Assembly (NCBI GenBank): GCA_963778755.1
Contig: CAVZVJ010000004.1
Location: 18,836-82,835 of the forward strand
Length of the DNA: 64,000 nt
Direction: 5' to 3'
From: an uncultured Acidobacteriota bacterium
GTDB lineage: Bacteria > Actinomycetota > Acidimicrobiia > Spongiisociales > ZC4RG35
Part shown: in pieces, positions 1 to 64,000 of the stretch
Numbering within the stretch: position 1 is the stretch's first letter
How the letters are laid out: each line of letters opens with the position of its first letter
Notes under the pieces: generated by a model
Databases searched by the model: none
Seen by the model: only the letters and a program-made list of their open reading frames with translations
What the model was told of the DNA's origin: nothing
Translations under genes and position numbers: made by a program

Positions 1-1
1 G

Positions 2-475
2 GATGACGACGGTGGTTTCGATATCGCGACCCTGGGTGAGGTGTTCGTCTTCGACCCGAACACATTCGTCACCGGCGGAGGATGGGTCGCCTCACCGGCC
101 GGGGCGTGGACGGATCAACCTTCGTACACCGGGAGGGCAACCTTCGGGTTCGTGGCCCGCTATGACCGGTCAGGGACCGTGCGCGGCAATGTCGAGTTTC
201 AGTTGCACAAGGGGATCAACTTCCACGCCACCGGATTCGACTATCTGCTGATCAACGATGGGATAGCAGTATTCGAGGGCTGGGGGAAGCTGAACGGCGA
301 GTCCGGCTATCACTTCGAGATCGTGGCCACCGACGAGCGTCTCGCCTCCTCGTCACAGGATCTGTTCTGGATCACCATCACCCGCGGTGGGTCCCTGGTC
401 TATGACGGATCGACCTATCCGACGGGCGGGCTCGCCATAGTGGGCAAGGGGGTCCAGGTCCATAACAAAGGGTGA
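2..475 (+). CDS. 3' part of a larger protein entering from the left edge (beta-rich C-terminal domain, probably secreted or surface protein upstream of the Tad-like genes)
   Basis: Frame 2 is open from base 2 (DDDGGFDIATLGEVFVFDPN...) to TGA 473-475. The listed ORF 41..475 only starts at an internal GTG. It shows a GGGW...ATFGF...NGESGYHFEIVATD pattern, and I cannot name a family with certainty. Confidence 0.5.
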   Translation, partial: DDDGGFDIATLGEVFVFDPNTFVTGGGWVASPAGAWTDQPSYTGRATFGFVARYDRSGTVRGNVEFQLHKGINFHATGFDYLLINDGIAVFEGWGKLNGESGYHFEIVATDERLASSSQDLFWITITRGGSLVYDGSTYPTGGLAIVGKGVQVHNKG

Positions 476-486
476 GCCGGTTACAA

Positions 487-504
487 CCCCCCTCATCCGG
501 GGGG
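487..504 (+). terminator. possible stem-loop after the first ORF
   Basis: CCCCCC (487-492) pairs with GGGGGG (499-504) around a 6-nt loop, 12 nt after the stop codon. There is no T-tract. Confidence 0.3.
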
Positions 505-712
505 TCGAGAATGTCCTCGGTCGAAGTCGTCCTCGAACAAGGTATTAGGTCAAGGTTCGGCTCGATTTGTGTCGAAAAACCATTGAGCGCACCATCGTTT
601 CAACACGCATCGCGACATGGGTTATAGGCATTTCGGCGACGGCTCGAGCAATGGTTCGCTGGACCTACCGGTTGTGCGTATCCCTCCGCCCGCTTTGGGC
701 GATTGCCTTGTC

Positions 713-1213
713 GTGAGGGAGTCCGATCTACTGCCGCGTCGATCGAGCAGACTGGGTAGCTGCCACAAAGAGAGCGGGGCCAGCCTGGTCGAGTTCGCCC
801 TGGTCGCACCACTTCTATTTCTCCTCCTGTTCGGCATGATCGATTTCGGCTGGCTGTTCGCTCAAAACCTCGATGTCCGCCACGGCGCACGAGAAGGGGC
901 CCGTCTGGCCGCCGTGAACTTCCCGGAGGGCCCTGAGCCCAACTCCGGGGTCCGCTCCAACGCCAATCGGGATGCACTGGTGGCAGAGACCTGTGCTCGT
1001 ATGCAGACACCAGCTAATGCCAACGTCACCATCGTGAGCAACGGCAGCGTCGGAGACTCCGCAACGGTGACTGTCACGGCTCCAGGTGACACCCTCACCG
1101 GATTCGTCAACTTTCTGCTTCCTTCGTCTCTCACTCTGAATTCGACGGTTGAGATCCGGATTGAACAGGCCGCCACTTGGACCAACACAGCCGGTGCGCA
1201 GACGTGTCCTTGA
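713..1213 (+). CDS. TadE-like Flp-pilus assembly protein (pseudopilin-like)
   Basis: Lies in ORF 617..1213. SGASLVEFALVAPLLFLLLFGMIDFG is the typical TadE N-terminal hydrophobic segment. The start is uncertain: in-frame GTG 713 was chosen, and ATG 617 is possible. Confidence 0.7.
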   Translation: MRESDLLPRRSSRLGSCHKESGASLVEFALVAPLLFLLLFGMIDFGWLFAQNLDVRHGAREGARLAAVNFPEGPEPNSGVRSNANRDALVAETCARMQTPANANVTIVSNGSVGDSATVTVTAPGDTLTGFVNFLLPSSLTLNSTVEIRIEQAATWTNTAGAQTCP

Positions 1214-2664
1214 CGCCAGTCACCCGACACCTCAGGTCTGAGCGGGGGGCAACCGCCCTCTTGGTTGCGATGGCGATGCTGGTGCTCATGGGGTTTGCTG
1301 CTCTCGCGGTGGACATCGGTCTTGGCATGAATGAGCGTCGTCAGGATCAATCCGCCTCCGACGTCGGGGCGCTGGCTGCAGTCCAGTTTGCGCGGCCCAA
1401 CCCCGGGTGTTCGGGTGCGGCATGTTTCACCCAGGCTGTGGCCAAGGGTGCCAACACCGCCATCGATGTGGCCAACTCCACTCTCGACGACCCCTCGCTG
1501 GCCGACTGGTCCAATGCCTCTCTCTGCGGCACGCCACCGACAGGCTTCACTGTCACCCCAGTTTCGCCGTGTGTCGCCTTCACCCCTAATTTCGCCCGTG
1601 CCTGGGTGAAGATACCCACCATCGCCTCTCCCACCTACTTCGGCAAGCTCTTTGGCAGGGACCAAGTGAACGTCTCCGCCCATGCCATCGCCGACCAGAA
1701 ATTTGGGAACCCCGGGCCCGTGCTCCCCTTCCTTGTTCCCGGCAACGCAGCCGGCGCCGACTACAACTGTCTCAAAAGCGGCCCCAACCCCGGGTGGGGT
1801 GTGTGCCAAGATCTGCCCGCTACTGGCAACTTCGGCTCCATGGATTTCTTCCTCTACGGCAACCCCGACCGCAACACCACGCAGAAATGCACCGGAGACA
1901 CCAACGGGCGCCTCGTCACCAACATGGCTCGTGGCGTCGACCACGCGCTAGGTAAGCATCCCACCGGTTCGGGGGCCGGGATAGAGGAGGCGGCCAACTG
2001 CCCCAACCTTGGCGCCGAGCCCGATATGGCTAAGGGCCAGTCAGGCGTGGGTTCATCCATTGAAGACGGCATGCTTTACGGAGGTACCTCCTACTCACTG
2101 GACGGCAGCACCTACGACGGCCGCATCGAGGATGGATCGGGCTTCAAAGTGCGGAACTCCGGCGGCGGCAAGCCGATGGTGAAGGTGGACAACGTACCGC
2201 TTTGGAACTTCCTCAAAGGTGGTCTCCCGATGCAATGCAGCGGTGTCGACACTTCTACCGAGATGCTCACCTGTATCAGCTGGGCCAAGGCCAACGACGT
2301 CGAGATCTTTGAGGATGACATCGTCGACTCTCAGCGGTTTGGCTTCACGCCCCAGGTGGCCGAGCCCGACTTCCTCACCCCTGGCTCGTCCTACCACATC
2401 ATTGGGTATCAGCCGGTGTACCTCGATACCACCTATTTCGGCTGCAACGCGACTCGCTGCGACATAGTTCATACCCCGGGTGTGGCCGACAGCGGGGTCT
2501 GCCCACCCGCCTCCGAGTTCATCACCTGCGGAACGCCGGGCGGTGCATCCAAGGGCTTGGTCGCTGTGACCGCTTACATCCTTTCGCCCGACATCCTCCC
2601 CGATGCGGCCAAGATGCCGTCGCCCGGTGCAGCGGGTCAACGTCAGTACAACCTCTCAGAGTGA
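1204..2664 (+). CDS. TadG-like / Flp pilus-assembly TadE/G-like membrane-anchored protein
   Basis: Lies in ORF 1177..2664. ERGATALLVAMAMLVLMGFAALAVDIG matches the Tad N-terminal motif. GTG 1204 or TTG 1210 overlaps the upstream TGA (1211-1213), suggesting translational coupling with the TadE-like gene. Confidence 0.65.
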   Translation: MSLTPVTRHLRSERGATALLVAMAMLVLMGFAALAVDIGLGMNERRQDQSASDVGALAAVQFARPNPGCSGAACFTQAVAKGANTAIDVANSTLDDPSLADWSNASLCGTPPTGFTVTPVSPCVAFTPNFARAWVKIPTIASPTYFGKLFGRDQVNVSAHAIADQKFGNPGPVLPFLVPGNAAGADYNCLKSGPNPGWGVCQDLPATGNFGSMDFFLYGNPDRNTTQKCTGDTNGRLVTNMARGVDHALGKHPTGSGAGIEEAANCPNLGAEPDMAKGQSGVGSSIEDGMLYGGTSYSLDGSTYDGRIEDGSGFKVRNSGGGKPMVKVDNVPLWNFLKGGLPMQCSGVDTSTEMLTCISWAKANDVEIFEDDIVDSQRFGFTPQVAEPDFLTPGSSYHIIGYQPVYLDTTYFGCNATRCDIVHTPGVADSGVCPPASEFITCGTPGGASKGLVAVTAYILSPDILPDAAKMPSPGAAGQRQYNLSE

Positions 2665-2736
2665 TCCTTTCGCAAGACTCGAACCCGCGACACGTGGTTT
2701 CGGGGGGTCGGGTTCAGCGGAGAGACCGCAGTGCGG

Positions 2737-3273
2737 TCAGCCGACCGAGAGCTCTTCGATGACCAGGGCGGGCTCGGGGATCAGGTCGAGAAGTTCGGTG
2801 TTCAACCGGTAGAAGATGTCGGCAGGCAAGGAGCCCTGCCCGTGTCGACGATTGATCTCCTTGAGCAGGCTAAGCCACCTGCCGCACGCCTGGGCCGGTG
2901 TTACCGCGTCCGACTTGAGCGCTTCCCGGGTCTCAACGATGCGCCGTTCCAGATCGGGGAGATACTCCTCGTCGGATCTGGCTTTGACGACAGGTTGCTT
3001 CGGCTTCACCACGGCCAGGCGACGGTGCTCCTTGATCCCTAGTTCTGCCGCGAACCGGGACGACTCGCTCACGATGAGAACCACATCCTCGCCATCGACC
3101 TTCATGTGAAAGCCGTCGGACATGCTGATCACATCGAGGTCCTCGAGTCGAAGGACCGCCACTGTCCGATCCCCGGAGGTCAGGGTCATCCGCTCGTGTT
3201 GGATGTCGATCTCTACCCCAAGAGGGAGTTTGGCCCGACCAGGCAAGTGAAGCCTTGCGGTGAACGTGGACAT
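2737..3273 (-). CDS. conserved hypothetical protein, paralog A (N-terminal beta domain plus C-terminal helical domain)
   Basis: ATG 3273 is preceded by GGAGGG, and the longer listed ORF (to 3345) has no RBS. It is clearly paralogous to 54736..55338: the first ~80 residues are about two-thirds identical by eye, and both share the C-terminal LKEINRRH...LLDL motif. Confidence 0.7.
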   Translation of the reverse strand: MSTFTARLHLPGRAKLPLGVEIDIQHERMTLTSGDRTVAVLRLEDLDVISMSDGFHMKVDGEDVVLIVSESSRFAAELGIKEHRRLAVVKPKQPVVKARSDEEYLPDLERRIVETREALKSDAVTPAQACGRWLSLLKEINRRHGQGSLPADIFYRLNTELLDLIPEPALVIEELSVG

Positions 3274-3437
3274 CGTCCCTCCGTCTCGTGTTGGCCGGTC
3301 GGTCCGGGTGATCATGTCACTCCTGTAATCGTCCAGTTGGTGCACCTGGGTTACGGCGATCTCGTGAGATGAGGAGAGGGGGGCAGGCCACTGGCCTGCC
3401 CCCCTCTCCTCGGCTCCGTTTGGTCGGAGATCTGTGG

Positions 3438-4235
3438 CTAGTCGTCGTTTCCCGGAGCGGACCTTCCTGGGTTGTCGGGCTTGCCGGCGTGGTCAGGTTT
3501 GCCGGACTCGGGCTTGCCGGCGTGATCGGGCTTGCCGGCGTGGTCGGGTTTGCCGTTCCCCTGAGCGTCGATGTCATCCTCGATGTCGGTCTTCTGCCCG
3601 TGCTCACAGTCGGCCTCGACCGAGGCGAAGTCGATCTCGCCGCTCTCGCCGCCCACGATCGGGTCAAAGTCGGGGTCTTCACCCGGTGCGACCTGTTGGT
3701 CGCCCTTGCCCAGATCGGATTGGGCCAGGTGACGGATCAAGCACCCTCGGCCAGTCCCCTCATAGAGGCTGTTGAACAGCTTCATGAACATGCCGTGGTT
3801 CACCTGGCCAGCCGGCCCAGTTACATCTCCTCCGCTCACACCACATTCACTGTCGGCGCCGCTGTAGGCGAACGGTGCGCCGGCAGGCTCGAGACCTTCT
3901 GCCAACTCCTCTTCCGGCCGCTCGGGGAAGATGACAACCCCAGCTTCGTTCTGGAGGTCGTCCACCGGGATCACTCCCTCATCGGTGGGCGCCCCATAGG
4001 TGGCGGTGTAGGTCCCATCGAGACTGCAGTCGAAGAGTCCGTCGAGTGCGCTCAGATTCCATCCGAGGAATCGATGCAGGATGTCGTAGCCGAAGCTGAA
4101 CAGGGTGTCGGCGTCGTGCGCGGTTTCAGTTTCCTCGACTTCGGGGGTTTCATCTTGGGCCCACGCCACCCCCGAGCCGACGAGGAGTCCGAACAGGACG
4201 ATGGCTGTGGTCCCCGGTTTGACAAGTCTTCGCAT
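3438..4235 (-). CDS. secreted acidic protein with C-terminal GKPDHA repeats
   Basis: Has a signal peptide (MRRLVKPGTTAIVLFGLLVGSGVAWAQD), and the C-terminus is GKPDHAGKPDHAGKPESGKPDHAGKPDNPG. The opposite-strand ORF 3369..4238 looks like a GC shadow. Confidence 0.7.
   Translation of the reverse strand: MRRLVKPGTTAIVLFGLLVGSGVAWAQDETPEVEETETAHDADTLFSFGYDILHRFLGWNLSALDGLFDCSLDGTYTATYGAPTDEGVIPVDDLQNEAGVVIFPERPEEELAEGLEPAGAPFAYSGADSECGVSGGDVTGPAGQVNHGMFMKLFNSLYEGTGRGCLIRHLAQSDLGKGDQQVAPGEDPDFDPIVGGESGEIDFASVEADCEHGQKTDIEDDIDAQGNGKPDHAGKPDHAGKPESGKPDHAGKPDNPGRSAPGNDD
3477..3554. repeat. in-frame tandem 18-nt repeat (gggcttgccggcgtgrtc) inside the secreted-protein gene
   Basis: Direct reading finds units at 3477-3494, 3510-3527 and 3528-3545, plus partial units. 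They encode the KPDHAG repeats. Confidence 0.85.
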
Positions 4236-4440
4236 TGATTCCCTCCAATAACTTCACCCCCGTAATCGACCGAAACGAGATTTGGGTTACGAGGGCGAGC
4301 GCCAGCGGCGTTTGGACATTCGGCTACAGGGAAAGCAATAGGAATCACCGCTCAGGACTAGGCGATCACTGCCGATAACTGATCTGGGAGTCCTGTTGCG
4401 GACGATGCCGCTGTCGATATGGATCGAGCTGAACTGAGCG

Positions 4441-4988
4441 ATGGCCCTGGGCGACAATTTCGAGTCTGCGCTGGACGCGGCCAAAGCCGGCGCCGAGTGG
4501 GCCTGGGCCTTGCTCTACCGGGATTTGGCCGGTCCGGTGACCGGATACCTCTGGAGCCGTGGCGCGCCAGAGCCCGACGACCTGGCCGCGGAGACCTTCC
4601 TCCAGGTGGCTCGCAACATCCACAGGTTCGAAGGAGGAGAGGAAGCCTTTCGATCCTGGGTGTTCGTCATCGCTCATCGTCGTCTCATCGATATCCGGCG
4701 GAGGATGGGGCGGCAGCCAGAGTTGAGCACCCTGCCCGACGAATTCCCACACGCCGGCGGGGACGCCGAAGCCGAAGCAGTGGATCGCCTGGTGACTGAT
4801 GAGTTGAGGCGTGTCTTGGAGACACTCACCGAGGAACAACGTGATGTCTTGTCGTTGCGAATCATCGGAAACCTGACGCTCGAGGAGACCGCCGACGTGG
4901 TGGGCAAACGCGTCGGTGCAGTCAAGGCGCTGCAGCGAAGGGGTCTGATTGCCCTCCGCGAGAATCTCGAGCAAAACCGGGTATCCCT

Positions 4989-4992
<4 letters not shown>
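4441..4992 (+). CDS. ECF-type RNA polymerase sigma factor (sigma-70 family)
   Basis: Region 2 reads DDLAAETFLQVARNIHRFEG...FRSWVFVIAHRRLIDIRR. Region 4 reads LTEEQRDVLSLRIIGNLTLEETADVVGKRVGAVKALQRRGL. Confidence 0.9.
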
Positions 4993-5855
<863 letters not shown>

Positions 5856-5916
5856 TTCGTTCCGAACGTCATGTCCGGCTTTGAGAAACTGTCACCGTTG
5901 CTCCAGTAAAGATCAA

Positions 5917-5942
5917 GTGGCGAGGGTGTAACCCCTCGCCAC
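5917..5942. terminator. bidirectional stem-loop between convergent genes
   Basis: There is a perfect 10-bp stem, gtggcgaggg (5917-5926) with ccctcgccac (5933-5942), around a 6-nt loop. It sits between the stops at 5855 (+) and 5948 (-). Confidence 0.6.
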
Positions 5943-5947
5943 GTCGG

Positions 5948-7159
5948 TCAACCGTTGGTCTCGTACCAGGCGGCCCAGTCGTCGATGTTGTCCAGGATGA
6001 GATTGCCGCAGTTTTCGGTACGAGCGGTGGCGCAGCCCGATTCCGCGTACTCGTCCTTCAGGTCGCCGCTGTCAGCGAAGCGCTGGAAGCTGTCCCGGAG
6101 CTCGGTGTCCTCGGGGTAGTTGTCCTCGTACCACACCTGTTCCCCGCCGCGCTCGAGCAACAGTGCATCGATCATGACGCTGAACTCTTTGACCGTCACT
6201 GCAGGCGGCTTGCCCACGGCGCGATTCATCGCATTCGAGTGGTGCACTTCGCACGACAGATCTTCGAGGTCTCCGGACGTCAGCGTCTCACAGGCTTCGA
6301 CCGAGATCTCTGCGCCGAGGATGGACTCATACTCCATCATGCGAACCGGGGAAGAGGACGGCTGGTCAGCACCGGAAGCGCAATCGTCGGCGGTGTGTCC
6401 GTCGTTGAACTCGCTGCCGCTGAGGAAGATTGCTTGTTCACAATCTCCCCCGTACCAGGATTCGAGTGTGGCCTCCACGACCTGCGCCGGCTCGAGCGGG
6501 GTCTTTCGCCACTCCACCCAGGCGTCGAGGTTCTCGAGCTGAATCGCGGCGCACGACTCAGGGAACGGGCCGAATCCGCAGTCCTCGTAGCCGTCGAAGC
6601 GACCTTCGATCGCGAGGAAGGTCCCCATCTGGAGCACTATCCACGAATGCTCGGGGAATCCGAATTCTGTGATCACACCGTCTTTGACCACCACCCGGTT
6701 CGAGTCACCATGATCGACGGAACCTAGGGCGTCTGTCATCGCATTCTGATACGGCACCCGGCAGTTGAACACCCCATCGGTCCCGCCCGTGCAGTTGAGG
6801 GTCAGCCGCCCTCGGATGGCCGCCTGATAGGCCGCCTCGTCGCGTATCTGCTGGTCGGTCCGATCCGGCAGCTCGAACAGCTCGGCGGCCCGCTGGGCGT
6901 CACCCGAATAGAACGCAGCGACTCCAGCTTCGATCGTTTCGAGGTCCGTCAAGGCCTCGAGATCAGGCGCAGCGGTGGTCGCGGTTGGTTCTGCAGCCAC
7001 CGTTGTCGGGGTCGGTTCGACCACGACGTCGGGCTCGCGGGCAAAGGCGAAATACAGGCCGGCCACAGCGAGGATGACGACCAATGCCGCCACCGCCCAC
7101 GCGGGACCCCTGTTCCGTTTTGGTTCGTTGGTTGTCGGTGATGGTTGTGTCTTGGTCAT
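5948..7159 (-). CDS. membrane-anchored hypothetical protein (N-terminal TM, Thr/Pro linker, Cys-containing extracytoplasmic domain)
   Basis: A 403-aa ORF. The TM is GPAWAVAALVVILAVAGLYFAFA, followed by the linker EPTPTTVAAEPTATTAAPD. No family was recognised. Confidence 0.65.
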   Translation of the reverse strand: MTKTQPSPTTNEPKRNRGPAWAVAALVVILAVAGLYFAFAREPDVVVEPTPTTVAAEPTATTAAPDLEALTDLETIEAGVAAFYSGDAQRAAELFELPDRTDQQIRDEAAYQAAIRGRLTLNCTGGTDGVFNCRVPYQNAMTDALGSVDHGDSNRVVVKDGVITEFGFPEHSWIVLQMGTFLAIEGRFDGYEDCGFGPFPESCAAIQLENLDAWVEWRKTPLEPAQVVEATLESWYGGDCEQAIFLSGSEFNDGHTADDCASGADQPSSSPVRMMEYESILGAEISVEACETLTSGDLEDLSCEVHHSNAMNRAVGKPPAVTVKEFSVMIDALLLERGGEQVWYEDNYPEDTELRDSFQRFADSGDLKDEYAESGCATARTENCGNLILDNIDDWAAWYETNG

Positions 7160-7190
7160 GAGTGTCCTCTTCGTTGTTCACGACCGTCGA

Positions 7191-7213
7191 GGAGGGGCGG
7201 GTTGGGCCCCTCC
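7191..7213 (-). terminator. stem-loop downstream of the TolB-like gene
   Basis: ggaggggc (7191-7198) pairs with gcccctcc (7206-7213) around a 7-nt loop, 24 nt after the stop at 7237. Confidence 0.45.
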
Positions 7214-7236
7214 CCGATCGTTGTCCTCGCCTCGGT

Positions 7237-8178
7237 TCAGCGTGTGCTCACGTAGATGTCGGCCTGTCCCTCTCCACCGACTCGGGTGGATCCGAAGTAC
7301 AGGATCCTCCCGTCCAATGACAGCGACGGCCGCGTCTCTGCCAACGGGCTGTTGACGTTCGGGCCCAGGTTCTGCGGTGTCCCCCAGGTTGTGGCGAACC
7401 ACTTCTTGGTCGACGAGTAGATGTCGGCCGCGCCGAGCGTGCCGGCACGGTCGCTCCAGAAGAAGATCTCCCTGCCATCCACTCGCACGTTGGGCTGACC
7501 CTCGTTGGCCGTAGTGTTGATCCCCGACAGCTGCGTACCCGCCTGGAACGCCCCTCCCTGCCACAGCGACGAGTAGAGGTCGTGGTCTCCCGGGGCATCG
7601 CTTGCGTCAGCGGGCCGGGCACTGGAGTAGAAGAGCACCAGCCCTTCACCCACCATCAGCTGTGGGAACGGGCTGTGCTCGTCCCAGCCACTGTTCACCT
7701 CGCATCCGAGATGGGTCACCGAGGCCGTCTGCAGGTTGGAGTCCAGCTTCGCCGTGTACAGGTCGGCGTTTGCGGTAGCGCCGCAAAAGCCCGGCCTGTT
7801 ACTGGCGAAGAAGAACGTCTTCCCGTCTCGCGACAGCGTCGGGCAGAAGTCGTTGGCCGCCGTGTTGATCGGTGGATCGAGGTGTACGGGATCGCCCCAG
7901 GGCTGGCTCTTGCTCGCTCTGGTCGATACCCAGATGTCATTCATTCCCAAACCGCCGGGACGGTTCGAGGCAAAGAACAACGTCTTCCCGTCTGCCGAAA
8001 TGTTGGGGCAGCCTTCGTTACTGACCGTGTTGAAGTTCTCGTGGGCTCCGGCACCGAAGTCCTCGATGCTCTCGGCCGCGCTCCAGTCGCCAGAGCCTCC
8101 GCCCGCGACGGCGGCCAATGCCCCGGAGAGCACCATCGCCATCGCCACCGCGACGATGGTCGCACTGCGTCTCATCAT
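7237..8178 (-). CDS. secreted TolB-like beta-propeller protein (PD40/WD40-like repeats)
   Basis: Has a signal peptide (MMRRSATIVAVAMAMVLSGALAAVAG). It carries repeated DGKTLFFASNRPGG...DIWVS, DGKTFFFASNRPG, DGREIFFWSDRAG...DIYSS and DGRILYFGSTRVGG...DIYVS units. Confidence 0.8.
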   Translation of the reverse strand: MMRRSATIVAVAMAMVLSGALAAVAGGGSGDWSAAESIEDFGAGAHENFNTVSNEGCPNISADGKTLFFASNRPGGLGMNDIWVSTRASKSQPWGDPVHLDPPINTAANDFCPTLSRDGKTFFFASNRPGFCGATANADLYTAKLDSNLQTASVTHLGCEVNSGWDEHSPFPQLMVGEGLVLFYSSARPADASDAPGDHDLYSSLWQGGAFQAGTQLSGINTTANEGQPNVRVDGREIFFWSDRAGTLGAADIYSSTKKWFATTWGTPQNLGPNVNSPLAETRPSLSLDGRILYFGSTRVGGEGQADIYVSTR

Positions 8179-8249
8179 TTACCTCCTCTTGGCGGAGTTG
8201 CTCACGGCATCTCCACCGGTAGTCCTTCCCGTTTCCATGCCTCGATCCC
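8113..8249. repeat. copy A of a ~137-bp direct repeat (signal-peptide codons, RBS and a relic of the rhodanese 3' end)
   Basis: Aligns by eye with 8782-8916 at close to 90% identity. It includes catcatttacctcct and atctccaccggtagtccttcccgtttccatgcctcgatccc. Confidence 0.85.
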
Positions 8250-8250
8250 G

Positions 8251-8847
8251 CTATTTGGCGACGACGTCGAAGGAGTCCGTGCCGGCGTCATACGCACCAG
8301 CCGGGACGCAGCTCTCTTCGAATACGGGGCTGAATCCGTCGCAGTGGGGGGCGCTGAAGATCCAGAACGATGTGACCGTGTGGGTTCCGACCCGTAATGG
8401 CCGGACCGCTCCGAGCGTCATGGCGCTAGCTACATCGGTGTTGGGGAACACGAGGTGTTCGTGGGTCCACAGGCTCGGGCCGGTGGCGAACTCGACTGTG
8501 AACTCGTGCTTCGTGCCCTGGTCGACGACATATCTGATTGCCACGAACTTGGCCACGAAGTCTTCGAGCGGTGTTGCGCCTACCGGAACGAACCCATCGG
8601 GCACGTACTCCCAGCTCTGGTTTTCGGTCCAGAACTGTGCCCGCACCCACCAGTCGCCGGCCTTGATCGTCGGGCAGAAGGGCGCCACGATTGCGGCCGA
8701 GATACCGAGGGTCGCATTGATGTCGATGTGATTCGGGGTGACGCAGTGCTCGGTTCGTGTGCTGTCGGCCTGGGCCGTGGAGGCCAATGCCCCGGAGAGC
8801 ATCATCGCCATCGCCGCGACGACAATTGTCACGCTACGTCTCATCAT
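8251..8847 (-). CDS. secreted hypothetical protein
   Basis: A 198-aa ORF. The signal peptide MMRRSVTIVVAAMAMMLSGALASTAQA is nearly identical to that of the neighbouring TolB-like gene. The mature part has no recognised family. Confidence 0.7.
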   Translation of the reverse strand: MMRRSVTIVVAAMAMMLSGALASTAQADSTRTEHCVTPNHIDINATLGISAAIVAPFCPTIKAGDWWVRAQFWTENQSWEYVPDGFVPVGATPLEDFVAKFVAIRYVVDQGTKHEFTVEFATGPSLWTHEHLVFPNTDVASAMTLGAVRPLRVGTHTVTSFWIFSAPHCDGFSPVFEESCVPAGAYDAGTDSFDVVAK

Positions 8848-8916
8848 TTACCTCCTCTGGTGAAGCGCTCACAGCATCTCCACCGGTAGTCCTTCCCGTT
8901 TCCATGCCTCGATCCC
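8782..8916. repeat. copy B of the ~137-bp direct repeat (signal-peptide codons, RBS and the genuine rhodanese 3' end)
   Basis: See copy A. Here the distal part is the real C-terminus of the rhodanese gene (GGIEAWKREGLPVEML*). Confidence 0.85.
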
Positions 8917-9285
8917 ACCGTCGAGCACACGGACGTCCCGATAACCCATAGACCGCAATGTGGCGCCGGCCATGGCGGAGCGTTCGCCCGTCGAGCAGTA
9001 GAGGATCAGGCGGCGTTCGGGGTCGAACTCGATGCGGTGGCGTCGATCCGAGGGATCTGCCCAGAACTCGAGCATGCCCCTCGGGGCCCACACCGAGTCA
9101 CGGACCCAACCCACCACGTGGAGTTCGTCTTCCTCACGCAAGTCGACGACCAGCGTTCCCCCGGTGAGCTCTTCGCTCACCTCATGGGGAGCCAGCCTCA
9201 CCAAGCGCTGGAACGCCTCCGCCACCAGGTCGGCGGCGGTTCGCTCGAGACGTCTTGACCCTGTCGACATGCCGCCAATTTGCAT
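8869..9285 (-). CDS. rhodanese-like sulfurtransferase domain protein
   Basis: Has the active-site loop LYCSTGERS and the ending RVLDGGIEAWKREGLPV. The start is ATG 9285, or the internal ATG at 9270. Confidence 0.85.
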   Translation of the reverse strand: MQIGGMSTGSRRLERTAADLVAEAFQRLVRLAPHEVSEELTGGTLVVDLREEDELHVVGWVRDSVWAPRGMLEFWADPSDRRHRIEFDPERRLILYCSTGERSAMAGATLRSMGYRDVRVLDGGIEAWKREGLPVEML

Positions 9286-9375
9286 CCGGGCTCTGGTGGC
9301 TCACTTGGTCGATCCCTGCGAAGCTTCCCAGTGGTTTCCCAGAGAAACGCGAGACGATTAGAACCCGGCAGAGGA

Positions 9376-12300
9376 GTGCGGAGGAGAGTCGAGATTCACA
9401 CGTTGAGATACCGGGCGCTCGGCCCGATCACGGTCGAGCTCGACGGTCATGAGGCGAAATTGGGCGGTCTCCGCCAGCAGATGGTGCTCGCGGTACTGCT
9501 CCGCTCGGCCAACCGGGTCATCTCCCAGGACAACCTGATCGACTCGGTCTGGGCCGGAGAACCACCCGAAGCGGCCCGGGCCACCGTTCAGAGCTACATC
9601 TACAACCTCCGTCGCGTCCTGGGGCCTGATGCCATCCTCCGACGCGGCGATGGCTATCTGATCGAGGTCGACGCATCCACGTTCGACGTGCTCGCCTTCG
9701 AGAAGATGCGTCGAGACCGGGGCAGAGCTCTTGAGGACGGAGCCCGCCTCTGCCCGGGCAACCCTCGTTGCGGGGTTGGACCTTTGGTTCGGCAATGCCT
9801 ACGGCGGTGTCGACCACCCGGAACTCGATGCCGAGATCAGGCGTCTCGGCGAGATGCGAGTCACCGCCATCGAGACCCGAATCGAAGCCGACCTCGCCCT
9901 GGGCCGAGCCGGGGAGCTCGTGGCGGAGCTCGAGTCCCTGGTTCGGGACCATCCGCTCCGGGAGAGGTTCTGGGGCCAGCTGATGCTCGCCCTCTACCGG
10001 TCCGGGCGGCAGGCCGAGTCGCTCCGAGCCTTCCAGAGCGCCCGCGCCCATCTCGTCGACCAGCTCGGCATCGAGCCGGGTGCCGAGCTGGAGGACCTCG
10101 AGGCCCGAGTCCTCGGTCACGACCCTTCGCTGCTCCTACCCATCGAGGCCGAGGCCTCGATCGCCGGTGACCGAAGCCGTCGATCGATCCGTGGATATGA
10201 GCTGCGCGATGTAATCGGCTCAGGGGAGTTCGGTGTCGTCCACAGGGCCTATCAGCCATCGATCGGACGGGAAGTGGCTATCAAGGTCATTCGGGCCGAC
10301 AGCTCTAACGACCTTGCTTTCGTGAGTCGCTTCGAGAGAGAGGCGCAAAGGGTGGCCAACCTCGAGCATCCCCACGTGCTGCCGCTCTACGACTACTGGA
10401 GAGACCCGAGTGGCGCATATCTCGTGATGCCTCTGATGCGTGGGGGCAGCCTCGAGGACTCACTACGCGGAGGCGGTTGGAACCTCGAGCCGGCACTGCG
10501 ACTCCTCGACCAGGTGGGTGGCGCACTGGCGTATGCCCACCGCCGGGGGATGGTGCATCGCGACCTGAAGACGAGCAACGTCCTCCTCGACGAGGACGGC
10601 AACGCCTATCTATCCGACTTCGGGATAGCGGCACCCATCCCCGGGAACGCCGAATCGACGTCGAAAAGGCTGCTCTCTCCCGAGGAGGCCTCAGGTAAGG
10701 AGGCGACGTTGCGCACCGACATCTTCGCGCTCGGCGCCCTCACCTTCGAGCTCCTCGCAGGCGTGTCCCCATCAGGTTCGTCGCACATACCCGATCTGCG
10801 AGAGGCCCGTCAGGACATACCCGAGACGGTCGCGGCGGTCGTGGCGAGGGCGATGGCGACCGACCCGAGGGAGCGTTATCTCAAAGTCGACGAGTACTTG
10901 CGCGAGATTCGCCGTTCGGCCGGTGTCGACGTCGTCGCCGCTCCCGGGGTCGTGGCGACGCCGTCGGAGCCGATTCGCAATCCCTACAAGGGCTTGCGCG
11001 CATTCGCCGAGGACGACGCCGTTGACTTCCACGGCCGTGGAGCCCTGATCGAAGACCTGATGGCAGCGAATCGCCTCCCACCGGTTGGTCACCGTCGTCG
11101 GCCCCTCCGGGAGTGGGAAGTCCTCTGTCGTCCGTGCAGGGCTGATCCCTGCCCTGAGGGCAGGGATCCTCACCGACTCTCGTGACTGGCTTGTGACGGA
11201 CATGTTCCCGGGCTCGTATCCATTCGAGGAGCTGGAGGCAGCCCTGTCCCGTGTGGCGGTGCGAACGCCGGTGGGGATGCTCGCCGAGCTGAGCCAGCCC
11301 AACGGGCTGCTCAGGGTGAGCAAGCAGATCCTCCCCGGCGACGACTCCACCCTCCTGATCGTCATCGACCAATTCGAAGAGCTCTTCTCGACGGTCCGCT
11401 CCGAAGAGACCCGTCGCAGTTTCCTGGAGAACCTCATATCCGTAGCCGCCGACGAGCGGAGCCGGGTCAGGGTGGTGGCGACCATCCGCGCCGACTTCCT
11501 CGACCGTCCTCTGGCATACGCGGACTTCGCCGAAGCGATCGCCGATGGCATTGTTACCGTAGGGCCACCGACGCGGGATGGGTTAGCCCAGGCAGTCTCG
11601 GCTCCGGCCCGGATCGTGGGGTTGGACCTCGAGCCGGGGTTGGTGGGCCGCATCATTTCCGACGTCGAAGGCCAGCCGGGGGCCCTTCCCCTACTCCAAT
11701 ACGCCCTGACTGAGATGTTCTCTCACCGGGACGGGTCGACCCTGACCATCGCCGGGTACGAGGCCACCGGCGGCGTCGCCGGAGCCCTGGGCCGACGGGC
11801 GGAGGAGCTGTACGAGGGGTTGACCCCGGCGGGCATGCTGGCGACACGCGAAGTCTTCCTCCGTCTGGTGACAGTCGACGAGTTGGGCACCGTGACCCGG
11901 CGACACGCCCGACAGGCAGAGCTCGTGTCCCTCGCGGTCGACCGCGGCGGGCTCGAGTCTGTGTTGAAGGCCTTCGCCGGCTTCAGACTGCTCACCTTCG
12001 ACCGGGACCCGGTGACTCGTGGACCGACGGTGGAGGTCGCCCACGAGGCTCTTCTCAACGAGTGGCCGAGGCTTCACGGCTGGATCGAAGACGCCCGAGA
12101 GTCCCTCGTCCTGGCGCGCCGCGTAGGCGAGTCGGCTCAGGAGTGGGTCGAGTCGAAACGAAGACCCAAGCTATCTGCTTCGCGGTGTGCGTCTCGAGGA
12201 CGTCGAGACCTGGGTGTCGCGAGCAGACGTGGTGCTGACCAGCGACGAGTCCCGGTACATAGCGGCGAGCATCACACAGCGCGAAGCCGAGGTAGGGGCA

Positions 12301-14553
12301 GCCCGGAGACGCCGAAGACGAACGGTCGCAGCCCTCACCGCTGGCCTGGTGCTCGTGAGTGCCCTGGCCACCATCGCGTTCTGGCAGAGAGGCGTGGCCC
12401 AAGAGGAGGCTCTACAGGCTCGCGCCCGAGAGTTGGCGGCGGCTGCGGAAGGGCAAATCGGGCAAAACCGGGAGCTCGCCCTCCTCATCGCCGCCGAGGC
12501 GTTCGACGCCTCCGTACGCGGGGGGGCACAGCCAACCACGGAGGCAGTGAGCGCCATGGCGCAGGCGATCCAAGATTGGCGGCTCGTTTCCCGTTTTCCG
12601 GCAGGGCCGCTCGTTTATCCAGACGTCTCACCGGACGGATCGCTGGTCGCAGTCGCATCCAAGACCGCTCCGCGCGATGTAGACGTATTCAGTGTCGACG
12701 GGTCCTTGATCGGGACACTGCACGGCCCCGACGATCCCACGGTGGCCGCCTGGCAGGTGGATTTCAGCCCGAACGGCGAGACGATCACCGTCACCTACGC
12801 CGCTCCCGCCAATGTTGACGCCTTCGGGACGGTCCCTGACGGTATCCCAGACGTCCGGATCTTCGACCTGGCCACCATGTCCAGCATCCTGGATCTTGAC
12901 ACCGACCATGGTTGGCAATACGTCGCGCACGACCTCGACGGCACCCGGCTGGCGCTCTCGTTTGGCAGCGAAGTACGGATACTCGACGCTGTCGATGGAA
13001 GCGAAATCTCCAGGATCGAAGCGTCGTCGCAAGTCGGTCGCGCCCAGTTCCTCGACGACGACACCATTTTGGTGCCGATCGAGGGCTCCGGCTTCACCAT
13101 CTTCTCCGCCTCCGACGGCTCGATGGGAGACCATCTCGAAGTCGCCGAACTTCATCCAGAAATCACTGCTGTCAACGACCTACGAACCCACGTCGCCTAT
13201 CGGGACGGAGAACAGGTTCGGGTCACAGAGCTCGCCACCGGTGAGACGACTTACGAACAGACGGCCCCGTCAACGCAGGCCCTAGCCCTTAACCCCGACG
13301 CAACCCGCCTCGCCCACTCCGGATTCGACCCGAACATCTACGTCGTGGCTCTTGGCGAAGGCGAGACGGAGCTGGAGCTGACAGGGATATTGGAAAACGT
13401 GTTTTCGCTCTCATTCATCGGAGACAAGCAGCTCCTCTCCTATGGAGAAGATGCGCTGCTGTGGGACGTCTCACCGGAAGGCGTGAGTGAACTGGGCGGC
13501 ATCCCCTTGTTGGAACTGCAGTGGGGATACCAGATGTCCGACGATGAACGGTGGCTCGCCTACTTCGTGTCGACCAACAGCGGTCTACCAACTGGCGACC
13601 CGGTGGACGGTCTGAGACTGATAGACCTCACCACCGGTGAGGAGACGGTGATCAGCCAGGGAGAGTGGAACTCCGTGCCTGCCGGGGTTCGCGTGGTGAG
13701 CTCCGATTTCACGAGGGTCGGCTCCCTCACTCTGGACGGAGTCTCCACCATGCGAAGCCTCCCCACCTGGGATATGGAGAGGGAGTTCGACGCCTGTCGA
13801 ACGCCACTGGCGGTCACGCCCGACAACGGCCGCGCCGTTCTCTCGGGATGGAGCTGTGCCGATCAGGCCATGCCCGACTCGGCCCGGAGCTCGGTCGTCG
13901 ACCTCCGCTCGGGGGAGGAGATCTTCTCCCTTTCCAACCAGACGCTGTTCTCGGCAGAGTTCAATCCTGAAGGAGCCTTCGAAGCGGGAACCCTCCTGGC
14001 CGCTACCGATCAGATGTCTGTCGGGGTGTGGGACGTGAGCGATGGAAGTCTGCTCGGCAGTCTCGACAGAACCGTGCACGACGAGTTCGGCAACATCCTC
14101 GTCGTGTCTTTCGATCCCAGCGGACGCTATCTCGTTGGTGGGACCACCAGTGGCGCGGTTTGGGTCGCCGACCTGGAGCGAGTGGTCGCCGGCGAAGACA
14201 TGGCCGACGCGCTCGTATTCAATCGGCAGGCACACACCGGTGCAGCACCCGTGCCCGCCATGAATGGCGAGGGCGTGGTGGGCACCGCCGGATTCGACGG
14301 CATGGTGCGGCTCTGGGACCTCGACTCCGAAGACTTGATCCTCGAGTTCGAGTCGGACGTTGGGATCCCGGTGGTCCGCTTCTCTCCCGATGGCACCGAG
14401 CTCCTCTATCCCCACGGGCTCAGTATCCGACGCATGCCCGTCGATCCGTCCCAGCTACGTGCCCTCGCCGCCGACCTCCTCACCCGCGACTTCCTACCCG
14501 ACGAGTGTGCGCGTTATGCCACGGCGGACCGATGCGAGACAGTGAGCGGATAA
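9376..14553 (+). pseudogene. giant SARP(OmpR-wHTH)-BTAD / Ser-Thr protein kinase / STAND P-loop NTPase / TM / beta-propeller protein, with the reading frame broken three times (+1 each)
   Basis: There are four colinear ORF pieces. Frame 1 to ~9710 reads LRYRALGPITVELDG...QSYIYNLRRVLG. Frame 2 to ~11068 carries BTAD (LDLWFGNAYGG...RERFWGQLMLALYRSGRQAESL) and a kinase (GSGEFGVV, AIKV, HRDLKTSN, DFG). Frame 3 to ~12160 carries VTVVGPSGSGKSSVVRAGLIPAL. Frame 1 to 14553 reads DPSYLLRGVRLEDVETW, then the TM TVAALTAGLVLVSALATIAFW, then PD40/WD40-like repeats. The start is uncertain (GTG 9376 or TTG 9403). Confidence 0.75.
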
Positions 14554-14638
14554 TCGAGGGGCTAAGTCCCGCGGACCCGCCAGAACAGCCGGGCGCGCTT
14601 GGCCATAAGAGGCCCGATCAGCCCAAGGGCGGCTCGCT

Positions 14639-15766
14639 CTACGGGAAGTCGTTCCGGGCGCGGATGACCAGGTCCACCATGTTCGAGCCTCCGCTGGCAC
14701 CGTTGTTCGAGGCGTTCTGCCAACTCTGGTCTGCGACGACCCGGGGCCACGGCTCGCCTGACCACCACCCGAAGAACGGACCGCCGGACTGGCCCGGCCA
14801 GACGTCCGCCTGGTGGTACATCGCCTGGTTGGTCCCCGGCTGGGTGTCGTCACCGTTCAGGCTGAAGCTGCCCTGGAACGACGGGCGGGTGCCCGAAGCG
14901 AGGTCACCTGGATAGCCGATGTGGCTCCAGTAGTTGCCTCCATCCCAGCCGTCGTCGTAGGTACGCGAGCCCATCCAGCCGGTGAGGTCACCCATCCGCC
15001 GGTCGAGCACCACGACCACATAGTCATTGCGTGCCTCGGTGCCGTCGATGGTGGGGCCGTTGACCTGCTGCTGCCAGTAGATGTGCGACCCCCATGCAGC
15101 GCCAAACGGCTGGCTGCCGTCGAAGTAGGACGGCATGAACTTGATCCACCCCGCAACGTAGGGATTCGGGTTAGCGATCCACTGGATCGTGTGGCTGCAG
15201 GTGAGCAGGTGCCGTGGCCCGACCATCACGCCGGACGCATAACCCCCGGCCGACGTCTCAACGCGCCCGGCGGTGCACCACGGAAAGGCCGTGTCGCTGA
15301 ACGTATAGCGGTTGTCCGGTGCGAAAACCGTTGTCGCCCAGCGTGTCTCAGGATCATCAGCGGCCAACGTGTTGATCTTCTTGCGGATGGCCAGTCGCTT
15401 GTCGAGCTTCTCTGGCCGGACCCGCAGGGCGAGGTGGTCAGGTAGGAAACCCACCAACGACTCGCGGTGCCCCTCCTCGTCGAGCAGGTCCCGGCGGGTG
15501 GGCAGTCTCGTCCCCTCCATCCCCGGACCAAACACGTGCGTGCCCAGTGCGGCGCGAGCCACCTCGACATCGATCTTGAACACCGGCGTCTCCTCATCGC
15601 TGGTGTAGATGGGTTGGACCAGCTCGATGTGCCGGGTCTCAAGGTGCGGCTCGCGGCCAGCCAGAAACAGCGTCTGGGTCAGCGATACGTCAGGCATCGG
15701 CGTGAGCGCCTCGCGCGCCTCGACCATCCTGGTGAGCGCCGCGTATTTGATTGGTGCCTCAGTCAT
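14639..15766 (-). CDS. trypsin-fold serine protease (V8/Glu-endopeptidase-like, S1B) with a ~140-aa N-terminal extension and no signal peptide
   Basis: The catalytic triad contexts are LLTCSHT (His), NDYVVVVLD (Asp) and WPGQSGGPFFG (Ser). The N-terminus MTEAPIKYAALTRMVEAREAL is not hydrophobic. Confidence 0.8.
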   Translation of the reverse strand: MTEAPIKYAALTRMVEAREALTPMPDVSLTQTLFLAGREPHLETRHIELVQPIYTSDEETPVFKIDVEVARAALGTHVFGPGMEGTRLPTRRDLLDEEGHRESLVGFLPDHLALRVRPEKLDKRLAIRKKINTLAADDPETRWATTVFAPDNRYTFSDTAFPWCTAGRVETSAGGYASGVMVGPRHLLTCSHTIQWIANPNPYVAGWIKFMPSYFDGSQPFGAAWGSHIYWQQQVNGPTIDGTEARNDYVVVVLDRRMGDLTGWMGSRTYDDGWDGGNYWSHIGYPGDLASGTRPSFQGSFSLNGDDTQPGTNQAMYHQADVWPGQSGGPFFGWWSGEPWPRVVADQSWQNASNNGASGGSNMVDLVIRARNDFP

Positions 15767-16184
15767 GACTCCTCACTTTCCCGCCGGGAGCTCCCGGTCG
15801 GTCGGATGGACATCGACATTTAGGTCGGCGATCTGCATCGCCCGATTCATTCCGTAGGCGCCGCCCTGGGGCATCGCTGCACCCACGACCCGCGCCTGCT
15901 CGATGCGATGGTTTCAATGCCCATCTATACCGCGCCATGGATGGTTGGGCTATGACCAGTGTTGGCAGGTTTCTGCCAGATTTGGCGGTAACAAGCGTCC
16001 ACAAAGACGCGTATTCGCTGAAAAACGTGTCGCAGCGCGCCCTCACGCTCCGGGGAGGGTCAGATCTAGTCGTAGCAAGTGCTCAGGCTCGGTTGACGTA
16101 CGTTCGGACGATGGATGTCGCCTGCCATAGCTTGGCGTTCGACCCAACTCGTCCCGTTTCTCAAAACGAGTCTGCCTCACCCGT

Positions 16185-17171
16185 ATGCTCGGTGAAGTGA
16201 CCGCTCCCTCGTGGCGTCTCCTCGATATCGCCGACTCCCGGATCGACCTCGTGATTGACCACAGCCCCGGACTGGTCACGATCGGAGGGTTTAGAGATCG
16301 ACCCTTTCTCGCTCTGGCTGACGACCGGGGCATCGTCGAGGAGTTGGTCATTCCTCCAGCTGCGGCCGTGTACGGCCCACCCCGCTCGGTCAGATGGGGC
16401 GAAGGCGGGCTCCTCGGCGTCTGTGGTCCCACCGGACTCTGGCACCAGGATGCGTCCCGGAAGACCACCGTCCCTGAGCTCCCGACAGATGAGGAAGGGA
16501 ACACCGCCGAATGGCTATGGGTGACGTCCGGTGACGGGGAACTCCGAGTGGTCGCGGATTATCCGACCGATCGCGGCAGGGAGCTCCGGATCTGGGACGA
16601 CCAGCTGCGTCTGCTCACACGAGAGCGGAGCCTCTACTTGCTCGACGATCCACGTGAGCTTCATGTCTCTGCATTCGCAGGTCGTGTGGTGGTCTGTGGT
16701 CCGGTCGGGGAGGCCCCGCCTGCATCGCTCACCATGTGGTGGACCCGCACCTACCAAGCGCCGGCGTTTGATCTCGAGTCCGCGCATCCACGCTGGGAGC
16801 AGGTATCAATGGCGCCTGCCCCCGATCTTGTCACCCACGGTCTCGACTGGGACGCGGCGGCTTTTTTCGCCGGCGTGGTGGGTGGGAAAGCAGCGGTATG
16901 GGACCAGGACGGAGAGTTGCGGCACACAATGGATATCACGATCGATTCGAACGCTCCCTTGGTCATCCTCGCCGAAGCGCCACCCGACGATGACTTGACC
17001 TCCACAGCGGTACAGGCGGCCACCGGCGGTGTGTTGGTTCATGCCGGCGAGTCGTATCCGATGCCGAAAGGGACACTGACCAGCGCCGTGTTGAATCGCG
17101 GCTTCGACCGCCCGCGGTGTTTCGCCGTAGTCGACGGAGATCTCCACGTGATGGAACTCTCATACGACTGA
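16185..17171 (+). CDS. hypothetical protein
   Basis: A 328-aa ORF with an ATG start and protein-like composition. No motif was recognised. Confidence 0.55.
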   Translation: MLGEVTAPSWRLLDIADSRIDLVIDHSPGLVTIGGFRDRPFLALADDRGIVEELVIPPAAAVYGPPRSVRWGEGGLLGVCGPTGLWHQDASRKTTVPELPTDEEGNTAEWLWVTSGDGELRVVADYPTDRGRELRIWDDQLRLLTRERSLYLLDDPRELHVSAFAGRVVVCGPVGEAPPASLTMWWTRTYQAPAFDLESAHPRWEQVSMAPAPDLVTHGLDWDAAAFFAGVVGGKAAVWDQDGELRHTMDITIDSNAPLVILAEAPPDDDLTSTAVQAATGGVLVHAGESYPMPKGTLTSAVLNRGFDRPRCFAVVDGDLHVMELSYD

Positions 17172-17236
17172 CGTCCAACTCAAACACGACCCCGTCTCGC
17201 TGGACCTCGAGTAACGGCCTTGGCTAAACCGGTCTA

Positions 17237-17734
17237 TTACGCCTGCATGCCCGCAGTCGTCGTAACCACCTGTTCGGCGAAAGTCTGGACCTTGGATTCC
17301 CACCCGTCTTCGAGCGGTCCTCTGATCGCGGTCACCAGGATCCTGTCTTCAGCAATCTTGGTCAGTCCGGCAGTCTGCAACAGCTCATTGATGATCGGGC
17401 GCACCCTTTGCCACTTGGCCTGTTCTTCCTCTGTAGGTAGGGCTCCGGTTTCCTTGTCCGGGCGTGGGGCGAGCTCGGTCGTCAGAACGGCGCACTTCGT
17501 TCCGGCTGGCAGCTTCAATTCGCCCAAGAAGCGGCGCACCTTCTTGATCGGCTTTCCCCACTGTCCAGGCGAGCTGAAAACGTAGAGGTCCGCCTGGGGC
17601 ATCTGCTTGGGGTTCGCATCGCGGATGTGATGGACGTTGACCGTCGCGCCGAGCAGTGCAGAACGCCTTCTGAACTCCTCTGCCACCTTCGCGCCGTTGC
17701 CGAATCTGGAGGCGTGGTAGTACTCGATTATCAC
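17237..17734 (-). CDS. flavodoxin-like fold protein
   Basis: Reads MIIEYYHASRFGNGAKVAEEF...ADLYVFSSPGQWGKP. Its ATG overlaps the stop of the upstream hydrolase (ATGA at 17731-17734). Confidence 0.7.
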   Translation of the reverse strand: MIIEYYHASRFGNGAKVAEEFRRRSALLGATVNVHHIRDANPKQMPQADLYVFSSPGQWGKPIKKVRRFLGELKLPAGTKCAVLTTELAPRPDKETGALPTEEEQAKWQRVRPIINELLQTAGLTKIAEDRILVTAIRGPLEDGWESKVQTFAEQVVTTTAGMQA

Positions 17735-18726
17735 TGCATGACTCCTTCCCGGGCCGCCTTCGGCCTCGACTGGTCACCTCCGGCCTCGACCAGGCTTTCA
17801 TCGTCCCGAATACGGCCGACGAATGAGTCGACTTCGCTTCGTATCCGTGCGGCCTGTCCCAGCCCGAGATGGCCTCCCGACTCCAGCGTGACCAGGATCG
17901 AACCGGGGATGCGTTCTGCTGCCTCGGCAGCTGCCTGGTAGCGGACCAGAGGGTCGTCCCTGGCGTGGATGAGCAGGGTCGGCACGTTCAACTGTTCGAG
18001 CGGATAGCCGTTTACGTCGGGGTTGGAGGTGAAGGCGTCGAAGTCGATGCCGCGAGCCTTGGCGGCGATGGGGAAGAAGCTGTCGATGAACTCGGACACG
18101 AAGCGGTCATCCTCAGCGCTGAGCCGGAAGCCTGTGGGGACGCCCGCCAAGCGGGCGAGGAAACGTCGGTTCAAGACCTTGAGCGTCCATATCGGCAGAT
18201 CCCTGTTGAGGAACCTGGCCCATTGCGGTTGGGCAACCGCCGTCGTGCTGCCCGGCAGGTTCCCCGAGATGATCACCAGGTGGTCTACCCGGGAAGGGTG
18301 ACGAAGGGCGAACTGCAGCGAGGCAGTGGCGCCAGCGGAGACACCCACCACATCGGTCCGGTCCAATCCCAGGTGGTCGAGCACGGAGACGAAGGCGTCC
18401 GCCTGGTACGCCGGGGTGGCGGCAGGAGGCAAGGCAGATCCGAGGTAGCCAAATCGCGACAGGGCGATCACAAGGCGTCCGGGCAGCAAAGCGCGCACCG
18501 AAAGGAGAGCACCGTCGCAACCTTGGAAGATGCCATGACTCACCAGCATCGGTTCACCGGTGCCACGCACCACGTACTCGACGGGGCCGAACGGTGTCGA
18601 GATGACTTCCCGCTCGACCGCATCGAGACGTTGCTGTGCTTCTCTCAGGTCGCGCCGGTAGCGGGAGACAGCGCATGCTCCGATGCCGGCCAGCATTGCG
18701 CTTGCGATCAGACGTGACCTAGCCAC
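17731..18726 (-). CDS. alpha/beta hydrolase
   Basis: Has HGIFQG, the nucleophile elbow VVGVSAGA, HARDDPLV and a C-terminal SGGHLG. Confidence 0.85.
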   Translation of the reverse strand: MARSRLIASAMLAGIGACAVSRYRRDLREAQQRLDAVEREVISTPFGPVEYVVRGTGEPMLVSHGIFQGCDGALLSVRALLPGRLVIALSRFGYLGSALPPAATPAYQADAFVSVLDHLGLDRTDVVGVSAGATASLQFALRHPSRVDHLVIISGNLPGSTTAVAQPQWARFLNRDLPIWTLKVLNRRFLARLAGVPTGFRLSAEDDRFVSEFIDSFFPIAAKARGIDFDAFTSNPDVNGYPLEQLNVPTLLIHARDDPLVRYQAAAEAAERIPGSILVTLESGGHLGLGQAARIRSEVDSFVGRIRDDESLVEAGGDQSRPKAAREGVMQ

Positions 18727-18829
18727 AACTCCATCGTGTCATCCGGACGAGGCCAGACCCAGAGGAAAAAGACCCTTAGGCGCCGACGATGGATACCCGT
18801 TGGGCTCGGTGAGAAGACCGCTGGCGGAT

Positions 18830-20853
18830 CTAGGCCCCCCACCCGATGAGATGCCACACGGCGAGCTGGCCGACAACCATCAGTGCCGCGACAGCCAGCG
18901 CTGCGTACTCGCTTTTCACCAGCTTCGGCCACCAGCCTCTGAGCCATCCCACAACTACAAGAACCAGCGTCAAGCCGCCGAGAATGCTCAAGGCCAGCGG
19001 CAGGTGCATCGCGAGCCGCTCGACCAGCGGCAGCTGGAGCCAGCCCAGGAAACCGGAGTCGATGAGTCCGGGCATCCACACAATCAGGGCCACGGTCGTC
19101 AGCGTGATCAGGGCCAGGAACGTGGCGACCGTCGCCGAGATCCGCGGCCACAGCTGGGAGGCGGCCGGGACCGGGGTTGCGCCGGAGCGCGAGCGAGATC
19201 GGCGGAGGGCTCGAACTGCGGCAGCGATGAGCCAGGCGGCGGCCAGGACCGCGGCGGTCACGAGGATCGCCCACTGCCATGGTGCGGGACCGCCAGTGAG
19301 GCGCACCATCCTGATGCTTCGCCATGTCGGCACCGGACCCGAGAGGTCGAGCGTCTCACCATTCTCGGCGAGAAAGACACCGGGCGCGACCTCGACGAGA
19401 CGAAAACGTTCGAGCGTCCCATCCTCGTTGGCCTCGAAGTAGGGAGCACCGCCCTCCATCCAGAACCGGGCTGCAGGGGCGGTGGGGTCGATCACACCCC
19501 AAGAAGGCGCACCGTACGCTCCGACGGCAGGGAACCAACGCTCAGCTTCGTCACCGGTCGGATCCATGGCAGTGCTCTCGACCAGGGCTGCCAGGTCCGC
19601 CGGAGGCTGGAAGGAACCGCTCGGTTCCTGGGCCGAGACACGATCCGGAAGCCCCAGCAGCCGGTCGTGGTAGGGGCCGGGCGCTGCCAGCAGGTCACCG
19701 AGGATCGACAGCGCCAGGTCGCCCTGCAATTGGTGGTCCTCGGAGTTGGTGAGGACCGCGATCCCGATCCCCAACTGGGGGGCCCACCATATGTCGGAGA
19801 GGAATCCGTAGCCACCGCCGCCATGGTTGAAGAGATCCGGTGCCTGCCGCCAGCGGTTCCAGCGATGCCGAGTAACCCCAAGTGCGTATCCCGCCGGCGC
19901 GCCGGCGTACGGCGCTGGGACGACTCGCATCTCTTCCATCGACTGTGGGTCGAGGACTGCCATGCCGTCGATCGAGCCGTCGTTGAGCTGGAAGCGGAGA
20001 AACCGGGCCAGGTCGGTGGCGCTCGAGTACATGCCACCTGCGGCCGTCATCGGCTCGTAAGAGCGGCGGGGCAGGAAAAGGATCTGCGTGGCCCACCGCC
20101 CGGTTGTCGGCCGAGCGAATCGCCGACCGATCGAAGGTGCTGCGGCCCATCCCCAGCGGGTCGAGCAGGGAGTCGTGCATGACCTCGAGGGAACGGCTTG
20201 CCTTCGACCTGTTCGAGGATGTGGCCGGCCACGTCGATTCCGAGATTGGAGTAGGCGTATCCGTTACCGACCGGGAAACGCAACCAGGTGTCGGAGATGC
20301 TGCGGACGTGTGCCTCGAACTCGCCAGGGTCGAGCTCGTTGTTGTTTCCCACGGGCGCCTCCATGGTGAAGCCTGCGGTGTGGCTGAGGAGCATCCGAAG
20401 TGTGATCTTCCGCTCCGGGTGCTCCTCGAAGGCGCTGTGAACGGTGAACTCGGGCAGGTAAGTCGTGATCGGCTCGTCGAGGTCCAGCTGGCCGGACGCG
20501 ACCGCCTGCATGACCGCGGTCGCCGTGAACAGCTTCGACATCGACTGGATGCTGAAGATCGTGTCGGGGGTGACCTCGGCGGAGTCCGGTCCATCGAGAT
20601 GGCCGAATCCCTCGACCCACAACACCTGATCAGCGTCGACGAGGGCAACGGCGAGACCGGGGATCCCCTGTTCCGCCATCAGGCCCGGGATGCGAGCCCG
20701 GTACTCCTCGATCACCGCTGCCGCCGCATCCGCCCCAAGGGTGTCTCCCTGCGAGCCCGACGCAGGGATCGGACCTGCAACGGAGAACGCCAGAGCCGCA
20801 GCGACGGCACCAATCATGCATCGACGAAGCGGTGGCGCAGGGGCATCAATCAT
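18830..20853 (-). pseudogene. serine hydrolase (beta-lactamase / PBP family) with a C-terminal 4-TM domain, with the frame broken twice (+1 each)
   Basis: SMSK (SxxK) and YSN motifs lie in ORF 20047..20853. The sequence continues as LEVMHDSLLDPLGMGRSTF in a second frame (~20190-20065) and as SYEPMTAAGGMYSSATDLARFL...HGGGGYGF in ORF 18830..20050. The tail has four hydrophobic helices. Confidence 0.75.
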
Positions 20854-21098
20854 GTCGACCTGCCTCGCCTCGCCGAGGCCCCGTGTTGGCCCAGTCCCAT
20901 GGCTTGTCGAGCAAGCTGGACAGGTGCTGTCGAGGAGGCAACCATCGGATACCTCAATCCGAAACCGATACGCCTACATGATCCGACTCATTGCCCTTAG
21001 TAGCCAGAGGCGAAGGTCATAGTGGGAAGGTTCTTTCGAACGCTCCTAACCGGTCCTCGGTTGCGAGGCGTCACCCGTCCTAAGCACCGGCTCTTCTC

Positions 21099-21443
21099 TC
21101 AGCTCTTGGAGCGGTTGCGGAAGATCGAGCGGATCACCAGCAGAGCAACGATCGCCACCATCTGACCGGTGACGATGACCTTGGTGAGGTCGGGCGCCGG
21201 AACCCAGGTGACCTCGTCACCCTTGATCCGATAGGCGCCCACCGGCCGTGCCGATATCCCCATGCCAACTCCCCGGCCGCCAGGAGTGTTCTCGGTCGGG
21301 TCGCCCTCTCCACCTCCGCCTCCGCCGCGTACGGCCGCCGCAGGGATGAAGGTCACGCCATTCTGTTGGTAAGGCTCGCCGTAGACCCGCTTTACGGTGA
21401 TGGCGTCCTGAGCATCGGTGAGGATCTCGTCGAATGCTTTCAT
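21099..21443 (-). CDS. GerW/YtfJ-family protein
   Basis: Reads MKAFDEILTDAQDAITVKRVYGEPYQQNGVTFIPAAAVRGGGGGGEG, with a C-terminal TM. ATG 21443 was chosen over 21464 because a GA-rich RBS lies upstream. Confidence 0.65.
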   Translation of the reverse strand: MKAFDEILTDAQDAITVKRVYGEPYQQNGVTFIPAAAVRGGGGGGEGDPTENTPGGRGVGMGISARPVGAYRIKGDEVTWVPAPDLTKVIVTGQMVAIVALLVIRSIFRNRSKS

Positions 21444-21566
21444 GATTGGCCCTTTCTCGTCCAACGATCCTTGTTACCCAACATCAGTCGTCATCGATCG
21501 AGACGGATAGGGGCGGAGGTCACTTTCCACCCTTAGCCCAGAAGCTGGGGGATCTCCAGTTGTTAG

Positions 21567-21815
21567 CTACTGCTGGTATCCCTCAACGATCTCTTCGTCC
21601 CGAACCTTTGCCTGGTTGGGATCGGTGCCGAACTCACGAAGAGCTCGTCGCTGGTTGAGCAGATCCCAACATTGATCAAGCTGAATCTCGATCTCCTCCA
21701 TCCGGCGCATTCCCGGCGCGTCGAGAGGTCTCCTTCCGTGGCGCTCTCTGAGGTTCCGCTCCTCCTCGACAAGCTCCCCGATGTGGGACAGAATCTGTGG
21801 ACTCGACATCGTCAT
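21567..21815 (-). CDS. DUF2630 family protein
   Basis: ILSHIGELVEEERNLRE...QLDQCWDLLNQRRALREFG...VEGYQQ matches my memory of this small actinobacterial family. Confidence 0.75.
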   Translation of the reverse strand: MTMSSPQILSHIGELVEEERNLRERHGRRPLDAPGMRRMEEIEIQLDQCWDLLNQRRALREFGTDPNQAKVRDEEIVEGYQQ

Positions 21816-21981
21816 CCGGCCTCCTCATCTGAGAGGGGATCGTACCGAGGCGGTGGGATATCAGACCGAAATAGCGCTCTCCGCTAGCGATGGCCCTGTG
21901 GTCGGCGTTGAAGTACCCCAACCTGCACCGTTTCCAAATCCGATTGGGGGGAAAAAACCAACTTCGTTATTGCATTGCCTA

Positions 21982-22374
21982 ATGTGCGTTATGGAATACA
22001 ATAACAGTGTGAGCTACTTGAACGGCGCCAGACTCCGACAGATGCGTGACCTAAAACGACTGTCGTTGAGCGATGTCTCAGCACGGACAGGGGTCAGCAG
22101 AGCTCAACTTTGTTTGATTGAGAATGGCAAGGCGGACCCTCGAATTTCGACTGTGGTGAAGATCCTCTCTTGTTATGGCAGCGGCCTTGCAGATCTTGAG
22201 CCGAGTCCGATCGATGTCGTATCCGTGGCCGAGATTCTCTCTCGAGCGGAACGTGGAGCTCAATTGCTCGAGTCTGTAGGACTAGGTCCCTCGGATGCAC
22301 TAGGAAGGCTCGACTGGAAGGAACAGCGCCAGGATGTTGGTCGAGAACGCGCGGCGCTGGCAACCAGGAGTTGA
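21982..22374 (+). CDS. XRE-family helix-turn-helix protein (putative antitoxin or regulator)
   Basis: The HTH is LRQMRDLKRLSLSDVSARTGVSRAQLCLIENGKADPRISTVVKIL. ATG 21982 or 21991 lies in an AT-rich leader, and the upstream part of listed ORF 21781.. overlaps the DUF2630 start. Confidence 0.7.
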   Translation: MCVMEYNNSVSYLNGARLRQMRDLKRLSLSDVSARTGVSRAQLCLIENGKADPRISTVVKILSCYGSGLADLEPSPIDVVSVAEILSRAERGAQLLESVGLGPSDALGRLDWKEQRQDVGRERAALATRS

Positions 22375-22979
22375 GACAGCTCGAGAAAGCGCGTTCGGCG
22401 CTCGACGCGGCACAGTCGGAACACGAGAACGCCATCCTTCGCAGTCTCTGGTTGGCGAAAGCGGCGGACTACGGAATCAAAGGGCGGGCCGTCCTGGTTG
22501 GGGGAGTAGCGGTGAACCTGCACACAGGTTCATACCGGCCTACCGACGTTGACATGTGCGCCTTTCTCGACGCCACCGATCGTCAAGCGTTGGTCGAGCT
22601 TGGGTTCATCAACTCACAGGGCGACCACTTCGAGTACCAATTCGAGGACGGAGAACTGTGGCTGCTGGAGTTTCCGGACTCGCAAGTGGACGGCGATACA
22701 GAGTTGATCGATTTGAGCTCGGAGGATCAGCTCACCGTGATACGAAAGGAATCCCTCGTCGTTGACCGGCTCCTACAGGCGACCGACGGTTCGAGGATTA
22801 CGTTTGAAGAGGCGGTGAGACTTTGCGTGGTGGTTTACGCGAGCGCCAACTGGCCATGGGTCGAGTCGGAGATTGACAGGCGGGATTCACTTGAACCGGG
22901 GCTCCATCTGCCCGCCACACTCGCCCGTGTAATGGAGGAGGTCCGTACGCGCCTCGAACGTGGGCATGAGGTCGGTTGA
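22371..22979 (+). CDS. nucleotidyltransferase-fold protein (AbiEii/DUF-type minimal NTase-like; putative toxin partner)
   Basis: The TTG start overlaps the stop of the HTH gene (TTGA). LVGGVAVNLHTGSYRPTDVDMC resembles the GG...R.T.D.D signature of minimal nucleotidyltransferases. Confidence 0.5.
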   Translation: MRQLEKARSALDAAQSEHENAILRSLWLAKAADYGIKGRAVLVGGVAVNLHTGSYRPTDVDMCAFLDATDRQALVELGFINSQGDHFEYQFEDGELWLLEFPDSQVDGDTELIDLSSEDQLTVIRKESLVVDRLLQATDGSRITFEEAVRLCVVVYASANWPWVESEIDRRDSLEPGLHLPATLARVMEEVRTRLERGHEVG

Positions 22980-23037
22980 ATCGACCCCCACCTGTCCTAT
23001 TTCTAGTGCCGGAGGCGGCAGTGTCGAAGGTCAAGCC

Positions 23038-23211
23038 TCAGTTGGTGATCAGGTCTGCTCGGCGGCTTGAGGTCGCCAATCCACGATCCGTCGTGATGAT
23101 CGCCGTGTCGAGTTGGCTGGCCAATTCGACGTAGAGAGCGTCAACCAATCGAAGATTCTCTCGTCGGCGCCATGCTCCCTGGAGCAACGATTGAAGAAGG
23201 TGTCTGGTCAT
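23038..23211 (-). pseudogene. relic of a PIN-domain (VapC-like) toxin, C-terminal part only
   Basis: A 57-codon ORF below the track threshold reads MTRHLLQSLLQGAWRRRENLRLVDALYVELASQLDTAIITTDRGLATSSRRADLITN. The DALYVxLA...TxD pattern is the C-terminal half of PIN domains. No N-terminal Asp-containing part and no antitoxin gene are present. Confidence 0.35.
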
Positions 23212-23288
23212 CGGGGCGGAGGAGACGAGTTCGACTCGCTCGGTCGCCTGGACCAGAAACGTCCCAGCATCCCGATAGGTTGGCCAGC

Positions 23289-23540
23289 GTGAGACGCAGC
23301 AGAAAGTGCCCTGTCTGTGGTGAAGCCGGCGTACCCATGGTCTATGGATTCCCTAACCACCTTGACCTGGTCGGCGCTGAGCAGGACCTTCTGGTGCTCG
23401 GTGGGTGTGTGATCTACGGCGACGACCCGACTTGGTACTGCAAGTCGGACAAGATTTCCTGGGAAGGACCGGACCCGACCAAGGCAATCGAGGAGGCCGT
23501 GCTCAATGCCCAGATCCACGAGAACACGGCCAATTCCTAA
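23289..23540 (+). CDS. small zinc-ribbon protein (hypothetical)
   Basis: Lies in ORF 23172..23540. CPVCG...(~40 aa)...GGC...WYC suggests a Cys4 ribbon. The in-frame GTG 23289 was chosen, and the start is uncertain. Confidence 0.4.
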   Translation: MRRSRKCPVCGEAGVPMVYGFPNHLDLVGAEQDLLVLGGCVIYGDDPTWYCKSDKISWEGPDPTKAIEEAVLNAQIHENTANS

Positions 23541-23573
23541 GTCAGCAAAGTTCTTCAGTGCGCTCTGTTCGAC

Positions 23574-24455
23574 CTAGAGATCGGCCTTGGCCAACAGGTC
23601 GTCGAGGATGGTCGGGAGCGGTGTGGCGACCGGGGAGATGTGGCCTTCACCCTCGAGAAGGTGGAGGTCGGCACCGGGGATATGAGCAGCGAGCCATCGG
23701 GCGTGGGACGGTGGAACGATCCGATCCTGGTCACCGTGCCAGATCGAGATCGGCACTGCGATTTCTGAGAGTTCGAATCCCCATCGATTGACCGACGCGA
23801 TGAGGTCGTCAAGCCAACCGTCGACGGTCACACAACCGAGGTTCCAAGATCGGGCCAAAACGTCGCTGATCTCGCCGCGCAAAGCGACAAGGTCGGCCGG
23901 CCCGATCTCCCCCTCGAAAGAAGCCGCCACATCTTCAGCGGAGATCGTCCGCAACGGGCCTGCTTCGGCCTCCAACGCTGGTCGCAACGACTCGGCTCCA
24001 TCGAGCATCATCGCCAGCCAGTCGAGGTCCTCTTCGGTCATCCCTTCGATGTAGGCGGGCTCTTCGCTGTCATAGGGCATCAGCCCGGAGACGGTGCCGG
24101 CGGCAAGGCATTGTCCGGGATGCCCTCGAGCGCAGGCCAGTGCGGCGGGGCCGCCTCCAGACCAGCCCAGGGTCACATACCGTTCGGCACCGAGCACCTC
24201 GAGGAGGGCCGCAGAGTCCGAGGCGCAGTCAAAGACCGTGCGCCCAAGCAGCGGTGTGGAGCCGGGGTAGCCGGGTCGGGCGTAACAGATCAACCGGAGC
24301 CCCCTTTGCCGGGCGGCAAGATCCAGCGAAGGCCAAAAGACCGGCGCACTCGGAGACCCGAAATGGAAGAGGAGGGGCATGCCCCTTTCTGCTCCGCCAA
24401 TAAGTGCAGTCAGGGTTCCGTCGCCGACGCGGGCCGAGATGAAGCGAGCTTCCAT
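23574..24455 (-). CDS. alpha/beta hydrolase
   Basis: Reads MEARFISARVGDGTL..., with the nucleophile elbow LGWSGGG and then WHGDQDRIVP...GEGHIS. The upstream 47 codons of the listed ORF are Arg/Ser-rich and overlap the neighbouring gene. Confidence 0.8.
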   Translation of the reverse strand: MEARFISARVGDGTLTALIGGAERGMPLLFHFGSPSAPVFWPSLDLAARQRGLRLICYARPGYPGSTPLLGRTVFDCASDSAALLEVLGAERYVTLGWSGGGPAALACARGHPGQCLAAGTVSGLMPYDSEEPAYIEGMTEEDLDWLAMMLDGAESLRPALEAEAGPLRTISAEDVAASFEGEIGPADLVALRGEISDVLARSWNLGCVTVDGWLDDLIASVNRWGFELSEIAVPISIWHGDQDRIVPPSHARWLAAHIPGADLHLLEGEGHISPVATPLPTILDDLLAKADL

Positions 24456-24498
24456 CAAACCGGGAGACGGTACTCGTCGGCTTTCAGGCCGGGATCGG

Positions 24499-25737
24499 CT
24501 ACTCGCGGATCCAGATGGCCCGCTGTGCCGGGGCCATCGTTTCGTCGACAACGCCGAGGAGGTCGTCAACCAGAATGTCGACGTCGATCTCGTCACGGAT
24601 CAGGAGGGAGAAGCCGTCGATCACCTCAGGTGACGAGTAACTCGAGCGAGAGAAGCGCCGGTCGAGGAGGTCATGGAGGCGCAGACGCAGTGGGTTGAAC
24701 AGAGCGGCCACGACCAAGGTCGACACCGCGACCTGGATCTCACCTTTGAAGGCGAGGCTGCCGAGCAGAAAGACCCCGAGGATGTAGACGGCGCCGAGCA
24801 GGCCGGCGAGCAGTCCATAGGCGATGGTTCGGCTGATAAGCCGGTCGACGTCGTACAGGTGATAGCGGGTAATGGCTATGCCGGCCGTGATCGGGATCCC
24901 CAGGACGCCAGCCAGAGCCACTCCTGCCAGGAGCTGGAGCCCAAACGAAGAATCTGGGACCCACTGCTGGGCCGTGTAGAAGATGGCGAGCCCGACACCA
25001 GCCAGGATCGCCGACAGGGAGAGCCACTTGAGCTGGAGTCGCTCCACCCCCTGGGACCTGTGGAACCGGTAGACCATCGCCGCCGCCGGAGCGAGCAGAC
25101 TGAGCAAGAGCAGGATCCCGCCGACGATGATGAACGCCGTTGAGTCGGAGATCCCGGCCGCGGCGGCAATCCCGACCGGATTGTCGACCCGATACACGAT
25201 CTCTCCGGCCACCTCCTCGGTGAACTCGGGCTGGATCGTGGCCGTCACCACGATCAGGCCGGACACGGTGACCACAAGCCACCACACCCATCGCCAGCCA
25301 CGCGAAGGGACCTCCCCGTCGGGAAAGAACAGCAGAGGCAGGGCCACCAAGCAGAGGATCATCGGAAAGTAGACGGTCTGGCTGACCCAGGCGGCATACC
25401 CGATCCCAGACCACCCGTTGACCTTGGCCGCCTCGTAGTACGTCTCCGCCAACACCCAAAGCGCGGCAAGGAACCCGCCGACAGAGAAGATCCAGCCCAT
25501 GCGGTTGTTGGGAACCTTGAGGACGAGCATCAGACCGACGGTGGCGAAAGACAGCACGATCGAGAGGACTAGAGGTCCAGTCGGGTCGTCGCTCCCCATT
25601 CCGCCACTCATCAGGGCGACGATCGCCGATGCGACGAGGACCACCAACGTCGTCACCCAGCAGGTGAAGGCGATCAGCTTGCGGCGGCTGCTCTTCAACA
25701 TCAGAGCCCTCCGTGTCGTCTCGTACGGCAGCGCCAA
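24499..25737 (-). CDS. polytopic membrane protein resembling the sensor half of a histidine kinase, with no kinase domain
   Basis: Has about 10 hydrophobic helices and then a short soluble tail (LFNPLRLRLHDLLDRRF...), as seen at the N-terminus of actinobacterial sensor kinases. It lacks an H-box and an ATPase domain. Confidence 0.7.
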   Translation of the reverse strand: MALPYETTRRALMLKSSRRKLIAFTCWVTTLVVLVASAIVALMSGGMGSDDPTGPLVLSIVLSFATVGLMLVLKVPNNRMGWIFSVGGFLAALWVLAETYYEAAKVNGWSGIGYAAWVSQTVYFPMILCLVALPLLFFPDGEVPSRGWRWVWWLVVTVSGLIVVTATIQPEFTEEVAGEIVYRVDNPVGIAAAAGISDSTAFIIVGGILLLLSLLAPAAAMVYRFHRSQGVERLQLKWLSLSAILAGVGLAIFYTAQQWVPDSSFGLQLLAGVALAGVLGIPITAGIAITRYHLYDVDRLISRTIAYGLLAGLLGAVYILGVFLLGSLAFKGEIQVAVSTLVVAALFNPLRLRLHDLLDRRFSRSSYSSPEVIDGFSLLIRDEIDVDILVDDLLGVVDETMAPAQRAIWIRE

Positions 25738-25955
25738 TTCTGTCGGACAATCGTTACGGAGTCGTTACCGCAGCCTCCACCCCCCGAAAGGTCGGCTAGG
25801 CCTGCGGCGCCGAGTTTCGGCCCGTGAAACGGTCGTAGGCTTCGGGCGATGGCACAGCTCACGGTGGGGATTTACGCCCATGGATTCCAGTCGCTCAGTA
25901 GGAGGTGGATCCCTGAGGCGTTTCGACGCAGGGTGCCAATGATTGGAAAGGGGAT

Positions 25956-26918
25956 ATGGAGCACACCACCACCTTGGGGAGCAGCAACCTGAAGGTCCCG
26001 CGGCTCGGAGTTGGGGCCATGACCTGGGGTAACGCTCGGGGGTTGGCACGTCTGCACCCGGCCAAGACGGCCTACGGAGGCGCCCACGGCTACGACGAGG
26101 AGAAGAAGGCGTTGGAGGTGAGTCTCGAGGCGGGGGTGGACCTGTTCGATACCGCGGCCATGTACAGCGGCGGAGCGTCGGAGCGGCGTCTCGGCGAGTT
26201 GGCACAGGGCAGAGACGTCTTGATCGCCTCCAAGTTTCCAGCCGGGTTCAGGTTTCGGGTTGAGGGGTTTCCGAAGGAGCTCGAGGCGAGTCTCGCCAGG
26301 CTGAGACGATCGACCATCGATCTCTACCAGCATCACTTCCCTGCCCGTTCGATGTCGATCCCGAAGCTGATGGGGCAGTTGGCGGATGCGGTCGAGATAG
26401 GAAAGGTGAGGGCGGTCGGGGTCAGCAACTATTCGGCGGCCCAGATGCGCGAGGCCCATGCGGCGCTTGCCGAACGAGGCGTACCACTCGCATCGAATCA
26501 GGTCGAATACTCGCTCCTCCACCGACAGCCCGAAATGAATGGTGTTCTCGACGCCTGCCATGAGATCGGGGTCACCCTCATCGCCTACACGCCTCTTGCC
26601 GGGGGTCTGTTGACCGGGAAGTACTCGGCTCAGAATCGGCCAGGTGGGTTCTTCCGACGCGTGCTGCCCCGATATCGGCCTAAGTCACTTGATGCGATAC
26701 AGCCGGTAGTTCGTCTGCTGTCCGAGATCGGCGACCGGTATTCGAAAACGCCGAGCCAGGTGGCGCTGCGGTGGCTAATCGAGAACCCGGTCGTGATGCC
26801 AATCCCTGGCGCCAAGGACGGCAACCAAGCAAGAGGCAACGCCGGCGCATTGGCTTTCTCGTTGACCCCTGAAGAAGTCGACACTCTCAGTCAAGCAACC
26901 CTGGCGTGGAGGTCTTAG
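25956..26918 (+). CDS. aldo/keto reductase
   Basis: Reads LGSSNLKVPRLGVGAMTWG...DLFDTAAMYSGGASE...GVSNYS...IPGAK. Confidence 0.9.
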   Translation: MEHTTTLGSSNLKVPRLGVGAMTWGNARGLARLHPAKTAYGGAHGYDEEKKALEVSLEAGVDLFDTAAMYSGGASERRLGELAQGRDVLIASKFPAGFRFRVEGFPKELEASLARLRRSTIDLYQHHFPARSMSIPKLMGQLADAVEIGKVRAVGVSNYSAAQMREAHAALAERGVPLASNQVEYSLLHRQPEMNGVLDACHEIGVTLIAYTPLAGGLLTGKYSAQNRPGGFFRRVLPRYRPKSLDAIQPVVRLLSEIGDRYSKTPSQVALRWLIENPVVMPIPGAKDGNQARGNAGALAFSLTPEEVDTLSQATLAWRS

Positions 26919-27026
26919 CCAGCAATCCCGACCGCTCGCCCGCGGCGCGATCGAGCAGGATTCGAGAAGCGTTCCCACCAGGATCTCACCGTAGTGTCAG
27001 CTCGGAGACGTATTGGAGGTCGAAGA

Positions 27027-27473
27027 ATGACTGACACGAAGAAGACCGCTTCGGACGGTTTCTCGAAGGAGGAGCGTGCCGCTATGAAGGCTCGCGCCCA
27101 GGAATTGAAGGCGCAGGGCCGCAGCGGCGAAAAGCAAGCCGACAACGAGCGTGCCGTTCTCGATGCGATCACTGCGATGCCTTCTGCCGACCGCGCGTTC
27201 GCCGAACGCATCCACGCACTGGTCACTGCGAACGCGCCGCATCTTCAGTCCAAGACCTGGTACGGCATGCCCGCCTACGCGAACCCTGACGGGAAGCTGA
27301 TCTGCTTCTTCAAGGCGGCGTCGAAGTTCGATGGCCGCTATGCGATGTTGGGATTCGAAGACGCGGCCGCCCTTGACGACGGCCCGATGTGGCCGGTGGT
27401 TTTCGCCATCGTCGAATGGACCCCAGCGGTCGAGAAGAAGGTCGCCGCACTCGTAAAGGCCGCAGTCGCCTAA
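27027..27473 (+). CDS. DUF1801 / YdhG-like (iron-chaperone-like) protein
   Basis: ATG 27027 follows GGAGG. Reads AMPSADRAFAERIHALVTANAPHLQSKTWYGMPAYANPDGKLICFF. Confidence 0.75.
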   Translation: MTDTKKTASDGFSKEERAAMKARAQELKAQGRSGEKQADNERAVLDAITAMPSADRAFAERIHALVTANAPHLQSKTWYGMPAYANPDGKLICFFKAASKFDGRYAMLGFEDAAALDDGPMWPVVFAIVEWTPAVEKKVAALVKAAVA

Positions 27474-27533
27474 ACGTCGCTGCCAGGCCGCGCCGGCCAT
27501 TCTCCGAACGTGATTCTTCGTTAGCCTTCCGGG

Positions 27534-27851
27534 ATGGACGAAAAACGGAGGATGCCGAGTGTCAGGGACATCTGGAGACTGGTTCTCGCGATCATTGGTG
27601 TGGCCGCAGTCGTCCAGGAGCTCCGAAAGCCCAAGGATGAGAGGACGTGGCACGGAACGGTCGCCAATTTCGTGCCCTACGACTTCCGCATGCCCACAGT
27701 CGGACGGGTGCGCAGCACATACTGGAATCCCGAGGGTCCGATCGTCACGAGCAAAGTGTTCGGCGTCGGTTGGGCCCTCAATCTTGGAGCGTTGACCAAG
27801 ATGGTCGGCAACCGGGGCAGCAGCGAAGACCCGAGCCCGCAACCTTCCTAG
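27534..27851 (+). CDS. small membrane protein (DUF5808-like)
   Basis: Has the TM IWRLVLAIIGVAAVV and FGVGWALNLG near the C-terminus. The family call is weak. Confidence 0.5.
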   Translation: MDEKRRMPSVRDIWRLVLAIIGVAAVVQELRKPKDERTWHGTVANFVPYDFRMPTVGRVRSTYWNPEGPIVTSKVFGVGWALNLGALTKMVGNRGSSEDPSPQPS

Positions 27852-28086
27852 AGGATCCGACCGAGTTCGCCGGCATCCATCGAGTTGGTTCGGTGACCTT
27901 CTCCTCTACCTCCTTCCCTGACCTTTCGGTTGGAGTGAGCGAACGGTTGGGTCTGTGTCACCCGAACGGCCATGGTGTTCGTCTGTCTTGACGGTGACTT
28001 TCCGCCGCTACCAAGCCCAACGGCCGTGTCGTGGTATCGGTTAAGCCGTGCCTTTGGGCAGCCATGACACAGATAGGGGAGATCCG

Positions 28087-28944
28087 ATGAACACCATCGA
28101 GTTCAGCGGCATCGAGAAGCATTACGGAGCGGTCGCGGCCCTCGACGGGATCAACCTCACTGTCGGAGCGGGAATCACCGGGCTTCTCGGACCCAACGGC
28201 GCCGGAAAGACGACCCTCATGAAGGTGGTCGCCACCGTGCTTGCGCCCGACGCAGGCCATGTCTCGTTGCTGGGCGGCGATCCAGGACAACCCCACGAAC
28301 GGATGGAGATCCGCCGACGGCTCGGATATATGCCACAGGAACCCGGGTTCTACCGCAATTTCACCGTGTTCGACTTCGTCGAATACGTCGCAATCCTCAA
28401 ACAGATGACTGACCGTGAGCAGCGCTACGCCGAGGTCACGCGAGTCCTCGACATCGTCGAACTCGGAGACCAATCGCGTCGAAAGGTGAAGGCTCTGTCC
28501 GGTGGCATGCGTCGTCGCCTGGCGCTGGCCCAGGCGCTGCTGAATAACCCGGACTTGGTGGTGCTCGACGAGCCAACCGCCGGCCTCGACCCCGGACAAC
28601 GGCTTCGCTTTCGACAGGTGGTTTCCCAGCTCCCGAACGAGCCGATCGTGTTGCTTTCCACCCATCAGACCGAAGACATCGTCGCTCTCTGCGAACGTGT
28701 GATAGTTCTCGCAGAAGGCCGAATCCGATTCGATGGCGCCCCGTCCTCGCTGACCGCGTCCGCCAAAGGCCGAGCGTGGATTGACCCTGAGCAGGATGGG
28801 CGAGCGATGCTTTCGTGGCGGATGGGCGATGGGAGGTTCCGACACATCGGCGACCCTCCGCCGGGAGCAGTTCTCGCCGAACCGACCATCGACGACGCCT
28901 ATCTGTTGGTCGCTGGAAGCAGCGCACTCCAAGTGTCAGCATGA
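28087..28944 (+). CDS. ABC transporter ATP-binding protein
   Basis: Has Walker A (GPNGAGKTT), the signature LSGGMRRRL and Walker B (VVLDEPTAGLD). ATG 28087 follows AGGGGAG. Confidence 0.9.
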   Translation: MNTIEFSGIEKHYGAVAALDGINLTVGAGITGLLGPNGAGKTTLMKVVATVLAPDAGHVSLLGGDPGQPHERMEIRRRLGYMPQEPGFYRNFTVFDFVEYVAILKQMTDREQRYAEVTRVLDIVELGDQSRRKVKALSGGMRRRLALAQALLNNPDLVVLDEPTAGLDPGQRLRFRQVVSQLPNEPIVLLSTHQTEDIVALCERVIVLAEGRIRFDGAPSSLTASAKGRAWIDPEQDGRAMLSWRMGDGRFRHIGDPPPGAVLAEPTIDDAYLLVAGSSALQVSA

Positions 28945-29744
28945 TTGTCGATCGACCCACCACCAACTCTCCGTGGCCGGTAGTCCAATCCCTGGCCGGC
29001 TTCGACGGGAAGAAGTTGATCATGAGCACGTGGTTTCTCGCCGGGTGTGGCATCGCCGCTTTGGGTAGCGGGGTATTTGTCTCGGCGGCGATCGGAGACG
29101 ATTCGGCGTCCTGGGCTCAGGATGGATGGACGGCTCACGTGGGGTTCCTGCTTCTTGCCATCTTCTCGATGCTCGCGGTGAATACTGCAGGCCTCCGAGA
29201 CCGACGGAGCCGAACCGCCGATCAGCATGAGGCACTTCCGGTGAACGGAGCGACCCGGTTCGCCGGGCTTCTCGGCGCAACGGCGTGGCCTGCCGTGGTC
29301 TCCACGTCGCTCCTGGCGGTGGTCATCGCGTTTGCCGCGGTCAAGTTCGGAGTCCCGATCGGCCGTACCGCGGTCCAGCTGATCCACAACGGGATGCTGG
29401 TGATGATGCTCGGTGCCCTCGGTCTGGCTCTTGCAGCCTGGCTGCCCAACACCTTTGTGGCACCCGTCGTTGCGTTCGCCCTCTACACGATCCATCCAGG
29501 GGAGGCGCCGGCGGCCTGGCATGCGATATGGCCGTTTGCCGACATCGGCATCACCGGCCTGGCTGTCTGGCACGTCCTGTACCTGGCGGGCCTCACCCTG
29601 GTACTGGCCACGATTTCTCAGATGCGGTGGGGCGCACGCCGGTCGCAGGTCACATCCATGCTGGTTGGATGCCTCGTGGTGGCGATATCACTGTCGGTCA
29701 TCATCGGCCAGGTTTGCCCATCCGGCCAGGTTTGCCCCGTCTGA
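28941..29744 (+). CDS. ABC-2-type permease-like membrane protein
   Basis: The ATG overlaps the ATPase stop (ATGA). It has six or so hydrophobic helices. The C-terminus carries an 18-nt tandem duplication (GQVCPS/GQVCPV). Confidence 0.65.
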   Translation: MIVDRPTTNSPWPVVQSLAGFDGKKLIMSTWFLAGCGIAALGSGVFVSAAIGDDSASWAQDGWTAHVGFLLLAIFSMLAVNTAGLRDRRSRTADQHEALPVNGATRFAGLLGATAWPAVVSTSLLAVVIAFAAVKFGVPIGRTAVQLIHNGMLVMMLGALGLALAAWLPNTFVAPVVAFALYTIHPGEAPAAWHAIWPFADIGITGLAVWHVLYLAGLTLVLATISQMRWGARRSQVTSMLVGCLVVAISLSVIIGQVCPSGQVCPV

Positions 29745-30367
29745 TGTCGGCCGACGGTCTTCGGCACACGGCTCGTGCCATTGGATGGGTCCCGACGCTC
29801 ATCGCCATCCTGCTTTCCTCGGTGGTAGTCGCGATCCGACCGGAGCCCGATGACGTCTTTCCACTTCAGCTGAGCGCCATCCTCCTCTCGACCGCGGCCG
29901 CGTTCGCTCTCGACGACCCAGCCTTTGAGGTCCTGGCCGCCTCGCCGACCTCACTCCTACGGCGACGGTTCACACGAATCGCAGTCGTGCTACTACCCAT
30001 CTTGTTGGTGTGGACCACCCAGGTCCTGGCGCACGGGACCACCGATTGGGATGAAACCCTGACCCTTATCGCCATGTTCGGAGGACTGCTCGGGCTGAGT
30101 TTCGGGATCAGTGGAGTCGCAGGGCGAAGATCATCGGGCCACGGCGGTCCAACGGCTGCTCCAACAGTGCTGATCCTGATCGTGGTCTCCACGCTCATCG
30201 ACCCCCGCTGGCGTCCCCTGCCCTTCGGTGACATCCCCGGCGGGTGGACCGCGCTCCAAACGCGATGGGCGATCGCCGCTGCGGCGGGAGCTCTATTCCT
30301 GGTCGCCTCCTCCCACGATCCCGCTCGGCAGGGTCAAAGGGTCGTACGCCTCGATCGCGCCGCTTAG
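29744..30367 (+). CDS. membrane protein (second membrane component of the ABC locus)
   Basis: The ATG shares a base with the upstream TGA (TGATG). It has multiple hydrophobic helices and no recognised family. Confidence 0.55.
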   Translation: MSADGLRHTARAIGWVPTLIAILLSSVVVAIRPEPDDVFPLQLSAILLSTAAAFALDDPAFEVLAASPTSLLRRRFTRIAVVLLPILLVWTTQVLAHGTTDWDETLTLIAMFGGLLGLSFGISGVAGRRSSGHGGPTAAPTVLILIVVSTLIDPRWRPLPFGDIPGGWTALQTRWAIAAAAGALFLVASSHDPARQGQRVVRLDRAA

Positions 30368-30368
30368 A

Positions 30369-31400
<1,032 letters not shown>

Positions 31401-31407
31401 TCACAAC

Positions 31408-31791
31408 ATGGCTGAAGAGATAGTCAACGTGCGATACATGGTTGATGACGTCGACACCGCGGTCGCCTTCTATACGAATCACTTCGGCTTCGCTCTCAAA
31501 TCCAACATGGCTCCGGCGTTCGCCGACGTGGTACTGGGCAATCTTCGCCTGCTGCTCAGCGGGCCAACCAGCTCCGCCGGGCGCCCCATGCCCGACGGCC
31601 GCGTTCCAAGCTCCGGCGGGTGGAACCGCATCCACTTCATCGTGGATGACATCCAGGCTGATGTCGAGCGCTTGCAAGCCGCCGGGGTGCGCTTCAGGAG
31701 CGACGTCATCACGGGGCCAGGCGGGAAGCAGATCCTGCTCGAGGATCCCGCCGGAAACCCGATCGAGCTGTTTCAGCCTGCTGGCAGATAG
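31408..31791 (+). CDS. VOC / glyoxalase-bleomycin resistance family protein
   Basis: Reads VNVRYMVDDVDTAVAFYTNHFGF...IHFIVDDIQADVERL...LLEDPAGNPIELFQP. Confidence 0.85.
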   Translation: MAEEIVNVRYMVDDVDTAVAFYTNHFGFALKSNMAPAFADVVLGNLRLLLSGPTSSAGRPMPDGRVPSSGGWNRIHFIVDDIQADVERLQAAGVRFRSDVITGPGGKQILLEDPAGNPIELFQPAGR

Positions 31792-31819
31792 CCGGCCCAC
31801 GTTCTCTCGAGCAGTCGGG

Positions 31820-34502
31820 TCAGACGCGGGCGCGGTCCCGTCTCTTGCCGCTGGTCACCGCCACCGCCTGGAGTCGGCTGCTCACGTTGAGCTTGGCCAG
31901 GATCGCCGACACGTGGTGTCCGGCCGTCTTCTCCGAAATGAACAGGCTCTCTGCGATGGCTGCATTGGACAGCCCCGCCTGCATCAGTGACAGCACCTCG
32001 GCCTGACGAGCTGTGAGCCCGGCCGGGTTGGCACGGGTGGATTTGCGCTCTCCGCGGGGCACGCTCTTGACGCCGCGGCGCTGCAGTTCGTGTCGAAGGC
32101 CACGAGCGACACCGTCAGCGCCCAGTTCGGAAAGCGAGGAAAAAATCTGATCTAGGTCGGCGCCGGGGGCCAAGGCCCGGCAGATCGTGGCCTCGGTGGT
32201 GTAGCCGGCGCGATCCCAGGCATCTGCGGCCTCTAAGAGCTTGCCGGTCTGTTCCAGGCCTGCCGCGCCCGGCAAGTCCCCTGCGGGTGGGTCGATGCCG
32301 GTGCGCATTGCCCAGAACCCCACCATGGCGCGTCCCCAGTCGTCATCTGTCCAACCCGGCAGCTTCTGGGCGTCCTCAAGGAGGGGCTTCGCCTCTGACA
32401 GCTCCATGACTCCGGTCCAAGCCGCCTGCAGTGCGAGGATCGCAGAGACCCGGACGATGTCGAGGTCGGTGGTGCCCCGGGCCCGGTCGAGGGCGCTCTC
32501 CACTTTCAATTCCGCCCCCGGGGCGCCGCGTCGAACCTCGAGGCTCGCCGCAATCATCAGGGAACCGACCTCGGTCTGGCGGCATGTGGTCTGGCCTAAC
32601 ACCATCGCCAGTTCCCGGTCCGCGTCCTCCCAGCGACTGCTTGCCACGTCGATCTCGGCCAGATTGGCGATCGCCGTGATGTACCAGGCGTCGAGCTCAC
32701 GGGCGGTCGTGAACTCCACCAGCTTTTCGTTGAGCTCCCGGGCTCCGGGCAGATCAAAGAACCAGATGTGACTGAGTGCCGTGTTATTGATCGACCTTGC
32801 AGTCTCCTCGTCGACGCCGTGGTTCAGACCGAGAGTGGTGGCCGCTTCGATCACTGCTCGGCCCCTGATGTCACCGAGCAAGCTCAGGGAGGTGCCGACT
32901 GTGGTGGCGGCATGGACCTCCACTCTCGCCGAGCCAGCGGCCTGGGCTTGAGCGATCGCCCGATGCCCTTCTTCGATCGCTTCTGCGTGGCGGCCTTCGA
33001 CCATGGCTACCCATGCCCGAGAGGCCAGGGCCAGAGCGAACTCTTCGGAAGGCGGCTCATCCTCGAGGACTTCGATGGCGAGCCCTGCGACCTGCTGGGT
33101 GGCCTCGAGGTCGTTGTCCCGTGACATGTAGTAGGAGAGCCACGCCCGGGCCCCTGCTATCTCAATCCTGTTTTCGGCCATCTCCACCAGCTCAGCGGCG
33201 TATCCGCAAGCTTCGACCGCGGCGTTTATCAGACAATGCTCGTGGGCGGCCGCGAGAAGGGTCTCACGCAGCTGGCTGACGGTCATCCGTCCCCGGAAGA
33301 GGAGGGCGTTGGAGTAGTGGTACGCCGCCTGACGGTGAGCGCCTCCACGGGCCGAGCTCTCGGCCGCCTGTCAGCGAGTAGCTGACCGACTTCACATCGT
33401 CCTGGGCACCGAGACTGTGATAGGCGAGACGGGAGAGATCGGGGCGCACGTCAACATGCTCTTCCAGCTGCTCCAGCAGCCGGCGATGGAGGTCGCGCCT
33501 CAGCGCCGGTGGCACCGCCGCTTCCAGGCTGTGCCGGATCAGATCGTGTCGACACGTGACGAGACTGTCCGAGGAGACCAGGAGCCTCCGCTGCACCGCC
33601 AGGTCGACATAACTGCCGGCCGCGGGGTCCAACGCCAGCAGGGTATCCAGCGACACCCCGTCCGGAGACAATGCCACCGAATAGAGGGTCTCCAAGGCCT
33701 TGGAGGAGAAGTTGGCGGCGCGGGCCAGGACGGCATTGCTGATATTTGACGGGAGCTTCGAGTCGGGGTGGCGGATCACCTCTTCGACCAGGAAGGGATT
33801 TCCCAGCGTCGCCGCGTGAATCCGCGTCGGGTCGATATCGAGCCCCCGGGTCATTGCCTCCACGCCGGACGGGGTCAAGGCGGGCAGCTCGATCCTGGTG
33901 GCGGTTGGCCCCAGGTCGGCGACCACCAGGTGCATCGGGTGGGCGAGGTCAAGGTCCTCGGGTCGGTACGTGCAGATGAGCAGGCTCTTGGTGGGTGCGA
34001 TCCTCCGTCCCAGGTAGCGCAAGAGGCCCAGCGTGGCTTCGTCCGCCCAGTGGACATCCTCGACGACGAGCACGATTCGGTCCCCCTTGAGCAGGTCCAG
34101 CATCCCGGCGTACACCGCCGTCCGCCCCGAGCCCGTTCGTATGTCGTCGCAGAGCTCTCCTGGCAGATCGTCGAGCAGATCGAAGAGGGGGGAGAAAGCC
34201 GTTGGGATTCCCACCGGCTCGCAGGCCGCCTCCAGGATCCGGTGACGATGGTCGAGGCCGCCGAGGAACGCCTGCAGCAGGGAGGTCTTGCCGAATCCGG
34301 CCTCGCCCGAGAGCAGGACGGCTCTGCCCACGTCAGCATCGGCCAGGTCGAAGAGGCTGGCCAGCTGCTCCTCCCGTTCCACCAGCGAAACCGGCTCGAT
34401 CACAGGGATCGAGGGTACACCGACGGGTCGGAGCATCCCTGACCGCCCGCGCCCTGGGGTGGTCAGCCGGACTTGTGCTCCCTCCGAGGCAAAAGTGACC
34501 AT
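31820..34502 (-). pseudogene. LuxR-family transcriptional regulator with an N-terminal AAA/P-loop ATPase and TPR-like middle region, with the frame broken once (+1)
   Basis: Has Walker A (GEAGFGKTS), VVEDVHWADEATL and a C-terminal LuxR HTH (LTARQAEVLSLMQAGLSNAAIAESLFISEKTAGHHVSAILAKL). The frame switches near 33361-33372: ...YSLT then AAESSARGGAHRQAAYHYSNALLFRGRMTVSQL. ATG 34502 follows GAGGGAG. Confidence 0.8.
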
Positions 34503-34518
34503 TTGGTGCTCCCTCGAC

Positions 34519-34770
34519 TCAGCTGTGTTCGCTGACGGGGTAGATCTCGTCGGCGACCAGGCCGTGGGCCTCCCGGTGAACCGTGTTGGCCCTCTCGGCG
34601 TTCTCCGCCTCGACCAGGCAAAAGATCTTGCCGTTCGCTTCATCTACCCAGTACCGCTTGTACTCCACCCCGTAAGCAGCCTGGGTCTCCAGGTCCCTGG
34701 CGTGGGCCTGGGCCACGTCGGCCTCCGATACCCCGCCCTCGATGTTGTGCACGTCCATGAACAGTGGCAT
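34519..34770 (-). CDS. DUF4242 family protein
   Basis: MPLFMDVHNIEGGVSEADVAQAHARDLETQAAYGVEYKRYWVDEANGKIFCLVEA is typical of this family. It ends 16 nt before the LuxR-type gene starts. Confidence 0.8.
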   Translation of the reverse strand: MPLFMDVHNIEGGVSEADVAQAHARDLETQAAYGVEYKRYWVDEANGKIFCLVEAENAERANTVHREAHGLVADEIYPVSEHS

Positions 34771-35015
34771 GAGGTTCCTCCTTGTTCGCCTCTATGACCA
34801 ACGTATGAGACGAAACGGAGGGCCGCATGGGGAGAACTCCCTATCTTTCAGCGGCCGCCCCGAGGACCCGAGTTGTGTCCCAGCCCCTTAACGCGGGGGC
34901 CACTGGAGCCCAAGATGGGCATCGCTCCCGATGTGCCCTGTCCGCTTCCGCCATACGTTCGCCATGTGTTTGACGGAATGGCGCTCACCGAGCGCCGCGA
35001 ACTAGGAGGCAGGAA

Positions 35016-35411
35016 ATGACACTTGCGATTCAGCGACAGCCCCGATTCAACAAGGTGCTTCTCGTCGTCGGCTTGATCGGGCTCACGGCAGCGCTCGCCG
35101 TTGCCATGGACCGGGTGGTCGAGCCCACGCATGCCGGAAGTCCGGCCGTGGTGCAGACCCACAACCCCGTCGGGCTAGGGGATCGTTTCGAGGCGATCCA
35201 GGACGACTACCTGGTCCCGCAGTCGATCATCAGTCGGCAGGCCGCAATGCAGGCCGAACTGCGTCTGCAGGATGGGTATCTCCCGCCGTCAGCGGTGGTC
35301 GATTCCGCCAGGGCAGCGTTCCTCTCGGTTCAGGACGGGTATCTCCCGCCGGCCGGTTGGGTTCCGACGGCGCCGGACTCGATTGACCTGGGAGCCACCG
35401 GGCCCCAATAA
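35016..35411 (+). CDS. membrane-anchored small protein with duplicated QDGYLPP motif
   Basis: ATG follows AGGAGG. The TM is VLLVVGLIGLTAALAVA. QDGYLPP occurs twice, each time encoded by nearly the same 21-nt sequence. Confidence 0.55.
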   Translation: MTLAIQRQPRFNKVLLVVGLIGLTAALAVAMDRVVEPTHAGSPAVVQTHNPVGLGDRFEAIQDDYLVPQSIISRQAAMQAELRLQDGYLPPSAVVDSARAAFLSVQDGYLPPAGWVPTAPDSIDLGATGPQ

Positions 35412-35430
35412 CTGAACCTGAGCAGTCGAA

Positions 35431-35456
35431 AACCCCCGGATCAAGATCCGGGGGTT
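35431..35456. terminator. bidirectional intrinsic terminator
   Basis: aacccccggatc (35431-35442) pairs with gatccgggggtt (35445-35456). On the minus strand it is followed by TTTTCG. It sits between convergent stops at 35411 and 35493. Confidence 0.75.
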
Positions 35457-35492
35457 ATTCGTGTGTGAACACGAGTCGCGGGCCTGGCCCAC

Positions 35493-35852
35493 TCAGTCGA
35501 TCGGGTCGAGGCGAAGAGTGGTGTCGAGCACTTCATCCCGGACCATGGCGTCCAGGCTCCGGCCCGGCCGGTACTTGGCGACAAACCCATTTGAAGCTCG
35601 CTCGATGGATCCGGCGTCATTGGCCGGGACCGCCCGGAACCTGTGCAACTCGCCGTTCACGATCAGGCTCACCTCAGGATCGGCCACTGCTCGCCGATAC
35701 CAGTGCCCTTTCTCGCCAAGGACCGACCGGACGAAAACCTCTCCTCCTTCGACCACGACCCAAATGATGGTTCGCTTTGGTCCTCGCTCGCCATCGGTCT
35801 CGATCAGCACCTCGTCGGTGACGGCTATCTCTTGGATTTGTTCGTTGGTCAT
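35493..35852 (-). CDS. DUF2255 family protein
   Basis: Reads RTIIWVVVEGGEVFVRSVLGEKGHWYRRAV...FVAKYRPG. Its ATG directly abuts the vapC stop codon. Confidence 0.65.
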   Translation of the reverse strand: MTNEQIQEIAVTDEVLIETDGERGPKRTIIWVVVEGGEVFVRSVLGEKGHWYRRAVADPEVSLIVNGELHRFRAVPANDAGSIERASNGFVAKYRPGRSLDAMVRDEVLDTTLRLDPID

Positions 35853-36257
35853 TCACATGCCTCGGTAGTGGTGGACGGTCACGCCGGGTAGATCTGCGAA
35901 TGCTGATTCATCGGCGGTGAGCAGTGTGCGGCTCGTGGCGCGGGCCGTTGCCGCGATCAATAGGTCATGGGCGCCGCGGGGTCGCCCGGTCTGCCTTACT
36001 GCGACCAGGAGCTGAGCGTGTTCGAACGCGATATCCCGGTCGTAGGGAATGACTGGAATCGAGGCGAGGATTTCGTCCACATAGGCCTGCCGGTGGGCTT
36101 TGGCATCCTGGGAGGCGAGTTCGACTCCTACGACCAATTCGGCCACTGTGATCGCAGCGATTGCGACGTCGTCGTCTTCGTGGATCAGGTCATCGACATC
36201 GACGGCTGCTCGCTCGGCGTCGATCAGGAAAGTGGTATCGAGAAGGATCACACTCAC
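35853..36257 (-). CDS. vapC: type II toxin VapC (PIN-domain ribonuclease)
   Basis: Reads ILLDTTFLIDAER...ITVAELVVG...AHDLLIAATA...LLTADE. It overlaps the antitoxin stop by 4 nt. Confidence 0.85.
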   Translation of the reverse strand: MSVILLDTTFLIDAERAAVDVDDLIHEDDDVAIAAITVAELVVGVELASQDAKAHRQAYVDEILASIPVIPYDRDIAFEHAQLLVAVRQTGRPRGAHDLLIAATARATSRTLLTADESAFADLPGVTVHHYRGM

Positions 36258-36496
36258 GATCTGTTGTCGATCTCAACCAACTCGCGGACACGTGAGAGTT
36301 CCTCCGTCCAGGCCGAATCTGGTCTGTGACGCTTCAGGATTTCCTTTACCTCGGAACCACGGCCCTTGGTGATCGGCTTGAGATGTGCCACGGCCTTGCC
36401 ACGTCGAACGATCGTGTAGTGCTGGTTGCCGTGCTCGACGCTGTCCAGCACATCAGAGAAGCGTCTCGCGGCTTCAGTCGCTGAGATATCCGGCAT
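36254..36496 (-). CDS. type II antitoxin, Phd/YefM family
   Basis: Reads ISATEAARRFSDVLDSVEHGNQHYTIVRRGKAVAHLKP. Confidence 0.85.
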   Translation of the reverse strand: MPDISATEAARRFSDVLDSVEHGNQHYTIVRRGKAVAHLKPITKGRGSEVKEILKRHRPDSAWTEELSRVRELVEIDNRS

Positions 36497-36499
36497 TAG

Positions 36500-36515
36500 A
36501 TCAGATTATCAGATT
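36500..36515 (-). promoter_or_regulatory. tandem 8-mer (atcagatt x2) abutting the antitoxin start; candidate operator or leaderless start region
   Basis: atcagattatcagatt was read directly 4 nt upstream of the ATG (36496, minus strand). It is AT-rich in a GC-rich genome, and no SD sequence is visible. Confidence 0.3.
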
Positions 36516-36709
36516 TAGAGACCTCTGGGTAGCTCGGCCTTGGCTCCCGCAATGGAGGAGTACCGGTCATCGTCCTGTTGCCGCCGTGACAGGACGGGCA
36601 CACAGTCGCGATCGGGATATGCGAGTTTCTGCTGGATTCGCAGTATTGAACACCTGCTACTTTCGGTGGCCGAAGTCCGCTCAAACGAGCGACCCAAAGG
36701 AGATGTGAG

Positions 36710-37546
36710 ATGAGAAGAGCCCGTCGCATCATGTTGATGCTGGTCGTGTTTGCTATGACGGTGATGACCGTCGCGCCTGCATCAGCGGTCACGAATGGAG
36801 AACTCGACGGCAACGGCCATCCGCAAGTGGTGCTGGTACTGATGGAAGTGAACGGCGCACCTGCCTTCAGATGCACTGGAACATTGATCGCTCCTACCTT
36901 TGTCGTAACAGCCGGCCACTGCGCCGGAGCACCTGGCGAATTCTCGGGGATGCGGGTATTCACGGAGTCGAATGTCGACCAGGGACGCCTCAACGGAACC
37001 AACAACTATCCGTTCGGGGGAGGTCCCAATAGTGTCGAAGCCATTCGTTGGGCGTCACATCCCCTCTACCCGACAGCGCCGTTCTACGTCCACGATGTGG
37101 GGATGATCGAACTGGCTCAGCCAATCAATGCACCCTATGCAAGCCTTCCCGCCGTCGATTCTCTCGACGTGTTGGCCAACCAGCGCGGACAGCAGGATGT
37201 GACCTTCACCTCGGTGGGCTACGGGTTGCAAGCAGCACAGCTGAACAACCCAACCCCGCAGGCTCACACCGTGGGTGTCAGGGTTCGCATGGTGTCCCAC
37301 CCCAAACTGGACCAGATCAATGTTCCCGGCCAAATCGGGGACTTCGCACTCTTGCTGTCGAACAACACCAAGACCGGCGGTACCTGTTTTGGGGATTCGG
37401 GTGGACCCAACTTCCTGAACAACTCCAACACCATCGCTGCGGTGACCTCCTTCGGCAAGAACAACAACTGCGCCGGAACCGGAGGTGTATTCCGGCTGGA
37501 CCGACAGAACGTTCAAGACTTCATCAACGACTTCATGGGCCTTTGA
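36710..37546 (+). CDS. secreted trypsin-like serine protease (S1 family)
   Basis: Has a signal peptide (MLMLVVFAMTVMTVAPASA) and the motifs TAGHC, DVGMIEL and CFGDSGGP. Confidence 0.85.
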   Translation: MRRARRIMLMLVVFAMTVMTVAPASAVTNGELDGNGHPQVVLVLMEVNGAPAFRCTGTLIAPTFVVTAGHCAGAPGEFSGMRVFTESNVDQGRLNGTNNYPFGGGPNSVEAIRWASHPLYPTAPFYVHDVGMIELAQPINAPYASLPAVDSLDVLANQRGQQDVTFTSVGYGLQAAQLNNPTPQAHTVGVRVRMVSHPKLDQINVPGQIGDFALLLSNNTKTGGTCFGDSGGPNFLNNSNTIAAVTSFGKNNNCAGTGGVFRLDRQNVQDFINDFMGL

Positions 37547-37565
37547 AATAGGCAGTTCTTAGAGC

Positions 37566-37601
37566 AAAGAAGGGGAGGGCCTTCTGGCCCTCCCCTTCTT
37601 T
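37566..37601. terminator. strong bidirectional intrinsic terminator
   Basis: There is a perfect 16-bp stem, aaagaaggggagggcc with ggccctccccttcttt, around a 4-nt loop, with A/T tracts on both flanks. It lies between the protease stop (37546) and the sheath stop (37649). Confidence 0.85.
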
Positions 37602-37648
37602 GTTGAGCTGTCCTCGTTACCGGGACCGAGGCGCCCCTCTCGGCCGGG

Positions 37649-39130
37649 TCAGTCGTCGTCTCCGTCTCGCCACTGCCCGATGCGGAAGATCACGAACTCG
37701 GCGGGGCGGATCGGGGCGATGCCGATCAGGACGATCAGCCGCCCATCGTCGATGTCGTTCTGGGTCATCGTGTCTGGCCCGCAGCGGACGAAGAAGGCAT
37801 CCTGAGATCGGTTGGCGGGGAAGGCACCCTGGGCGAACACGCCATAGAGGAAGTTGTCGATCTGGCCCCGCACACGGGCCCACAACGTCTCGTTGTTCGG
37901 TTCGAACACCGCCCACTCCAGCCCCCGGCGGATCGACTCCTCGAGGAACAGCGCCAGCCTCCGCACGTTGACGTACTTCCACTCGGCGTTTCCAGCCCCG
38001 GCTCTGGTTCGGGCTCCCCAAACCATGGTGCCTCGACCGGGCAGGGCTCGTATGCAGTTCACCCCCAGCGGGTTGAGCTCGTCGATGTCGGTCTTAGTGA
38101 GCGGAATCGATGGGATCGCCCCCGAGAGGGAGGCACTGCCGCCGGCCGGTGATCGCCACACCCCCTGATTCAGGTCGAGTCGGGCCAGCATCCCGGCCAC
38201 TGCCCCGGAGGGGGCGAACTCCCGAACTCTTCCCCCTCGCATCGGGTCGGCACGGCTCACTCGAGGGAAGTAGAGGGCGGCGTCCTTGCCCTCGACGAAG
38301 CCGGCTGCGCCGAACCTGGCATCGGTCACGGTGTGCCAGGTGGAGGGCGGATCAAGGATCACCATCGCCCTCCGCTCCCCTGCGTACCCGATTGCAGCGG
38401 TGACCACCCCGAGAGGCACGCCGGCGGTGGTCGAGTAGGGACAGAGGACGATCAGGTTCACCAGCTCGGATCGGTCCAGGGCATAGATCCCCCGACCCGA
38501 CTCCCGCATCCCGGGCCCGGTGTATGCGGAGACTCCGAATCGGCCATCACGGCCTCCGGTGGCGGTGACGGTGACCGGGAGCCGCGGCGGCAGGCTGGTG
38601 GGGAGGGGCAGCCTTGCCCGTATCAGCGCCGACTCTTCGAGCGCCCTGTCGACACGGCGCGGGCTCCGCGGCGCCAGGGACAACCCGGCGAAGCTCTCGA
38701 TCAGCCCGGTGCCCCGGTCGGTCACTGTGAGGTCGAACCGGTTGCGGGGAAGCGGAGCAATCGTTCCTTCCAACTTCGAGCCCCACGTTCCGGGGCTGGT
38801 CGCCTCCAGGACCAGTCGAGAGTTGCCACGCCCGAAGTTGAGGGTGGCCAGGTGGTCGGGCGCAGGCAGATGGGCTCGAACTACGACCGCTCGTCGTCCG
38901 CCCTGCTCGAAGAAGTCCCGGATCGAGTGGCCCAGGTCGCTCTTCAGCCAGAGCCCCCCGAAGAGACGCTCGAACTCGGGAAACGAAGTGATCAGAGTCG
39001 GGGTATCGACCGGGCCTCGCTGGGCACGGCCCACGAAGGCGGTAGTCCCTGTGTCCACGCCGACGATCGCCTTTGGAGGCGGCGTCACCTCTTCGATGTA
39101 GACCCCGGGTGTCGTGTAGCGGGCGGTCAT
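37649..39130 (-). CDS. contractile-tail sheath family protein (phage / eCIS-type), solitary
   Basis: The N-terminus reads MTARYTTPGVYIEEV...GVDTGTTAFVGRAQRGP...ITSFPEFERLFGG. The C-terminus reads MTQNDIDDGRLIVLIGIAPIRPAEFVIFRIGQ. Both are sheath hallmarks as I know them. Confidence 0.8.
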   Translation of the reverse strand: MTARYTTPGVYIEEVTPPPKAIVGVDTGTTAFVGRAQRGPVDTPTLITSFPEFERLFGGLWLKSDLGHSIRDFFEQGGRRAVVVRAHLPAPDHLATLNFGRGNSRLVLEATSPGTWGSKLEGTIAPLPRNRFDLTVTDRGTGLIESFAGLSLAPRSPRRVDRALEESALIRARLPLPTSLPPRLPVTVTATGGRDGRFGVSAYTGPGMRESGRGIYALDRSELVNLIVLCPYSTTAGVPLGVVTAAIGYAGERRAMVILDPPSTWHTVTDARFGAAGFVEGKDAALYFPRVSRADPMRGGRVREFAPSGAVAGMLARLDLNQGVWRSPAGGSASLSGAIPSIPLTKTDIDELNPLGVNCIRALPGRGTMVWGARTRAGAGNAEWKYVNVRRLALFLEESIRRGLEWAVFEPNNETLWARVRGQIDNFLYGVFAQGAFPANRSQDAFFVRCGPDTMTQNDIDDGRLIVLIGIAPIRPAEFVIFRIGQWRDGDDD

Positions 39131-39168
39131 CGTCGAGGACGCTATCGGTCTGTGCCAGGATGCGGGTC

Positions 39169-39996
39169 ATGACCATCCCCCTCGGAATCTTTGGCTTCTG
39201 GCGAATGGCGCGGAACACGACCCCGGACATGGCCCGGGAAGCGGAGACCCTCGGCTATGGAGCCATCTGGGTGGGCGGTTCCCCGAGCGGCGACCTGGTC
39301 GACGTGGAGGCCCTGCTCGAGGCGACGGAACGGATCCCGGTGGTCACCGGGATCGTCAACATGTGGCGGGAGCCGGCCGAATTGGTCGCCGCCTCCTATC
39401 ACCGGATCGCCGAGCGTCATCCCGATCGATTCGTCTTGGGGGTGGGGATCGGGCACCGGGAGGCCACTGCTGAGTACCAGGCGCCGATGGCCAAGATCGA
39501 TGACTACCTGACCCGCCTCGATCGAGCCGAGGTGCCTCGGGACCGGATGATCCTCGCCGCCCTCGGACCTAAGGCGCTCCGGGTCGCCGCCGAGCGCACC
39601 GCGGGGCCGCACCCCTATCTGACGACCCCGGCTCACACTCGCTATGCCCGGGAGTTGATCGGCCCCCGGCCATTGCTCGCACCGGAACACAAGGTCACCA
39701 TCGACGCCGACCCGGAGCGGGCAAGGGCGACCGGGCGGAAGGTGGTCTCCTACTACCTGGACCGGGTCAACTACCGCAACAACCTGATCCGCAGCGGTTG
39801 GGCAGAGGACGACCTGACCGATGGTGGCAGTGACGCACTGGTCGACGCATTGGTGCTCCATGGCACACCGGAGCAGGTGGCGGTCGGGCTTCGGGCCCAC
39901 CTCGACGCCGGGGCCGACCACGTCGGAGTCCAGGTGCTGGGGGAGGATCCGATGCCATCGTTCCGTCGTCTGGCGGAAGTCTTGATGTCAAGCTAG
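39169..39996 (+). CDS. LLM-class (luciferase-like) F420-dependent oxidoreductase
   Basis: Reads MTIPLGIFGFW...AREAETLGYGAIWVGG...VVTGIVNMW...LGVGIGH...GADHVGVQVL. ATG 39169 was chosen because the upstream part of the listed ORF overlaps the sheath gene. Confidence 0.8.
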   Translation: MTIPLGIFGFWRMARNTTPDMAREAETLGYGAIWVGGSPSGDLVDVEALLEATERIPVVTGIVNMWREPAELVAASYHRIAERHPDRFVLGVGIGHREATAEYQAPMAKIDDYLTRLDRAEVPRDRMILAALGPKALRVAAERTAGPHPYLTTPAHTRYARELIGPRPLLAPEHKVTIDADPERARATGRKVVSYYLDRVNYRNNLIRSGWAEDDLTDGGSDALVDALVLHGTPEQVAVGLRAHLDAGADHVGVQVLGEDPMPSFRRLAEVLMSS

Positions 39997-40009
39997 ACGG
40001 TTGGCCGTC

Positions 40010-41016
40010 TCACCACTCCGGTGAGTAGGAGAGCAACGTCCGCATGTAGTTGGCCCGCTCATACTGGGACGGGTCGGCGACGGCAGCCTGGCTGAACGAT
40101 CCCTTGGCCTCCTCCAGTGACCGGTATCCGTGCTCCTCGAGCCAGACGGCGAGGCCCCCAACGGTTTCTCGGAGGCGATCCGGACCGTTGCGGAGCAGCG
40201 AGGACGCCATCATGGTGACGTCAGCCCCCGCCAGGACCAGCTTGGCAACTTCGGCGGGCCCATCGACACCGGTAGTCGCGGCCAGAGAGCTTTGGATCCG
40301 CCCGCGGAGAATCGCAATCCAACGAAGCACCAGGCGAAGCTCCGTCGGGGTTGACAAGACGAGGTTGGGAACCACGTCCATCCGCTCCAGATCGATGTCG
40401 GGCTGATAGAAGCGGTTGAAGAGAACCAGGCCATCGGCTCCGGCGTCGACCAACCGGGTCGCCATGTTGGCCATGGAGGAGAAGAAGGGGCCAACTTTCA
40501 CCGCGAGGGGCACATCGACGGTTCGTCGCACGAGTTCGACCAGGCTCAAGTACTGATGTTCGACCTCGCTTCCGGACAACGTCGGATCGGCCGCAATCAG
40601 ATAGATGTTGAGTTCGAGGGCATCGATCCCCTCGTCGGCCAGGATCTTGGCGTACAGCGTCCAGCCCCCGCTCGTTGTCCCATTGAGGCTGGCAATCACC
40701 GGAACCGCCAGCTCAGCCTTGGCGGTTCGGATCAGCTCTAGATACCGCTCCGGCCCGGTGTTGTAGTCGTCCAGTTCCGGGAGATAGCCGTCGGTCGCCT
40801 CCGCAAAGGAGTCCTTTGCCCATTCCAGACCCATGTGCACCGCCATCGCCTCATGCTCGACCTGCTCTTCGAACAGCGAGGGCAGAACCACGGCCGAAGC
40901 CCCCGCTTCGGCAAGAAGGTGAAGATGGTCGATGTCAGAGGTGATCGGCGACGCCGAGGGAACCACCGGATGAGCCAACGTCATACCCAGATATGTGGTG
41001 CGCAGGTCGACGGTCA

Positions 41017-41017
<1 letters not shown>
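40010..41017 (-). CDS. dihydroorotate dehydrogenase-like (TIM-barrel flavoprotein) protein
   Basis: Reads LRTTYLGMTLAHPVVPSASP...VIASLNG...LELNIY...FNRFYQPDIDL. Its ATG shares a base with the PFOR stop. Confidence 0.8.
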
Positions 41018-44589
<3,572 letters not shown>

Positions 44590-44634
44590 ATGTTCAAGGT
44601 ATGGAGAGATCCACCGCCACGCGAGTGCCGAATG

Positions 44635-45147
44635 TCACGGCAGCGGTGGTCTAAGCGCCCTACCGGTGATGCCAGTCGGGGACTTGCCGAGGCGTTTTTC
44701 GTACTGGATCAAAGTGATGTCTTCGAACTTTGTCTCGCCGACTCTGGCAAACCCCAGCCTCTCGTAGAAGTGCTGATTGCGAGTGGCATAGGTCGGTGTG
44801 GTCAGCGTCCAGACGGTGGCGGGGAAGGTCCGTTCGATGAACTCCATCGCCTGGGTGCCGATGCCCTTGTTGTGGTGGGCCGGATCGACGAAGAGGATGT
44901 CGAGATGGAAGTGCCCCGCACCTTGATCAATGACGTTGAGTCCTCCGACGATCTCGCCATCCAGACAGACCTTGTGGCTCCCGCCCCGGGCGATCGTGGC
45001 AAGCATCGCCTCGACCGAGTCATAGCCTGGAGGGCCGCCGATCGGGATCCCGGGATGGAGGCGAGCATCATCGTGGAAGGCCGCGATCTGGACCCTGACC
45101 AGGTCCTCGGCGTCGGCCGGAGTCGCCTGCTCGAAGTCGATATTCAT
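44635..45147 (-). CDS. GNAT family N-acetyltransferase
   Basis: Reads FVDPAHHNKGIGTQAMEFIE...NQHFYERLGF. Confidence 0.85.
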   Translation of the reverse strand: MNIDFEQATPADAEDLVRVQIAAFHDDARLHPGIPIGGPPGYDSVEAMLATIARGGSHKVCLDGEIVGGLNVIDQGAGHFHLDILFVDPAHHNKGIGTQAMEFIERTFPATVWTLTTPTYATRNQHFYERLGFARVGETKFEDITLIQYEKRLGKSPTGITGRALRPPLP

Positions 45148-45208
45148 CCTCGGCAGGAATGTAGACGTGTCTTGCTGGCGGGCGCTTTGACCTTGTGGCG
45201 AAGGTTCC

Positions 45209-46583
45209 TCAGTCGAAGCCGAAGAGCGGGGGAAGAACGACGACGACGACCGCCGCCCAGATGGCGAAGACGGGGAGATAGGAGGTTTGCCAGCGTTCGA
45301 GGCGGTGGAAGGCGATCTGTCCCCTGAGAAACCGCATAGATAGCCAGGCTGCCCCGGCCAGGTTCACCAGCAGGACGAGGTTGAGCCCCAGCGCCGCCGT
45401 ACGGTTCGGGGTGAACCCGAGGTCACTGATGCGGGCCACCATCGTGCCCAACACCATCACGTCGAGCACGAGCGCGCTGGCGACGGTGACGAGTTGGACG
45501 CGGTCCATCCATCCCGGCGGGAGAGACGGCTGCCGCGCCGAGGATCGCGTAGAGCACCAGTCCGAGCACAACCACCAGCAGGACGTCGAAGACTCCGAGC
45601 AACTCTCGGTCGAACACTCCAGAGAGCCCGGTCCCTGCGTAGGTGACCGCGGCGACGGTCAGCATCAAGGCGAACAGGGGAGTGAAGAGCATGGTCAGAA
45701 CCGGGGCCATGTTTTCCACGACCCGCTGTTTGGACTCCACGAGCCACGCTGCGATGATCACCGCACCGGCCGCGCCCGAGGGCAACACCCACTCGAAGAC
45801 CAACTGCGGGAGGTCGGTTCCGATCGGCTGCAGTATCAGCGCGGTGAGCATGACCAGCACACCGCCACCGAGGGCGATCAGCGCGTAATAGATGACCCAC
45901 TCTCCGGTGAAACGAACGAAGTCCATTCGCCGTTCGTGCGATCGGAGCGTGCCGCTCACGTACGGGTAGGCGACCGCGAACCACAACAAGACAGGCAGAT
46001 AGAGCGCCACCAGAAGCTCGGTGTCCGAGATCGTCGTCGCGAAGACCTCGGTGTTCGAGCCCGCGCCGAATGGGTAGAGGTTGACCAGCAGTGCGGAGAG
46101 GACAAACGGCGCAGCGGTTAGCAACCATCGTCTGATGTCGAACTGCCGCCGAATGGCGAAGTACCCGGCGAGGAAGGGCAACACGAACAAACTCGCGTTT
46201 CGCAGCAGCCACCCCGGTTCCTCCTCGGGAAACCCAGCCGCGAGCCGTGCGATTTGGATCGCGACAGCGGCGGCCAGGGCGAAGCCGAGCGCCTCGAAAC
46301 CCCCGCTGGACGGACGCGCTGGCTCATCCTCATCTGTGGCGATCAGCTGCTTCCAGAGTCGATCGCTGTGCTCGAGAGCGAACTCCCGGGATAGGGTGTC
46401 GATGTCCCCCATGCGCTTCACAGCAACGAGGAACGCCTCATCGGCCGTGAGGCCGGCCGAATCCAACTCGGCGATCTGATCGCGAAGATGACCCTCTAGC
46501 TCATCGACGTCCCGGCCGTTCACGGCCGGGGCCCTTCCGACGTAGGCCCGCCACTCGGCAATTTGTGTTTCCACGGCATCCAT
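45209..46583 (-). pseudogene. PadR-associated polytopic membrane protein (N-terminal cytoplasmic helical prefix plus DUF4153-like permease body), with the frame broken once (+1)
   Basis: ORF 45423..46583 (AEWRAYVGRAP...LVAVKRMGDIDTLSREFA, then many TM helices) continues as GWMDRVQLVTVASALVLDVMVLG... in ORF 45209..45571. The junction is near 45511-45525. Confidence 0.65.
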
Positions 46584-46586
46584 ATG

Positions 46587-46946
46587 TCACCCCTCACCGA
46601 GGGCCATCAGCGGCCCATTTGGGCCTTGAAAGACATCACCCAATGCACGGGTGACGGCCTGCCATTGCCGCTGCTGTTCGGCAAGGGCGGATCGACCGCC
46701 ATCGGTGATCGCGTAGTACCTCCGGCGCCGCCCGTCGGGCGGGGTCCGCCAATCGGTGGTGGCGTATCCGAGGCGGCGAAGGCGATGAAGCAGGGGATAG
46801 AGCATCCCGTCAGTCCACTCGAGCTCACCTCCGGAAAGCTCACGCACCCGCTTCAGGATGGCGTAGCCGTAGTTCTCACCCTCGGCCAAGATCGCCAGCA
46901 CGAGTGGCGTCGCCGAGGCTGCCACCAGGTCCTTGTCGATGTGCAC
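46587..46946 (-). CDS. PadR family transcriptional regulator
   Basis: Reads LVLAILAEGENYGYAILKRVRELSGGELEWTDGMLYPLLHRLRRLGY...RRRYYAITDGG. Confidence 0.9.
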   Translation of the reverse strand: MHIDKDLVAASATPLVLAILAEGENYGYAILKRVRELSGGELEWTDGMLYPLLHRLRRLGYATTDWRTPPDGRRRRYYAITDGGRSALAEQQRQWQAVTRALGDVFQGPNGPLMALGEG

Positions 46947-46973
46947 ACCAACCTCCTATGGCCCAGAGTGCCA

Positions 46974-47004
46974 TACATAGAAGCACACTGTACATAGAAG
47001 CACA
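46974..47004. promoter_or_regulatory. two 14-bp direct repeats (tacatagaagcaca) in the PadR promoter region; candidate operator
   Basis: The copies at 46974-46987 and 46991-47004 are separated by 3 nt and lie 28-58 nt upstream of the PadR ATG (46946, minus strand). They are AT-rich relative to the surroundings. Confidence 0.4.
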
Positions 47005-47047
47005 AGGTATACGTGAGGCAGTCCGGCGCCCGGGCCAATGTCCGATC

Positions 47048-47404
47048 TCATTCAGGGGAACCCAGATCTTCGATCTGGTTCAGCAGGTCGAGAGAGTCGT
47101 GCGCGGCCGCTGCCACCGAATCGTCACTGGTTGCGATCTCGGCCAGCAGCCCCTTTGACTTGGGGCCGCCGATGTCGGCAAGGAGTCGGACCAGGGATGG
47201 GGTCAGGTGACCCTCGGACCTGGCTTTTTCGATGAGGCCGATCGATCGGTCTCCCGCTTTGACAATCGACATGCCGGCCAGCGCCTTGTCCTGCTCGTCA
47301 CCAGACTCAAACGCCCGAACCAGGGTGTCGCCTGCAGATTTGGCGCCGACTGTGCGCCACGCCATACCGGCGCTGATGACCTTGAGGGAACTCCCTACGC
47401 CCAT
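47048..47404 (-). CDS. small HEAT-repeat-like protein (hypothetical)
   Basis: A 118-aa ORF starting 9 nt after the stop of the upstream hydrolase gene. It has helical-repeat-like segments (LVRLLADIGGPKSKGLLAEIA...). Confidence 0.5.
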   Translation of the reverse strand: MGVGSSLKVISAGMAWRTVGAKSAGDTLVRAFESGDEQDKALAGMSIVKAGDRSIGLIEKARSEGHLTPSLVRLLADIGGPKSKGLLAEIATSDDSVAAAAHDSLDLLNQIEDLGSPE

Positions 47405-47413
47405 TTGGACAGC

Positions 47414-48430
47414 CTACGAGTCGAAGTTCCAGAGCCCGTTGGCGTCCCAATATGCCGGTTCATGGGCGGCAGGGTGGGAAAACCAGCCGTTGCGGAACTC
47501 TTTGACCTTGGCATGCTGAAATCTCTGCCCTCCCCGGTCGACCAGGATCACCAGGTCGAACTTGACCCGAATGTCGTAGATCTTCTCTACTCGAGAGAAG
47601 TCGGGCAGCCACTCGTCATGAACCGGCCACGCCAGAAGCACCAGCTTTTTGAATTCCACGCCCTGTCTCGTTGCGAGATGGGCAACCGTGCCACCGTGAC
47701 TGTGGGTGAAGAAGTCCGACTTGACCAGACCCTCATCACCGATCCACTTTTTTAGGCTCAGGGCCGCCACGCGCCGGGCCCCGTCGGAGTAGTTGCCCGA
47801 CCAGGTGAAGCTCTTGTCGTGCAGGTCGAGATCGGGTCGATGAGCATCGAGCGCTTTGTAGAAGTCACCTTTGGGCTGGTACCAGGTTTGGTCGGCCGCC
47901 CAGGTGCCGTGGGTGATCACCGCAGTGCTCGACTTGCGGCGACGCTTCTTCGAAGGGGGCGGGTCGACTACGTGTTTCTGAAGCTGTGGGTTCTTCGGTT
48001 GAATGTTGCGTAGGACCTCCCGGGCCAGCTCCGCGACCAACGGATCCTCGGATCCTGCGCCCGCTTCCAAGATGGCCAGGATCTCAGGCCGGAGCCGGGT
48101 CGTCTCTCTGGCCCCAGCCGCCGCCGCCACCGCAACCAGCGGATGCGGGCTATGGAGTGCTGCTTCGAACAGAGCGGCCGTGTCTTCGAAGGACGGATGG
48201 TCGTAGAGGTCGTGCACTTTGCGTTCCATCTCGCCCTGAACCGTTGGCGACGATTCTGCATCCAGCTCGGTTTTCGACATGGCCAGAGGTCGGTGTGCCT
48301 CAGCCACCGATATCCGACGCGATCGTTGCACCCCTCTGAGTTCCGGAAGGGCGAAGTCAACGTTTGCGACTTCTGTCTCGAGCTCCGTCAGCTTCCCCTC
48401 CTGGCCGAGCACGCCAGCCCGCCGCGGCAA
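47414..48430 (-). CDS. HEAT-repeat N-terminal region fused to a lipase-like alpha/beta hydrolase
   Basis: Reads AVITHGTWA...FTWSGNYSDGARRVAALSLKKW...FFTHSHGGTVA (HSxGG nucleophile elbow). The N-terminus reads HPLVAVAAAAGARETT...SEDPLVAELAREVL. The start is uncertain (TTG 48430 or ATG 48280). Confidence 0.6.
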   Translation of the reverse strand: MPRRAGVLGQEGKLTELETEVANVDFALPELRGVQRSRRISVAEAHRPLAMSKTELDAESSPTVQGEMERKVHDLYDHPSFEDTAALFEAALHSPHPLVAVAAAAGARETTRLRPEILAILEAGAGSEDPLVAELAREVLRNIQPKNPQLQKHVVDPPPSKKRRRKSSTAVITHGTWAADQTWYQPKGDFYKALDAHRPDLDLHDKSFTWSGNYSDGARRVAALSLKKWIGDEGLVKSDFFTHSHGGTVAHLATRQGVEFKKLVLLAWPVHDEWLPDFSRVEKIYDIRVKFDLVILVDRGGQRFQHAKVKEFRNGWFSHPAAHEPAYWDANGLWNFDS

Positions 48431-48646
48431 GCAGCAATGCCGCCTGCGAGGCCGCGGAGGAGGGGGTCACCTCGGCGTCGAGACCCGGTGTGACCGCGAA
48501 GGCCGCCCTCGGGTCGATCGGCTCCAGTGGCTGATCGCTCATCGGTGCCATCTGTGTGTATATACATCGTCGTAGCGATTGCCGCTGGTCCGATGACCGG
48601 TCGAGCCGTCATCGGCTGGTGGGAACTAGTCTCCAAATTCGGTGCG

Positions 48647-49300
48647 ATGACAGATTCCATTCACGACCTGGCGACCAAGGTCACTACCGCCGACCTGGTC
48701 GACGCCATGGGCCGCATGCATCGGCACCGCTGCCACATCCTCGATCTGGTGACTCCGAACGCAGGTCGGGTCCTGTTCGGCTCGGCCTCGACCGTCTCCT
48801 ATTTCCCCACTTGTAGCGAGGTTCTCGACCCGAAGCGTTACAACTTCGCCAGCCTGTTTCATCAGGCAGTCGGCGCTGAGTCCGAAGGGCGCGTGCTGGT
48901 GCTCGCCAGCAACGGTCACAGCGACATCTCACTGGGCGGTGGCGTCAAGCTCTCACGGGCCCAGAATGCGGGGCTGGCCGGGGTCTTGGCCGACGGTCGC
49001 CTGCGAGACTTCGATGAGCTGGCGGGCTACGACTTCGCTACTTACTGCAGGGGAGAGGCGACGAAGTGGGGCGGTGATGTAGTGACCCCCTACCAAGCCA
49101 ATGTTCCGGTCGTGATCGACGGTGTCGGGATATTCCCTGGCGATTACATCCATGCCGATTCCTCAGGTGCGGTCGTCGTGCCGGGCAGCCAGATCCGCGA
49201 GGTGCTCGAGGAAGCCATCAGGGTCAACGAGGAGGACGTCGCCCATATCGCCGAGATCAAGGCCGAGGGTCCTGATGACTTCTTGGAATACCAATGGTGA
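48647..49300 (+). CDS. RraA-family protein (RNase E inhibitor / HMG-aldolase fold)
   Basis: Reads LGGGVKLSRAQNAGLAGVLADGRLRDFDEL...PVVIDGVGIFPGDYIHADSSGAVVVP. ATG 48647 was chosen. Confidence 0.8.
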   Translation: MTDSIHDLATKVTTADLVDAMGRMHRHRCHILDLVTPNAGRVLFGSASTVSYFPTCSEVLDPKRYNFASLFHQAVGAESEGRVLVLASNGHSDISLGGGVKLSRAQNAGLAGVLADGRLRDFDELAGYDFATYCRGEATKWGGDVVTPYQANVPVVIDGVGIFPGDYIHADSSGAVVVPGSQIREVLEEAIRVNEEDVAHIAEIKAEGPDDFLEYQW

Positions 49301-49396
49301 GCGGGAACTTCTTGACCCGCATTGCCCCGAGACGGGCGACCCATCTGATCTATCGCCAGATGAAGGACCTGCTCGGCCAACGGTTAGGTATCGGCC

Positions 49397-50998
49397 TTAC
49401 TTGACGCCGGTGAGGAAGAAGGTGGGCATCATTCCCTTGCCCTTGATGTCGATGTCGCCTCGCGACTCGAACTGGAAGCTGTCGTCGAGGGCCGCCCGTA
49501 CCTGATCCGAAACTTGAATCCGGCCGGTGACACCGTGCGATTCCATCCTGCTGGCTGTGTTCACCGTGTCACCCCAGAGGTCGTAGATGAATTTCCGACG
49601 ACCAATCACCCCGGCGACCACGTCACCGGTGTGGATCCCGATGCGGGCCGACAGTGGCAGGTCAAGGCTGCGGCCGATCTGTTCGACCGTCGGCAGCATC
49701 TCGAGGGCCACATTCGCCACCCGATCCACATGGTTGGTCTGGGCCAAGGGCACACCGCCGACCGCCATGTAACTGTCACCGATGGTCTTTATCTTCTCGA
49801 CTTCGTAGTGGTCGGCGATCGCGTCGAACTCCCCGAACAGGAGATCCAGAACCTCGATCACCTTGGATGGTTTGAGACGTGACGACATGTGGGTGAATCC
49901 CACCATGTCCGCAAACAGAACCGTGGCCTCTGCGAAGTAATCGGCAATGAGTTTCTCTCCGTCCTCCAATCGCCTGGCGACGGGAGGAGGCAGGATGCTC
50001 AACAGGAGTTGCTCGGAGCGGTTGCGCTCATCTTCGAGCTCGTGAGTGCGGATCTCGATTCGATGCTCCAGCTCCCGATTGACCGACGAGACTTCGCCGA
50101 GGTACTGCTTCATGTAGATCCCTGACAACGGCCCCGACACGTCGATCTCGTCACCGCTATCGATCTTCGGCATCTCGATGATCCCGGCGCGATCGAGCGG
50201 CTCGAAGGGATCGGCCACTTGAGCGTGATACTCACGGGCGTGAACGATCACGTAGGTGAGTGCTGATGCACAGTGCGCGACGGGGATGAGCCCTTCATAC
50301 CCGGGGTTTTGGGCGATTATCGGCATCACCTGTTCCTCGGAGATGCCGAATGCGGCGGCGGCCTGGGGGACGATGATCTCACGCACCAGAGGCGTGTCGA
50401 CGATTCCAGGAACGAACGAAAGGACCGAAACGCCCGAGTCGCTGCCGATCTCACGAGCCGCGGTGTAGGCGAGCGAGCGCATAGCCATTTTGGTGCCCGA
50501 GTAAGCAGCGGCCATCGGTGAGCCCTCGTAGGCGATCATGTTGACGATGACACCGTGTTTCCGCTCCAACATCCCGGGGAGCAGATGCTTGATCATGAGG
50601 AATGGCGCCCTTGCGTTGATGTCATAGGTCTTCTCCCATTCCTCGAGGGGGAAGTCGGTGACCGGAGCCGAATGCAGGTGAAGGGCGTTGTTGACAAGGA
50701 TGTCGATGGTCCCGAAGCTCGAGGTCGCCTGCGGGAGCATGGACAGAAGCTGGTCTACATCGCCCAGGTCGCACTGGATGAACTCAGCCTGACCACCCGC
50801 TTGTTTGATCGAATCGGCCACGTCCTGCCCGCTGGGGAGGATGTCAACAAGCACTATCCGCGCGCCGAGGTGAGCCAGGGTGGCTGCAGTCGCCTCACCT
50901 ATGCCACGCGCTCCACCGGTGATCAGTGCCGTTCTCCCGACCAGGCTGCCCGGTGCGATCCCCAGCTTGTCGAGTAATTCAACGTCGACGACGTACAT
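49397..50998 (-). CDS. short-chain dehydrogenase/reductase fused to a class III adenylate/guanylate cyclase domain
   Basis: The SDR part has ALITGGARGIG, NNAL and YSGTKMAM (YxxxK). A coiled linker follows. The cyclase part has EATVLFADMVGFT...IKTIGDSYMAVGG...RIGIHTGDVVAGVIG...YDLWGDTVNTASRMES. Confidence 0.85.
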   Translation of the reverse strand: MYVVDVELLDKLGIAPGSLVGRTALITGGARGIGEATAATLAHLGARIVLVDILPSGQDVADSIKQAGGQAEFIQCDLGDVDQLLSMLPQATSSFGTIDILVNNALHLHSAPVTDFPLEEWEKTYDINARAPFLMIKHLLPGMLERKHGVIVNMIAYEGSPMAAAYSGTKMAMRSLAYTAAREIGSDSGVSVLSFVPGIVDTPLVREIIVPQAAAAFGISEEQVMPIIAQNPGYEGLIPVAHCASALTYVIVHAREYHAQVADPFEPLDRAGIIEMPKIDSGDEIDVSGPLSGIYMKQYLGEVSSVNRELEHRIEIRTHELEDERNRSEQLLLSILPPPVARRLEDGEKLIADYFAEATVLFADMVGFTHMSSRLKPSKVIEVLDLLFGEFDAIADHYEVEKIKTIGDSYMAVGGVPLAQTNHVDRVANVALEMLPTVEQIGRSLDLPLSARIGIHTGDVVAGVIGRRKFIYDLWGDTVNTASRMESHGVTGRIQVSDQVRAALDDSFQFESRGDIDIKGKGMMPTFFLTGVK

Positions 50999-51013
50999 CG
51001 GTCCCCAATTCTC

Positions 51014-52186
51014 CTAAGCAGTGCTCGAGATAGCGTTGCGGAACACGGGAAGGCTGCGTTCGATCATCTCCGCAGTTCCCGTCAGCGAGATGCGGAAATG
51101 ACCGGGCGAGGCGCAGGTGGTGCCGGGCAGGACCAGGACTCCTTGCTTCGCGAGCCTCTCCACAAAGGCGACATCGTCGGGGTCGGGGGAGCGGACCCAC
51201 AGGTAAAACGTCCCTTCCGGGGACTGCAGGTCGTAGCCGGCCTTTCCCAGCTCGGCGACGGTGAAGTCTCGCTTGCGTTCCAGCTCGAAGAGATCGATCG
51301 AGAGCCGGTCCAATTCCGCGAGCGAGTACTGCATGATGGCGCTGGGGAACAGCCATCCGCCCGCGATCTGGGCCATGAAGATTGCAGAGCGCAGTGGCTC
51401 TGGGTCGGGCATCAGTGGGGACAGGGCAAGCCATCCGATCCGCTGCCCGGGGGTGAGCAGGATCTTGCCGTAGCTGTAGGAAACCAGCGTGTACGGGTAG
51501 TACTCGGCAGGACTGGTGAACTTTGCGTTGCTGAACACCAGCTTGGAATAGGGCTCGTCAGAGAGCAGATAGATCGGGGCCCCGAACCGATTCGAGGCAT
51601 CGGTGAGCACGTTCGCCAGACCTTGGAGAGTGGAAGGCGGGTAGATCCGGCCCGTCGGGTTGTGCGGGGTGTTGACGATGACCAGACGGGTCTTCTCGGT
51701 GATCGCTCCGGCGATGCGATCCAGGTCGAGGTCGTAGTCATCGCCGCGAACCGGGACACTGACCGGGGTTGCCCCTGCGGCGAGGATCATCGACCGGTAG
51801 AAGAACCAGGGGGGATCGGAGTAGACGACCTCATCACCGGTCTCGACGAGAGCTCCGAGGGCGGCGGCGATGGCGCCAAAGGCGCCCGGGGTCATGGCGA
51901 TGTCCTCAGGGTCGAATTGTTGGCCACGCCATTCGGCCAAATGGTTGGCCACGGTGCGTCGCGACTCCTCCTCGGAGAACTTGTAGGCGTAATGGCCCTT
52001 GTCACGAGGGGTGGTAACCGAGGCGAGGGCGGTGGCGAACCCGTCGACCACCATCTCCTGCGGATTTCCGAACGCCAGATCGGCAACTTCAGGCCGGCGG
52101 CGGTTCTCCTCCCAGATGGGGAGAAACGACAACAACGTCTCGTTGGCTGCCGTGATTTGCCTGATCCGCTCGGTCACCATGGCCAT
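51014..52186 (-). CDS. class I/II PLP-dependent aminotransferase
   Basis: Reads VIVNTPHNPTGRIY...LLSDEPYSKL...SYSYGKILLTPGQRIGW. The start is ATG 52186 or 52180 (the listed 52243 is also possible). Confidence 0.85.
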   Translation of the reverse strand: MAMVTERIRQITAANETLLSFLPIWEENRRRPEVADLAFGNPQEMVVDGFATALASVTTPRDKGHYAYKFSEEESRRTVANHLAEWRGQQFDPEDIAMTPGAFGAIAAALGALVETGDEVVYSDPPWFFYRSMILAAGATPVSVPVRGDDYDLDLDRIAGAITEKTRLVIVNTPHNPTGRIYPPSTLQGLANVLTDASNRFGAPIYLLSDEPYSKLVFSNAKFTSPAEYYPYTLVSYSYGKILLTPGQRIGWLALSPLMPDPEPLRSAIFMAQIAGGWLFPSAIMQYSLAELDRLSIDLFELERKRDFTVAELGKAGYDLQSPEGTFYLWVRSPDPDDVAFVERLAKQGVLVLPGTTCASPGHFRISLTGTAEMIERSLPVFRNAISSTA

Positions 52187-52235
52187 CGACGATAGCCCGC
52201 CCTCCGATAGGGTCGACAGTCCCCTCCCCCATGGC

Positions 52236-53657
52236 ATGAGCACCCAGGAACCTTTTCCCGACGTCGATCCGCTGACCGCACCGGTCGGCGAGACATTCGT
52301 GATCCAACAGCACCACGCGACGGCCCTCCATCACGACTTCCGGCTGGAAATGCTCAACGAAGATGGCCCCGTGCTGGTCTCCTGGGCGGTCCCCAAGGGC
52401 CTGCCGCGACGAAGGGGAGAGCGCCACCTCGCCATCCGCACCCCGGATCATTCCATGGAGCACGCCACCTTCTCCGGGTCGATCCCCGGTGACGAGTATG
52501 GCGGGGGAGACGTGCGGATCTTCGATCATGGCGAGTACGAGATGGTGGGTCGGACCGATGACCGAATCACCTTCAGGCTCGAAGGGCAGCGGCTGACCGG
52601 GATCTGGCACCTGGTGTCGACTGGTCTGAGGGACGGAAAGGAGCAATGGCTGGCTCTCATGTCGAAGGATCTGCGCCCGACCGGCGACGAGCGACCTCCA
52701 CTCGAGCCCATGCTGGCAACGCCCACTGCCGAGGCATTCGACGACCCGGAATGGGGTTTCGAGCCGAAGTGGGACGGGATCCGTGCTCTCGCCCTCTGTG
52801 GGGAGGACACCCGTCTCATCTCACGCCGAGACCACGACATCACCGTGGCCTATCCCGAGCTTCGCCGGTTACATGACCAGGTAGTTGCTCTGGACGCAGT
52901 TCTCGACGGCGAGATCGTGGCCTTCGACCACGGGGTGCCCTCGTTTCAGACGCTCCAGCAGCGGATGCACCTCAGGAATCAGCGGCAGGTGGAGCAACTG
53001 TCCCTCCAAATCCCGGTGGTGTACATGGTCTTCGACCTGCTTTGGATCGACGGTCGGGACCTGATCGGCCAACCACTGCAGGAGCGGCGCCAGATCCTGG
53101 AGGAGGCCATCGTTGCCTCGGATCAGATCCAGATGTCGCCGATGGTCGAGGGCGAGGGCGTTGCCCTGTTCCAAGCCGCCGCCGATCAGGGGTTGGAGGG
53201 AATCATGGCCAAGCGCCTCGCTTCCCTGTACCTGCCGGGTGCCCGATCTCGTGACTGGCTAAAAGTGAAGATCAAGTTCGACGCTGACGTTGTGATCGTG
53301 GGCTGGACCGAGGGCGAGGGCCAACGCCTAGGCAGCATCGGATCATTGATGATGGCCGTCTACGACGGCGACGAACTGCGATATGCCGGGAACGTCGGCA
53401 CCGGTTTCGACCGGGACACTCTTCAGGATGTCCTCGACAGGTTGCGGGGTCTCGACGAGACCAAACCCCCGTTCCCTCCCGACGTGTTGCGCTCCCGTCC
53501 CGAGTTGCGTCGGGCGCATTGGGTCGCCCCGTTGCTGGTGGCCAAGGTCGAGCACCGCCAGGTGACTTCTGCCGGGCGGCTCAGATCGCCCTCGTTCCTT
53601 GGCCTTCGCGAGGACAAGAACCCCAAGGACTGCACCTACGACCAGTTGCGAGGTTGA
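52236..53657 (+). CDS. ligD: ATP-dependent DNA ligase LigD (3'-phosphoesterase plus ligase domains; no polymerase domain)
   Basis: The PE domain reads FVIQQHHATALHHDFRLE. The ligase has motif I (EPKWDGIR), plus DGEIVAF and EGIMAKR. ATG 52236 was chosen. Confidence 0.85.
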   Translation: MSTQEPFPDVDPLTAPVGETFVIQQHHATALHHDFRLEMLNEDGPVLVSWAVPKGLPRRRGERHLAIRTPDHSMEHATFSGSIPGDEYGGGDVRIFDHGEYEMVGRTDDRITFRLEGQRLTGIWHLVSTGLRDGKEQWLALMSKDLRPTGDERPPLEPMLATPTAEAFDDPEWGFEPKWDGIRALALCGEDTRLISRRDHDITVAYPELRRLHDQVVALDAVLDGEIVAFDHGVPSFQTLQQRMHLRNQRQVEQLSLQIPVVYMVFDLLWIDGRDLIGQPLQERRQILEEAIVASDQIQMSPMVEGEGVALFQAAADQGLEGIMAKRLASLYLPGARSRDWLKVKIKFDADVVIVGWTEGEGQRLGSIGSLMMAVYDGDELRYAGNVGTGFDRDTLQDVLDRLRGLDETKPPFPPDVLRSRPELRRAHWVAPLLVAKVEHRQVTSAGRLRSPSFLGLREDKNPKDCTYDQLRG

Positions 53658-54581
53658 TCAGGCGGCGAAGAACCGGAGCAACTCGCCGTTGACAGCTTCG
53701 GGTTGGGCGAGAGCTGCGATGTGGTGGGCGTCGGCTATGACGGCGACTCTTGCCTCGGGGATCAGCTCCCTCCCCGACTCGATGGCCGATTGCAGGTCAC
53801 CGTAGATGACCTCCCGGCCACCGAAGACGAGAAGGACGGGAGCCTTGACTTCTGCAAGCTCTTCACTGGTGTAGACCCGGGGGAACACCTTGTTGATCAG
53901 CCTGCCGTACTTCATCGTTTCATAGAACAGCGGCTCCCAGAGCGGATCTCGAGGCAGGCCGTGAAGCATCCAGTCGATGCTGGAGCGCATGACCCTCGCC
54001 ACTCCTGGCAGTGCAGGAACGGCTAGGTAGAGGCCTTTCGGAATGAACATGTGGAACATGAACGGTCTCATCGCGTGAATCGTCGAGGCCGGGCCGATCA
54101 GCACCAACTTGCGTATTCGCTCGGGCAACTTCATGGCGTAGTAGGCGGCGGTGAAGCCTCCATACGAGTTCCCGACCAGATCGAGAGTGTCGATGCCCAG
54201 ACCGTCGATTAGCTCCGTGAACCACTGCAGGAAATCGTCCAGCGAGGCGATCGGTCGGCTGGGTCGGCTCTTGTTCGACTCCCCGATGACATCAACGCAG
54301 TAGGTGCGGTGCGACTTGCTCAATGCCTCGACGTTGCGATACCAGGAGGCAGCCGTAGCAAACAGGGCGTGGAGGAGCACGATCGGCGGGCCATCCTTCG
54401 GGCCTCCTGCGATGACATGGGTCTCGCCGAAGCTGGTTGGCACCCACAACTCCTCATAGTCGACCGGCCATGCATCCATCACTGCCTGATAGGCGCGCAA
54501 GATCTCGATCTTGCCTTGAGCGGAGGTGAACATCGGGATGGTCGAGGCGACAGCCTCAGAAGTTGCAGCTGTAGTGCTCAT
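53658..54581 (-). CDS. alpha/beta hydrolase
   Basis: Reads PPIVLLHALF, has the nucleophile elbow LVGNSYGG, and a C-terminal ADAHH. Confidence 0.85.
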   Translation of the reverse strand: MSTTAATSEAVASTIPMFTSAQGKIEILRAYQAVMDAWPVDYEELWVPTSFGETHVIAGGPKDGPPIVLLHALFATAASWYRNVEALSKSHRTYCVDVIGESNKSRPSRPIASLDDFLQWFTELIDGLGIDTLDLVGNSYGGFTAAYYAMKLPERIRKLVLIGPASTIHAMRPFMFHMFIPKGLYLAVPALPGVARVMRSSIDWMLHGLPRDPLWEPLFYETMKYGRLINKVFPRVYTSEELAEVKAPVLLVFGGREVIYGDLQSAIESGRELIPEARVAVIADAHHIAALAQPEAVNGELLRFFAA

Positions 54582-54735
54582 GATCCAATCACACTTGGGG
54601 TGTCTGGCGAACGCCAGAGTCCAACGTCACATCGCCTCGTTACCCGAGCTACCTCAATCGACTCGGTCGGCGCTTGCTGATAGGGCAGGTGGGGTCGGGA
54701 CCGTCGCTTCGGACCTGAGTCCCGGTCTGAAACCC

Positions 54736-55338
54736 CTAGACGGGATCGGGAATCGGGTCCGGCAACAGGTCGAGGAGCTGGGTGTTCAACTTGTGGAAGA
54801 GCTCGGACGGCATGGAGCCCTCCACATGTCGGCGATTGATCTCTTTCACCAGCTTCAGCCACTCGGCGAATGCATCCGCCGGCGACACCGAATCTGAGGT
54901 CAGGGCATCGGCAATTTGGGTGATCCGAAGCTCGACATCGTCGAGTTGCTCCGACGCCGGCGGGGGCTTGGCGACAGCTCGAGGCGTCTTGACCTGATTG
55001 TTTGGCTTCGGGGACTGCGTCTCGCGCTCCACCGGGGAAGGCCGGCGGCGGGTCGGCTGTTCCGTCTTAACCACCGCTGAACGTGTGGGGCGTTTGTCAA
55101 TGCCGAGAGCGGCAGCGAATCGCTTCGAGTCGGTGACCGTGAGGACGATCTCCTCGCCGTCGACTCTGATGTGAAACCCGTCTGACAGAGAGGAAATATC
55201 GAGCTCTTCGAGGGGCCAGACCCCCACCGTTCGGTCTGCAGCCGTCAAGGTCATTCGCTCATGTCCGATGTCCACCTCCACGCCCATCGGCAGCTTGGAG
55301 CGGCCTGGAAGGCGAAGCCTTGCATCGAACGATGACAT
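54736..55338 (-). CDS. conserved hypothetical protein, paralog B of 2737..3273
   Basis: ATG 55338 follows GGTGGAGGAA. MSSFDARLRLPGRSKLPMGVEVDIGHERMTLTAADRTV... and the C-terminal LKLVKEINRRH...LNTQLLDLLPDP parallel paralog A. It has a longer Pro/Lys/Arg-rich linker. Confidence 0.7.
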   Translation of the reverse strand: MSSFDARLRLPGRSKLPMGVEVDIGHERMTLTAADRTVGVWPLEELDISSLSDGFHIRVDGEEIVLTVTDSKRFAAALGIDKRPTRSAVVKTEQPTRRRPSPVERETQSPKPNNQVKTPRAVAKPPPASEQLDDVELRITQIADALTSDSVSPADAFAEWLKLVKEINRRHVEGSMPSELFHKLNTQLLDLLPDPIPDPV

Positions 55339-55527
55339 CTTTCCTCCACCGGTGAAACAACGCTGTTCTGCTTCCTTTGTAATCGTTGGGCAGGCCCTGA
55401 TCCTTACGGCCCAACAAGGCAAATAGGGACTTCGAAATCCCGGGCACCGGGTCTTTCGTCCCTACTGCGCGTTGCGGTCTGGAGTGATAGTTCGAGAGGC
55501 AACTGCCTTCGAAGGACGGATTGATCA

Positions 55528-56358
55528 ATGCATGTCGAACATGGGGAGTCGGGGGTGACGGCGATTTCGGCACCAGTCGCCGAGTTGCCCAACTCTGTTG
55601 TCCTCATACGTCAACGAATCGCCCGCGGCCTGCTCGGCGGCCGTCGTGTCTGGTGGGCGCTTTTCATGCGGAGTCTGCTGGCGGTTGGGTTCCAGTCACT
55701 GTTCGCTGCCGCCTTTCTGATCGCTGGCAATTCCGCACCATGGCGCTCGGCCGCGGACTGGTGGCTTGCTTCGTTCGCTTTGGCCGAGGTGGTGAATCTT
55801 TGGTTGTTGAACCGGTGGGCACGAGCGGAGGGAATCGCAATTCGCCACCTGTACAACCTCGATCGTCGGGGTTGGAGAGCGGACATCAAATGGCTTGTCC
55901 TGGCACTCCTGGTTGCTGCGCCCCTGGGTTTCCTGCCCAACGTCCTTCTCGCTCAGGGTTTGTGGGCGGATCCAGCGACACCTGCGGATCTGACCTTCCG
56001 CGCCGTCCCGATCCTTGCCGCATGGCTGATGGTCGGGCTGTTCCCGATCATCCATGCACTGACCGAACTGCCTACCTACTTCGGGTATGTGATGCCCCGG
56101 CTCCAGGCCCTGACCGGGCGCCCCTGGATGCCGCTCTTGGTGACCTCGGCCATGCTCTCCACCCAGCACGTGTTTCTGCCGCTGCTCTTCGACTGGCGGT
56201 ACCTCGTCTGGCGGTTACTGATGTTCCTCCCGTTCGCCCTCTGGTTCGGTTGGATCGTCAAGAGACGTCCGACGGTCCTGCCCTACCTCGTGGTGGCTCA
56301 CGCCCTACTGGATCTGAGCCTCCCCATCTACGTGCTGCAGGCTTCGTTGGGTGGCTGA
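55528..56358 (+). CDS. CPBP/CAAX-protease-like intramembrane protein (degenerate first motif)
   Basis: A polytopic protein. TELPTYFGY occupies the place of EExxxRGY, then come STQHVF and VVAHALLDL (HxxxD/N). The family call is tentative. Confidence 0.5.
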   Translation: MHVEHGESGVTAISAPVAELPNSVVLIRQRIARGLLGGRRVWWALFMRSLLAVGFQSLFAAAFLIAGNSAPWRSAADWWLASFALAEVVNLWLLNRWARAEGIAIRHLYNLDRRGWRADIKWLVLALLVAAPLGFLPNVLLAQGLWADPATPADLTFRAVPILAAWLMVGLFPIIHALTELPTYFGYVMPRLQALTGRPWMPLLVTSAMLSTQHVFLPLLFDWRYLVWRLLMFLPFALWFGWIVKRRPTVLPYLVVAHALLDLSLPIYVLQASLGG

Positions 56359-56411
56359 CCGGCTTCTGGATGTGTGATTGACTCGACCTCCCCGGGTATG
56401 TTCGGGAAGCG

Positions 56412-56567
56412 ATGAACGACTCGCCTGATTGGACGGACTTCAACGAGTCCGATCCGGGGATCACTTTCCTGCAGTTGTTCGCCTTCGTCGCCATCGTGGG
56501 CATCCTCGGTGCGGGGCTGATTTCCATCTGGCAACGCAGGCGGAGACGTCGCCGACCGATCCCCTAG
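56412..56567 (+). CDS. possible 51-aa small membrane protein
   Basis: Not in the ORF track because it is under 60 aa. It reads MNDSPDWTDFNESDPGITFLQLFAFVAIVGILGAGLISIWQRRRRRRRPIP*, that is one TM plus a poly-Arg tail. Coding status is unproven. Confidence 0.3.
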   Translation: MNDSPDWTDFNESDPGITFLQLFAFVAIVGILGAGLISIWQRRRRRRRPIP

Positions 56568-56611
56568 CCGGCAGTTGCGCTCGGCGGCCGAGTCGGTTAA
56601 CGTACAACCAG

Positions 56612-56962
56612 ATGGTTGTAGATACTGTCAAGGATCAGCACGTCGACCGGATCTTCCAAGCCCTTGCCGATGCCACGAGGCGGGACATCGTGAGACGCGC
56701 CATGGAGGCCGGGCAGTCGGTGTCGACTCTGGCCCGGCACTACCCGATGAGCTTCGCGGCCGTCCAGAAACACGTCGCTGTCCTCGAGCGGGCCGATCTG
56801 ATCCACAAGCAGCGACAGGGGCGCGAGCAACTGGTCCACAGCAACATCGACACCATTCGTGACGCATTCGGGCTGCTCGAGCAGCTGGAAGCTGTCTGGC
56901 GCAGTCGAATCGACCGATTCGGCGAGGTTCTCGCCGAACAGGGTGAAGGAGAAACCACATGA
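56612..56962 (+). CDS. ArsR/SmtB-family transcriptional regulator
   Basis: Reads IFQALADATRRDIVRRAMEAGQSVSTLARHYPMSFAAVQKHVAVLERADLI. ATG 56612 was chosen. Confidence 0.85.
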   Translation: MVVDTVKDQHVDRIFQALADATRRDIVRRAMEAGQSVSTLARHYPMSFAAVQKHVAVLERADLIHKQRQGREQLVHSNIDTIRDAFGLLEQLEAVWRSRIDRFGEVLAEQGEGETT

Positions 56963-57462
56963 CCGTGACCAACGTCCGCAAGGATCCACTTGCAATGAGC
57001 ATGACGATCACCGCCGAGTTCGATACGTCGATCGGACCGGTATGGCAGATGTGGGAGGATCCTCGTCTGCTCGAGCGATGGTGGGGGCCTCCGACCTTTC
57101 CGGCGACCGTCGTCGCCTACGACCTGACCCCGGGTGGCATGGTCGACTACTTCATGACCGGCCCCGAAGGCGAACAGCCTCACGGCTGGTGGCGGATCAT
57201 CGAGGTCGATGCTCCCCACGACCTCGAATTCGAGGCCGGCTTCGCCGACGTCGACGGCCAACCCGATCCCAACATGCCGACATCGATCATCCGCGTGAAC
57301 CTCGACGAACAGCCCGACGGCGGCACTCGCATGACGATCGAGACCATTTTCCCCACAGTCGAGGTGATGGAACAGGTGCTGGCCATGGGCATGGAGGAAG
57401 GCATGACACTCGCGGTTGGACAGATCGACGGACTACTCGAGGCCGAGGTCACCGCCCGCTAG
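56959..57462 (+). CDS. SRPBCC (AHSA1/START-like) family protein
   Basis: It overlaps the ArsR stop by 4 nt. Reads VWQMWEDPRLLERWWGPP...GGMVDYFMTGPEG...WWRIIEVDAPH. This is the typical ArsR-SRPBCC pairing. Confidence 0.85.
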   Translation: MTVTNVRKDPLAMSMTITAEFDTSIGPVWQMWEDPRLLERWWGPPTFPATVVAYDLTPGGMVDYFMTGPEGEQPHGWWRIIEVDAPHDLEFEAGFADVDGQPDPNMPTSIIRVNLDEQPDGGTRMTIETIFPTVEVMEQVLAMGMEEGMTLAVGQIDGLLEAEVTAR

Positions 57463-57527
57463 CCGGCGTGTTCCCAAGAACCCCGCACGAATCCGGTTGA
57501 CTGTGGGGGGATGAACCAAAGAGCCGG

Positions 57528-59088
57528 ATGAGCAACGGGCAGTTCCTGTCGAGTGTCACTTACTTCCTGGCCTTGTTTGCCGCCATCCCGGCGCTCTTGG
57601 TGACCTGGCTATTGCTCCGCAGGTATCGGAAATCGGTGATCAGGCTGATGAATCAGCGGGGCGTCCCTCAGGCCGGGTCGGAACCGGAGCCGGCCGTCCC
57701 GGTCCGACCCGAACCGGAAGAGGGCAACTCGGTCACCGTCGACGTCGGGATTCGACGCAACGTCGCTCTGGTGGTGATCATCGGGATCCTTGGAGGCCTC
57801 GCCTTCGGAGCCCTCTTCCTCACCGGGAACGACTTGGAAGTCGGGCCCTACCGTCTCGCCTTCTTCGGAGTGCTCTACTCCTGGCCCTCGGTCCTCGGCA
57901 TTTGGATCGTGACCGGGGCGAGGCGTCGCTGGGTGTGGTCCTCGATGGCCATTTACTTCGTGGTCCTCATGGTCGTCAGCCTCATCGCCGGGGCCCACCC
58001 GAGCGACCCCGTGAAGCTCTGGCTGTGGAGTCTGATCCCGACCGTGGCGGTGATCGGGTTCATGGCCCGCCCGTTGCGAGGGGTTGGGACCATGGTGCTC
58101 GGGGTGATGATGGCGGGGATTGTCGGATCCCAGGCGTTTGCCGTCTCAGTCGTCGGATCGGACCCGTTGCTCAACCTCTGGATCGACGTCACCACAGCCC
58201 TTGGGCTCGGCGACGCCAACCTCCAGTTCTACGGGCTCCAGGTGGTCGGGTTCCTCGGGGCCATACTCGTCGCCCTTCTCGCGGTGCGACTCCTCGCCGG
58301 CTGGTACGCCGGGCGCGGGTTCTCCGATCAGATGCTGTTGCTTGGCTCGGTGTTCCTGGTGTTCGCCATCGACTATTCGGTCTCCGTTGACCCCACCGAC
58401 GGCAGCGCCTTCTGGGTGGGGATGGCCATGTATGGCGCCCTCGGCCTGGTGGCGTTGCTCCTGTACCGGGTGGTCCATCGACCCGGAGCCCATCCGGTGA
58501 ATCTCTTGGTGCTTCGGGTGTTCTCCCCGCGTCAGGGGGCCCAGCGCCTCCTGGAACGGATCGACGCCGAATGGAGGTATGTGGGCCCGGTGAGGATGAT
58601 CGGCGGCCCCGACCTGGCCATCGCCTCCGTCGAGCCCGACGAGTTCATCCAATTCGTCCTCGGCCGTCTGCGCCGACTGTTCATCGACGCACCGGCCACA
58701 CTCGAGCACAGGCTCGAGCGCCCTCAACACCCGGGCCGACCCCGACGCCAGATACCGGGTCGAGGAGTTCTTCTGCTTCGACGACACTTGGCGACTGACG
58801 GTGGCCCAGCTCCTGGCCCGCAGCGACGTGGTGATGATGGATCTCCGCGGGTTCGGCGCCGACCATCATGGATGCATCGACGAGCTGGCATTGCTCGGCT
58901 CCGAGCAAGCCCTCACCCGGACTGTCCTCCTGGTCGACGCCACCACCGATCGCAAACTGCTCGACTCGATCTTGCCTGACGATCCGGGAAGCGCTCCGAC
59001 GCTGATCGGGGTCGCCGACTATGACCCCGCCGCTCCGACCGTCGCCGCCTGCCTGGCCGCGGCAACTCGGGGAGCCAGCCCCAGCTGA
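57528..59088 (+). pseudogene. polytopic membrane protein with a soluble C-terminal domain, with the frame broken once (+1); first gene of the TIR cluster
   Basis: Has about 9-10 TM helices. Then NLLVLRVFSPRQGAQRLLERIDAEWRYVGPVRMIGGPDLAI...ATLEHRLE (frame of 57528) continues as RALNTRADPDARYRVEEFFCFDDTWRLTVAQLLARSDVVMMDLRGFGADHHGCIDEL (frame of 58801). The junction is near 58715-58725. Confidence 0.6.
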
Positions 59089-59094
59089 CGGTAG

Positions 59095-61162
59095 ATTCTC
59101 CCCATCGAACTGATCGCTTCGATCAAGCGTCGTCTGGCCAGCCCGCGGATCTTCATAAGTTATCGGCGCAGCGATGCGGGAGGACATGCGGGCAGGCTTC
59201 ATGCCGCCCTCTCTGATTACTACGCCGGCCGGGCGATCTGGCTCGACCACGAGACCCTTGGGCCGGGCGAGGACTTCGCCACCGCCCTGGACGCCGCGCT
59301 GGCCGGCAGCGACGCGTTGCTGGCCATCATCGGTCCCGACTGGCTGACTGCCGAGAGAGACGGCAAGCGTCGACTCGACGATCCCGACGACTGGGTGCGC
59401 CGCGAGATCGCCATCGCTCTTGGTCTGAGCAGAGTCTCCGTCATTCCGGTCTTGGTCGGTGACACTGAGCTCCCCACGGCCGAGCAGCTTCCAGAGCCGC
59501 TGCAGCGCCCTGCCCGGCCGGCAGGCGATCACGGTGCGGCCCGACCGTTTCGAGGACGACGTCGACAATCTCATCGAGCACATCGGGGGACGACGGCGGC
59601 GCTGGCACGGGTTCCCGCTCTGGACCTGGCTGGCGGCCGCAGGTGTGCTAATCGCTGTCGTAGCGGTCGCTTTCGTGATTCGGAGCAACCGGGCACCCCA
59701 GTTCGACCTGCCGGCTCCGGTTACCGCAATTGGACAGACCGAGACAGAAATCGACCTTCTTCCCTGGATCGAGGACGAGGACAAGTCCAGCCTGAAGTTC
59801 TCCTTCGAGAACGAGTCAGTTCATGGCGGCAGCGTGCTGGAGATGGGTGGGGGAGTCATCACTTATGTAGGTCCGGGCCGATACCGAGGACCGGACTCGT
59901 TCCAATTCACTGTCACCGACGATCACGGCGAGAAGACGACAGAGACCATGAGCATCGATGTCACCCTGGGGCCCATCGGAGGCCTGTTCAACGTGGCCGT
60001 TGCTGAGTTCTCCGCGACCGGCCAGGCTCCGGCCGCCGCCGTGTCCGAGTCTCTCTATCAACAGATCGTCTCTGCTCTGAAAGACACGGGGGTCGAGATC
60101 GAGGTTGCCGGGCCAGCTGAGGTCGGCCTCATCGCCGGCGACACTCCCGACAGCCGGGCCGAGGCCGCGGCTCGGTTTGCTGAACAGACCGCCGCCGACG
60201 TGGTGGTCTACGGGGCCCTCGACACCGATGGGGGAGTTTCGAATATCTCCGCAGAGTTCTATCTCTCAGGGCGGAGTCTGGGTGATGTCGAGGAACTGGT
60301 TGGCACCTACGCCCTGGACACCGAGGAGTTGGGTGCCACCGCGCCGGCGGCTTTGAGCAGCAAGGCAAACCAAATTCTGGCGCCCAAGGTCGAGGCTCTG
60401 ACCAAGCTGGCGCTGGGGCTTAGTCACTACCAGTTGCAGGAATACGAAGAGGCGAAGGATCTCTTTGTTGATGCGGCCGTGGACTGGCCCGGAAGTGGCA
60501 ATGACACGAACGGGCAGGAAGTTGTGTTCCACCTCCTGGGAAACGTCAACGGGCTGCTCGGCGACCTCGACGAGGCTGAGTCCTCCTACGAACGGGCTTT
60601 GGGGCTCAACCCCGATTACTCCCGAGCTCAGTTCGGGATGGCGGAGGTCAAATACCAGCGCTCGAGAGGGCCTAATTGCGCCGGAGATGGGCCAGTCGAC
60701 ATCGCTGGTTTGCAGAGCGCGATCGATGACTTCGAAAAGGTGGCCGGGATGGACGCGCCGGAGCTCGCCTTTCTTCCGGAGCGATCACAGATCGAGATCG
60801 CACGTATCGATCTTTGTCTGAGCAGCTATGGCGCCGGTGGCCAGGCGGAGGCCTTGTCCGTGCTCGAAACGGTGCTGCCCGGCCTCGAGGCCGACTCTCG
60901 AACCAGGGACCTGGCGGCTGAGGCTCACGCCACCCTCGGCGCCTACTACATGTCGATAGGTGAGAATCAGAGAGCAGCTAGCGAGTTTGAGACTGCAGTC
61001 GACAGCACTTTGGACACGGTGCGGCTGCGGAGGTTCTACATCTCGTTGGACTACGTGTACCGGTGTCTGCTCCAAATCGACGACATGGCTAATCGGTACT
61101 TGCAAGAGGCGCAAAGCCTCCCAGGGGATCCGATCGCAGCCGCAACCTGTCCTCCTGAGTAA
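59095..61162 (+). pseudogene. TIR-domain protein with TM helix, Ig/cadherin-like domain, TolB_N-like region and TPRs, with the frame broken once (+1) and no canonical start codon
   Basis: The TIR part reads RIFISYRRSDAGGHAGRLHAAL...DALLAIIGPDWL...DWVRREIAIAL...VIPVLVG...LPEPLQ (frame 1), then LPGRQAITVRPDRFEDDVDNLIEHI (frame 2, ORF 59459..61162). The junction is near 59503-59512. The TM is FPLWTWLAAAGVLIAVVAVAFVI. Then come ITYVGPGRYRGPDSFQFTVTDDHGEKTTETMSIDV, FNVAVAEFSATGQ and TPR-like repeats. Confidence 0.7.
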
Positions 61163-61207
61163 AAGAGGCGTAGGGTTCCAGATGCGCGCCTTTGGAGGGG
61201 CTCGGAA

Positions 61208-62152
61208 ATGAAGCGCAGTACCGGATTGATGCTGGCGTTGCTTTTGGCGACGTCTTGTGGTGGCGATGCCGTGGCCAGCACCACGTCGGCAGCCAGCGCC
61301 TCTTCGTCGAGCAGCACCACCTCGACGACGACGACCATTCCCGAGACCACGACCGAAGCAGGACCGACAACCACCGGTGGACCACCGGCCACTCTTCCTT
61401 CCGAGATCGCCCAGACCGTCTTCGCGTTTGCCGGGGGACAGTCTCAGATCTTTGTGACGGTCGAGGTCGCCGATTCGCCAAACGGCCCCTGGCTGCCCGC
61501 CGGGATTTTCCTCGATTTCCCACCGGCGCTCAGCGGGCCCAACTACTGGGTCAAATTCACTATTGAGAACCAGGACGAGCTGGGACAGGTCGTAGATGTC
61601 GAGATTTCGGGGGAGAGCGGATTCGACCTTGGGACGGATGTGTGCGCATTGGACTTCCCGATTCCTATCGGTGGCTCTGACAGTTGCGTTGTGGGCGACA
61701 CAGAGGGCTTCCCGGTCCTCTCCGGTACCACGGAGAACGACTTCTTCATCACTGCAAAGAGCCAGCACCAGGGGTTGGGTGACGGCCTCTGGTTCCAGCC
61801 CGAGGTGCCCACGACGCTCGAGTTCGATGGCGCCAGGCACAGTTTCGTGTTCCTGTTCGACGTCGGCTCAAGCGATGAGGGCGTGAGGGTCGACGGCAAG
61901 GCCGATGGGTCGGCGGTCGCTATTTCCGGTTTGTCGGGCCCGGTCCGCGTCGACTGTTCGGATGGGTTCTCGAACGGGGTGAGCGACACCGGGGGGAGCC
62001 CCCGTTCGGGCGAACCGACCATCGTGGCCTATGTCATCGAGAACTTCTCCCGTTCTGGAGAAAGTCAAGGAGGATGCGCCGAGATCCCGACCGAGATACT
62101 CGATATGGATATCGACGGCGACACGTTCGCCTACGCCTATGTCGGTCCGTAG
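61208..62152 (+). CDS. putative lipoprotein with Ser/Thr-rich linker (hypothetical)
   Basis: MKRSTGLMLALLLATSCGG is a lipobox-like signal. It is followed by ASTTSAASASSSSSTTSTTTTIPETTTEAGPTTTGGPP. The globular part is Cys-containing and has no recognised family. Confidence 0.65.
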   Translation: MKRSTGLMLALLLATSCGGDAVASTTSAASASSSSSTTSTTTTIPETTTEAGPTTTGGPPATLPSEIAQTVFAFAGGQSQIFVTVEVADSPNGPWLPAGIFLDFPPALSGPNYWVKFTIENQDELGQVVDVEISGESGFDLGTDVCALDFPIPIGGSDSCVVGDTEGFPVLSGTTENDFFITAKSQHQGLGDGLWFQPEVPTTLEFDGARHSFVFLFDVGSSDEGVRVDGKADGSAVAISGLSGPVRVDCSDGFSNGVSDTGGSPRSGEPTIVAYVIENFSRSGESQGGCAEIPTEILDMDIDGDTFAYAYVGP

Positions 62153-62198
62153 CCGAGACCCCGGCGCGTAGGCTCGCCACGACAAGAGGAGGGATTCG

Positions 62199-63152
62199 AT
62201 GGGCCACGTCACGTTCATTCACGGCATCATGAACCAGCCGTCGCCAGAGCGGCTGCTCACCACCTGGAAACGGGACCTCGCCGACGGAGGTGACGGTGTC
62301 GACCTCGACGTCTACGGCGTCACCTCGTCGATGGTCTACTGGGCAGACGTCATGTACCCGGTCCCCACCGACTCCGGCGGCACGCACGAGTCGATCGAGT
62401 ACGAGGGCATCGAGTCGGGTGCTCTTACCGAGGTCGACGAGTCGTACATCGACGAGGCCGATGGCGAGGAGAAGGCTTTCATCGATGCGATGGTCGCCAA
62501 TTACGACCTCGACCATGTGGACGAGGCCGAGGCACCCGAACCATCCGACCAGCCGGTGGTCCCTCCTGAGGCGAAATTGGCGGCGGCCTCGGCCCTGGAG
62601 GCAGTTCCTCTTCCCTGGTTCATCAAGGGCCCGATGATGAGGGTCCTGCTCCGCGATGTGCACCACTATCTCTTCAACTCGACCCACTCGCCACGCACCG
62701 GCACTACCTACAAGGTCCGAGACGAGGTCCGGAGCCGGTTCGTCGCCGACCTTTCCAAAGTGAGCGACCGTCCTCATGTGGTCGTGGCCCACAGTCTGGG
62801 GACGGTGATCAGTTATGACTGTTTGAAGCGGGTGGCGAACACCAAGGAGATCGACATGCTGATCACCCTCGGGACGCCGCTCGGCCTCTCCGAGGTGGAG
62901 GACAAGCTCAAGCCGGAGTGGTCAAAGGACGACGGGTTCCCCTCAATCGTTCCCCGCTGGGAGAACGTCGTCGACCGTCTCGACCCGGTGTGCGCCGCCG
63001 ACCCCTTCCTCGCCAACGACTACAAGCGCAAGAATCAGGCGGTGGTCGTCGACCGTGTGGTTTCCAACGGCGGAGCGTTCCGCCATCCCTCGGGCAAGTA
63101 CTTCCGCCAGCAGGTGGTTCAGGACGCCGTCCGTGAGGGTCTCGGCCTCTGA
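62199..63152 (+). CDS. lipase-like alpha/beta hydrolase
   Basis: Reads HVTFIHGIMNQP, has the nucleophile elbow VVVAHSLGTVISYDCL, then LITLGTPLG and DRLDPV. Confidence 0.65.
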   Translation: MGHVTFIHGIMNQPSPERLLTTWKRDLADGGDGVDLDVYGVTSSMVYWADVMYPVPTDSGGTHESIEYEGIESGALTEVDESYIDEADGEEKAFIDAMVANYDLDHVDEAEAPEPSDQPVVPPEAKLAAASALEAVPLPWFIKGPMMRVLLRDVHHYLFNSTHSPRTGTTYKVRDEVRSRFVADLSKVSDRPHVVVAHSLGTVISYDCLKRVANTKEIDMLITLGTPLGLSEVEDKLKPEWSKDDGFPSIVPRWENVVDRLDPVCAADPFLANDYKRKNQAVVVDRVVSNGGAFRHPSGKYFRQQVVQDAVREGLGL

Positions 63153-63157
63153 GCGAC

Positions 63158-64000
63158 ATGTCCTTTCTCGATTCGCCACTCGGTGAGCGGCTCCAGTCAA
63201 GCCTGGACAGCGCCGACCCTGACCAGATCGATGCCGCTGCCCACGAAGTAGGGGCCAAGGTCTGGGCCGGGTCGCTGACCCCGGAAGAGGCGGGGGAGGT
63301 GATGGCGCTGCTTGAACGGCAACGGCAGTTCGGCCATGTAATCGATATTGGAGAGGCGGCGATGGCGGTGGGTGCGGTTGGGGCCGGTGCCCGCCGTCGT
63401 TACTGCCAGGCCCTGATCGAAACCGGGGCGCTGCACGCTGCCGAACTGGCCCTGGAGGAGAACCTGGAGTCGGTAGACGACCCGGAGGCCCGCGGTGAAA
63501 TCCTCGGCCTGATGGGCAGGGCGCGCAAACAGCGTTTCGTCACCGGGGGAAGGCCCGAGGACCTTTTGGCTGCGATCGATGCCTACCGGCGGGGATATGA
63601 GGGCAACACCGATCGGGCCTGGCACGGGGTAAACCTCCTGGCCCTCACCTGCCGGGCAGCCCGGGACGGAGTCGAGGTCCCCGACGCCGTGGACACCAAG
63701 AAGCTGGCGGATGAGATCCTTGCGTTGTCGCGGGCCAAAGACCCCGACTTGCGCTCGGTTTGGGAGCGGAGCACCGAGATCGAGGCACTGGTGGCGATGG
63801 GGGACGAGGCGCACGCTGCTGAGGCGGTAGCGGCTGCCGAGCAGTTGTCGACCAGCCTTCGGGTCAGCCCGTTCGAGATGCGAAGCCTGCGTCGGCAACT
63901 GGTGGATATCTGGCAACTCGAATCCCATCATCCGGTGCTGGTGGCTATGGCCGACCGCCAACTCCAGCTGGGCGCCGGTTCCCAGGTCGACCTGCCCAGC
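63158..64000 (+). CDS. DUF4071 / ASK1-type TPR (MAP3K TRAF-binding-like) domain protein, 3'-truncated by the window edge
   Basis: Not in the ORF track because no stop lies within the window. My translation from ATG 63158 is open to base 64000. ILGLMGRARKQRFV...LLAAIDAYRRGYEGNTDRAWHGVNLLALT parallels the GRIYKD...Y.kgf...y.GINl motif of this family. It starts 5 nt after the hydrolase stop. Confidence 0.6.
   Translation, partial: MSFLDSPLGERLQSSLDSADPDQIDAAAHEVGAKVWAGSLTPEEAGEVMALLERQRQFGHVIDIGEAAMAVGAVGAGARRRYCQALIETGALHAAELALEENLESVDDPEARGEILGLMGRARKQRFVTGGRPEDLLAAIDAYRRGYEGNTDRAWHGVNLLALTCRAARDGVEVPDAVDTKKLADEILALSRAKDPDLRSVWERSTEIEALVAMGDEAHAAEAVAAAEQLSTSLRVSPFEMRSLRRQLVDIWQLESHHPVLVAMADRQLQLGAGSQVDLPS

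Follow-up and report, generated by a model that had tools for sequence, protein, structure and literature searches.

Background

ToxR, CadC and TcpP are membrane-bound OmpR-type activators of 200-500 aa, without kinase or NTPase. PknD possesses a TM helix and an extracellular NHL propeller, AfsK possesses PQQ-type repeats, and PknH phosphorylates EmbR. The kinase AfsK phosphorylates AfsR, whose NOD and TPR domains are autoinhibitory and which ATP activates (PMC10936776; PMC10972967); AfsR binds 11-bp direct repeats at -40 to -19 (PMC10936776). The NTPase family nSTAND1 was defined in predicted conflict systems directed against invaders, whose N-terminal effectors comprise, among others, S/T/Y kinases (PMC8195603). 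In related conflict systems of actinobacteria, the kinase is often catalytically inactive and in some cases coupled to a wHTH domain (PMC7159879).

The locus described here lies in a 64,000-nucleotide stretch of DNA, analysed as a whole and referred to as the window. Its product combines, from N- to C-terminus, an AfsR-type SARP module, a Hanks kinase, an nSTAND1 NTPase, a single predicted TM helix and tandem WD40 propellers. No description of a SARP-kinase-nSTAND1-TM-WD40 architecture was found in the literature searched. The one-gene architecture, the artefactual nature of its frame breaks and the membrane-receptor mechanism proposed below, taken together, form an account that we hold to be moderately probable.

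Gene structure and frame breaks

In the window the gene is read on the + strand in four colinear pieces, located at 9280/9376-10170 (frame 1), 9731-11185 (frame 2), 11085-12818 (frame 3) and 12187-14553 (frame 1). DNA alignment to the intact orthologues L001, L082 and L011 reveals exactly three uncompensated single-base insertions in the gene, and the junctions estimated in the preliminary description are correct to within a few bases.

9403..14553 (+), composite gene with homology-based TTG start, as read in the window with three extra bases
9707 (+), break 1, one extra T within BTAD, shift from frame 1 to 2
11062..11064 (+), break 2, one extra G within nSTAND1, between its GR and Walker A motifs, shift from frame 2 to 3
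12158..12160 (+), break 3, one extra A or C at the end of nSTAND1, shift from frame 3 to 1

At break 1 the window reads AGA[T]GCG versus AGA-GCG in L001 and GAC-CG in L082; at break 2, GAT[G]GCA versus GAT-ACA in L001 and ATCG-AG in L082, with the G missing from L011 as well; at break 3, GAAACGAAG versus GAAA-GAAG in L001 and GAA-CGAAG in L082. Codon-usage Viterbi segmentation changes frame at 9709/9710, 11062/11063 and 12155/12156, respectively. Deletion of the three bases yields a 5148-nt ORF (TTG 9403 to 14553) of 1715 aa without internal stop, in line with the roughly 1700 codons originally suggested.

The four pieces constitute a single gene, as the preliminary description had proposed, because more than 100 relatives among the matches listed (38-91% identity, covering 99-100% of the query) each have one uninterrupted ORF of 1680-1960 aa and an identical Pfam set, because the domain profiles are unbroken after removal of the three bases, and because the orthologue DNAs lack those bases. 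Every module named at the outset was already matched by profile search of the raw pieces (Pfam E-values: Trans_reg_C 5.9e-11, BTAD 1e-39, Pkinase 1.6e-39, nSTAND1 1.4e-104, besides WD40-type propellers), with the BTAD and nSTAND1 matches each divided by a junction. In the corrected protein Trans_reg_C, BTAD, Pkinase and nSTAND1 are all unbroken, and all landmark motifs are found: GSGEFGVV (272), VAIK (291), HRDLK (385) and DFG (405) of the kinase, and NPYKGL (526), GPSGSGKS (566), DQFEE (655) and DPSYLLRG (920) of the NTPase.

The start codon is most likely TTG 9403, where the orthologue gene calls begin, and not GTG 9376 as first assumed. L082 possesses an indel exactly at the start codon, so the DNA upstream of 9403 is non-coding. 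The spacing between Shine-Dalgarno sequence and TTG 9403 is long (16 nt).

The three extra bases, whose nature the preliminary description had left open, most likely represent insertion errors of the kind found across the window rather than gene decay, and the gene is therefore probably intact in the organism; a search for reads or for a second, independent sequence of this strain that could show the bases to be errors found none. On the window branch 72 synonymous and 25 non-synonymous substitutions were counted, with a dN/dS of 0.12 versus 0.20 on the intact L001 branch. The breaks detected elsewhere in the window are likewise all +1: a beta-lactamase-family gene has two and a TIR gene one, each confirmed by Pfam matches that are contiguous once bridged, a LuxR/AAA_16 gene has a probable one, and two further breaks are possible; -1 frame breaks were not found in the window. 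Natural gene decay favours deletions, and the uniform +1 direction consequently fits a technical insertion bias and not natural decay. The related, long-read-style contig of L001 contains the same type of lesion in other genes.

That the organism itself carries the extra bases, its gene having only just become a pseudogene in this strain, is in our estimation unlikely. A pseudogene would account for three independent breaks in a single 5.1-kb gene, versus a mean of about one per 6-7 kb across the window (the chance of this density is about 0.05-0.1, a rough estimate and not a tool output), for about 5 kb of syntenic neighbours without any uncompensated indel relative to L082 and L001, and for break 1, which is not a homopolymer slip, a T between A and G being no simple slippage product. 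STAND and NLR-like genes are, moreover, frequently lost or variable among strains, and a variable toxin-antitoxin and Abi hotspot is located just downstream in relatives. The low dN/dS argues against inactivation, with neither a non-synonymous excess nor a stop codon, as does the +1 direction of every other detected break; three neutral indels would normally be accompanied by tens of neutral substitutions. Four separate genes arisen by fission, or pieces joined by programmed +1 ribosomal frameshifting, are extremely improbable. Each downstream piece does contain some in-frame TTG or GTG, but the breaks fall inside BTAD and nSTAND1, and piece 3 would start at Walker A, its domain lacking the portion N-terminal to that motif. 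Together with these intra-domain breaks, the single-ORF state of all listed relatives, the lack of a slippery motif or 0-frame stop at the break sites and the absence of the extra bases from orthologues effectively refute fission and frameshifting.

Domain architecture and predicted topology

The corrected protein contains the following features.

9481..9657 (+), OmpR-type winged-helix DNA-binding domain (Trans_reg_C, PF00486), residues 27-85
9682..10114 (+), BTAD (PF03704), residues 94-237, holding break 1
10193..10951 (+), Hanks-type Ser/Thr kinase (PF00069), residues ~264-516
10982..12161 (+), nSTAND1 NTPase (PF20703), residues 527-921, holding breaks 2 and 3
12304..12381 (+), RRRRRR (residues 967-972) followed by a predicted TM helix (974-992), from hydropathy
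12583..14439 (+), tandem WD40 beta-propellers of ~13-14 blades, predicted extracytoplasmic, from AlphaFold2 and Foldseek
14446..14550 (+), C-terminal helical cap with near-invariant Cys pair, from family conservation
14506-14508 (+), C1701, kept in 102/103 members
14533-14535 (+), C1710, kept in 101/103 members

The N-terminal wHTH-BTAD region is a bona fide SARP: PF03704 matches the bridged protein over positions 1-146/146 (147.5 bits), and residues 1-251 match the SARP domain of AfsR, the nearest solved structure (1.5e-41), and also EmbR. The kinase is complete, as initially described, and belongs to the RD type, with K294, D387, N392 and D405 all present; it matches structures of PknA, PknB, PknE and StkP. 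About 25% of family members lack the catalytic residues and are predicted pseudokinases, so phosphotransfer is neither a family-wide requirement nor the core mechanism. The P-loop STAND NTPase gives an uninterrupted nSTAND1 match (PF20703, 1-378/379, 390.7 bits). K572/S573 of Walker A, D655 of Walker B, E658/E659 and R695 are retained without exception in the family (103/103 members).

The anticipated TM helix is the sole segment of its kind in the protein, with a mean Kyte-Doolittle value of 2.28 over 19 aa, and sits in a continuous helix of 72 residues in the AlphaFold2 model. Across the family, 101/102 members have a value of 1.6 or more in this segment, the net charge next to it is +5.1 on the N side versus +0.4 on the C side, and the positive-inside rule holds for 100/102 members. 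The propeller model (pLDDT 92.4, pTM 0.85) has double seven-bladed WD40 proteins as top Foldseek matches (2ymu 1e-28, Utp21, Aip1, Apaf-1); of the PD40/WD40-like propeller first reported, the WD40 assignment stands and PD40 is replaced by a tandem WD40 double propeller. The window protein possesses four cysteines, all past the TM helix and in conserved pairs (C1701/C1710 as well as C1464, in 77/103, and C1484, in 76/103 members), and none in its 970-aa N-terminal part; the count of post-TM cysteines is even in 97/102 family members. Because the charges around the TM helix follow the positive-inside rule and cysteine pairs occur only beyond it, an exported sensor is predicted, with a cytoplasmic N-terminus and an external C-terminus.

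Upstream region, neighbouring genes and distribution

Between the gene and its divergent neighbours lies a conserved repeat.

9325..9346 (+), candidate SARP box, two 11-bp direct repeats TTCCCAGTGGT + TTCCCAGAGAA
9325-9335 (+), DRup, first half of the candidate box
9336-9346 (+), DRdown, second half of the candidate box
9353..9358 (+), -10-like hexamer GACGAT (nAnnnT), with A9354 and T9358 invariant in the orthologue alignment

The candidate box is the only site in the window that matches TTCCCAG-N4-TTCCCAG with 0 mismatches. In 10 orthologue upstream regions 11/22 of its positions are invariant versus ~10/95 in the adjoining intergenic DNA; each orthologue locus has a single copy, in the same place, and 75 other loci have none. 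The hexamer follows the second repeat by 6 nt; DRup would accordingly lie at about -40 to -30, the placement reported for the afs box of AfsR (PMC10936776), and the A/T pair of the hexamer puts the repeats at about -40 to -19. We infer a transcription start near 9365; a sigma-70 -35/-10 pair was not found upstream of the gene. Since this conserved repeat has AfsR-box geometry and is located upstream of the gene, autoregulation is predicted, the gene's own promoter being one putative target of the SARP module.

7237..9285 (-), divergent neighbours, from Pfam and synteny
8869-9285 (-), rhodanese, conserved in close orthologues (Pfam)
8251-8847 (-), 198-aa secreted protein between the rhodanese and PD40 genes, window only
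7237-8178 (-), secreted PD40 protein, conserved in close orthologues (Pfam)

Synteny of the divergent neighbours is seen in L001-L006, L008, L010 and L082-85. The V8-like protease at 14639-15766, singled out among the neighbours in the preliminary description, is not a conserved partner: it is missing from all 85 related loci, and it matches Trypsin_2 solely below the curated cut-off.

Clustering at 50% identity divides the relatives into at least 150 groups, which come for the most part from Acidimicrobiia and the rest of Actinomycetota. Every one of the top 150 representatives at this identity has E < 1e-93, the BTAD, kinase and nSTAND1 start being contiguous in most of them, and a genome scan confirmed 423 stretches as encoding relatives. 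The combination had been called uncommon; by these counts the architecture is common in uncultured Actinomycetota, and the protein, judged by its homologues, is a member of a large, widespread, uncharacterised actinobacterial family.

Proposed mechanism

The mechanism is deduced from the anatomy of the protein and from the literature on AfsR, STAND proteins and receptor kinases. The protein would span the membrane with its N-terminus in and its C-terminus out, and its disulfide-stabilised propellers would bind an extracytoplasmic ligand. The signal may travel along the long TM-containing helix and relieve autoinhibition of the NTPase, which would swap its nucleotide and then oligomerise; the invariance of the NTPase motifs in 103/103 members supports such a switch. 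Oligomerisation would bring the kinase domains together for trans-autophosphorylation, or act as pure scaffolding where the kinase is degenerate, and would likewise bring the SARP modules together, which, side by side on 11-bp direct repeats overlapping the -35 region, could recruit RNA polymerase. Access to a promoter is mechanically difficult for a membrane-tethered protein of 1715 aa, except by ToxR-like action or after cleavage, and this difficulty counts against the mechanism, as does the conflict-system context in which nSTAND1 was first defined (PMC8195603).

Two other interpretations bear on where the protein acts and for what. The hydrophobic helix may not span the membrane, in which case the protein would be wholly cytoplasmic, Apaf-1- or AfsR-like, with intracellular WD40 sensors; this is somewhat unlikely. 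The STAND and NLR proteins that have been studied in depth are, to our knowledge, all intracellular, the tandem propellers of Apaf-1 are among the nearest structural matches of the sensor, and a helix modelled as part of one unbroken 72-residue helix could be buried, but the family-wide hydropathy, the charge asymmetry, and the even C-terminal cysteine count with near-invariant pairs behind a cysteine-free N-terminal part of 970 aa argue for export. Quite unlikely, in turn, is a role as a conflict or immunity STAND rather than as a housekeeping or developmental regulator; the propellers would then detect an invader or some other non-self signal, and the kinase-SARP end would be the effector, e.g. 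for cell reprogramming or shutdown. Consistent with this are the predicted counter-invader systems in which nSTAND1 was defined, N-terminal S/T/Y kinase effectors included (PMC8195603), the often dead, sometimes wHTH-coupled kinases of related actinobacterial systems (PMC7159879), comparable to the 25% of pseudokinases here, a propeller that evolves fastest (20/25 of the non-synonymous changes on the window branch and 81/87 on the L001 branch), and the toxin-antitoxin and AbiE modules that adjoin the gene in relatives. On the other hand, PADLOC matches are limited to the generic kinase domain, with no match to Avs, bNACHT or other defence STAND models, the N-terminal module is a transcription activator and no toxin, and an exported sensor would miss intracellular phage proteins. 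The locus is also unlike a mobile island, being syntenic and under purifying selection in the orthologue clade, with rhodanese and PD40 neighbours kept.

Comparison with known systems

AfsR, a 'large' SARP of Streptomyces (SARP + NB-ARC/NOD + TPR), shares with the window protein the N-terminal OmpR-type wHTH and BTAD (AfsR structures 8hvr, 8jke and 8k60 are the best solved match to the window SARP, at 1.5e-41), a central STAND-type NTPase, a C-terminal repeat sensor, the box geometry of 11-bp direct repeats at -40 to -19 (PMC10936776) and, presumably, regulation by Ser/Thr phosphorylation and ATP. In contrast to AfsR, the NTPase is nSTAND1 and not NB-ARC, the AfsR alignment ending at residue 251, the sensor is tandem WD40 and not TPR, and a kinase is built in, as is a TM helix between NTPase and sensor. 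Against the NCBIfam AfsR equivalog the window protein scores 165.8 (cut-off 1430), and it fits none of the classes small, medium, large and SARP-LAL of the SARP review (PMC10972967).

AfsK and receptor-type Hanks kinases such as PknD likewise have the kinase N-terminal to a beta-propeller sensor. The NCBIfam models of PknD and AfsK give weak partial matches, with all scores far below the cut-offs, and the window kinase is nearest to StkP, PknA, PknB and PknE. The window protein further differs in the SARP before the kinase, the 400-aa STAND NTPase between kinase and TM helix, and the 14-blade WD40 tandem. EmbR of Mycobacterium tuberculosis (SARP + FHA) has a similar SARP (2fez, 5.4e-34), wired to Ser/Thr-kinase signalling in both cases, but reads phosphorylation by a separate kinase via FHA and lacks NTPase, TM helix and propeller.

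The nSTAND1 conflict proteins of Kaur et al. 2021 share the NTPase family (PF20703, matched by the window protein along the full profile with 390.7 bits) and have the same layout of N-terminal effector, NTPase and C-terminal repeats (PMC8195603); here the effector is a transcription activator with kinase, not TIR, caspase, trypsin or nuclease, and the searched text of the papers defining nSTAND1 makes no mention of a TM-separated WD40 sensor or a SARP fusion. In Apaf-1, too, tandem WD40 propellers come after a STAND NTPase (its structure 3shf is one of the Foldseek matches), but the protein is cytosolic, with a CARD effector, an NTPase of the AP-ATPase clade and no TM helix. ToxR, CadC and TcpP resemble the predicted topology, in which a single TM helix separates a winged helix at the cytoplasmic N-terminus from an extracytoplasmic sensor, homology being presumably limited to the wHTH fold class. 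From these comparisons we infer that the protein may join the kinase of AfsK and the SARP-STAND activator of AfsR in cis, in the form of a ToxR-like single-pass membrane activator.

Reconstruction of the reading frame

Across 9280-14553 (+), four long pieces of ORF overlap end to end; their frames are 1, 2, 3 and 1. Searched as raw pieces against Pfam, they match the following families.

ORF pieces of the composite gene and their Pfam matches
Piece 1, frame 1 (+): Trans_reg_C
Piece 2, frame 2 (+): BTAD (profile positions 21-146), Pkinase and the first 28 positions of nSTAND1
Piece 3, frame 3 (+): nSTAND1 positions 31-376 (E = 1.4e-104)
Piece 4, frame 1 (+): WD40-type propeller matches

This four-piece pattern is far beyond chance, and because both BTAD and nSTAND1 are cut by the breaks, the pieces once formed a single reading frame. 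The DNA was compared with three orthologues, i.e. protein P0001 on contig L001 (91% amino-acid identity, generic 'contig_' name), P0003 on contigs L082-L085 (MEGAHIT-style k141 names) and the copy on contig L011 (SPAdes-style NODE name). These nucleotide alignments leave just three uncompensated indels in the coding region, and in each case the window has one base too many; the remaining indels are in-frame or form compensating alignment pairs.

Extra bases in the composite gene (extra base in square brackets)
~9707 (+): AGA[T]GCG, inside BTAD
~11063 (+): GAT[G]GCA, inside nSTAND1
~12158 (+): GAA[A]CGA or AAA[C]GAA, inside nSTAND1

With positions 9707, 11063 and 12158 deleted and TTG 9403 as start, a 5148-nt ORF of 1715 aa with zero internal stops is obtained, and 1715 aa is the modal length of the family. 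The bridged protein covers positions 1-146 of 146 of the BTAD profile (PF03704, 147.5 bits) and 1-378 of 379 of the nSTAND1 profile (PF20703, 390.7 bits, cut-off 27.1). The preliminary description had joined the four pieces into one gene, and this holds: the breaks lie inside BTAD and nSTAND1, the listed relatives are intact and the three orthologues lack the extra bases. All modules that it named are likewise recovered by Pfam on raw pieces and bridged protein, with profiles unbroken after correction. Its start at GTG 9376 is probably wrong, as TTG 9403 is the most likely start codon judging from orthologue gene calls, which open with M-R/K-Y-R-A-L-G-P, and from a 1-nt indel exactly at the start codon of L082, which implies that the frame upstream of the start is not conserved. 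Programmed +1 frameshifting and gene fission are rejected, because the breaks are inside domains and possess neither slippery site nor stop, and the orthologues are unbroken.

Origin of the breaks

The three extra bases are probably a sequence artefact. That they are real, and the composite gene a very recent pseudogene, appears unlikely, although the frame of the sequence as given is disrupted by three +1 breaks within 5.1 kb, a density that somewhat exceeds the window average, and slippage does not account for break 1. Against a pseudogene stand the branch-specific changes (parsimony, outgroup L082): the window branch carries 72 synonymous and 25 non-synonymous changes (dN/dS 0.12), and the L001 branch, which leads to an intact gene, 152 and 87 (dN/dS 0.20). 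The window branch has no non-synonymous excess, the corrected ORF contains no stop and its other indels keep the frame, so that signs of relaxed selection or decay are absent; three neutral indels normally come with tens of neutral substitutions.

Further evidence comes from the rest of the window. A GC3 frame plot (150-nt windows) is too noisy at 64% GC, and frame switches were detected window-wide by a codon-usage Viterbi segmentation instead. It recovered the junctions of the composite gene at 9709/10, 11062/3 and 12155/6, and marked further same-strand frame switches that do not coincide with gene boundaries.

Further frame shifts in the window
18845-20880 (-): beta-lactamase-family (serine hydrolase) gene in three frames, two +1 breaks near 20092 and 20190
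31823-34529 (-): LuxR/AAA_16 gene, two overlapping ORFs, probable +1 shift at ~33352
45212-46583 (-): gene with a possible +1 shift at ~45523 (codon-usage segmentation; Pfam support neither way)
47063-48560 (-): gene with a weaker possible +1 shift at ~48415 (codon-usage segmentation; Pfam support neither way)
57528-59058 (+): membrane-protein gene just upstream of the TIR gene, possible +1 shift at ~58719
59097-61147 (+): TIR_2-TPR gene, +1 shift at 59505/6 in the TIR domain; TIR_2 contiguous (1-121 of 122) when bridged

Once bridged, the beta-lactamase-family gene matches PF00144 in a single stretch (3-312 of 329, 224 bits), as opposed to two fragments of 146 and 49 bits before. No -1 break was detected in the window by the segmentation, every shift-2 switch being a normal stop/start gene boundary, and the uniform +1 direction fits technical insertion bias better than natural decay. 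Comparison of L001 with window 5919-8249 and 16182-17190 reveals about seven uncompensated single-base insertions in L001 (~5300-7500 and 3380-4386), which disrupt the genes of a 403-aa hypothetical, a PD40 and a 328-aa protein and leave its 5.1-kb composite gene intact; the same neighbour genes are intact in the window and L082. Assemblies of this lineage thus contain such lesions in clusters; the assembly of L001 is taken to be long-read style from its generic contig name. An exact look-up of the window's own products (788-aa piece and protease) returned no record elsewhere, hence no independent copy of the lesions, and metagenome scans with patterns that spanned junction 3 or junction 2, and allowed the extra base to be present or absent, gave zero matches. 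The best matches of a genome-contig scan are full-length on contig L003 (83% identity) and a 203-residue fragment on L011 (94%). In blastx of the window against the ORFs of 85 loci of relatives, the three junctions are strongly recovered, and the other genes have no homologues there. The window probably contains insertion-type frame errors in several genes, a point to bear in mind for all else that is concluded from it.

Domain content and motif conservation

From N- to C-terminus the protein contains a SARP module (winged helix and BTAD), a Ser/Thr kinase, an nSTAND1 NTPase and a WD40 region. The OmpR-type winged helix (PF00486) matches residues 27-85 with 38-42.7 bits (cut-off 26.2) and is directly followed by BTAD. 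Residues 1-251 are nearest to the solved AfsR SARP domain (1.5e-41) and also to EmbR, and by domain content the protein is classified as a SARP. An AfsR orthologue or 'large SARP' was rejected, as NCBIfam model NF053617 yields 165.8 bits against a cut-off of 1430 and aligns with residues 1-252 only, and as the centre is nSTAND1, not NB-ARC, and the sensor WD40, not TPR. No NCBIfam model reaches its cut-off for the composite protein.

The kinase (residues 264-516) is nearest to StkP, PknA, PknE and PknB. It possesses G272/G274/G277, K294, D387, N392 and D405, is of RD type, and, given the full set of catalytic residues, is predicted to be an active Hanks-type Ser/Thr kinase. Of the 103 members in the family alignment, 77 retain all four catalytic residues in canonical form, and 24 have another residue in place of the HRD aspartate. 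The NTPase motifs show no variation (103/103) at K572/S573 of Walker A, D655 of Walker B, E658/E659 and R695, and the protein is a full nSTAND1 member. It displays the STAND layout on one polypeptide, with SARP and kinase as effector, nSTAND1, and C-terminal tandem WD40 repeats. Since the NTPase motifs are invariant and the kinase residues are not, the NTPase is the indispensable engine, and roughly one member in four can do without phosphotransfer, which suggests which module forms the core of the mechanism. Kaur et al. describe the same pattern for kinases of other actinobacterial NTPase systems (PMC7159879). No defence STAND model of PADLOC (Avs, bNACHT, others) matched the protein; its listed matches concern only the kinase, within residues 246-530.

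Predicted topology and propeller sensor

A single strongly hydrophobic segment (residues 974-992, mean Kyte-Doolittle 2.28) follows straight after RRRRRR, and 101 of 102 family members possess a comparable one. Family-wide net charge is +5.1 on its N side and +0.4 on its C side, with the positive-inside rule satisfied in 100 of 102 members. All four cysteines of the window protein are located past the helix; C1701 and C1710 are near-invariant, C1464 and C1484 occur in about 75% of members, and the number of cysteines after the helix is even in 97 of 102. Charge and cysteine patterns would be signs of an exported, disulfide-bonded C-terminal domain, and hydrophobicity, Arg6, positive-inside charge and paired C-terminal cysteines together agree with the predicted layout of a single-pass receptor of PknD/PknB type, in which one TM helix would separate a cytoplasmic kinase from an extracytoplasmic sensor.

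In the AlphaFold2 model of residues 928-1715 (pLDDT 92.4, pTM 0.85), the hydrophobic segment is part of a 72-residue helix; the model further has ~50 strands and, at the C-terminus, a helical cap. Its best Foldseek matches are double seven-bladed WD40 proteins, i.e. 2ymu (1e-28), Utp21, Aip1 and Apaf-1, so that the sensor is modelled as a double propeller. The propeller noted in the preliminary description is therefore present, with its PD40 label replaced by tandem WD40.

Distribution of the architecture

The corrected protein was searched against 5.8 billion proteins, and 5010 of 8000 scored candidates match at E <= 1e-10. Among the 120 matches listed are more than 100 clusters of 1680-1960 aa with 38-91% identity. 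Their query coverage is 83-100% (99-100% at ~1680-1775 aa), and all of them carry the Trans_reg_C, BTAD, Pkinase, nSTAND1 and WD40 families; the source names comprise, among others, 'BTAD domain-containing putative transcriptional regulator [Acidimicrobiia bacterium]' and a single protein from Jiangella. The piece comprising BTAD, kinase and the start of nSTAND1 served as query in an exhaustive HMMER search of 1.84 billion 50%-identity representatives. All 150 matches listed have E < 1e-93, and most align with query residues 3-445 in a single stretch from residue ~110-135 of a ~1700-aa protein, which places the BTAD-kinase-nSTAND1 fusion in at least 150 clusters at 50% identity. With relatives encoded in 423 stretches of GTDB representative genomes in addition, the combination, previously considered uncommon, is common in uncultured Actinomycetota.

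Chloroflexota relatives start at the kinase, without BTAD. In a sub-family of ~1850-2100 aa (P0047, P0071, P0111, P0112 and others) an extra segment of ~150-200 residues is inserted between BTAD and kinase, at a position confirmed in the sequences read (e.g. P0071, P0111, P0112). Class III adenylate/guanylate cyclase family PF00211 is recorded in several of its members, e.g. P0071 and P0112, and the segment would add a second-messenger output to the same scaffold.

A review of SARPs distinguishes small, medium (NB-ARC), large (NB-ARC and TPR) and SARP-LAL classes; the present fusion is absent from it and WD40 is unmentioned (PMC10972967). Literature searches for BTAD/WD40/kinase/STAND and for STAND NTPase/transmembrane/WD40 found no description of the architecture. 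Databases contain many members of this uncharacterised family, a variant of known SARP-STAND regulators and receptor kinases.

Gene neighbourhood

Divergently oriented upstream of the composite gene are a rhodanese gene and a gene for a secreted PD40 protein. Orthologues with as little as ~57% identity keep both genes; more remote family members do not. Between them, in the window only, lies a gene for a 198-aa secreted protein (8251-8847, -) with a signal peptide nearly identical to that of the PD40 neighbour (MMRRS.TIV..AMAM.LSGALA); it has no Pfam match and no counterpart in the 85 loci.

The downstream side is variable. In relatives it contains PIN, PemK, CcdA, PhD and AbiEi/AbiEii genes (L082 15411-18260; L001 13183-13829) and is a variable toxin-antitoxin/Abi hotspot. 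The window instead possesses a gene for a 375-aa protein (14639-15766) with a sub-threshold Trypsin_2 match. This protease had been suggested as a neighbour of interest; it is missing from all 85 loci and scores below the Trypsin_2 cut-off, so neither a conserved nor a functional partnership is retained. Elsewhere in the window, the TIR gene (59097-61147, +) encodes TIR_2, a TM helix, an Ig/cadherin-like domain and TPR repeats, and is possibly a conflict or defence gene. The product of 31823-34529 (-) is a LAL/MalT-like regulator with N-terminal AAA_16 and C-terminal GerE/LuxR HTH, the second STAND-type regulator in the window.

Upstream repeat and candidate promoter

An alignment of the DNA upstream of ten orthologues is most strongly conserved at TTCCCAG-N4-TTCCCAG, a direct repeat with 11-bp period (9325-9342). 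The exact repeat occurs as a single copy in the window and once per orthologue locus at the matching place, and in 0 of 75 other loci. Six bases past the second 11-bp unit follows a hexamer with invariant A9354 and T9358, as would be expected for -11A and -7T of a -10 element. Scans found neither a canonical sigma-70 -35/-10 pair nor terminators around the gene ends; activator-dependent promoters typically lack a canonical -35/-10, which is no proof here. SARPs bind heptameric or 11-bp direct repeats that overlap the -35 region of the promoters they target. The afs box of AfsR consists of 11-bp direct repeats at -40 to -19 (PMC10936776), and a predicted transcription start near 9365 would put the present repeats at about -40 to -19, in afs-box geometry. 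The candidate repeat predicts autoregulation, and possibly an effect on the divergent rhodanese promoter. Allowing up to three mismatches, further sites in the window are no more frequent than by chance, and no regulon is definable.

A conserved CTCTGG (9291-9296, +), located ~20 nt before the conserved start of the rhodanese gene, repeats in inverted orientation the CCAGAG inside the second repeat unit (9339-9344) and may be a third half-site for the divergent promoter. The most distant orthologue examined (L008, 3180-3196, -) possesses an extra inverted TCCCAG-N5-TCCCAG beside the direct copy.

Proposed mechanism and comparison with known systems

Domain order, conserved motifs, modelled sensor fold and conserved upstream repeat are observations; the mechanism built on them is a prediction. 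A possible, tentative reading is that these proteins are transmembrane STAND (NLR-like) receptors of a large and so far undescribed kind, an 'outside-in NLR', with a WD40 sensor outside, NTP-driven oligomerisation, and a kinase or pseudokinase plus SARP that binds its own promoter while membrane-anchored; AfsK and AfsR logic would be combined in a single chain in hundreds of lineages of uncultured Actinomycetota. The protein would be inserted N-in, C-out; the propellers would bind an extracellular ligand; the NTPase would leave autoinhibition and oligomerise, like AfsR, MalT and Apaf-1 (PMC10936776, PMC7159879); kinase and SARP modules would be drawn together; and SARP dimers on the direct repeats would recruit RNA polymerase.

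If true, STAND/NLR signalling would extend to receptors with an extracytoplasmic sensor; to our knowledge, well-studied NLR-type proteins are all intracellular. It would also provide a testable circuit (candidate promoter box, DNA-binding module, invariant NTPase switch) in Acidimicrobiia, from which we know of almost no characterised regulators. The fusion would further be a 'Rosetta stone' for the AfsK to AfsR link (kinase to SARP-STAND), which would be conserved in cis far beyond Streptomyces. The proposed layout resembles PknD in its receptor topology and ToxR as a membrane-bound activator. It would also unite in one polypeptide what AfsK and AfsR do in trans (PMC10936776, PMC10972967).

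Follow-up and report, generated by a model that had tools for sequence, protein, structure and literature searches.

A tail sheath gene of the contractile injection system (CIS) type stands alone in the 64 kb of DNA analysed here (the whole stretch, referred to as the window), and its preservation by selection across related genomes suggests that this part of an injection machine now does a different job. The reading that we favour, with confidence and doubt about evenly balanced, is that the sheath has been domesticated: it has ceased to drive injection and probably builds assemblies that contain no tube. To our knowledge, sheath proteins are known only as the motors of contractile machines (phage tails, tailocins, eCIS and T6SS), and sheaths are always encoded together with tube and baseplate genes. 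Orphan T6SS components, the hcp/vgrG islands, are parts of contractile machines encoded away from the main cluster, and consist of tube and spike genes that serve the main cluster in the same genome; we know of no previously described orphan sheath, and full-text searching of the literature found no description of stand-alone sheath genes. Genome surveys for CIS drop loci without tube or baseplate genes (PMC12210884), and stand-alone sheaths are therefore filtered out by design. A clade in which a sheath alone is inherited, under selection and remodelled would provide a natural experiment in what a self-assembling fold does without contraction. Few structural proteins of phages are known to have been domesticated for cellular roles, and the case would add another; sheath polymers that are stable without a tube are of further interest as protein nanotubes.

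The gene and its immediate surroundings are as follows.

36710-37546, plus strand: trypsin-like protease with a signal peptide (PF00089), convergent with the sheath gene
37566..37601, no strand assigned: perfect hairpin with a 16-bp stem and a 4-nt loop, between the convergent sheath and protease genes (sequence, RNA folding)
37649..39130, minus strand: stand-alone CIS-type sheath gene, 493 aa (ORF, Pfam, PHROG 23, PDB matches, AF2/Foldseek, dN/dS)
39131..39168, no strand assigned: divergent intergenic control region of 38 bp, common to the sheath gene and the F420-dependent oxidoreductase gene
39169..39996, plus strand: TIGR03620-family F420-dependent LLM-class oxidoreductase, diverging from the sheath gene (NCBIfam, Pfam Bac_luciferase)

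Identity of the sheath protein

The reading frame at 37649..39130 (minus strand) starts with ATG, and its product is a genuine CIS-type sheath protein, complete in that the three-domain sheath fold extends over its full length. The protein is cytoplasmic, with no signal peptide. The initial annotation had recognised a 493-aa sheath from motifs at its two ends, and both the reading frame and the motifs are found as described. Two Pfam sheath families match above their cut-offs, PF04984 (Phage_sheath_1) with 33.8 bits (cut-off 31.4) and PF17482 (Phage_sheath_1C) with 45.8 bits (cut-off 26.9), and PHROG 23 'tail sheath' matches at 3e-57; no NCBIfam model matches. The closest solved structures by sequence are 9ezm (1.6e-84, phmmer) and S. 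coelicolor Cis2 (8bky/8bl4, about 1e-70). Structure prediction likewise gives a sheath fold: the AF2 model (pLDDT 89.5, pTM 0.87) matches 9ezm in Foldseek with probability 1.0, E 2.5e-41, a TM score of 0.78-0.79 and 34% identity, and all 50 of the 50 matches listed are sheath chains. The core motifs of both arms are disordered in this monomer model. A T6SS TssB/TssC sheath was rejected, as the VipB family (TssC/VipB) is not matched in Pfam, where only phage and CIS sheath families match, and neither TssB nor ClpV is found among the 64 window genes.

The best match in both sequence and structure, covering all three domains, is the CIS/T6SS-like sheath of Halogeometricum borinquense (9ezm), which is archaeal and encoded in a cluster, unlike the solitary window sheath; its system is a working, membrane-anchored and contractile one that acts in contact-dependent antagonism (PMC11566945). 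Cis2 of the S. coelicolor CIS-Sc (8bky, 8bl4, 9gtp, 9gts) is, like the window protein, a single-protein, three-domain cytoplasmic sheath from an actinobacterial host, and the two are alike in the N-terminal strand and linker and in the C-terminal PAEF strand. Sheaths of the Streptomyces type are 47-50% identical to the window protein over 99% of its length. Genes of the Cis2 type, however, belong to clusters of some 20 genes in which the tube gene comes immediately after the sheath gene and baseplate, spike and other genes follow; none of these accompanies the window sheath. Afp2/3/4 and Pvc2/3/4 are members of the same family (E 1e-27 to 1e-47) and illustrate that sheath paralogues are able to specialise, but they always lie side by side in a CIS cluster and co-assemble around the tube, whereas the window sheath is alone. 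Identity to phage sheaths reaches 31% at most.

Absence of other CIS and phage genes

According to the initial annotation no tube, baseplate, tape-measure, AAA+ or phage gene occurs in the 64 kb, and the Pfam and tblastn searches both bear this out. When all 64 genes called in the window were scanned with Pfam, none proved to be of phage type or to encode a tube, baseplate, spike, tape measure or CIS AAA+ protein, and in particular there was no match among these genes to baseplate (gp25-like, gpJ-like), spike (Phage_base_V/VgrG, PAAR) or cap (Pvc16_N) families. The AAA-type matches in the window are limited to ABC transporters and a LuxR regulator of the STAND type (AAA_16). No match in the window was obtained by tblastn with 24 proteins, comprising all of those in the canonical clusters L015 (Streptomyces) and L016. 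These two clusters served as positive controls, and in each the tube gene (PF06841) lies directly downstream of the sheath gene, with baseplate, spike, AAA+ and other genes also present. Their tube proteins are 86% identical in distant hosts, and as queries match nothing in any solitary locus; no tube gene (PF06841/CIS_tube) was found in the 64 kb or within 10 kb on either side of the sheath gene in L001-L010 and L017. That the gene might be one part of a split locus, an option also raised initially, is excluded for the 37 kb to one side of it and the 25 kb to the other, and in the relatives for 10 kb in each direction.

A hidden universal partner was sought by all-against-all comparison of the ORFs lying up to 6 kb from the sheath gene at ten loci, and no universal family emerged. 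A luciferase-like gene, AAA_16 regulators, a 105-aa protein, a 171-200-aa paralogous family and a Tle1-like lipase recur near the sheath, but only as parts of shared synteny. Unannotated ORFs adjoining the sheath gene in L006, L008, L009 and L017 have no tail or CIS match in Pfam or PHROG. In L003-5 an ORF of 81 aa overlaps the beginning of the sheath gene; it lacks homologues elsewhere and is probably not a real gene.

Two other origins were considered and rejected. For a prophage remnant, the best phage sheath is 30.6% identical, and the window contains no capsid, terminase, integrase or other tail genes, with no tRNA nearby; no close sheath relative was found in viral contigs (IMG/VR). For a plasmid-borne CIS, the best plasmid match is 44% identical. 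A role in a defence system has no support either, PADLOC giving no match to the sheath or to five of its neighbours.

A clade of solitary sheaths

The solitary sheaths form a small clade of about 20 clusters at 50-83% identity, recovered as a single clade in a neighbour-joining tree without bootstrap values, and canonical relatives at 47-48% identity carry the tube gene directly downstream. In all seven distinct contexts examined (ten assemblies, with 64 kb covered in the window and 10 kb on either side in the other six contexts) the sheath is solitary, unaccompanied by other CIS or phage genes. One context is shared by the window, L001, L002 and L010, another by L003-5, and the remaining five are those of L006, L007, L008, L009 and L017. 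The carriers, all of them MAGs or metagenome contigs and some Nanopore-based, are Acidimicrobiia-like and come from soil and sediment, and the host lineage of the window is probably Acidimicrobiia. Contigs from four DNA runs are short, low-depth fragments that are exact inside the sheath gene, none of which crosses a gene junction, and the gene was found in no RNA-seq run.

In the window the sheath gene is a self-contained, monocistronic chromosomal unit between the 38-bp control region and the hairpin, and its two neighbours, a convergent secreted protease beyond a 16-bp-stem hairpin and a divergent F420-type oxidoreductase 38 bp away, are as first described. The hairpin has folding energies of -38.8 kcal/mol on the minus strand and -41.3 on the plus strand (z -6.0 and -7.0), and none of 200 shuffles is equally stable. 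It was not reported by a consensus promoter and terminator scan because it lacks a separate T-tail, and it is a probable bidirectional terminator closing the sheath transcription unit. The control region carries a TANNNT-type -10 element (TAGCGT) 8 nt 5' of the sheath ATG and no Shine-Dalgarno sequence before it, which together suggest a leaderless or near-leaderless sheath transcript; a sigma-70 consensus scan of the region found nothing. Across the window, L001, L002 and L010, 32 of its 38 positions are invariant despite a synonymous divergence of about 0.5 per site among these genomes. The oxidoreductase (TIGR03620, 332 bits against a cut-off of 219.8) lies 38 bp from the sheath gene with an ATG at 39169, or 29 bp with an ATG at 39160. 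No other gene recurs as often beside the solitary sheath, the divergent pair being kept in L001, L002, L010 and L009, and in L008 the oxidoreductase gene is 4 kb from the sheath. The two genes may be co-regulated.

Selection and remodelling

All globular domains of the sheath are under purifying selection. Three estimates of dN/dS for the gene are 0.178 (95% CI 0.13-0.24), 0.237 (0.18-0.32) and 0.175 (0.13-0.23), and omega is 0.17-0.26 in the globular domains, including the domain that has been remodelled. Neighbouring genes range from 0.06 to 0.23, so that the sheath is at the relaxed end of their range. The strand-exchange arms depart from this pattern, with omega of about 0.47-0.48 in the solitary clade versus 0.17-0.22 in a canonical pair, and are the least constrained parts of the solitary sheaths but the most constrained parts of canonical ones. 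At least nine independent assemblies carry intact ORFs of about 490 codons, at identities as low as 50-61% and with synonymous sites saturated.

Degenerate copies are also seen. L010 has a frameshift, L014 contains a C-terminal-only remnant, and the L008 lineage has lost the N-terminal strand, yet its ORF is intact in six cluster members; the sheath gene is thus dispensable in some lineages. As an account of the past, the proposal that a decayed system left this gene as its last survivor is probably correct, but as a description of a dying gene it applies only to L010, L014 and L008. It does not hold for the window sheath, which is not a dead relic, given a dN/dS of 0.18-0.24 with 95% CIs below 0.33.

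About 20% of the family-invariant residues are replaced in the solitary clade, mostly in the C-terminal inner domain and the C-terminal arm. Over 142 family-conserved columns, retention is 0.77-0.84 in the solitary clade compared with 0.978 in canonical sheaths (minimum 0.866), and conserved columns are lost at 17 of 57 positions in the C-terminal inner domain and arm as against 12 of 85 elsewhere. All 11 core members share five changes at family-invariant sites (D451G, T455M, V465L, K475R and L400I). Net charge shifts from about -10 in canonical sheaths to about +2, from acidic to neutral or basic, an acidic C-terminal tail is newly gained, and the N-terminal linker is altered; the same differences, including replacement of about 20% of the Cis2-type invariant residues, set the clade apart from Cis2. 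In Cis2 the N-terminal linker controls contraction through its length (PMC10066040). The arm motifs PGV[YH]I.E (N-terminal) and PAEF[VL] (C-terminal) are nonetheless present in each of the 11 core-clade members.

Possible roles of a sheath without a tube

These relationships would be best accounted for if an actinobacterial-type contractile injection system had lost every gene except that of the sheath. The role of the sheath as a contractile motor would have gone, because nothing was left to propel, and the sheath would have been kept for a different cytoplasmic role, most likely through self-association by means of the PGV[YH]IEE N-terminal and PAEF[VL] C-terminal strands. The products would be tube-less rings or tubes with contracted-sheath geometry, like those of recombinant sheaths made without tube and baseplate, and the polymer might serve as a static scaffold or compartment-like structure, perhaps expressed together with the adjoining F420-dependent oxidoreductase. 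Of the three explanations offered initially, domestication to a new role is favoured by the single clade, the seven contexts, the dN/dS of 0.18-0.24 and the clade-specific remodelling. A more elaborate version, which we put forward tentatively and consider possible rather than probable, is that the sheath, exapted in a lineage of Acidimicrobiia, forms a tube-less, non-contractile, scaffold- or cytoskeleton-like polymer in the cytoplasm, in which the remodelled, now basic lumen-facing domain and acidic tail bind a new partner or cargo and expression is coupled to the F420-dependent redox enzyme. If true, a contractile injection system would have given rise to a bacterial scaffold, or an element resembling a cytoskeleton, of a new kind.

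It is unlikely that the solitary gene instead acts in trans, supplying or modifying a CIS whose cluster, sheath-less or complete, lies elsewhere in the genome. The retention of the full three-domain fold and both terminal strands fits such a role, as do the closest canonical relatives, which are actinobacterial CIS sheaths, and the specialised sheath paralogues Afp2-4 and Pvc2-4 offer a precedent; the inspected span also represents 64 kb of a 254-kb contig, and 10 kb on either side in the relatives. However, the tube gene directly follows the sheath in both control clusters, and the solitary state has been kept in seven contexts over deep divergence. The residues replaced, mainly in the inner domain, are invariant across canonical sheaths of several phyla, and since the tube itself is conserved (86% identity between distant hosts), these inner-domain changes and the reversal of net charge argue against a sheath that fits a tube. 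A weaker point is that no second sheath from four carrier contigs (254225, 155564, 1274371 and 406940 nt) occurs among the best 120 sheath matches listed. A slowly decaying relic, the functionless last ORF of a lost CIS that has simply not yet been destroyed, is improbable. The loss of about 20% of the family-invariant residues, an omega above that of most neighbours, relaxed terminal arms and the clearly degenerate copies in L010, L014 and L008 would all be expected of one, but not ORFs of about 490 codons intact in at least nine independent assemblies at saturated synonymous sites, nor an omega of 0.18-0.24 with upper 95% bounds of no more than 0.32 and 0.17-0.26 in each of the globular domains. 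The clade has moreover fixed its replacements at family-invariant sites (five of them in 11 of 11 core members), and the promoter region is nearly invariant.

The arms that form the handshake mesh are the least constrained parts of the solitary sheaths, and such relaxed strand-exchange arms make a maintained polymer of the canonical handshake type less likely. The L008 lineage, without its N-terminal strand and with its ORF intact in six cluster members, would be consistent with a non-polymeric new function, in which a soluble monomer or small oligomer acts, for example, as a binding or regulatory protein with the acidic tail recruiting a partner. The acidic tail and charge reversal are new features, and certain simple prophage sheaths are monomeric alone and do not self-polymerise (PMC9230969). 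We nevertheless see only a slim likelihood of this, as the PGV[YH]I.E and PAEF core motifs persist in all 11 core members and self-assembly is the default of many isolated sheath proteins (PMC6357053). Sheath proteins without tube or baseplate self-assemble into polysheaths of contracted geometry, for which 25 N-terminal residues are dispensable (PMC6357053). The assemblies proposed for the domesticated sheath would resemble the polysheaths of T4 gp18 and FV3 gp053, in which a lone sheath gives stable tubes in the contracted state (PMC6357053). Polysheaths arise incidentally when tail genes are expressed recombinantly or aberrantly, whereas the stand-alone state of the sheath in the window clade is natural and conserved.

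A sheath gene of the contractile injection system type

The sheath gene and its immediate surroundings in the window are organized as follows:

36710-37546, plus strand: trypsin-family protease gene with a signal peptide, convergent with the sheath gene
37566-37601: perfect 16-bp hairpin between the convergent sheath and protease genes
37649-39130, minus strand: sheath gene, 493 aa, ATG start
39131-39168: 38-bp divergent intergenic region between the sheath and oxidoreductase genes
38 bp from the sheath gene, divergent: TIGR03620 F420-dependent LLM oxidoreductase gene

The placement of the open frame and the neighbors described in the initial annotation are all recovered, and the 493-aa product certainly belongs to the sheath protein family. 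It matches Pfam Phage_sheath_1 (33.8 bits, cut-off 31.4), Phage_sheath_1C (45.8 bits, cut-off 26.9) and PHROG 23 'tail sheath' (3e-57, residues 1-484). Its solved-structure sequence matches are led by sheaths of contractile injection systems (CIS) and not of phages, with that of Halogeometricum borinquense (9ezm) at 1.6e-84, Streptomyces coelicolor Cis2 (8bky/8bl4) at about 1e-70, and further matches to the Anabaena, PVC, AlgoCIS and AFP sheaths; T4 gp18 gives no better than 1e-10. An AlphaFold2 model built from a 63-sequence alignment is of high confidence, with a pLDDT of 89.5, a pTM of 0.87 and disorder confined to the extreme termini, and Foldseek aligns it over all three domains of the full H. 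borinquense sheath (TM 0.78), with S. coelicolor Cis2 next, so that the identity first proposed is borne out by both family matches and fold.

The hairpin has a folding energy of -38.8 kcal/mol on one strand and -41.3 kcal/mol on the other (z -6 and -7), and the oxidoreductase gene is 29 bp from the sheath gene if an upstream ATG is its start. In the 38-bp intergenic region, 32 of 38 positions are invariant across four genomes with a synonymous divergence of about 0.5 substitutions per site, a conservation far above that of synonymous sites in the flanking genes. A TANNNT-type -10 element (TAGCGT) lies 8 nt 5' of the sheath ATG without a ribosome-binding site; in actinobacterial promoters such an element close to the ATG points to a leaderless transcript, which suggests that the sheath transcript is leaderless. 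The region probably serves as operator and promoter for both of the back-to-back, possibly leaderless genes, and with the hairpin it makes the sheath gene a self-contained unit. The F420-dependent oxidoreductase is the commonest recurring neighbor, being adjacent and divergent in the window, in the syntenic loci L001, L002 and L010 and in L009, and 4 kb from the sheath in L008.

Absence of other CIS or phage genes

The window carries 62 genes predicted by a codon-usage model and two open frames added manually, and by the Pfam content of these 64 genes it is ordinary chromosome. It encodes Tad-pilus proteins, an ECF sigma factor, PD40 and WD40 proteins, a Ser/Thr kinase, hydrolases, aldo-keto reductases, ABC transporters, a LuxR/AAA_16 regulator, a VapBC pair, a PFOR with a DHOD-like partner, PadR and LigD, among others. 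The Pfam scan finds no gene for a tube, baseplate, spike, PAAR, tape-measure, cap or CIS-type AAA+ protein and none of phage type; tRNA genes are likewise absent from the 64 kb.

Two canonical loci serve as controls, L015 from Streptomyces tanashiensis and L016 from the same metagenome project, with sheaths 47% and 48% identical to the window's. Each has a PF06841 tube gene directly 3' of the sheath gene, then baseplate, spike, Pvc16_N, AAA+ and eCIS_core genes. All 24 proteins of these clusters were used as tblastn probes; they recover each other readily (the tube proteins are 86% identical) and have no match in the window or any solitary locus, the best tube-probe alignment (E = 0.025) falling within a hydrolase gene. 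The absence of phage and CIS-type genes noted in the initial annotation therefore holds across the 64 kb, and as far as could be tested the gene stands outside any CIS gene system.

Relatives, origin and host

A search of 5.8 billion proteins lists close relatives at 83, 82, 81, 79, 79, 72, 68, 67, 66, 61, 55 and 55% identity, and among the matches listed a large mass of canonical CIS sheaths lies at 50% or below. Genomic context was recovered for ten assemblies in seven different neighborhoods (window/L001/L002/L010, which are syntenic; L003-5; L006; L007; L008; L009; L017), none with a tube or other CIS gene within 10 kb on either side by precomputed Pfam annotation and the tblastn probes; extra Pfam and PHROG scans of unannotated open frames flanking the sheaths also gave no CIS match. 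In a neighbor-joining tree of 63 sheaths, without bootstrap values, every solitary sheath falls in one small clade of about 20 clusters at 90% identity, with a core (the window sheath and P0002-P0012) and a sister group (P0014/P0016/P0020). Because phage sheaths are at most 31% and plasmid-borne CIS sheaths at most 44% identical to the window sheath, and close relatives are absent from IMG/VR contigs, the gene traces back to a cellular, actinobacterial-type CIS rather than being the scrap of a recent prophage. Full-text literature searches turned up no account of a stand-alone sheath that is conserved; large CIS surveys explicitly exclude loci in which the tube or baseplate is missing (PMC12210884), a filter that would conceal genes of this kind.

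Two orthologue-carrying MAG records (L009 and L010) are titled 'uncultured Acidobacteriota'. Every named relative of the window's PFOR (41017-44589), at 69-87% identity, is from an Acidimicrobiia or Actinomycetota MAG, the L001 and L010 contigs carry PFORs with 88% identity to the window's, and F420 enzymes and SCO4226-like and Rv1352-like proteins are Actinomycetota-like gene content. We therefore take the host to be Acidimicrobiia-like, in conflict with these titles, and the Acidobacteriota label is probably a taxonomic mislabel. In metagenomes of soil and freshwater sediment the organism is scarce; parts of the sheath gene are matched exactly by short-read contigs of four runs, which have a depth of 2-4 and do not span its junctions.

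Selection and remodelling

By the Nei-Gojobori method, the three closest unsaturated pairs have dN/dS values of 0.178 (bootstrap 95% interval 0.13-0.24), 0.237 (0.18-0.32) and 0.175 (0.13-0.23). These clearly indicate purifying selection among solitary orthologues, a check proposed in the initial annotation, yet toward the relaxed end, since syntenic neighbor genes in the same genome pairs are at 0.06-0.23. Open frames of about 490 codons are kept down to 50-61% identity, where synonymous sites are saturated, and retention of the gene is not universal across the clade's lineages.

Several copies are degenerate. L010:10001-11462 (contig CAVVCY010000001.1) is an 80%-identical orthologue with a 1-nt frameshift near codon 272, called as the 275-aa P0064; no obvious homopolymer marks the site, but as this is a Nanopore MAG the copy could be either a real pseudogene or an assembly error. 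L014:9812-10351 (plus strand; contig CAWJJD010000001.1, 2.58 Mb, 'uncultured Actinomycetota') is a 179-aa open frame in which about 60 unrelated residues precede some 116 residues of solitary-clade C-terminal domain, 59% identical to the window's and with the clade hallmarks TMTQNDIDDGRL ... RIGQW ... DDDDD; the frame represents a truncated remnant or else a C-domain-only derivative. The N-terminal strand-exchange arm is missing from L008 (9970-10001, GCA_046128625.1) and from cluster P0016 (six members, all 468 aa); in L008 a 'PGV-PPDPISGV' remnant lies directly 3' of the upstream methyltransferase stop codon and the remaining open frame is intact.

To judge from the alignments, the solitary sheaths have a conserved signature of their own. 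At 142 columns with at least 95% conservation in a set of 49 canonical sheaths spanning several phyla, canonical sheaths keep 97.8% on average (minimum 86.6%), solitary sheaths 77-84% and the sister-group P0014 90%. Losses are heaviest in the C-terminal arm and the C-terminal part of the inner domain (17 of 57 columns, versus 12 of 85 elsewhere), and several replacements, L400I, D451G, T455M, V465L and K475R, are fixed in 11/11 core members. Net charge rises from a mean of -9.8 in canonical sheaths (range -35 to 0) to +2.5 for the core clade and +11 for the sister group, and the solitary clade has an acidic C-terminal tail (e.g. WRDGDDD). Its N-terminal linker reads EEVT-PPP..IVGV versus the canonical EE.PSGVRTITGV; the corresponding linker of Cis2 decides by its length whether the sheath can contract (PMC10066040). 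With approximate domain boundaries taken from an alignment to Cis2, in which domain 3 is unresolved, omega is 0.17-0.26 for the globular domains of the solitary clade, the remodelled one included, and about 0.47-0.48 for the strand-exchange arms, the least constrained part (small samples, non-independent pairs); for L015/L016, a canonical pair, the arms rank with the most constrained regions (0.17-0.22, small samples).

Proposed role

Constraints from tube, baseplate and contraction were lifted or replaced in these sheaths, and the fold was retained. The scenario we prefer, giving it about an even chance, is that of a domesticated, cytoplasmic, non-contractile sheath. It would assemble as tube-less rings or tubes with a scaffold-like role, perhaps expressed along with the neighboring F420-dependent oxidoreductase. 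The polymer and scaffold steps are inference: some simple prophage sheaths remain monomeric (PMC9230969), and the arms are relaxed. A non-polymeric new function of the sheath fold is improbable in our estimate. An accessory or relocated sheath serving a CIS elsewhere in the genome, with the retained fold in its favor and the tube-less neighborhoods (64 kb in the window, 10 kb on either side in the relatives) against it, we consider unlikely, if the least so of the alternatives. A slowly dying relic of a lost CIS, with patchy retention on one side and long open frames under purifying selection on the other, is about as doubtful as the non-polymeric function.

Other loci in the window and its relatives

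Overlapping genes for a VapC (PIN) toxin and a Phd/YefM-like antitoxin (35853-36496, minus strand) lie 1.2 kb from the sheath gene and are missing from L001 and L002; this pair and the protease gene look as if inserted between the sheath and the genes that ancestrally lay downstream of it. A LuxR-type STAND regulator (AAA_16 and GerE) is split into two overlapping open frames (31820-33286 and 33264-34502, minus strand) by a frameshift or assembly indel, being a single 892-aa frame in L002. Possibly another indel divides a beta-lactamase-family serine hydrolase (18830-20050 and 20047-20817, minus strand, 4-nt overlap), the Pfam model matching one frame with its N-terminal half and the other, which also has a membrane-spanning tail, with its C-terminal half.

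Paralogous proteins of about 200 aa at 2737-3345 and 54736-55338 (both minus strand) have no Pfam family and 52% mutual identity. A homologue (L008:11528-12043, 54-61% identical) is directly downstream of the solitary sheath and others in L001 and L002 are 5-9 kb from it, a recurrence that probably reflects synteny rather than partnership. In L001 (2730-4064) a gene for a DUF2235/T6SS_Tle1-like lipase domain lies at a distance of 6 kb from the sheath, and in L009 (11582-12659; 75% identical, frameshifted) it is directly downstream; a 54-aa C-terminal remnant (56373-56534, plus strand) is all that is left of it in the window. A putative anti-sigma-like protein (4989-5855, plus strand; weak DUF5667 match), encoded 3' of the ECF sigma factor gene, ends with a long Gly-Asn dipeptide repeat (GNGNGSGNGNGNGNGNGNGNG).

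Follow-up and report, generated by a model that had tools for sequence, protein, structure and literature searches.

The last five genes of the 64,000-nucleotide stretch of DNA that we analysed (hereafter the window), from an uncultured Acidobacteriota bacterium, form a cluster with the appearance of an uncharacterised type of predicted TIR/TPR-S nucleotide-signalling conflict system, a form of bacterial self-destruct or defense signalling. Judged from gene order and homology, the cluster is real and conserved in related bacteria. Comparison of loci identifies its invariant core as g4, a lipase-like hydrolase, and g5, a TPR-S scaffold fused to a protease, a pair that is translationally linked by the same comparison. 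The membrane module upstream of this core (g1-g3) is, from its distribution, clade-specific to Acidimicrobiia: g2 and g3 are confined to the clade, and g1 can be absent. A first-pass annotation had recognised the cluster and its spacing, but its reading frames, the start of g2, the family of g5 and the notion of a fixed unit needed correction. Its interpretation survives for the conserved block, the TIR domain, the TPR scaffold in a broad sense and the hydrolase, but not for a fixed five-gene system, a STAND affiliation or the lack of any known counterpart.

ORF and frame analysis places five coding regions, all on the plus strand, between 57528 and 64000 (Table 1). The gaps of 6, 45, 46 and 5 nt reported earlier were confirmed; the first separates the g1 stop at 59088 from the opening of the g2 frame at 59095. 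The last gene leaves the window. A signal scan is compatible with the proposed single operon but offers no proof. Across the cluster region, the search for promoter-like sites found none, the Rfam search returned zero matches, and the two terminator-like sites, against 3.8 expected from shuffles, both lie within coding sequence. The absence of promoter-like sites and the few terminator-like sites fit co-transcription. The genes flanking the cluster are housekeeping genes, with no defense island.

Two of the five genes are frameshifted. An intact syntenic locus that is 87% identical (L004) served as the reference for both single-base insertions, and a GC3 frame scan found no other clear frameshift in the whole 64 kb window. 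The insertions may mean that the sensor and TIR arm is inactive in this genome, or they may be assembly errors. There is a substantial possibility, somewhat short of an even chance, that the locus is a decaying remnant in which both g1 and g2, the TIR receptor, are genuine pseudogenes, leaving g3-g5 alone as potentially functional. Both insertions are uncompensated and lie outside homopolymer runs, the affected genes are adjacent, and the shift in g2 falls within the TIR domain. Against this, the source is apparently a long-read metagenome assembly, judged by the record names of relatives. In sister assemblies of the same project, frameshifts occur at 1-2 per 21 kb, within the cluster as well as beyond it; short-read MAGs are free of them. 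The remaining flanking coding sequence is also fully conserved with L004, with no additional lesions.

Table 1. Features of the five-gene cluster, in positions of the window
Feature	Position	Strand	Basis
g1, polytopic membrane protein, 519 aa when corrected, frameshifted in the window	57528..59088	+	ORF and frame analysis
Single-base insertion, extra C, CT[C]GAG, at ~58715, shifting the g1 frame	58713..58717	+	blastn against L004; GC3 frame scan
g2, TIR_2, one TM helix and ectodomain, ~683-688 aa when corrected, frameshifted	59095..61162	+	Pfam; start-region comparison
g2 TIR domain, residues 19-159 of the corrected protein	59149..59572	+	Pfam TIR_2 envelope
Single-base insertion, extra A, CTGC[A]GCG, at ~59504, shifting the g2 frame inside the TIR domain	59502..59506	+	blastn against L004; GC3 scan
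g2 predicted single transmembrane helix, FPLWTWLAAAGVLIAVVAVAFVI	59609..59677	+	hydrophobicity of translation only
g3, probable lipoprotein: signal peptide, Cys17, Ser/Thr-rich linker, uncharacterised domain	61208..62152	+	translation
g4, cytoplasmic lipase-like minimal alpha/beta-hydrolase, 317 aa	62199..63152	+	alignments; AF2; Foldseek
g5, N-terminal 281 of 523 codons, TPR-S sensor scaffold	63158..64000	+	Pfam TPR-S 4.4e-15

The TIR domain proposed for g2 is borne out by the frame-corrected protein, which matches TIR_2 at 53.8 bits against a 28-bit cut-off (E=3.4e-14), as well as TPR_2 (1.3e-11), Cadherin_5 (1.3e-6) and Big_9 (1.5e-6). Its putative catalytic Glu lies in the conserved motif WVRREI, at the expected helix, a position assigned by eye from the translation. 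The extracytoplasmic part consists of a Cadherin_5/Big_9 Ig-like domain followed by an alpha/beta region and TPR repeats. No ATG, GTG or TTG start is present upstream of the TIR domain; the frame opens at an ATT immediately 3' of a TAG, and a comparison of the start region in 11 loci suggests that translation probably begins at a conserved CTG at 59110.

The two other members of the membrane module lack family assignments. g1 has ~9 TM helices and a conserved cytoplasmic alpha/beta C-terminal domain of ~200 aa; an intact homologue (P0121) has the same length and is 82% identical, and the AF2 model reaches a pLDDT of 83.6 and a pTM of 0.83. It matches nothing in Pfam, PADLOC or NCBIfam, and its family, which comprises 3,225 representative clusters, is without a Pfam match. 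Against nucleotide-binding families, the C-terminal domain gave hhalign probabilities below 1%, and its best Foldseek match (E=3e-3, TM-score 0.1-0.2) led to no assignment to such a family. The g3 product begins MKRSTGLMLALLLATSCGG, in which we read from the translation a hydrophobic signal and Cys17, but with a non-canonical ATS-C box. Searches of Pfam, PADLOC and NCBIfam returned no family match for g3, and its homologues occur in Acidimicrobiia-type loci only.

Alignments and Foldseek support the earlier description of g4 as lipase-like, and its Ser-Asp-His set is intact. Across 57 aligned sequences there is no variation at Ser199 (in the HSxG elbow), Asp259/Asp262 or His296, and H8-G9 is nearly invariant. 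A cap motif, LPWFIK...LLRDVHHYLFN, is conserved, and a variable insert is acidic and disordered. The AF2 model (pLDDT 80.9) matches LipA, Lip_vut1, lpg2422, the Nir2 DDHD domain and APT1, with a Foldseek probability of ~1.0 and E=8e-4 to 1e-2 against LipA-type lipases. The term lipase-like draws better support from this similarity of fold to minimal lipases than from sequence, where Abhydrolase_6 and LCAT are weak matches, both below the Pfam cut-off. By its modelled fold, nucleophile elbow and predicted Ser-Asp-His triad, g4 is an alpha/beta-hydrolase, with at least 1,884 homologous clusters.

The part of g5 within the window matches TPR-S (PF20308) at 56.6 bits against a 27.6-bit cut-off. 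We recovered the remainder of the gene beyond the window; the full product (P0343, 523 aa) scores 54.5 bits for TPR-S and continues into a trypsin-like serine protease (Trypsin_2, 2.8e-17, 64.2 bits) whose closest counterparts by sequence in the PDB are SplB and V8-type proteases. The protease motifs, all outside the window, are intact (H in TNAHV, D in DVTFLK, S in GGSSGSPV), and the domain is apparently active. The former label DUF4071 remains valid for an ASK1/DUF4071-type scaffold in the broad sense, but PF13281 (DUF4071/MAP3K_TRAF_bd) is unmatched at E<=0.1. Proteobacterial g5 orthologues match both TPR-S and, weakly, MAP3K_TRAF_bd, and at other loci separate genes encode genuine DUF4071 proteins (E=1e-50). 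We also found GH108-PG_binding_3-TPR-S-Trypsin_2 fusion proteins (P0441, P0445, P0459).

The order g1-g5 is seen in at least eight Acidimicrobiia species-level genomes (L001, L004, L008, L009, L011, L013, L014, L015), and two further loci with this order are interrupted by contig ends. It occupies two chromosomal contexts, the flanks of L001 being different. Most of the Acidimicrobiia relatives carry, after the core, genes for an M15 peptidoglycan peptidase, for a second TIR protein, which is soluble, and for a conserved 176-aa protein, so that in them the operon extends beyond the part seen in the window. In L004, a convergent FHA-TIR gene lies directly after g5. The suggestion of a co-conserved five-gene unit is accordingly true of the eight species-level MAGs, but the wider picture is modular, with an autonomous g4-g5 and a variable g1-g3. 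The g4-g5 pair was present in seven of seven contig look-ups with g4 homologues, and g5 lies 3' of g4 in 61/61 metagenome loci, from many phyla, that had at least ~600 nt downstream. A 4-nt overlap joins the two genes in four distant loci (L087-L090), with a Desulforhopalus and a Pseudomonadota MAG among them.

The pair also stands alone in many phyla. Most distant g4-g5 metagenome loci gave no match to the TIR, DUF4071 or g1 queries, and the annotated neighbours in L087-L090 include no TIR, DRHyd or g1 within 7 kb, so that a TIR signal from a linked gene is not necessarily required by the pair. These loci, where g4-g5 sits amid unrelated housekeeping flanks, speak for a rather unlikely alternative in which two unrelated units lie side by side in Acidimicrobiia: an autonomous g4-g5, whose TPR-S would sense a cue other than a TIR product, and an envelope receptor module g1-g2-g3. 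The loci that keep g4-g5 without g1-g3 (L092, L096, L098) or lack g1 (L097, L103) would fit it as well. However, g1 is found less than 10 kb from g4-g5, in other arrangements and varied orientations, in several unrelated phyla (L016, L047, L058, L066, L154, L168), and for two uncommon genes such adjacency is hard to obtain by chance. Moreover, TIR, DUF4071/TPR-S and the 176-aa protein are found in association with each module independently, and all five genes moved together between the two chromosomal contexts.

The neighbours of the cluster in other genomes point to shared partners. DRHyd-DUF4071 proteins flank g4-g5 in at least nine loci, M15, GH19 or GH108 peptidoglycan hydrolases without signal peptides adjoin g5 or g1, and the neighbours in related loci also include patatin, a possible SLOG-like protein and TM proteins. 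In other phyla, g1 adjoins genes for DUF4071/TPR-S, TIR, patatin and signal-less peptidoglycan hydrolases. Among its 96 immediate neighbours outside Acidimicrobiia, the top Pfam families are TPR-S (4) and MAP3K_TRAF_bd, Patatin, Rieske and Glyoxalase (3 each), followed by TIR_2 (2); at about two thirds of g1 loci, partner genes were not detected with the queries used. The proposed kinship with STAND-type systems was not upheld, as g1-g5 and the L004 flanks contain no NTPase domain. Separately, nSTAND1 was observed only at an unrelated distant locus (L005).

Some of these associations would also suit a housekeeping or developmental pathway of envelope remodelling or stress, rather than an antiviral or suicide system, in which the g2 ectodomain and g3 would monitor the wall, and the protease, the lipase-like enzyme and peptidoglycan hydrolases would remodel the envelope in a controlled way. 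The Ig-like/TPR and lipoprotein parts of the cluster are extracytoplasmic, peptidoglycan hydrolases with PG-binding domains occur next to it or in fused form, and the L097 cluster borders on glycosyltransferase and O-antigen-ligase-like genes. The lack of defense-island neighbours and the search of 2.9 million viral contigs, which found no g1 or g4 relatives, can be read in the same way. We nevertheless consider this explanation quite improbable. In bacteria, conflict systems are the main known setting of TIR, DRHyd-DUF4071 and patatin partners, and a patchy, modular distribution with frameshifted copies is usual for dispensable, costly systems. In addition, g4, g5 and the peptidoglycan hydrolases carry no export signals, which favors lysis from within over routine remodelling.

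Conflict systems with related components offer several points of comparison. Burroughs and Aravind reportedly made, in 2020, a computational prediction of TIR + TPR-S assemblies in which TPR-S was proposed to sense NAD+-derived signals. BcTir/BcTpr, a TIR + DRHyd-TPR pair, confers resistance to phage and produces a cADPR isomer (preprint 10.1101/2023.05.26.542521). The statement that no known system resembles the cluster was therefore too strong. As in TPR-S/ASK-signalosome-like systems and BcTir/BcTpr, where a TPR-S gene adjoins a TIR gene, the cluster has the TIR of g2, and related loci share the partner vocabulary of DRHyd-DUF4071/TPR-S, patatin, TM and possible SLOG-like proteins. Unlike the BcTir/BcTpr core, which has an N-terminal DRHyd/glycosidase domain, g5 has no such domain at its N-terminus and carries a C-terminal trypsin-like protease instead. 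The cluster further differs from TPR-S/ASK-like systems in its obligate lipase-like partner, in a TIR that belongs to a membrane receptor whose ectodomain is large, and in g1, g3 and g4, which are absent from the listed partners.

Thoeris (ThsB TIR + ThsA effector) shares with the cluster the presumed principle that a TIR produces an NAD+-derived signal, which in turn activates a separate effector. g2 weakly matches ThsB-type models (PADLOC ThsB1, 2.2e-5; NCBIfam ThcB4, 1.7e-8). We rejected an identification as Thoeris, as ThcB4 scores 33.8 bits against a 220-bit cut-off and the ThsB1 match is partial only. No ThsA-like (SIR2/Macro-SLOG) gene is found in the cluster or in L004; the presumed sensor here is TPR-S and the effectors would be a protease and an alpha/beta-hydrolase. 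PADLOC holds no model matching g1, g3, g4 or g5. The g4-g5 pairing recalls the VMAP/MoxR-vWA ternary systems, in which the peptidase always has a neighbouring alpha/beta-hydrolase gene, suggesting joint action (Kaur et al., 2020, PMC7159879). Those systems require a caspase peptidase, MoxR, vWA and VMAP, none of which occurs here, whereas the g5 protease is trypsin-like and fused to TPR-S. Finally, signal-less GH19, GH108 and M15 hydrolases with PG-binding domains beside g1 in several loci resemble phage holin-endolysin cassettes. However, g1, with its many helices and cytoplasmic domain, is unlike small holins, viral contigs lack relatives of g1 and g4, and no peptidoglycan hydrolase is encoded in the cluster of the window's own lineage. 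A pore activity of g1 would be pure conjecture.

We think there is about an even chance that the window holds one lineage's form of a modular system of the conflict or programmed-lysis type, built on TIR domains and a TPR-S sensor, with lytic effectors. In such a system, an envelope or infection cue received by the g2 ectodomain, possibly in concert with g3 and g1, would gather the TIR domains, which would cleave NAD+ to yield an ADP-ribose-derived signal. Binding of this signal by the TPR-S of g5, itself a prediction, would free the protease activity and unleash the protease together with its obligate hydrolase partner g4. Where present, signal-less peptidoglycan hydrolases would join in, and a membrane lesion that depends on g1 might give them access to the wall. 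The destruction of membrane, wall or proteins would then lead to cell death or arrest.

The cluster at the end of the window is real, conserved and modular, and is best filed as a variant of the predicted TIR/TPR-S conflict systems that carries several uncharacterised families. Translation of positions 57400-64000 in the three forward frames yielded the five plus-strand coding regions proposed in the first-pass annotation, with gaps of 6, 45, 46 and 5 nt, and the anatomy described there was largely right. Two of the five are interrupted: g1 switches frame near 58715 and g2 near 59504.

Coordinates of the cluster genes, the g1-g2 junction and the conserved 176-aa domain found downstream of g5 in relatives (L numbers, related loci in other genomes or metagenomes)
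Feature	Location	Strand	Remark
g1, polytopic membrane protein	window 57528-59088	+	frameshifted
g2, TIR receptor	window 59095-61162	+	frameshifted
g3, probable lipoprotein	window 61208-62152	+	
g4, lipase-like α/β-hydrolase	window 62199-63152	+	
g5, TPR-S and trypsin-like protease	window 63158 to beyond 64000	+	extends past window end
g1-g2 junction	window 59086-59112; also L001, L004, L008-L011, L014, L015		no standard start codon
176-aa domain	L001:12570-13100; L004:18296-18826; L008:15383-16213		
176-aa domain fused to DRHyd-DUF4071 C-termini	L047, L058, L078, L080		other phyla

In L004, which is syntenic with the window and 87% identical to it in DNA, both sites are intact, and alignment shows that each lesion is a single surplus base: CT[C]GAG in g1 and CTGC[A]GCG in g2. 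Once corrected, g1 encodes 519 aa, the length of its homologue P0121 (82% identical). Across the entire 64 kb, a GC3-minus-GC2 frame scan flagged these two sites only as frameshift junctions; a borderline switch at 45151-46290 (minus strand), with the upstream-frame stop 118 nt beyond it, could be an ordinary gene boundary or a third frameshift. The same scan found 1-2 frameshifts per 21 kb in long-read 'MFD' sister assemblies and zero in sister loci from short-read MAGs, rates that leave room for both assembly error and true pseudogenes. Assembly error may explain the insertions, since the long-read relatives are frameshifted outside the cluster as well as within it and the short-read MAGs are clean. 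Both insertions lie outside homopolymers and affect adjoining genes, which tips the evidence slightly towards real mutations. The g1-g2 arm is possibly inactivated in this genome. Each insertion (58713-58717 and 59502-59506) creates a 6-bp palindrome, CTCGAG and CTGCAG, which may be coincidence. In the long-read assemblies L002 and L003, DUF4071/TPR-S or adjoining genes near g4-g5 also look frameshifted in the GC3 scan (L002:15091-16380 and L003:15511-16200, minus strand).

Neither a promoter-like site nor an Rfam match was found in the cluster region, and it has two terminator-like sites, both within coding sequence, where shuffled sequence would give 3.8; the cluster is compatible with a single transcript. 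Directly upstream of g1, L004 carries a 558-aa Peptidase_S8 gene (L004:8225-9901, minus strand) that has no counterpart in the window (~57463-57527).

Comparison of gene neighbourhoods, a check proposed with the original description, showed that the order g1-g5 recurs in L001, L004, L008, L009, L011, L013, L014 and L015 among 80 g1-anchored genome loci; in L010 and L012 contig ends cut the cluster short. The cluster of L001 lies between RNase J and FtsK and that of L004 shares synteny with the window; the block has thus moved as a whole. It is not fixed, and the idea of a single five-gene system had to be given up: L097 and L103 hold g2-g5 without g1 (L097 with glycosyltransferases upstream), L092, L096 and L098 hold g4-g5 without g1-g3, and in L034 and L091 g1 lies several kb away, beyond intervening genes. 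The g4-g5 pair is the constant element. A gene for TPR-S and Trypsin_2 directly follows g4 in 7/7 long-contig look-ups of g4 homologues, and g5 follows g4 in all 61 loci with sufficient downstream sequence among 80 g4-anchored metagenome loci. In the seven long-contig look-ups the two genes are spaced by 5-9 nt, or overlap by 4 nt in the four distant loci L087-L090, and the flanking genes are otherwise unrelated.

After g5, most Acidimicrobiia loci encode on the same strand a Peptidase_M15_4 and PG_binding_1 protein, a small TIR protein and the 176-aa protein. In L004 the gene after g5 is a convergent one for FHA-TIR, with the 176-aa gene beyond it, and on this basis the same arrangement is probable in the window's own genome. 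The MFD MAGs L011, L014, L018 and L034, which carry the Acidimicrobiia-type cluster, are publicly titled 'uncultured Acidobacteriota bacterium', which looks like a labelling inconsistency.

The TIR domain attributed to the second gene was recovered by Pfam profile search (TIR_2, E=3.4e-14), followed by Cadherin_5/Big_9 (~1e-6) and then TPRs (1e-11); one hydrophobic helix separates the TIR from these. The product thus appears receptor-like, with the TIR predicted inside the cell and a large portion outside, and the Glu of WVRREI would occupy the position of the catalytic Glu in TIR NADases. No ATG, GTG or TTG start codon precedes the TIR domain. The frame opens right after a TAG in the window and in 9/11 relatives' records (one record being a duplicate locus); codon six, at window 59110, is a conserved CTG (TTG in L008), and in L008-L011 and L015 it shares bases with the g1 stop as C/TTGA. 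On the simplest reading, g2 would start at the CTG, coupled to g1 termination; this suggests that translation of a potentially toxic protein begins non-canonically and probably with low efficiency.

The fifth gene matches TPR-S (PF20308, E=4.4e-15) in Pfam, which replaces the DUF4071 label given to it earlier; no mention of TPR-S or PF20308 was found in the literature searched. The rest of the gene, recovered from the same contig as proposed, gives a 523-aa protein (P0343) with Trypsin_2 at residues 323-483, the protease motifs TNAHV, DVTFLK and GGSSGSPV all present, and SplB and V8-type proteases as the closest solved sequences. Its partner g4 gives sub-threshold Pfam matches to Abhydrolase_6 and LCAT. 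Ser199, Asp259/262 and His296 are invariant in 57 homologues, H8-G9 are nearly so, and the cap motif LPWFIK...LLRDVHHYLFN is conserved; residues 55-135 make up an acidic insert of variable sequence and predicted disorder. The AF2 model (pLDDT 81) resembles the minimal lipases LipA and Lip_vut1, and also Legionella lpg2422, the Nir2 DDHD domain and APT1. The family comprises at least 1,884 clusters, the nearest named ones in Acidimicrobiia. The catalytic motifs of both g4 and g5 are intact. The g3 product combines a predicted signal peptide with Cys17 and a Ser/Thr linker; relatives were detectable in this clade only.

No match to g1 was found in Pfam, NCBIfam or PADLOC. The AF2 model (pLDDT 83.6, pTM 0.83) predicts about nine TM helices, with loops that fit the positive-inside rule, followed by a six-stranded α/β domain at a cytoplasmic C-terminus; judged from sequence and the model, the TIR, g4 and g5 likewise lie in the cytoplasm. 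The invariant residues of this C-terminal domain (R330, D362, D404, D406, R410, C416, D418, D438, R440, E452 and T473-D474) mostly fall directly after predicted β-strands or in adjoining loops. Foldseek, PDB profile search and hhalign gave no significant relative of the domain, the PDB search returning spurious TM matches only. Kinship with TIR/DRHyd or with the 176-aa protein was rejected (hhalign probabilities 0.4% and 0.1%), and a weak Nuc_deoxyrib_tr match (E=0.01) appeared in just 2/18 family members. The family counts 3,225 representatives at 50% clustering and more than 476 loci in genomes of Proteobacteria, Desulfobacterota, Binatia, Chloroflexota, Bacteroidota, Myxococcota and others. 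Five homologues (P0236, P0261, P0282, P0290 and P0315) have an N-terminal extension of ~370-415 aa, opening with a signal-like or TM segment in P0236 and P0261, both read whole, and bearing weak TPR-like repeats in all but P0282. These features were too little to serve as a clue to g1 function. The extension is probably periplasmic, so the family itself may be receptor-like.

Most g1-family loci have no partner gene matched by the queries used. Outside Acidimicrobiia, the 96 genes directly adjoining g1 on its own strand fell most often into the Pfam families TPR-S (4), MAP3K_TRAF_bd, Patatin, Rieske and Glyoxalase (3 each) and TIR_2 (2), and the remaining families resemble lineage-specific housekeeping. 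TIR genes and signal-less peptidoglycan hydrolases of GH19 or M15 type are recurrent partners, and 12/83 loci encode genuine MAP3K_TRAF_bd/TPR-S proteins whose N-terminus is DRHyd-like (E=1e-50). The Syntrophus MAG locus L064 has two g1 paralogues ~0.9 kb apart (L064:10001-11482 and L064:12404-13840), with genes for a DRHyd-DUF4071 protein and a peptidoglycan hydrolase of GH19 type close upstream. The g4-g5 pair lies near g1, in varied orientations, at L016, L047, L058 and L066, and conversely g1 lies near the pair at L154 and L168; at least nine metagenome loci have DRHyd-DUF4071 genes beside g4-g5. The 176-aa domain, with its conserved motifs GHMxDxPxRxxPRFP and GGDGPGGT, is found at 15 loci as a separate gene or a C-terminal fusion to DUF4071 proteins. 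It has no Pfam or PDB match, and a SLOG/LOG assignment, whose sole basis was a reading of GGDGPGGT, was dropped. Among g5 homologues, P0441, P0445 and P0459 fuse GH108 lysozyme, PG_binding_3, TPR-S and Trypsin_2, tying peptidoglycan hydrolysis to the TPR-S protease.

Burroughs and Aravind reportedly proposed in 2020 that assemblies centred on TPR-S work through NAD+-derived signals and are akin to the animal ASK signalosome, their set said to include TIR, DRHyd-TPR-S, patatin, TM proteins, a possible SLOG-like protein and peptidases. The domain set of the present cluster matches these assemblies, a proposal summarised second-hand in a preprint (10.1101/2023.05.26.542521). The cluster differs in that its TPR-S protein bears a trypsin-like protease in place of DRHyd, its lipase-like partner is constant, its TIR sits on a membrane receptor and g1, g3 and g4 are uncharacterised. 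A TIR and DRHyd-TPR pair of Bacillus cereus provides phage protection and produces a cADPR isomer (10.1101/2023.05.26.542521), and in VMAP systems a conflict-system caspase peptidase is obligatorily paired with an α/β-hydrolase (PMC7159879). Membership of Thoeris was rejected, with PADLOC and NCBIfam scores far under cut-off and ThsA absent. A STAND-type system was rejected, as Pfam found no NTPase in the cluster or the L004 flanks. A prophage or phage lysis cassette was discarded because g1 and g4 have no relatives among IMG/VR viral contigs.

Alongside the domain identities and gene linkage observed here, a mechanism can be proposed. A cue would act on the g2 ectodomain, and the NADase activity of the TIR would yield a nucleotide signal. 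The TPR-S of g5 would bind this signal, switching on the protease, and the lipase-like g4 would next be released or co-activated, with the peptidoglycan hydrolases where present; g1 might serve to breach the membrane or to transduce the signal. As so many g4-g5 pairs stand alone, a linked TIR is not required, which weakens the signalling step and keeps alive the alternative that g1-g3 and g4-g5 are two independent modules. A role in envelope remodelling is a further, less probable reading. We think it unlikely that the g1 family is a ligand-gated, holin-like effector in an unrecognised chromosomal suicide-lysis pathway, with g4-g5 a new widespread effector module. The cytoplasmic α/β domain of g1 would then detect a nucleotide derived from TIR or DRHyd and in response open the membrane, and signal-less peptidoglycan hydrolases, g4 and the g5 protease would carry out regulated autolysis.

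Compact, widespread and tightly linked, the g4-g5 pair lends itself to expression and phage-challenge work. If the cluster has an envelope-remodelling role, TIR signalling would here serve an unusual purpose outside immunity. If the TIR/TPR-S model is true, the known range of TIR/TPR-S signalling would widen to include an effector arm of protease plus lipase and a TIR carried on a membrane receptor. The cluster would also offer a testable case of a small-molecule signal read by the TPR scaffold shared with animal ASK kinases, and three sizeable families that are so far uncharacterised (g1, g4 and the 176-aa protein) would gain roles.
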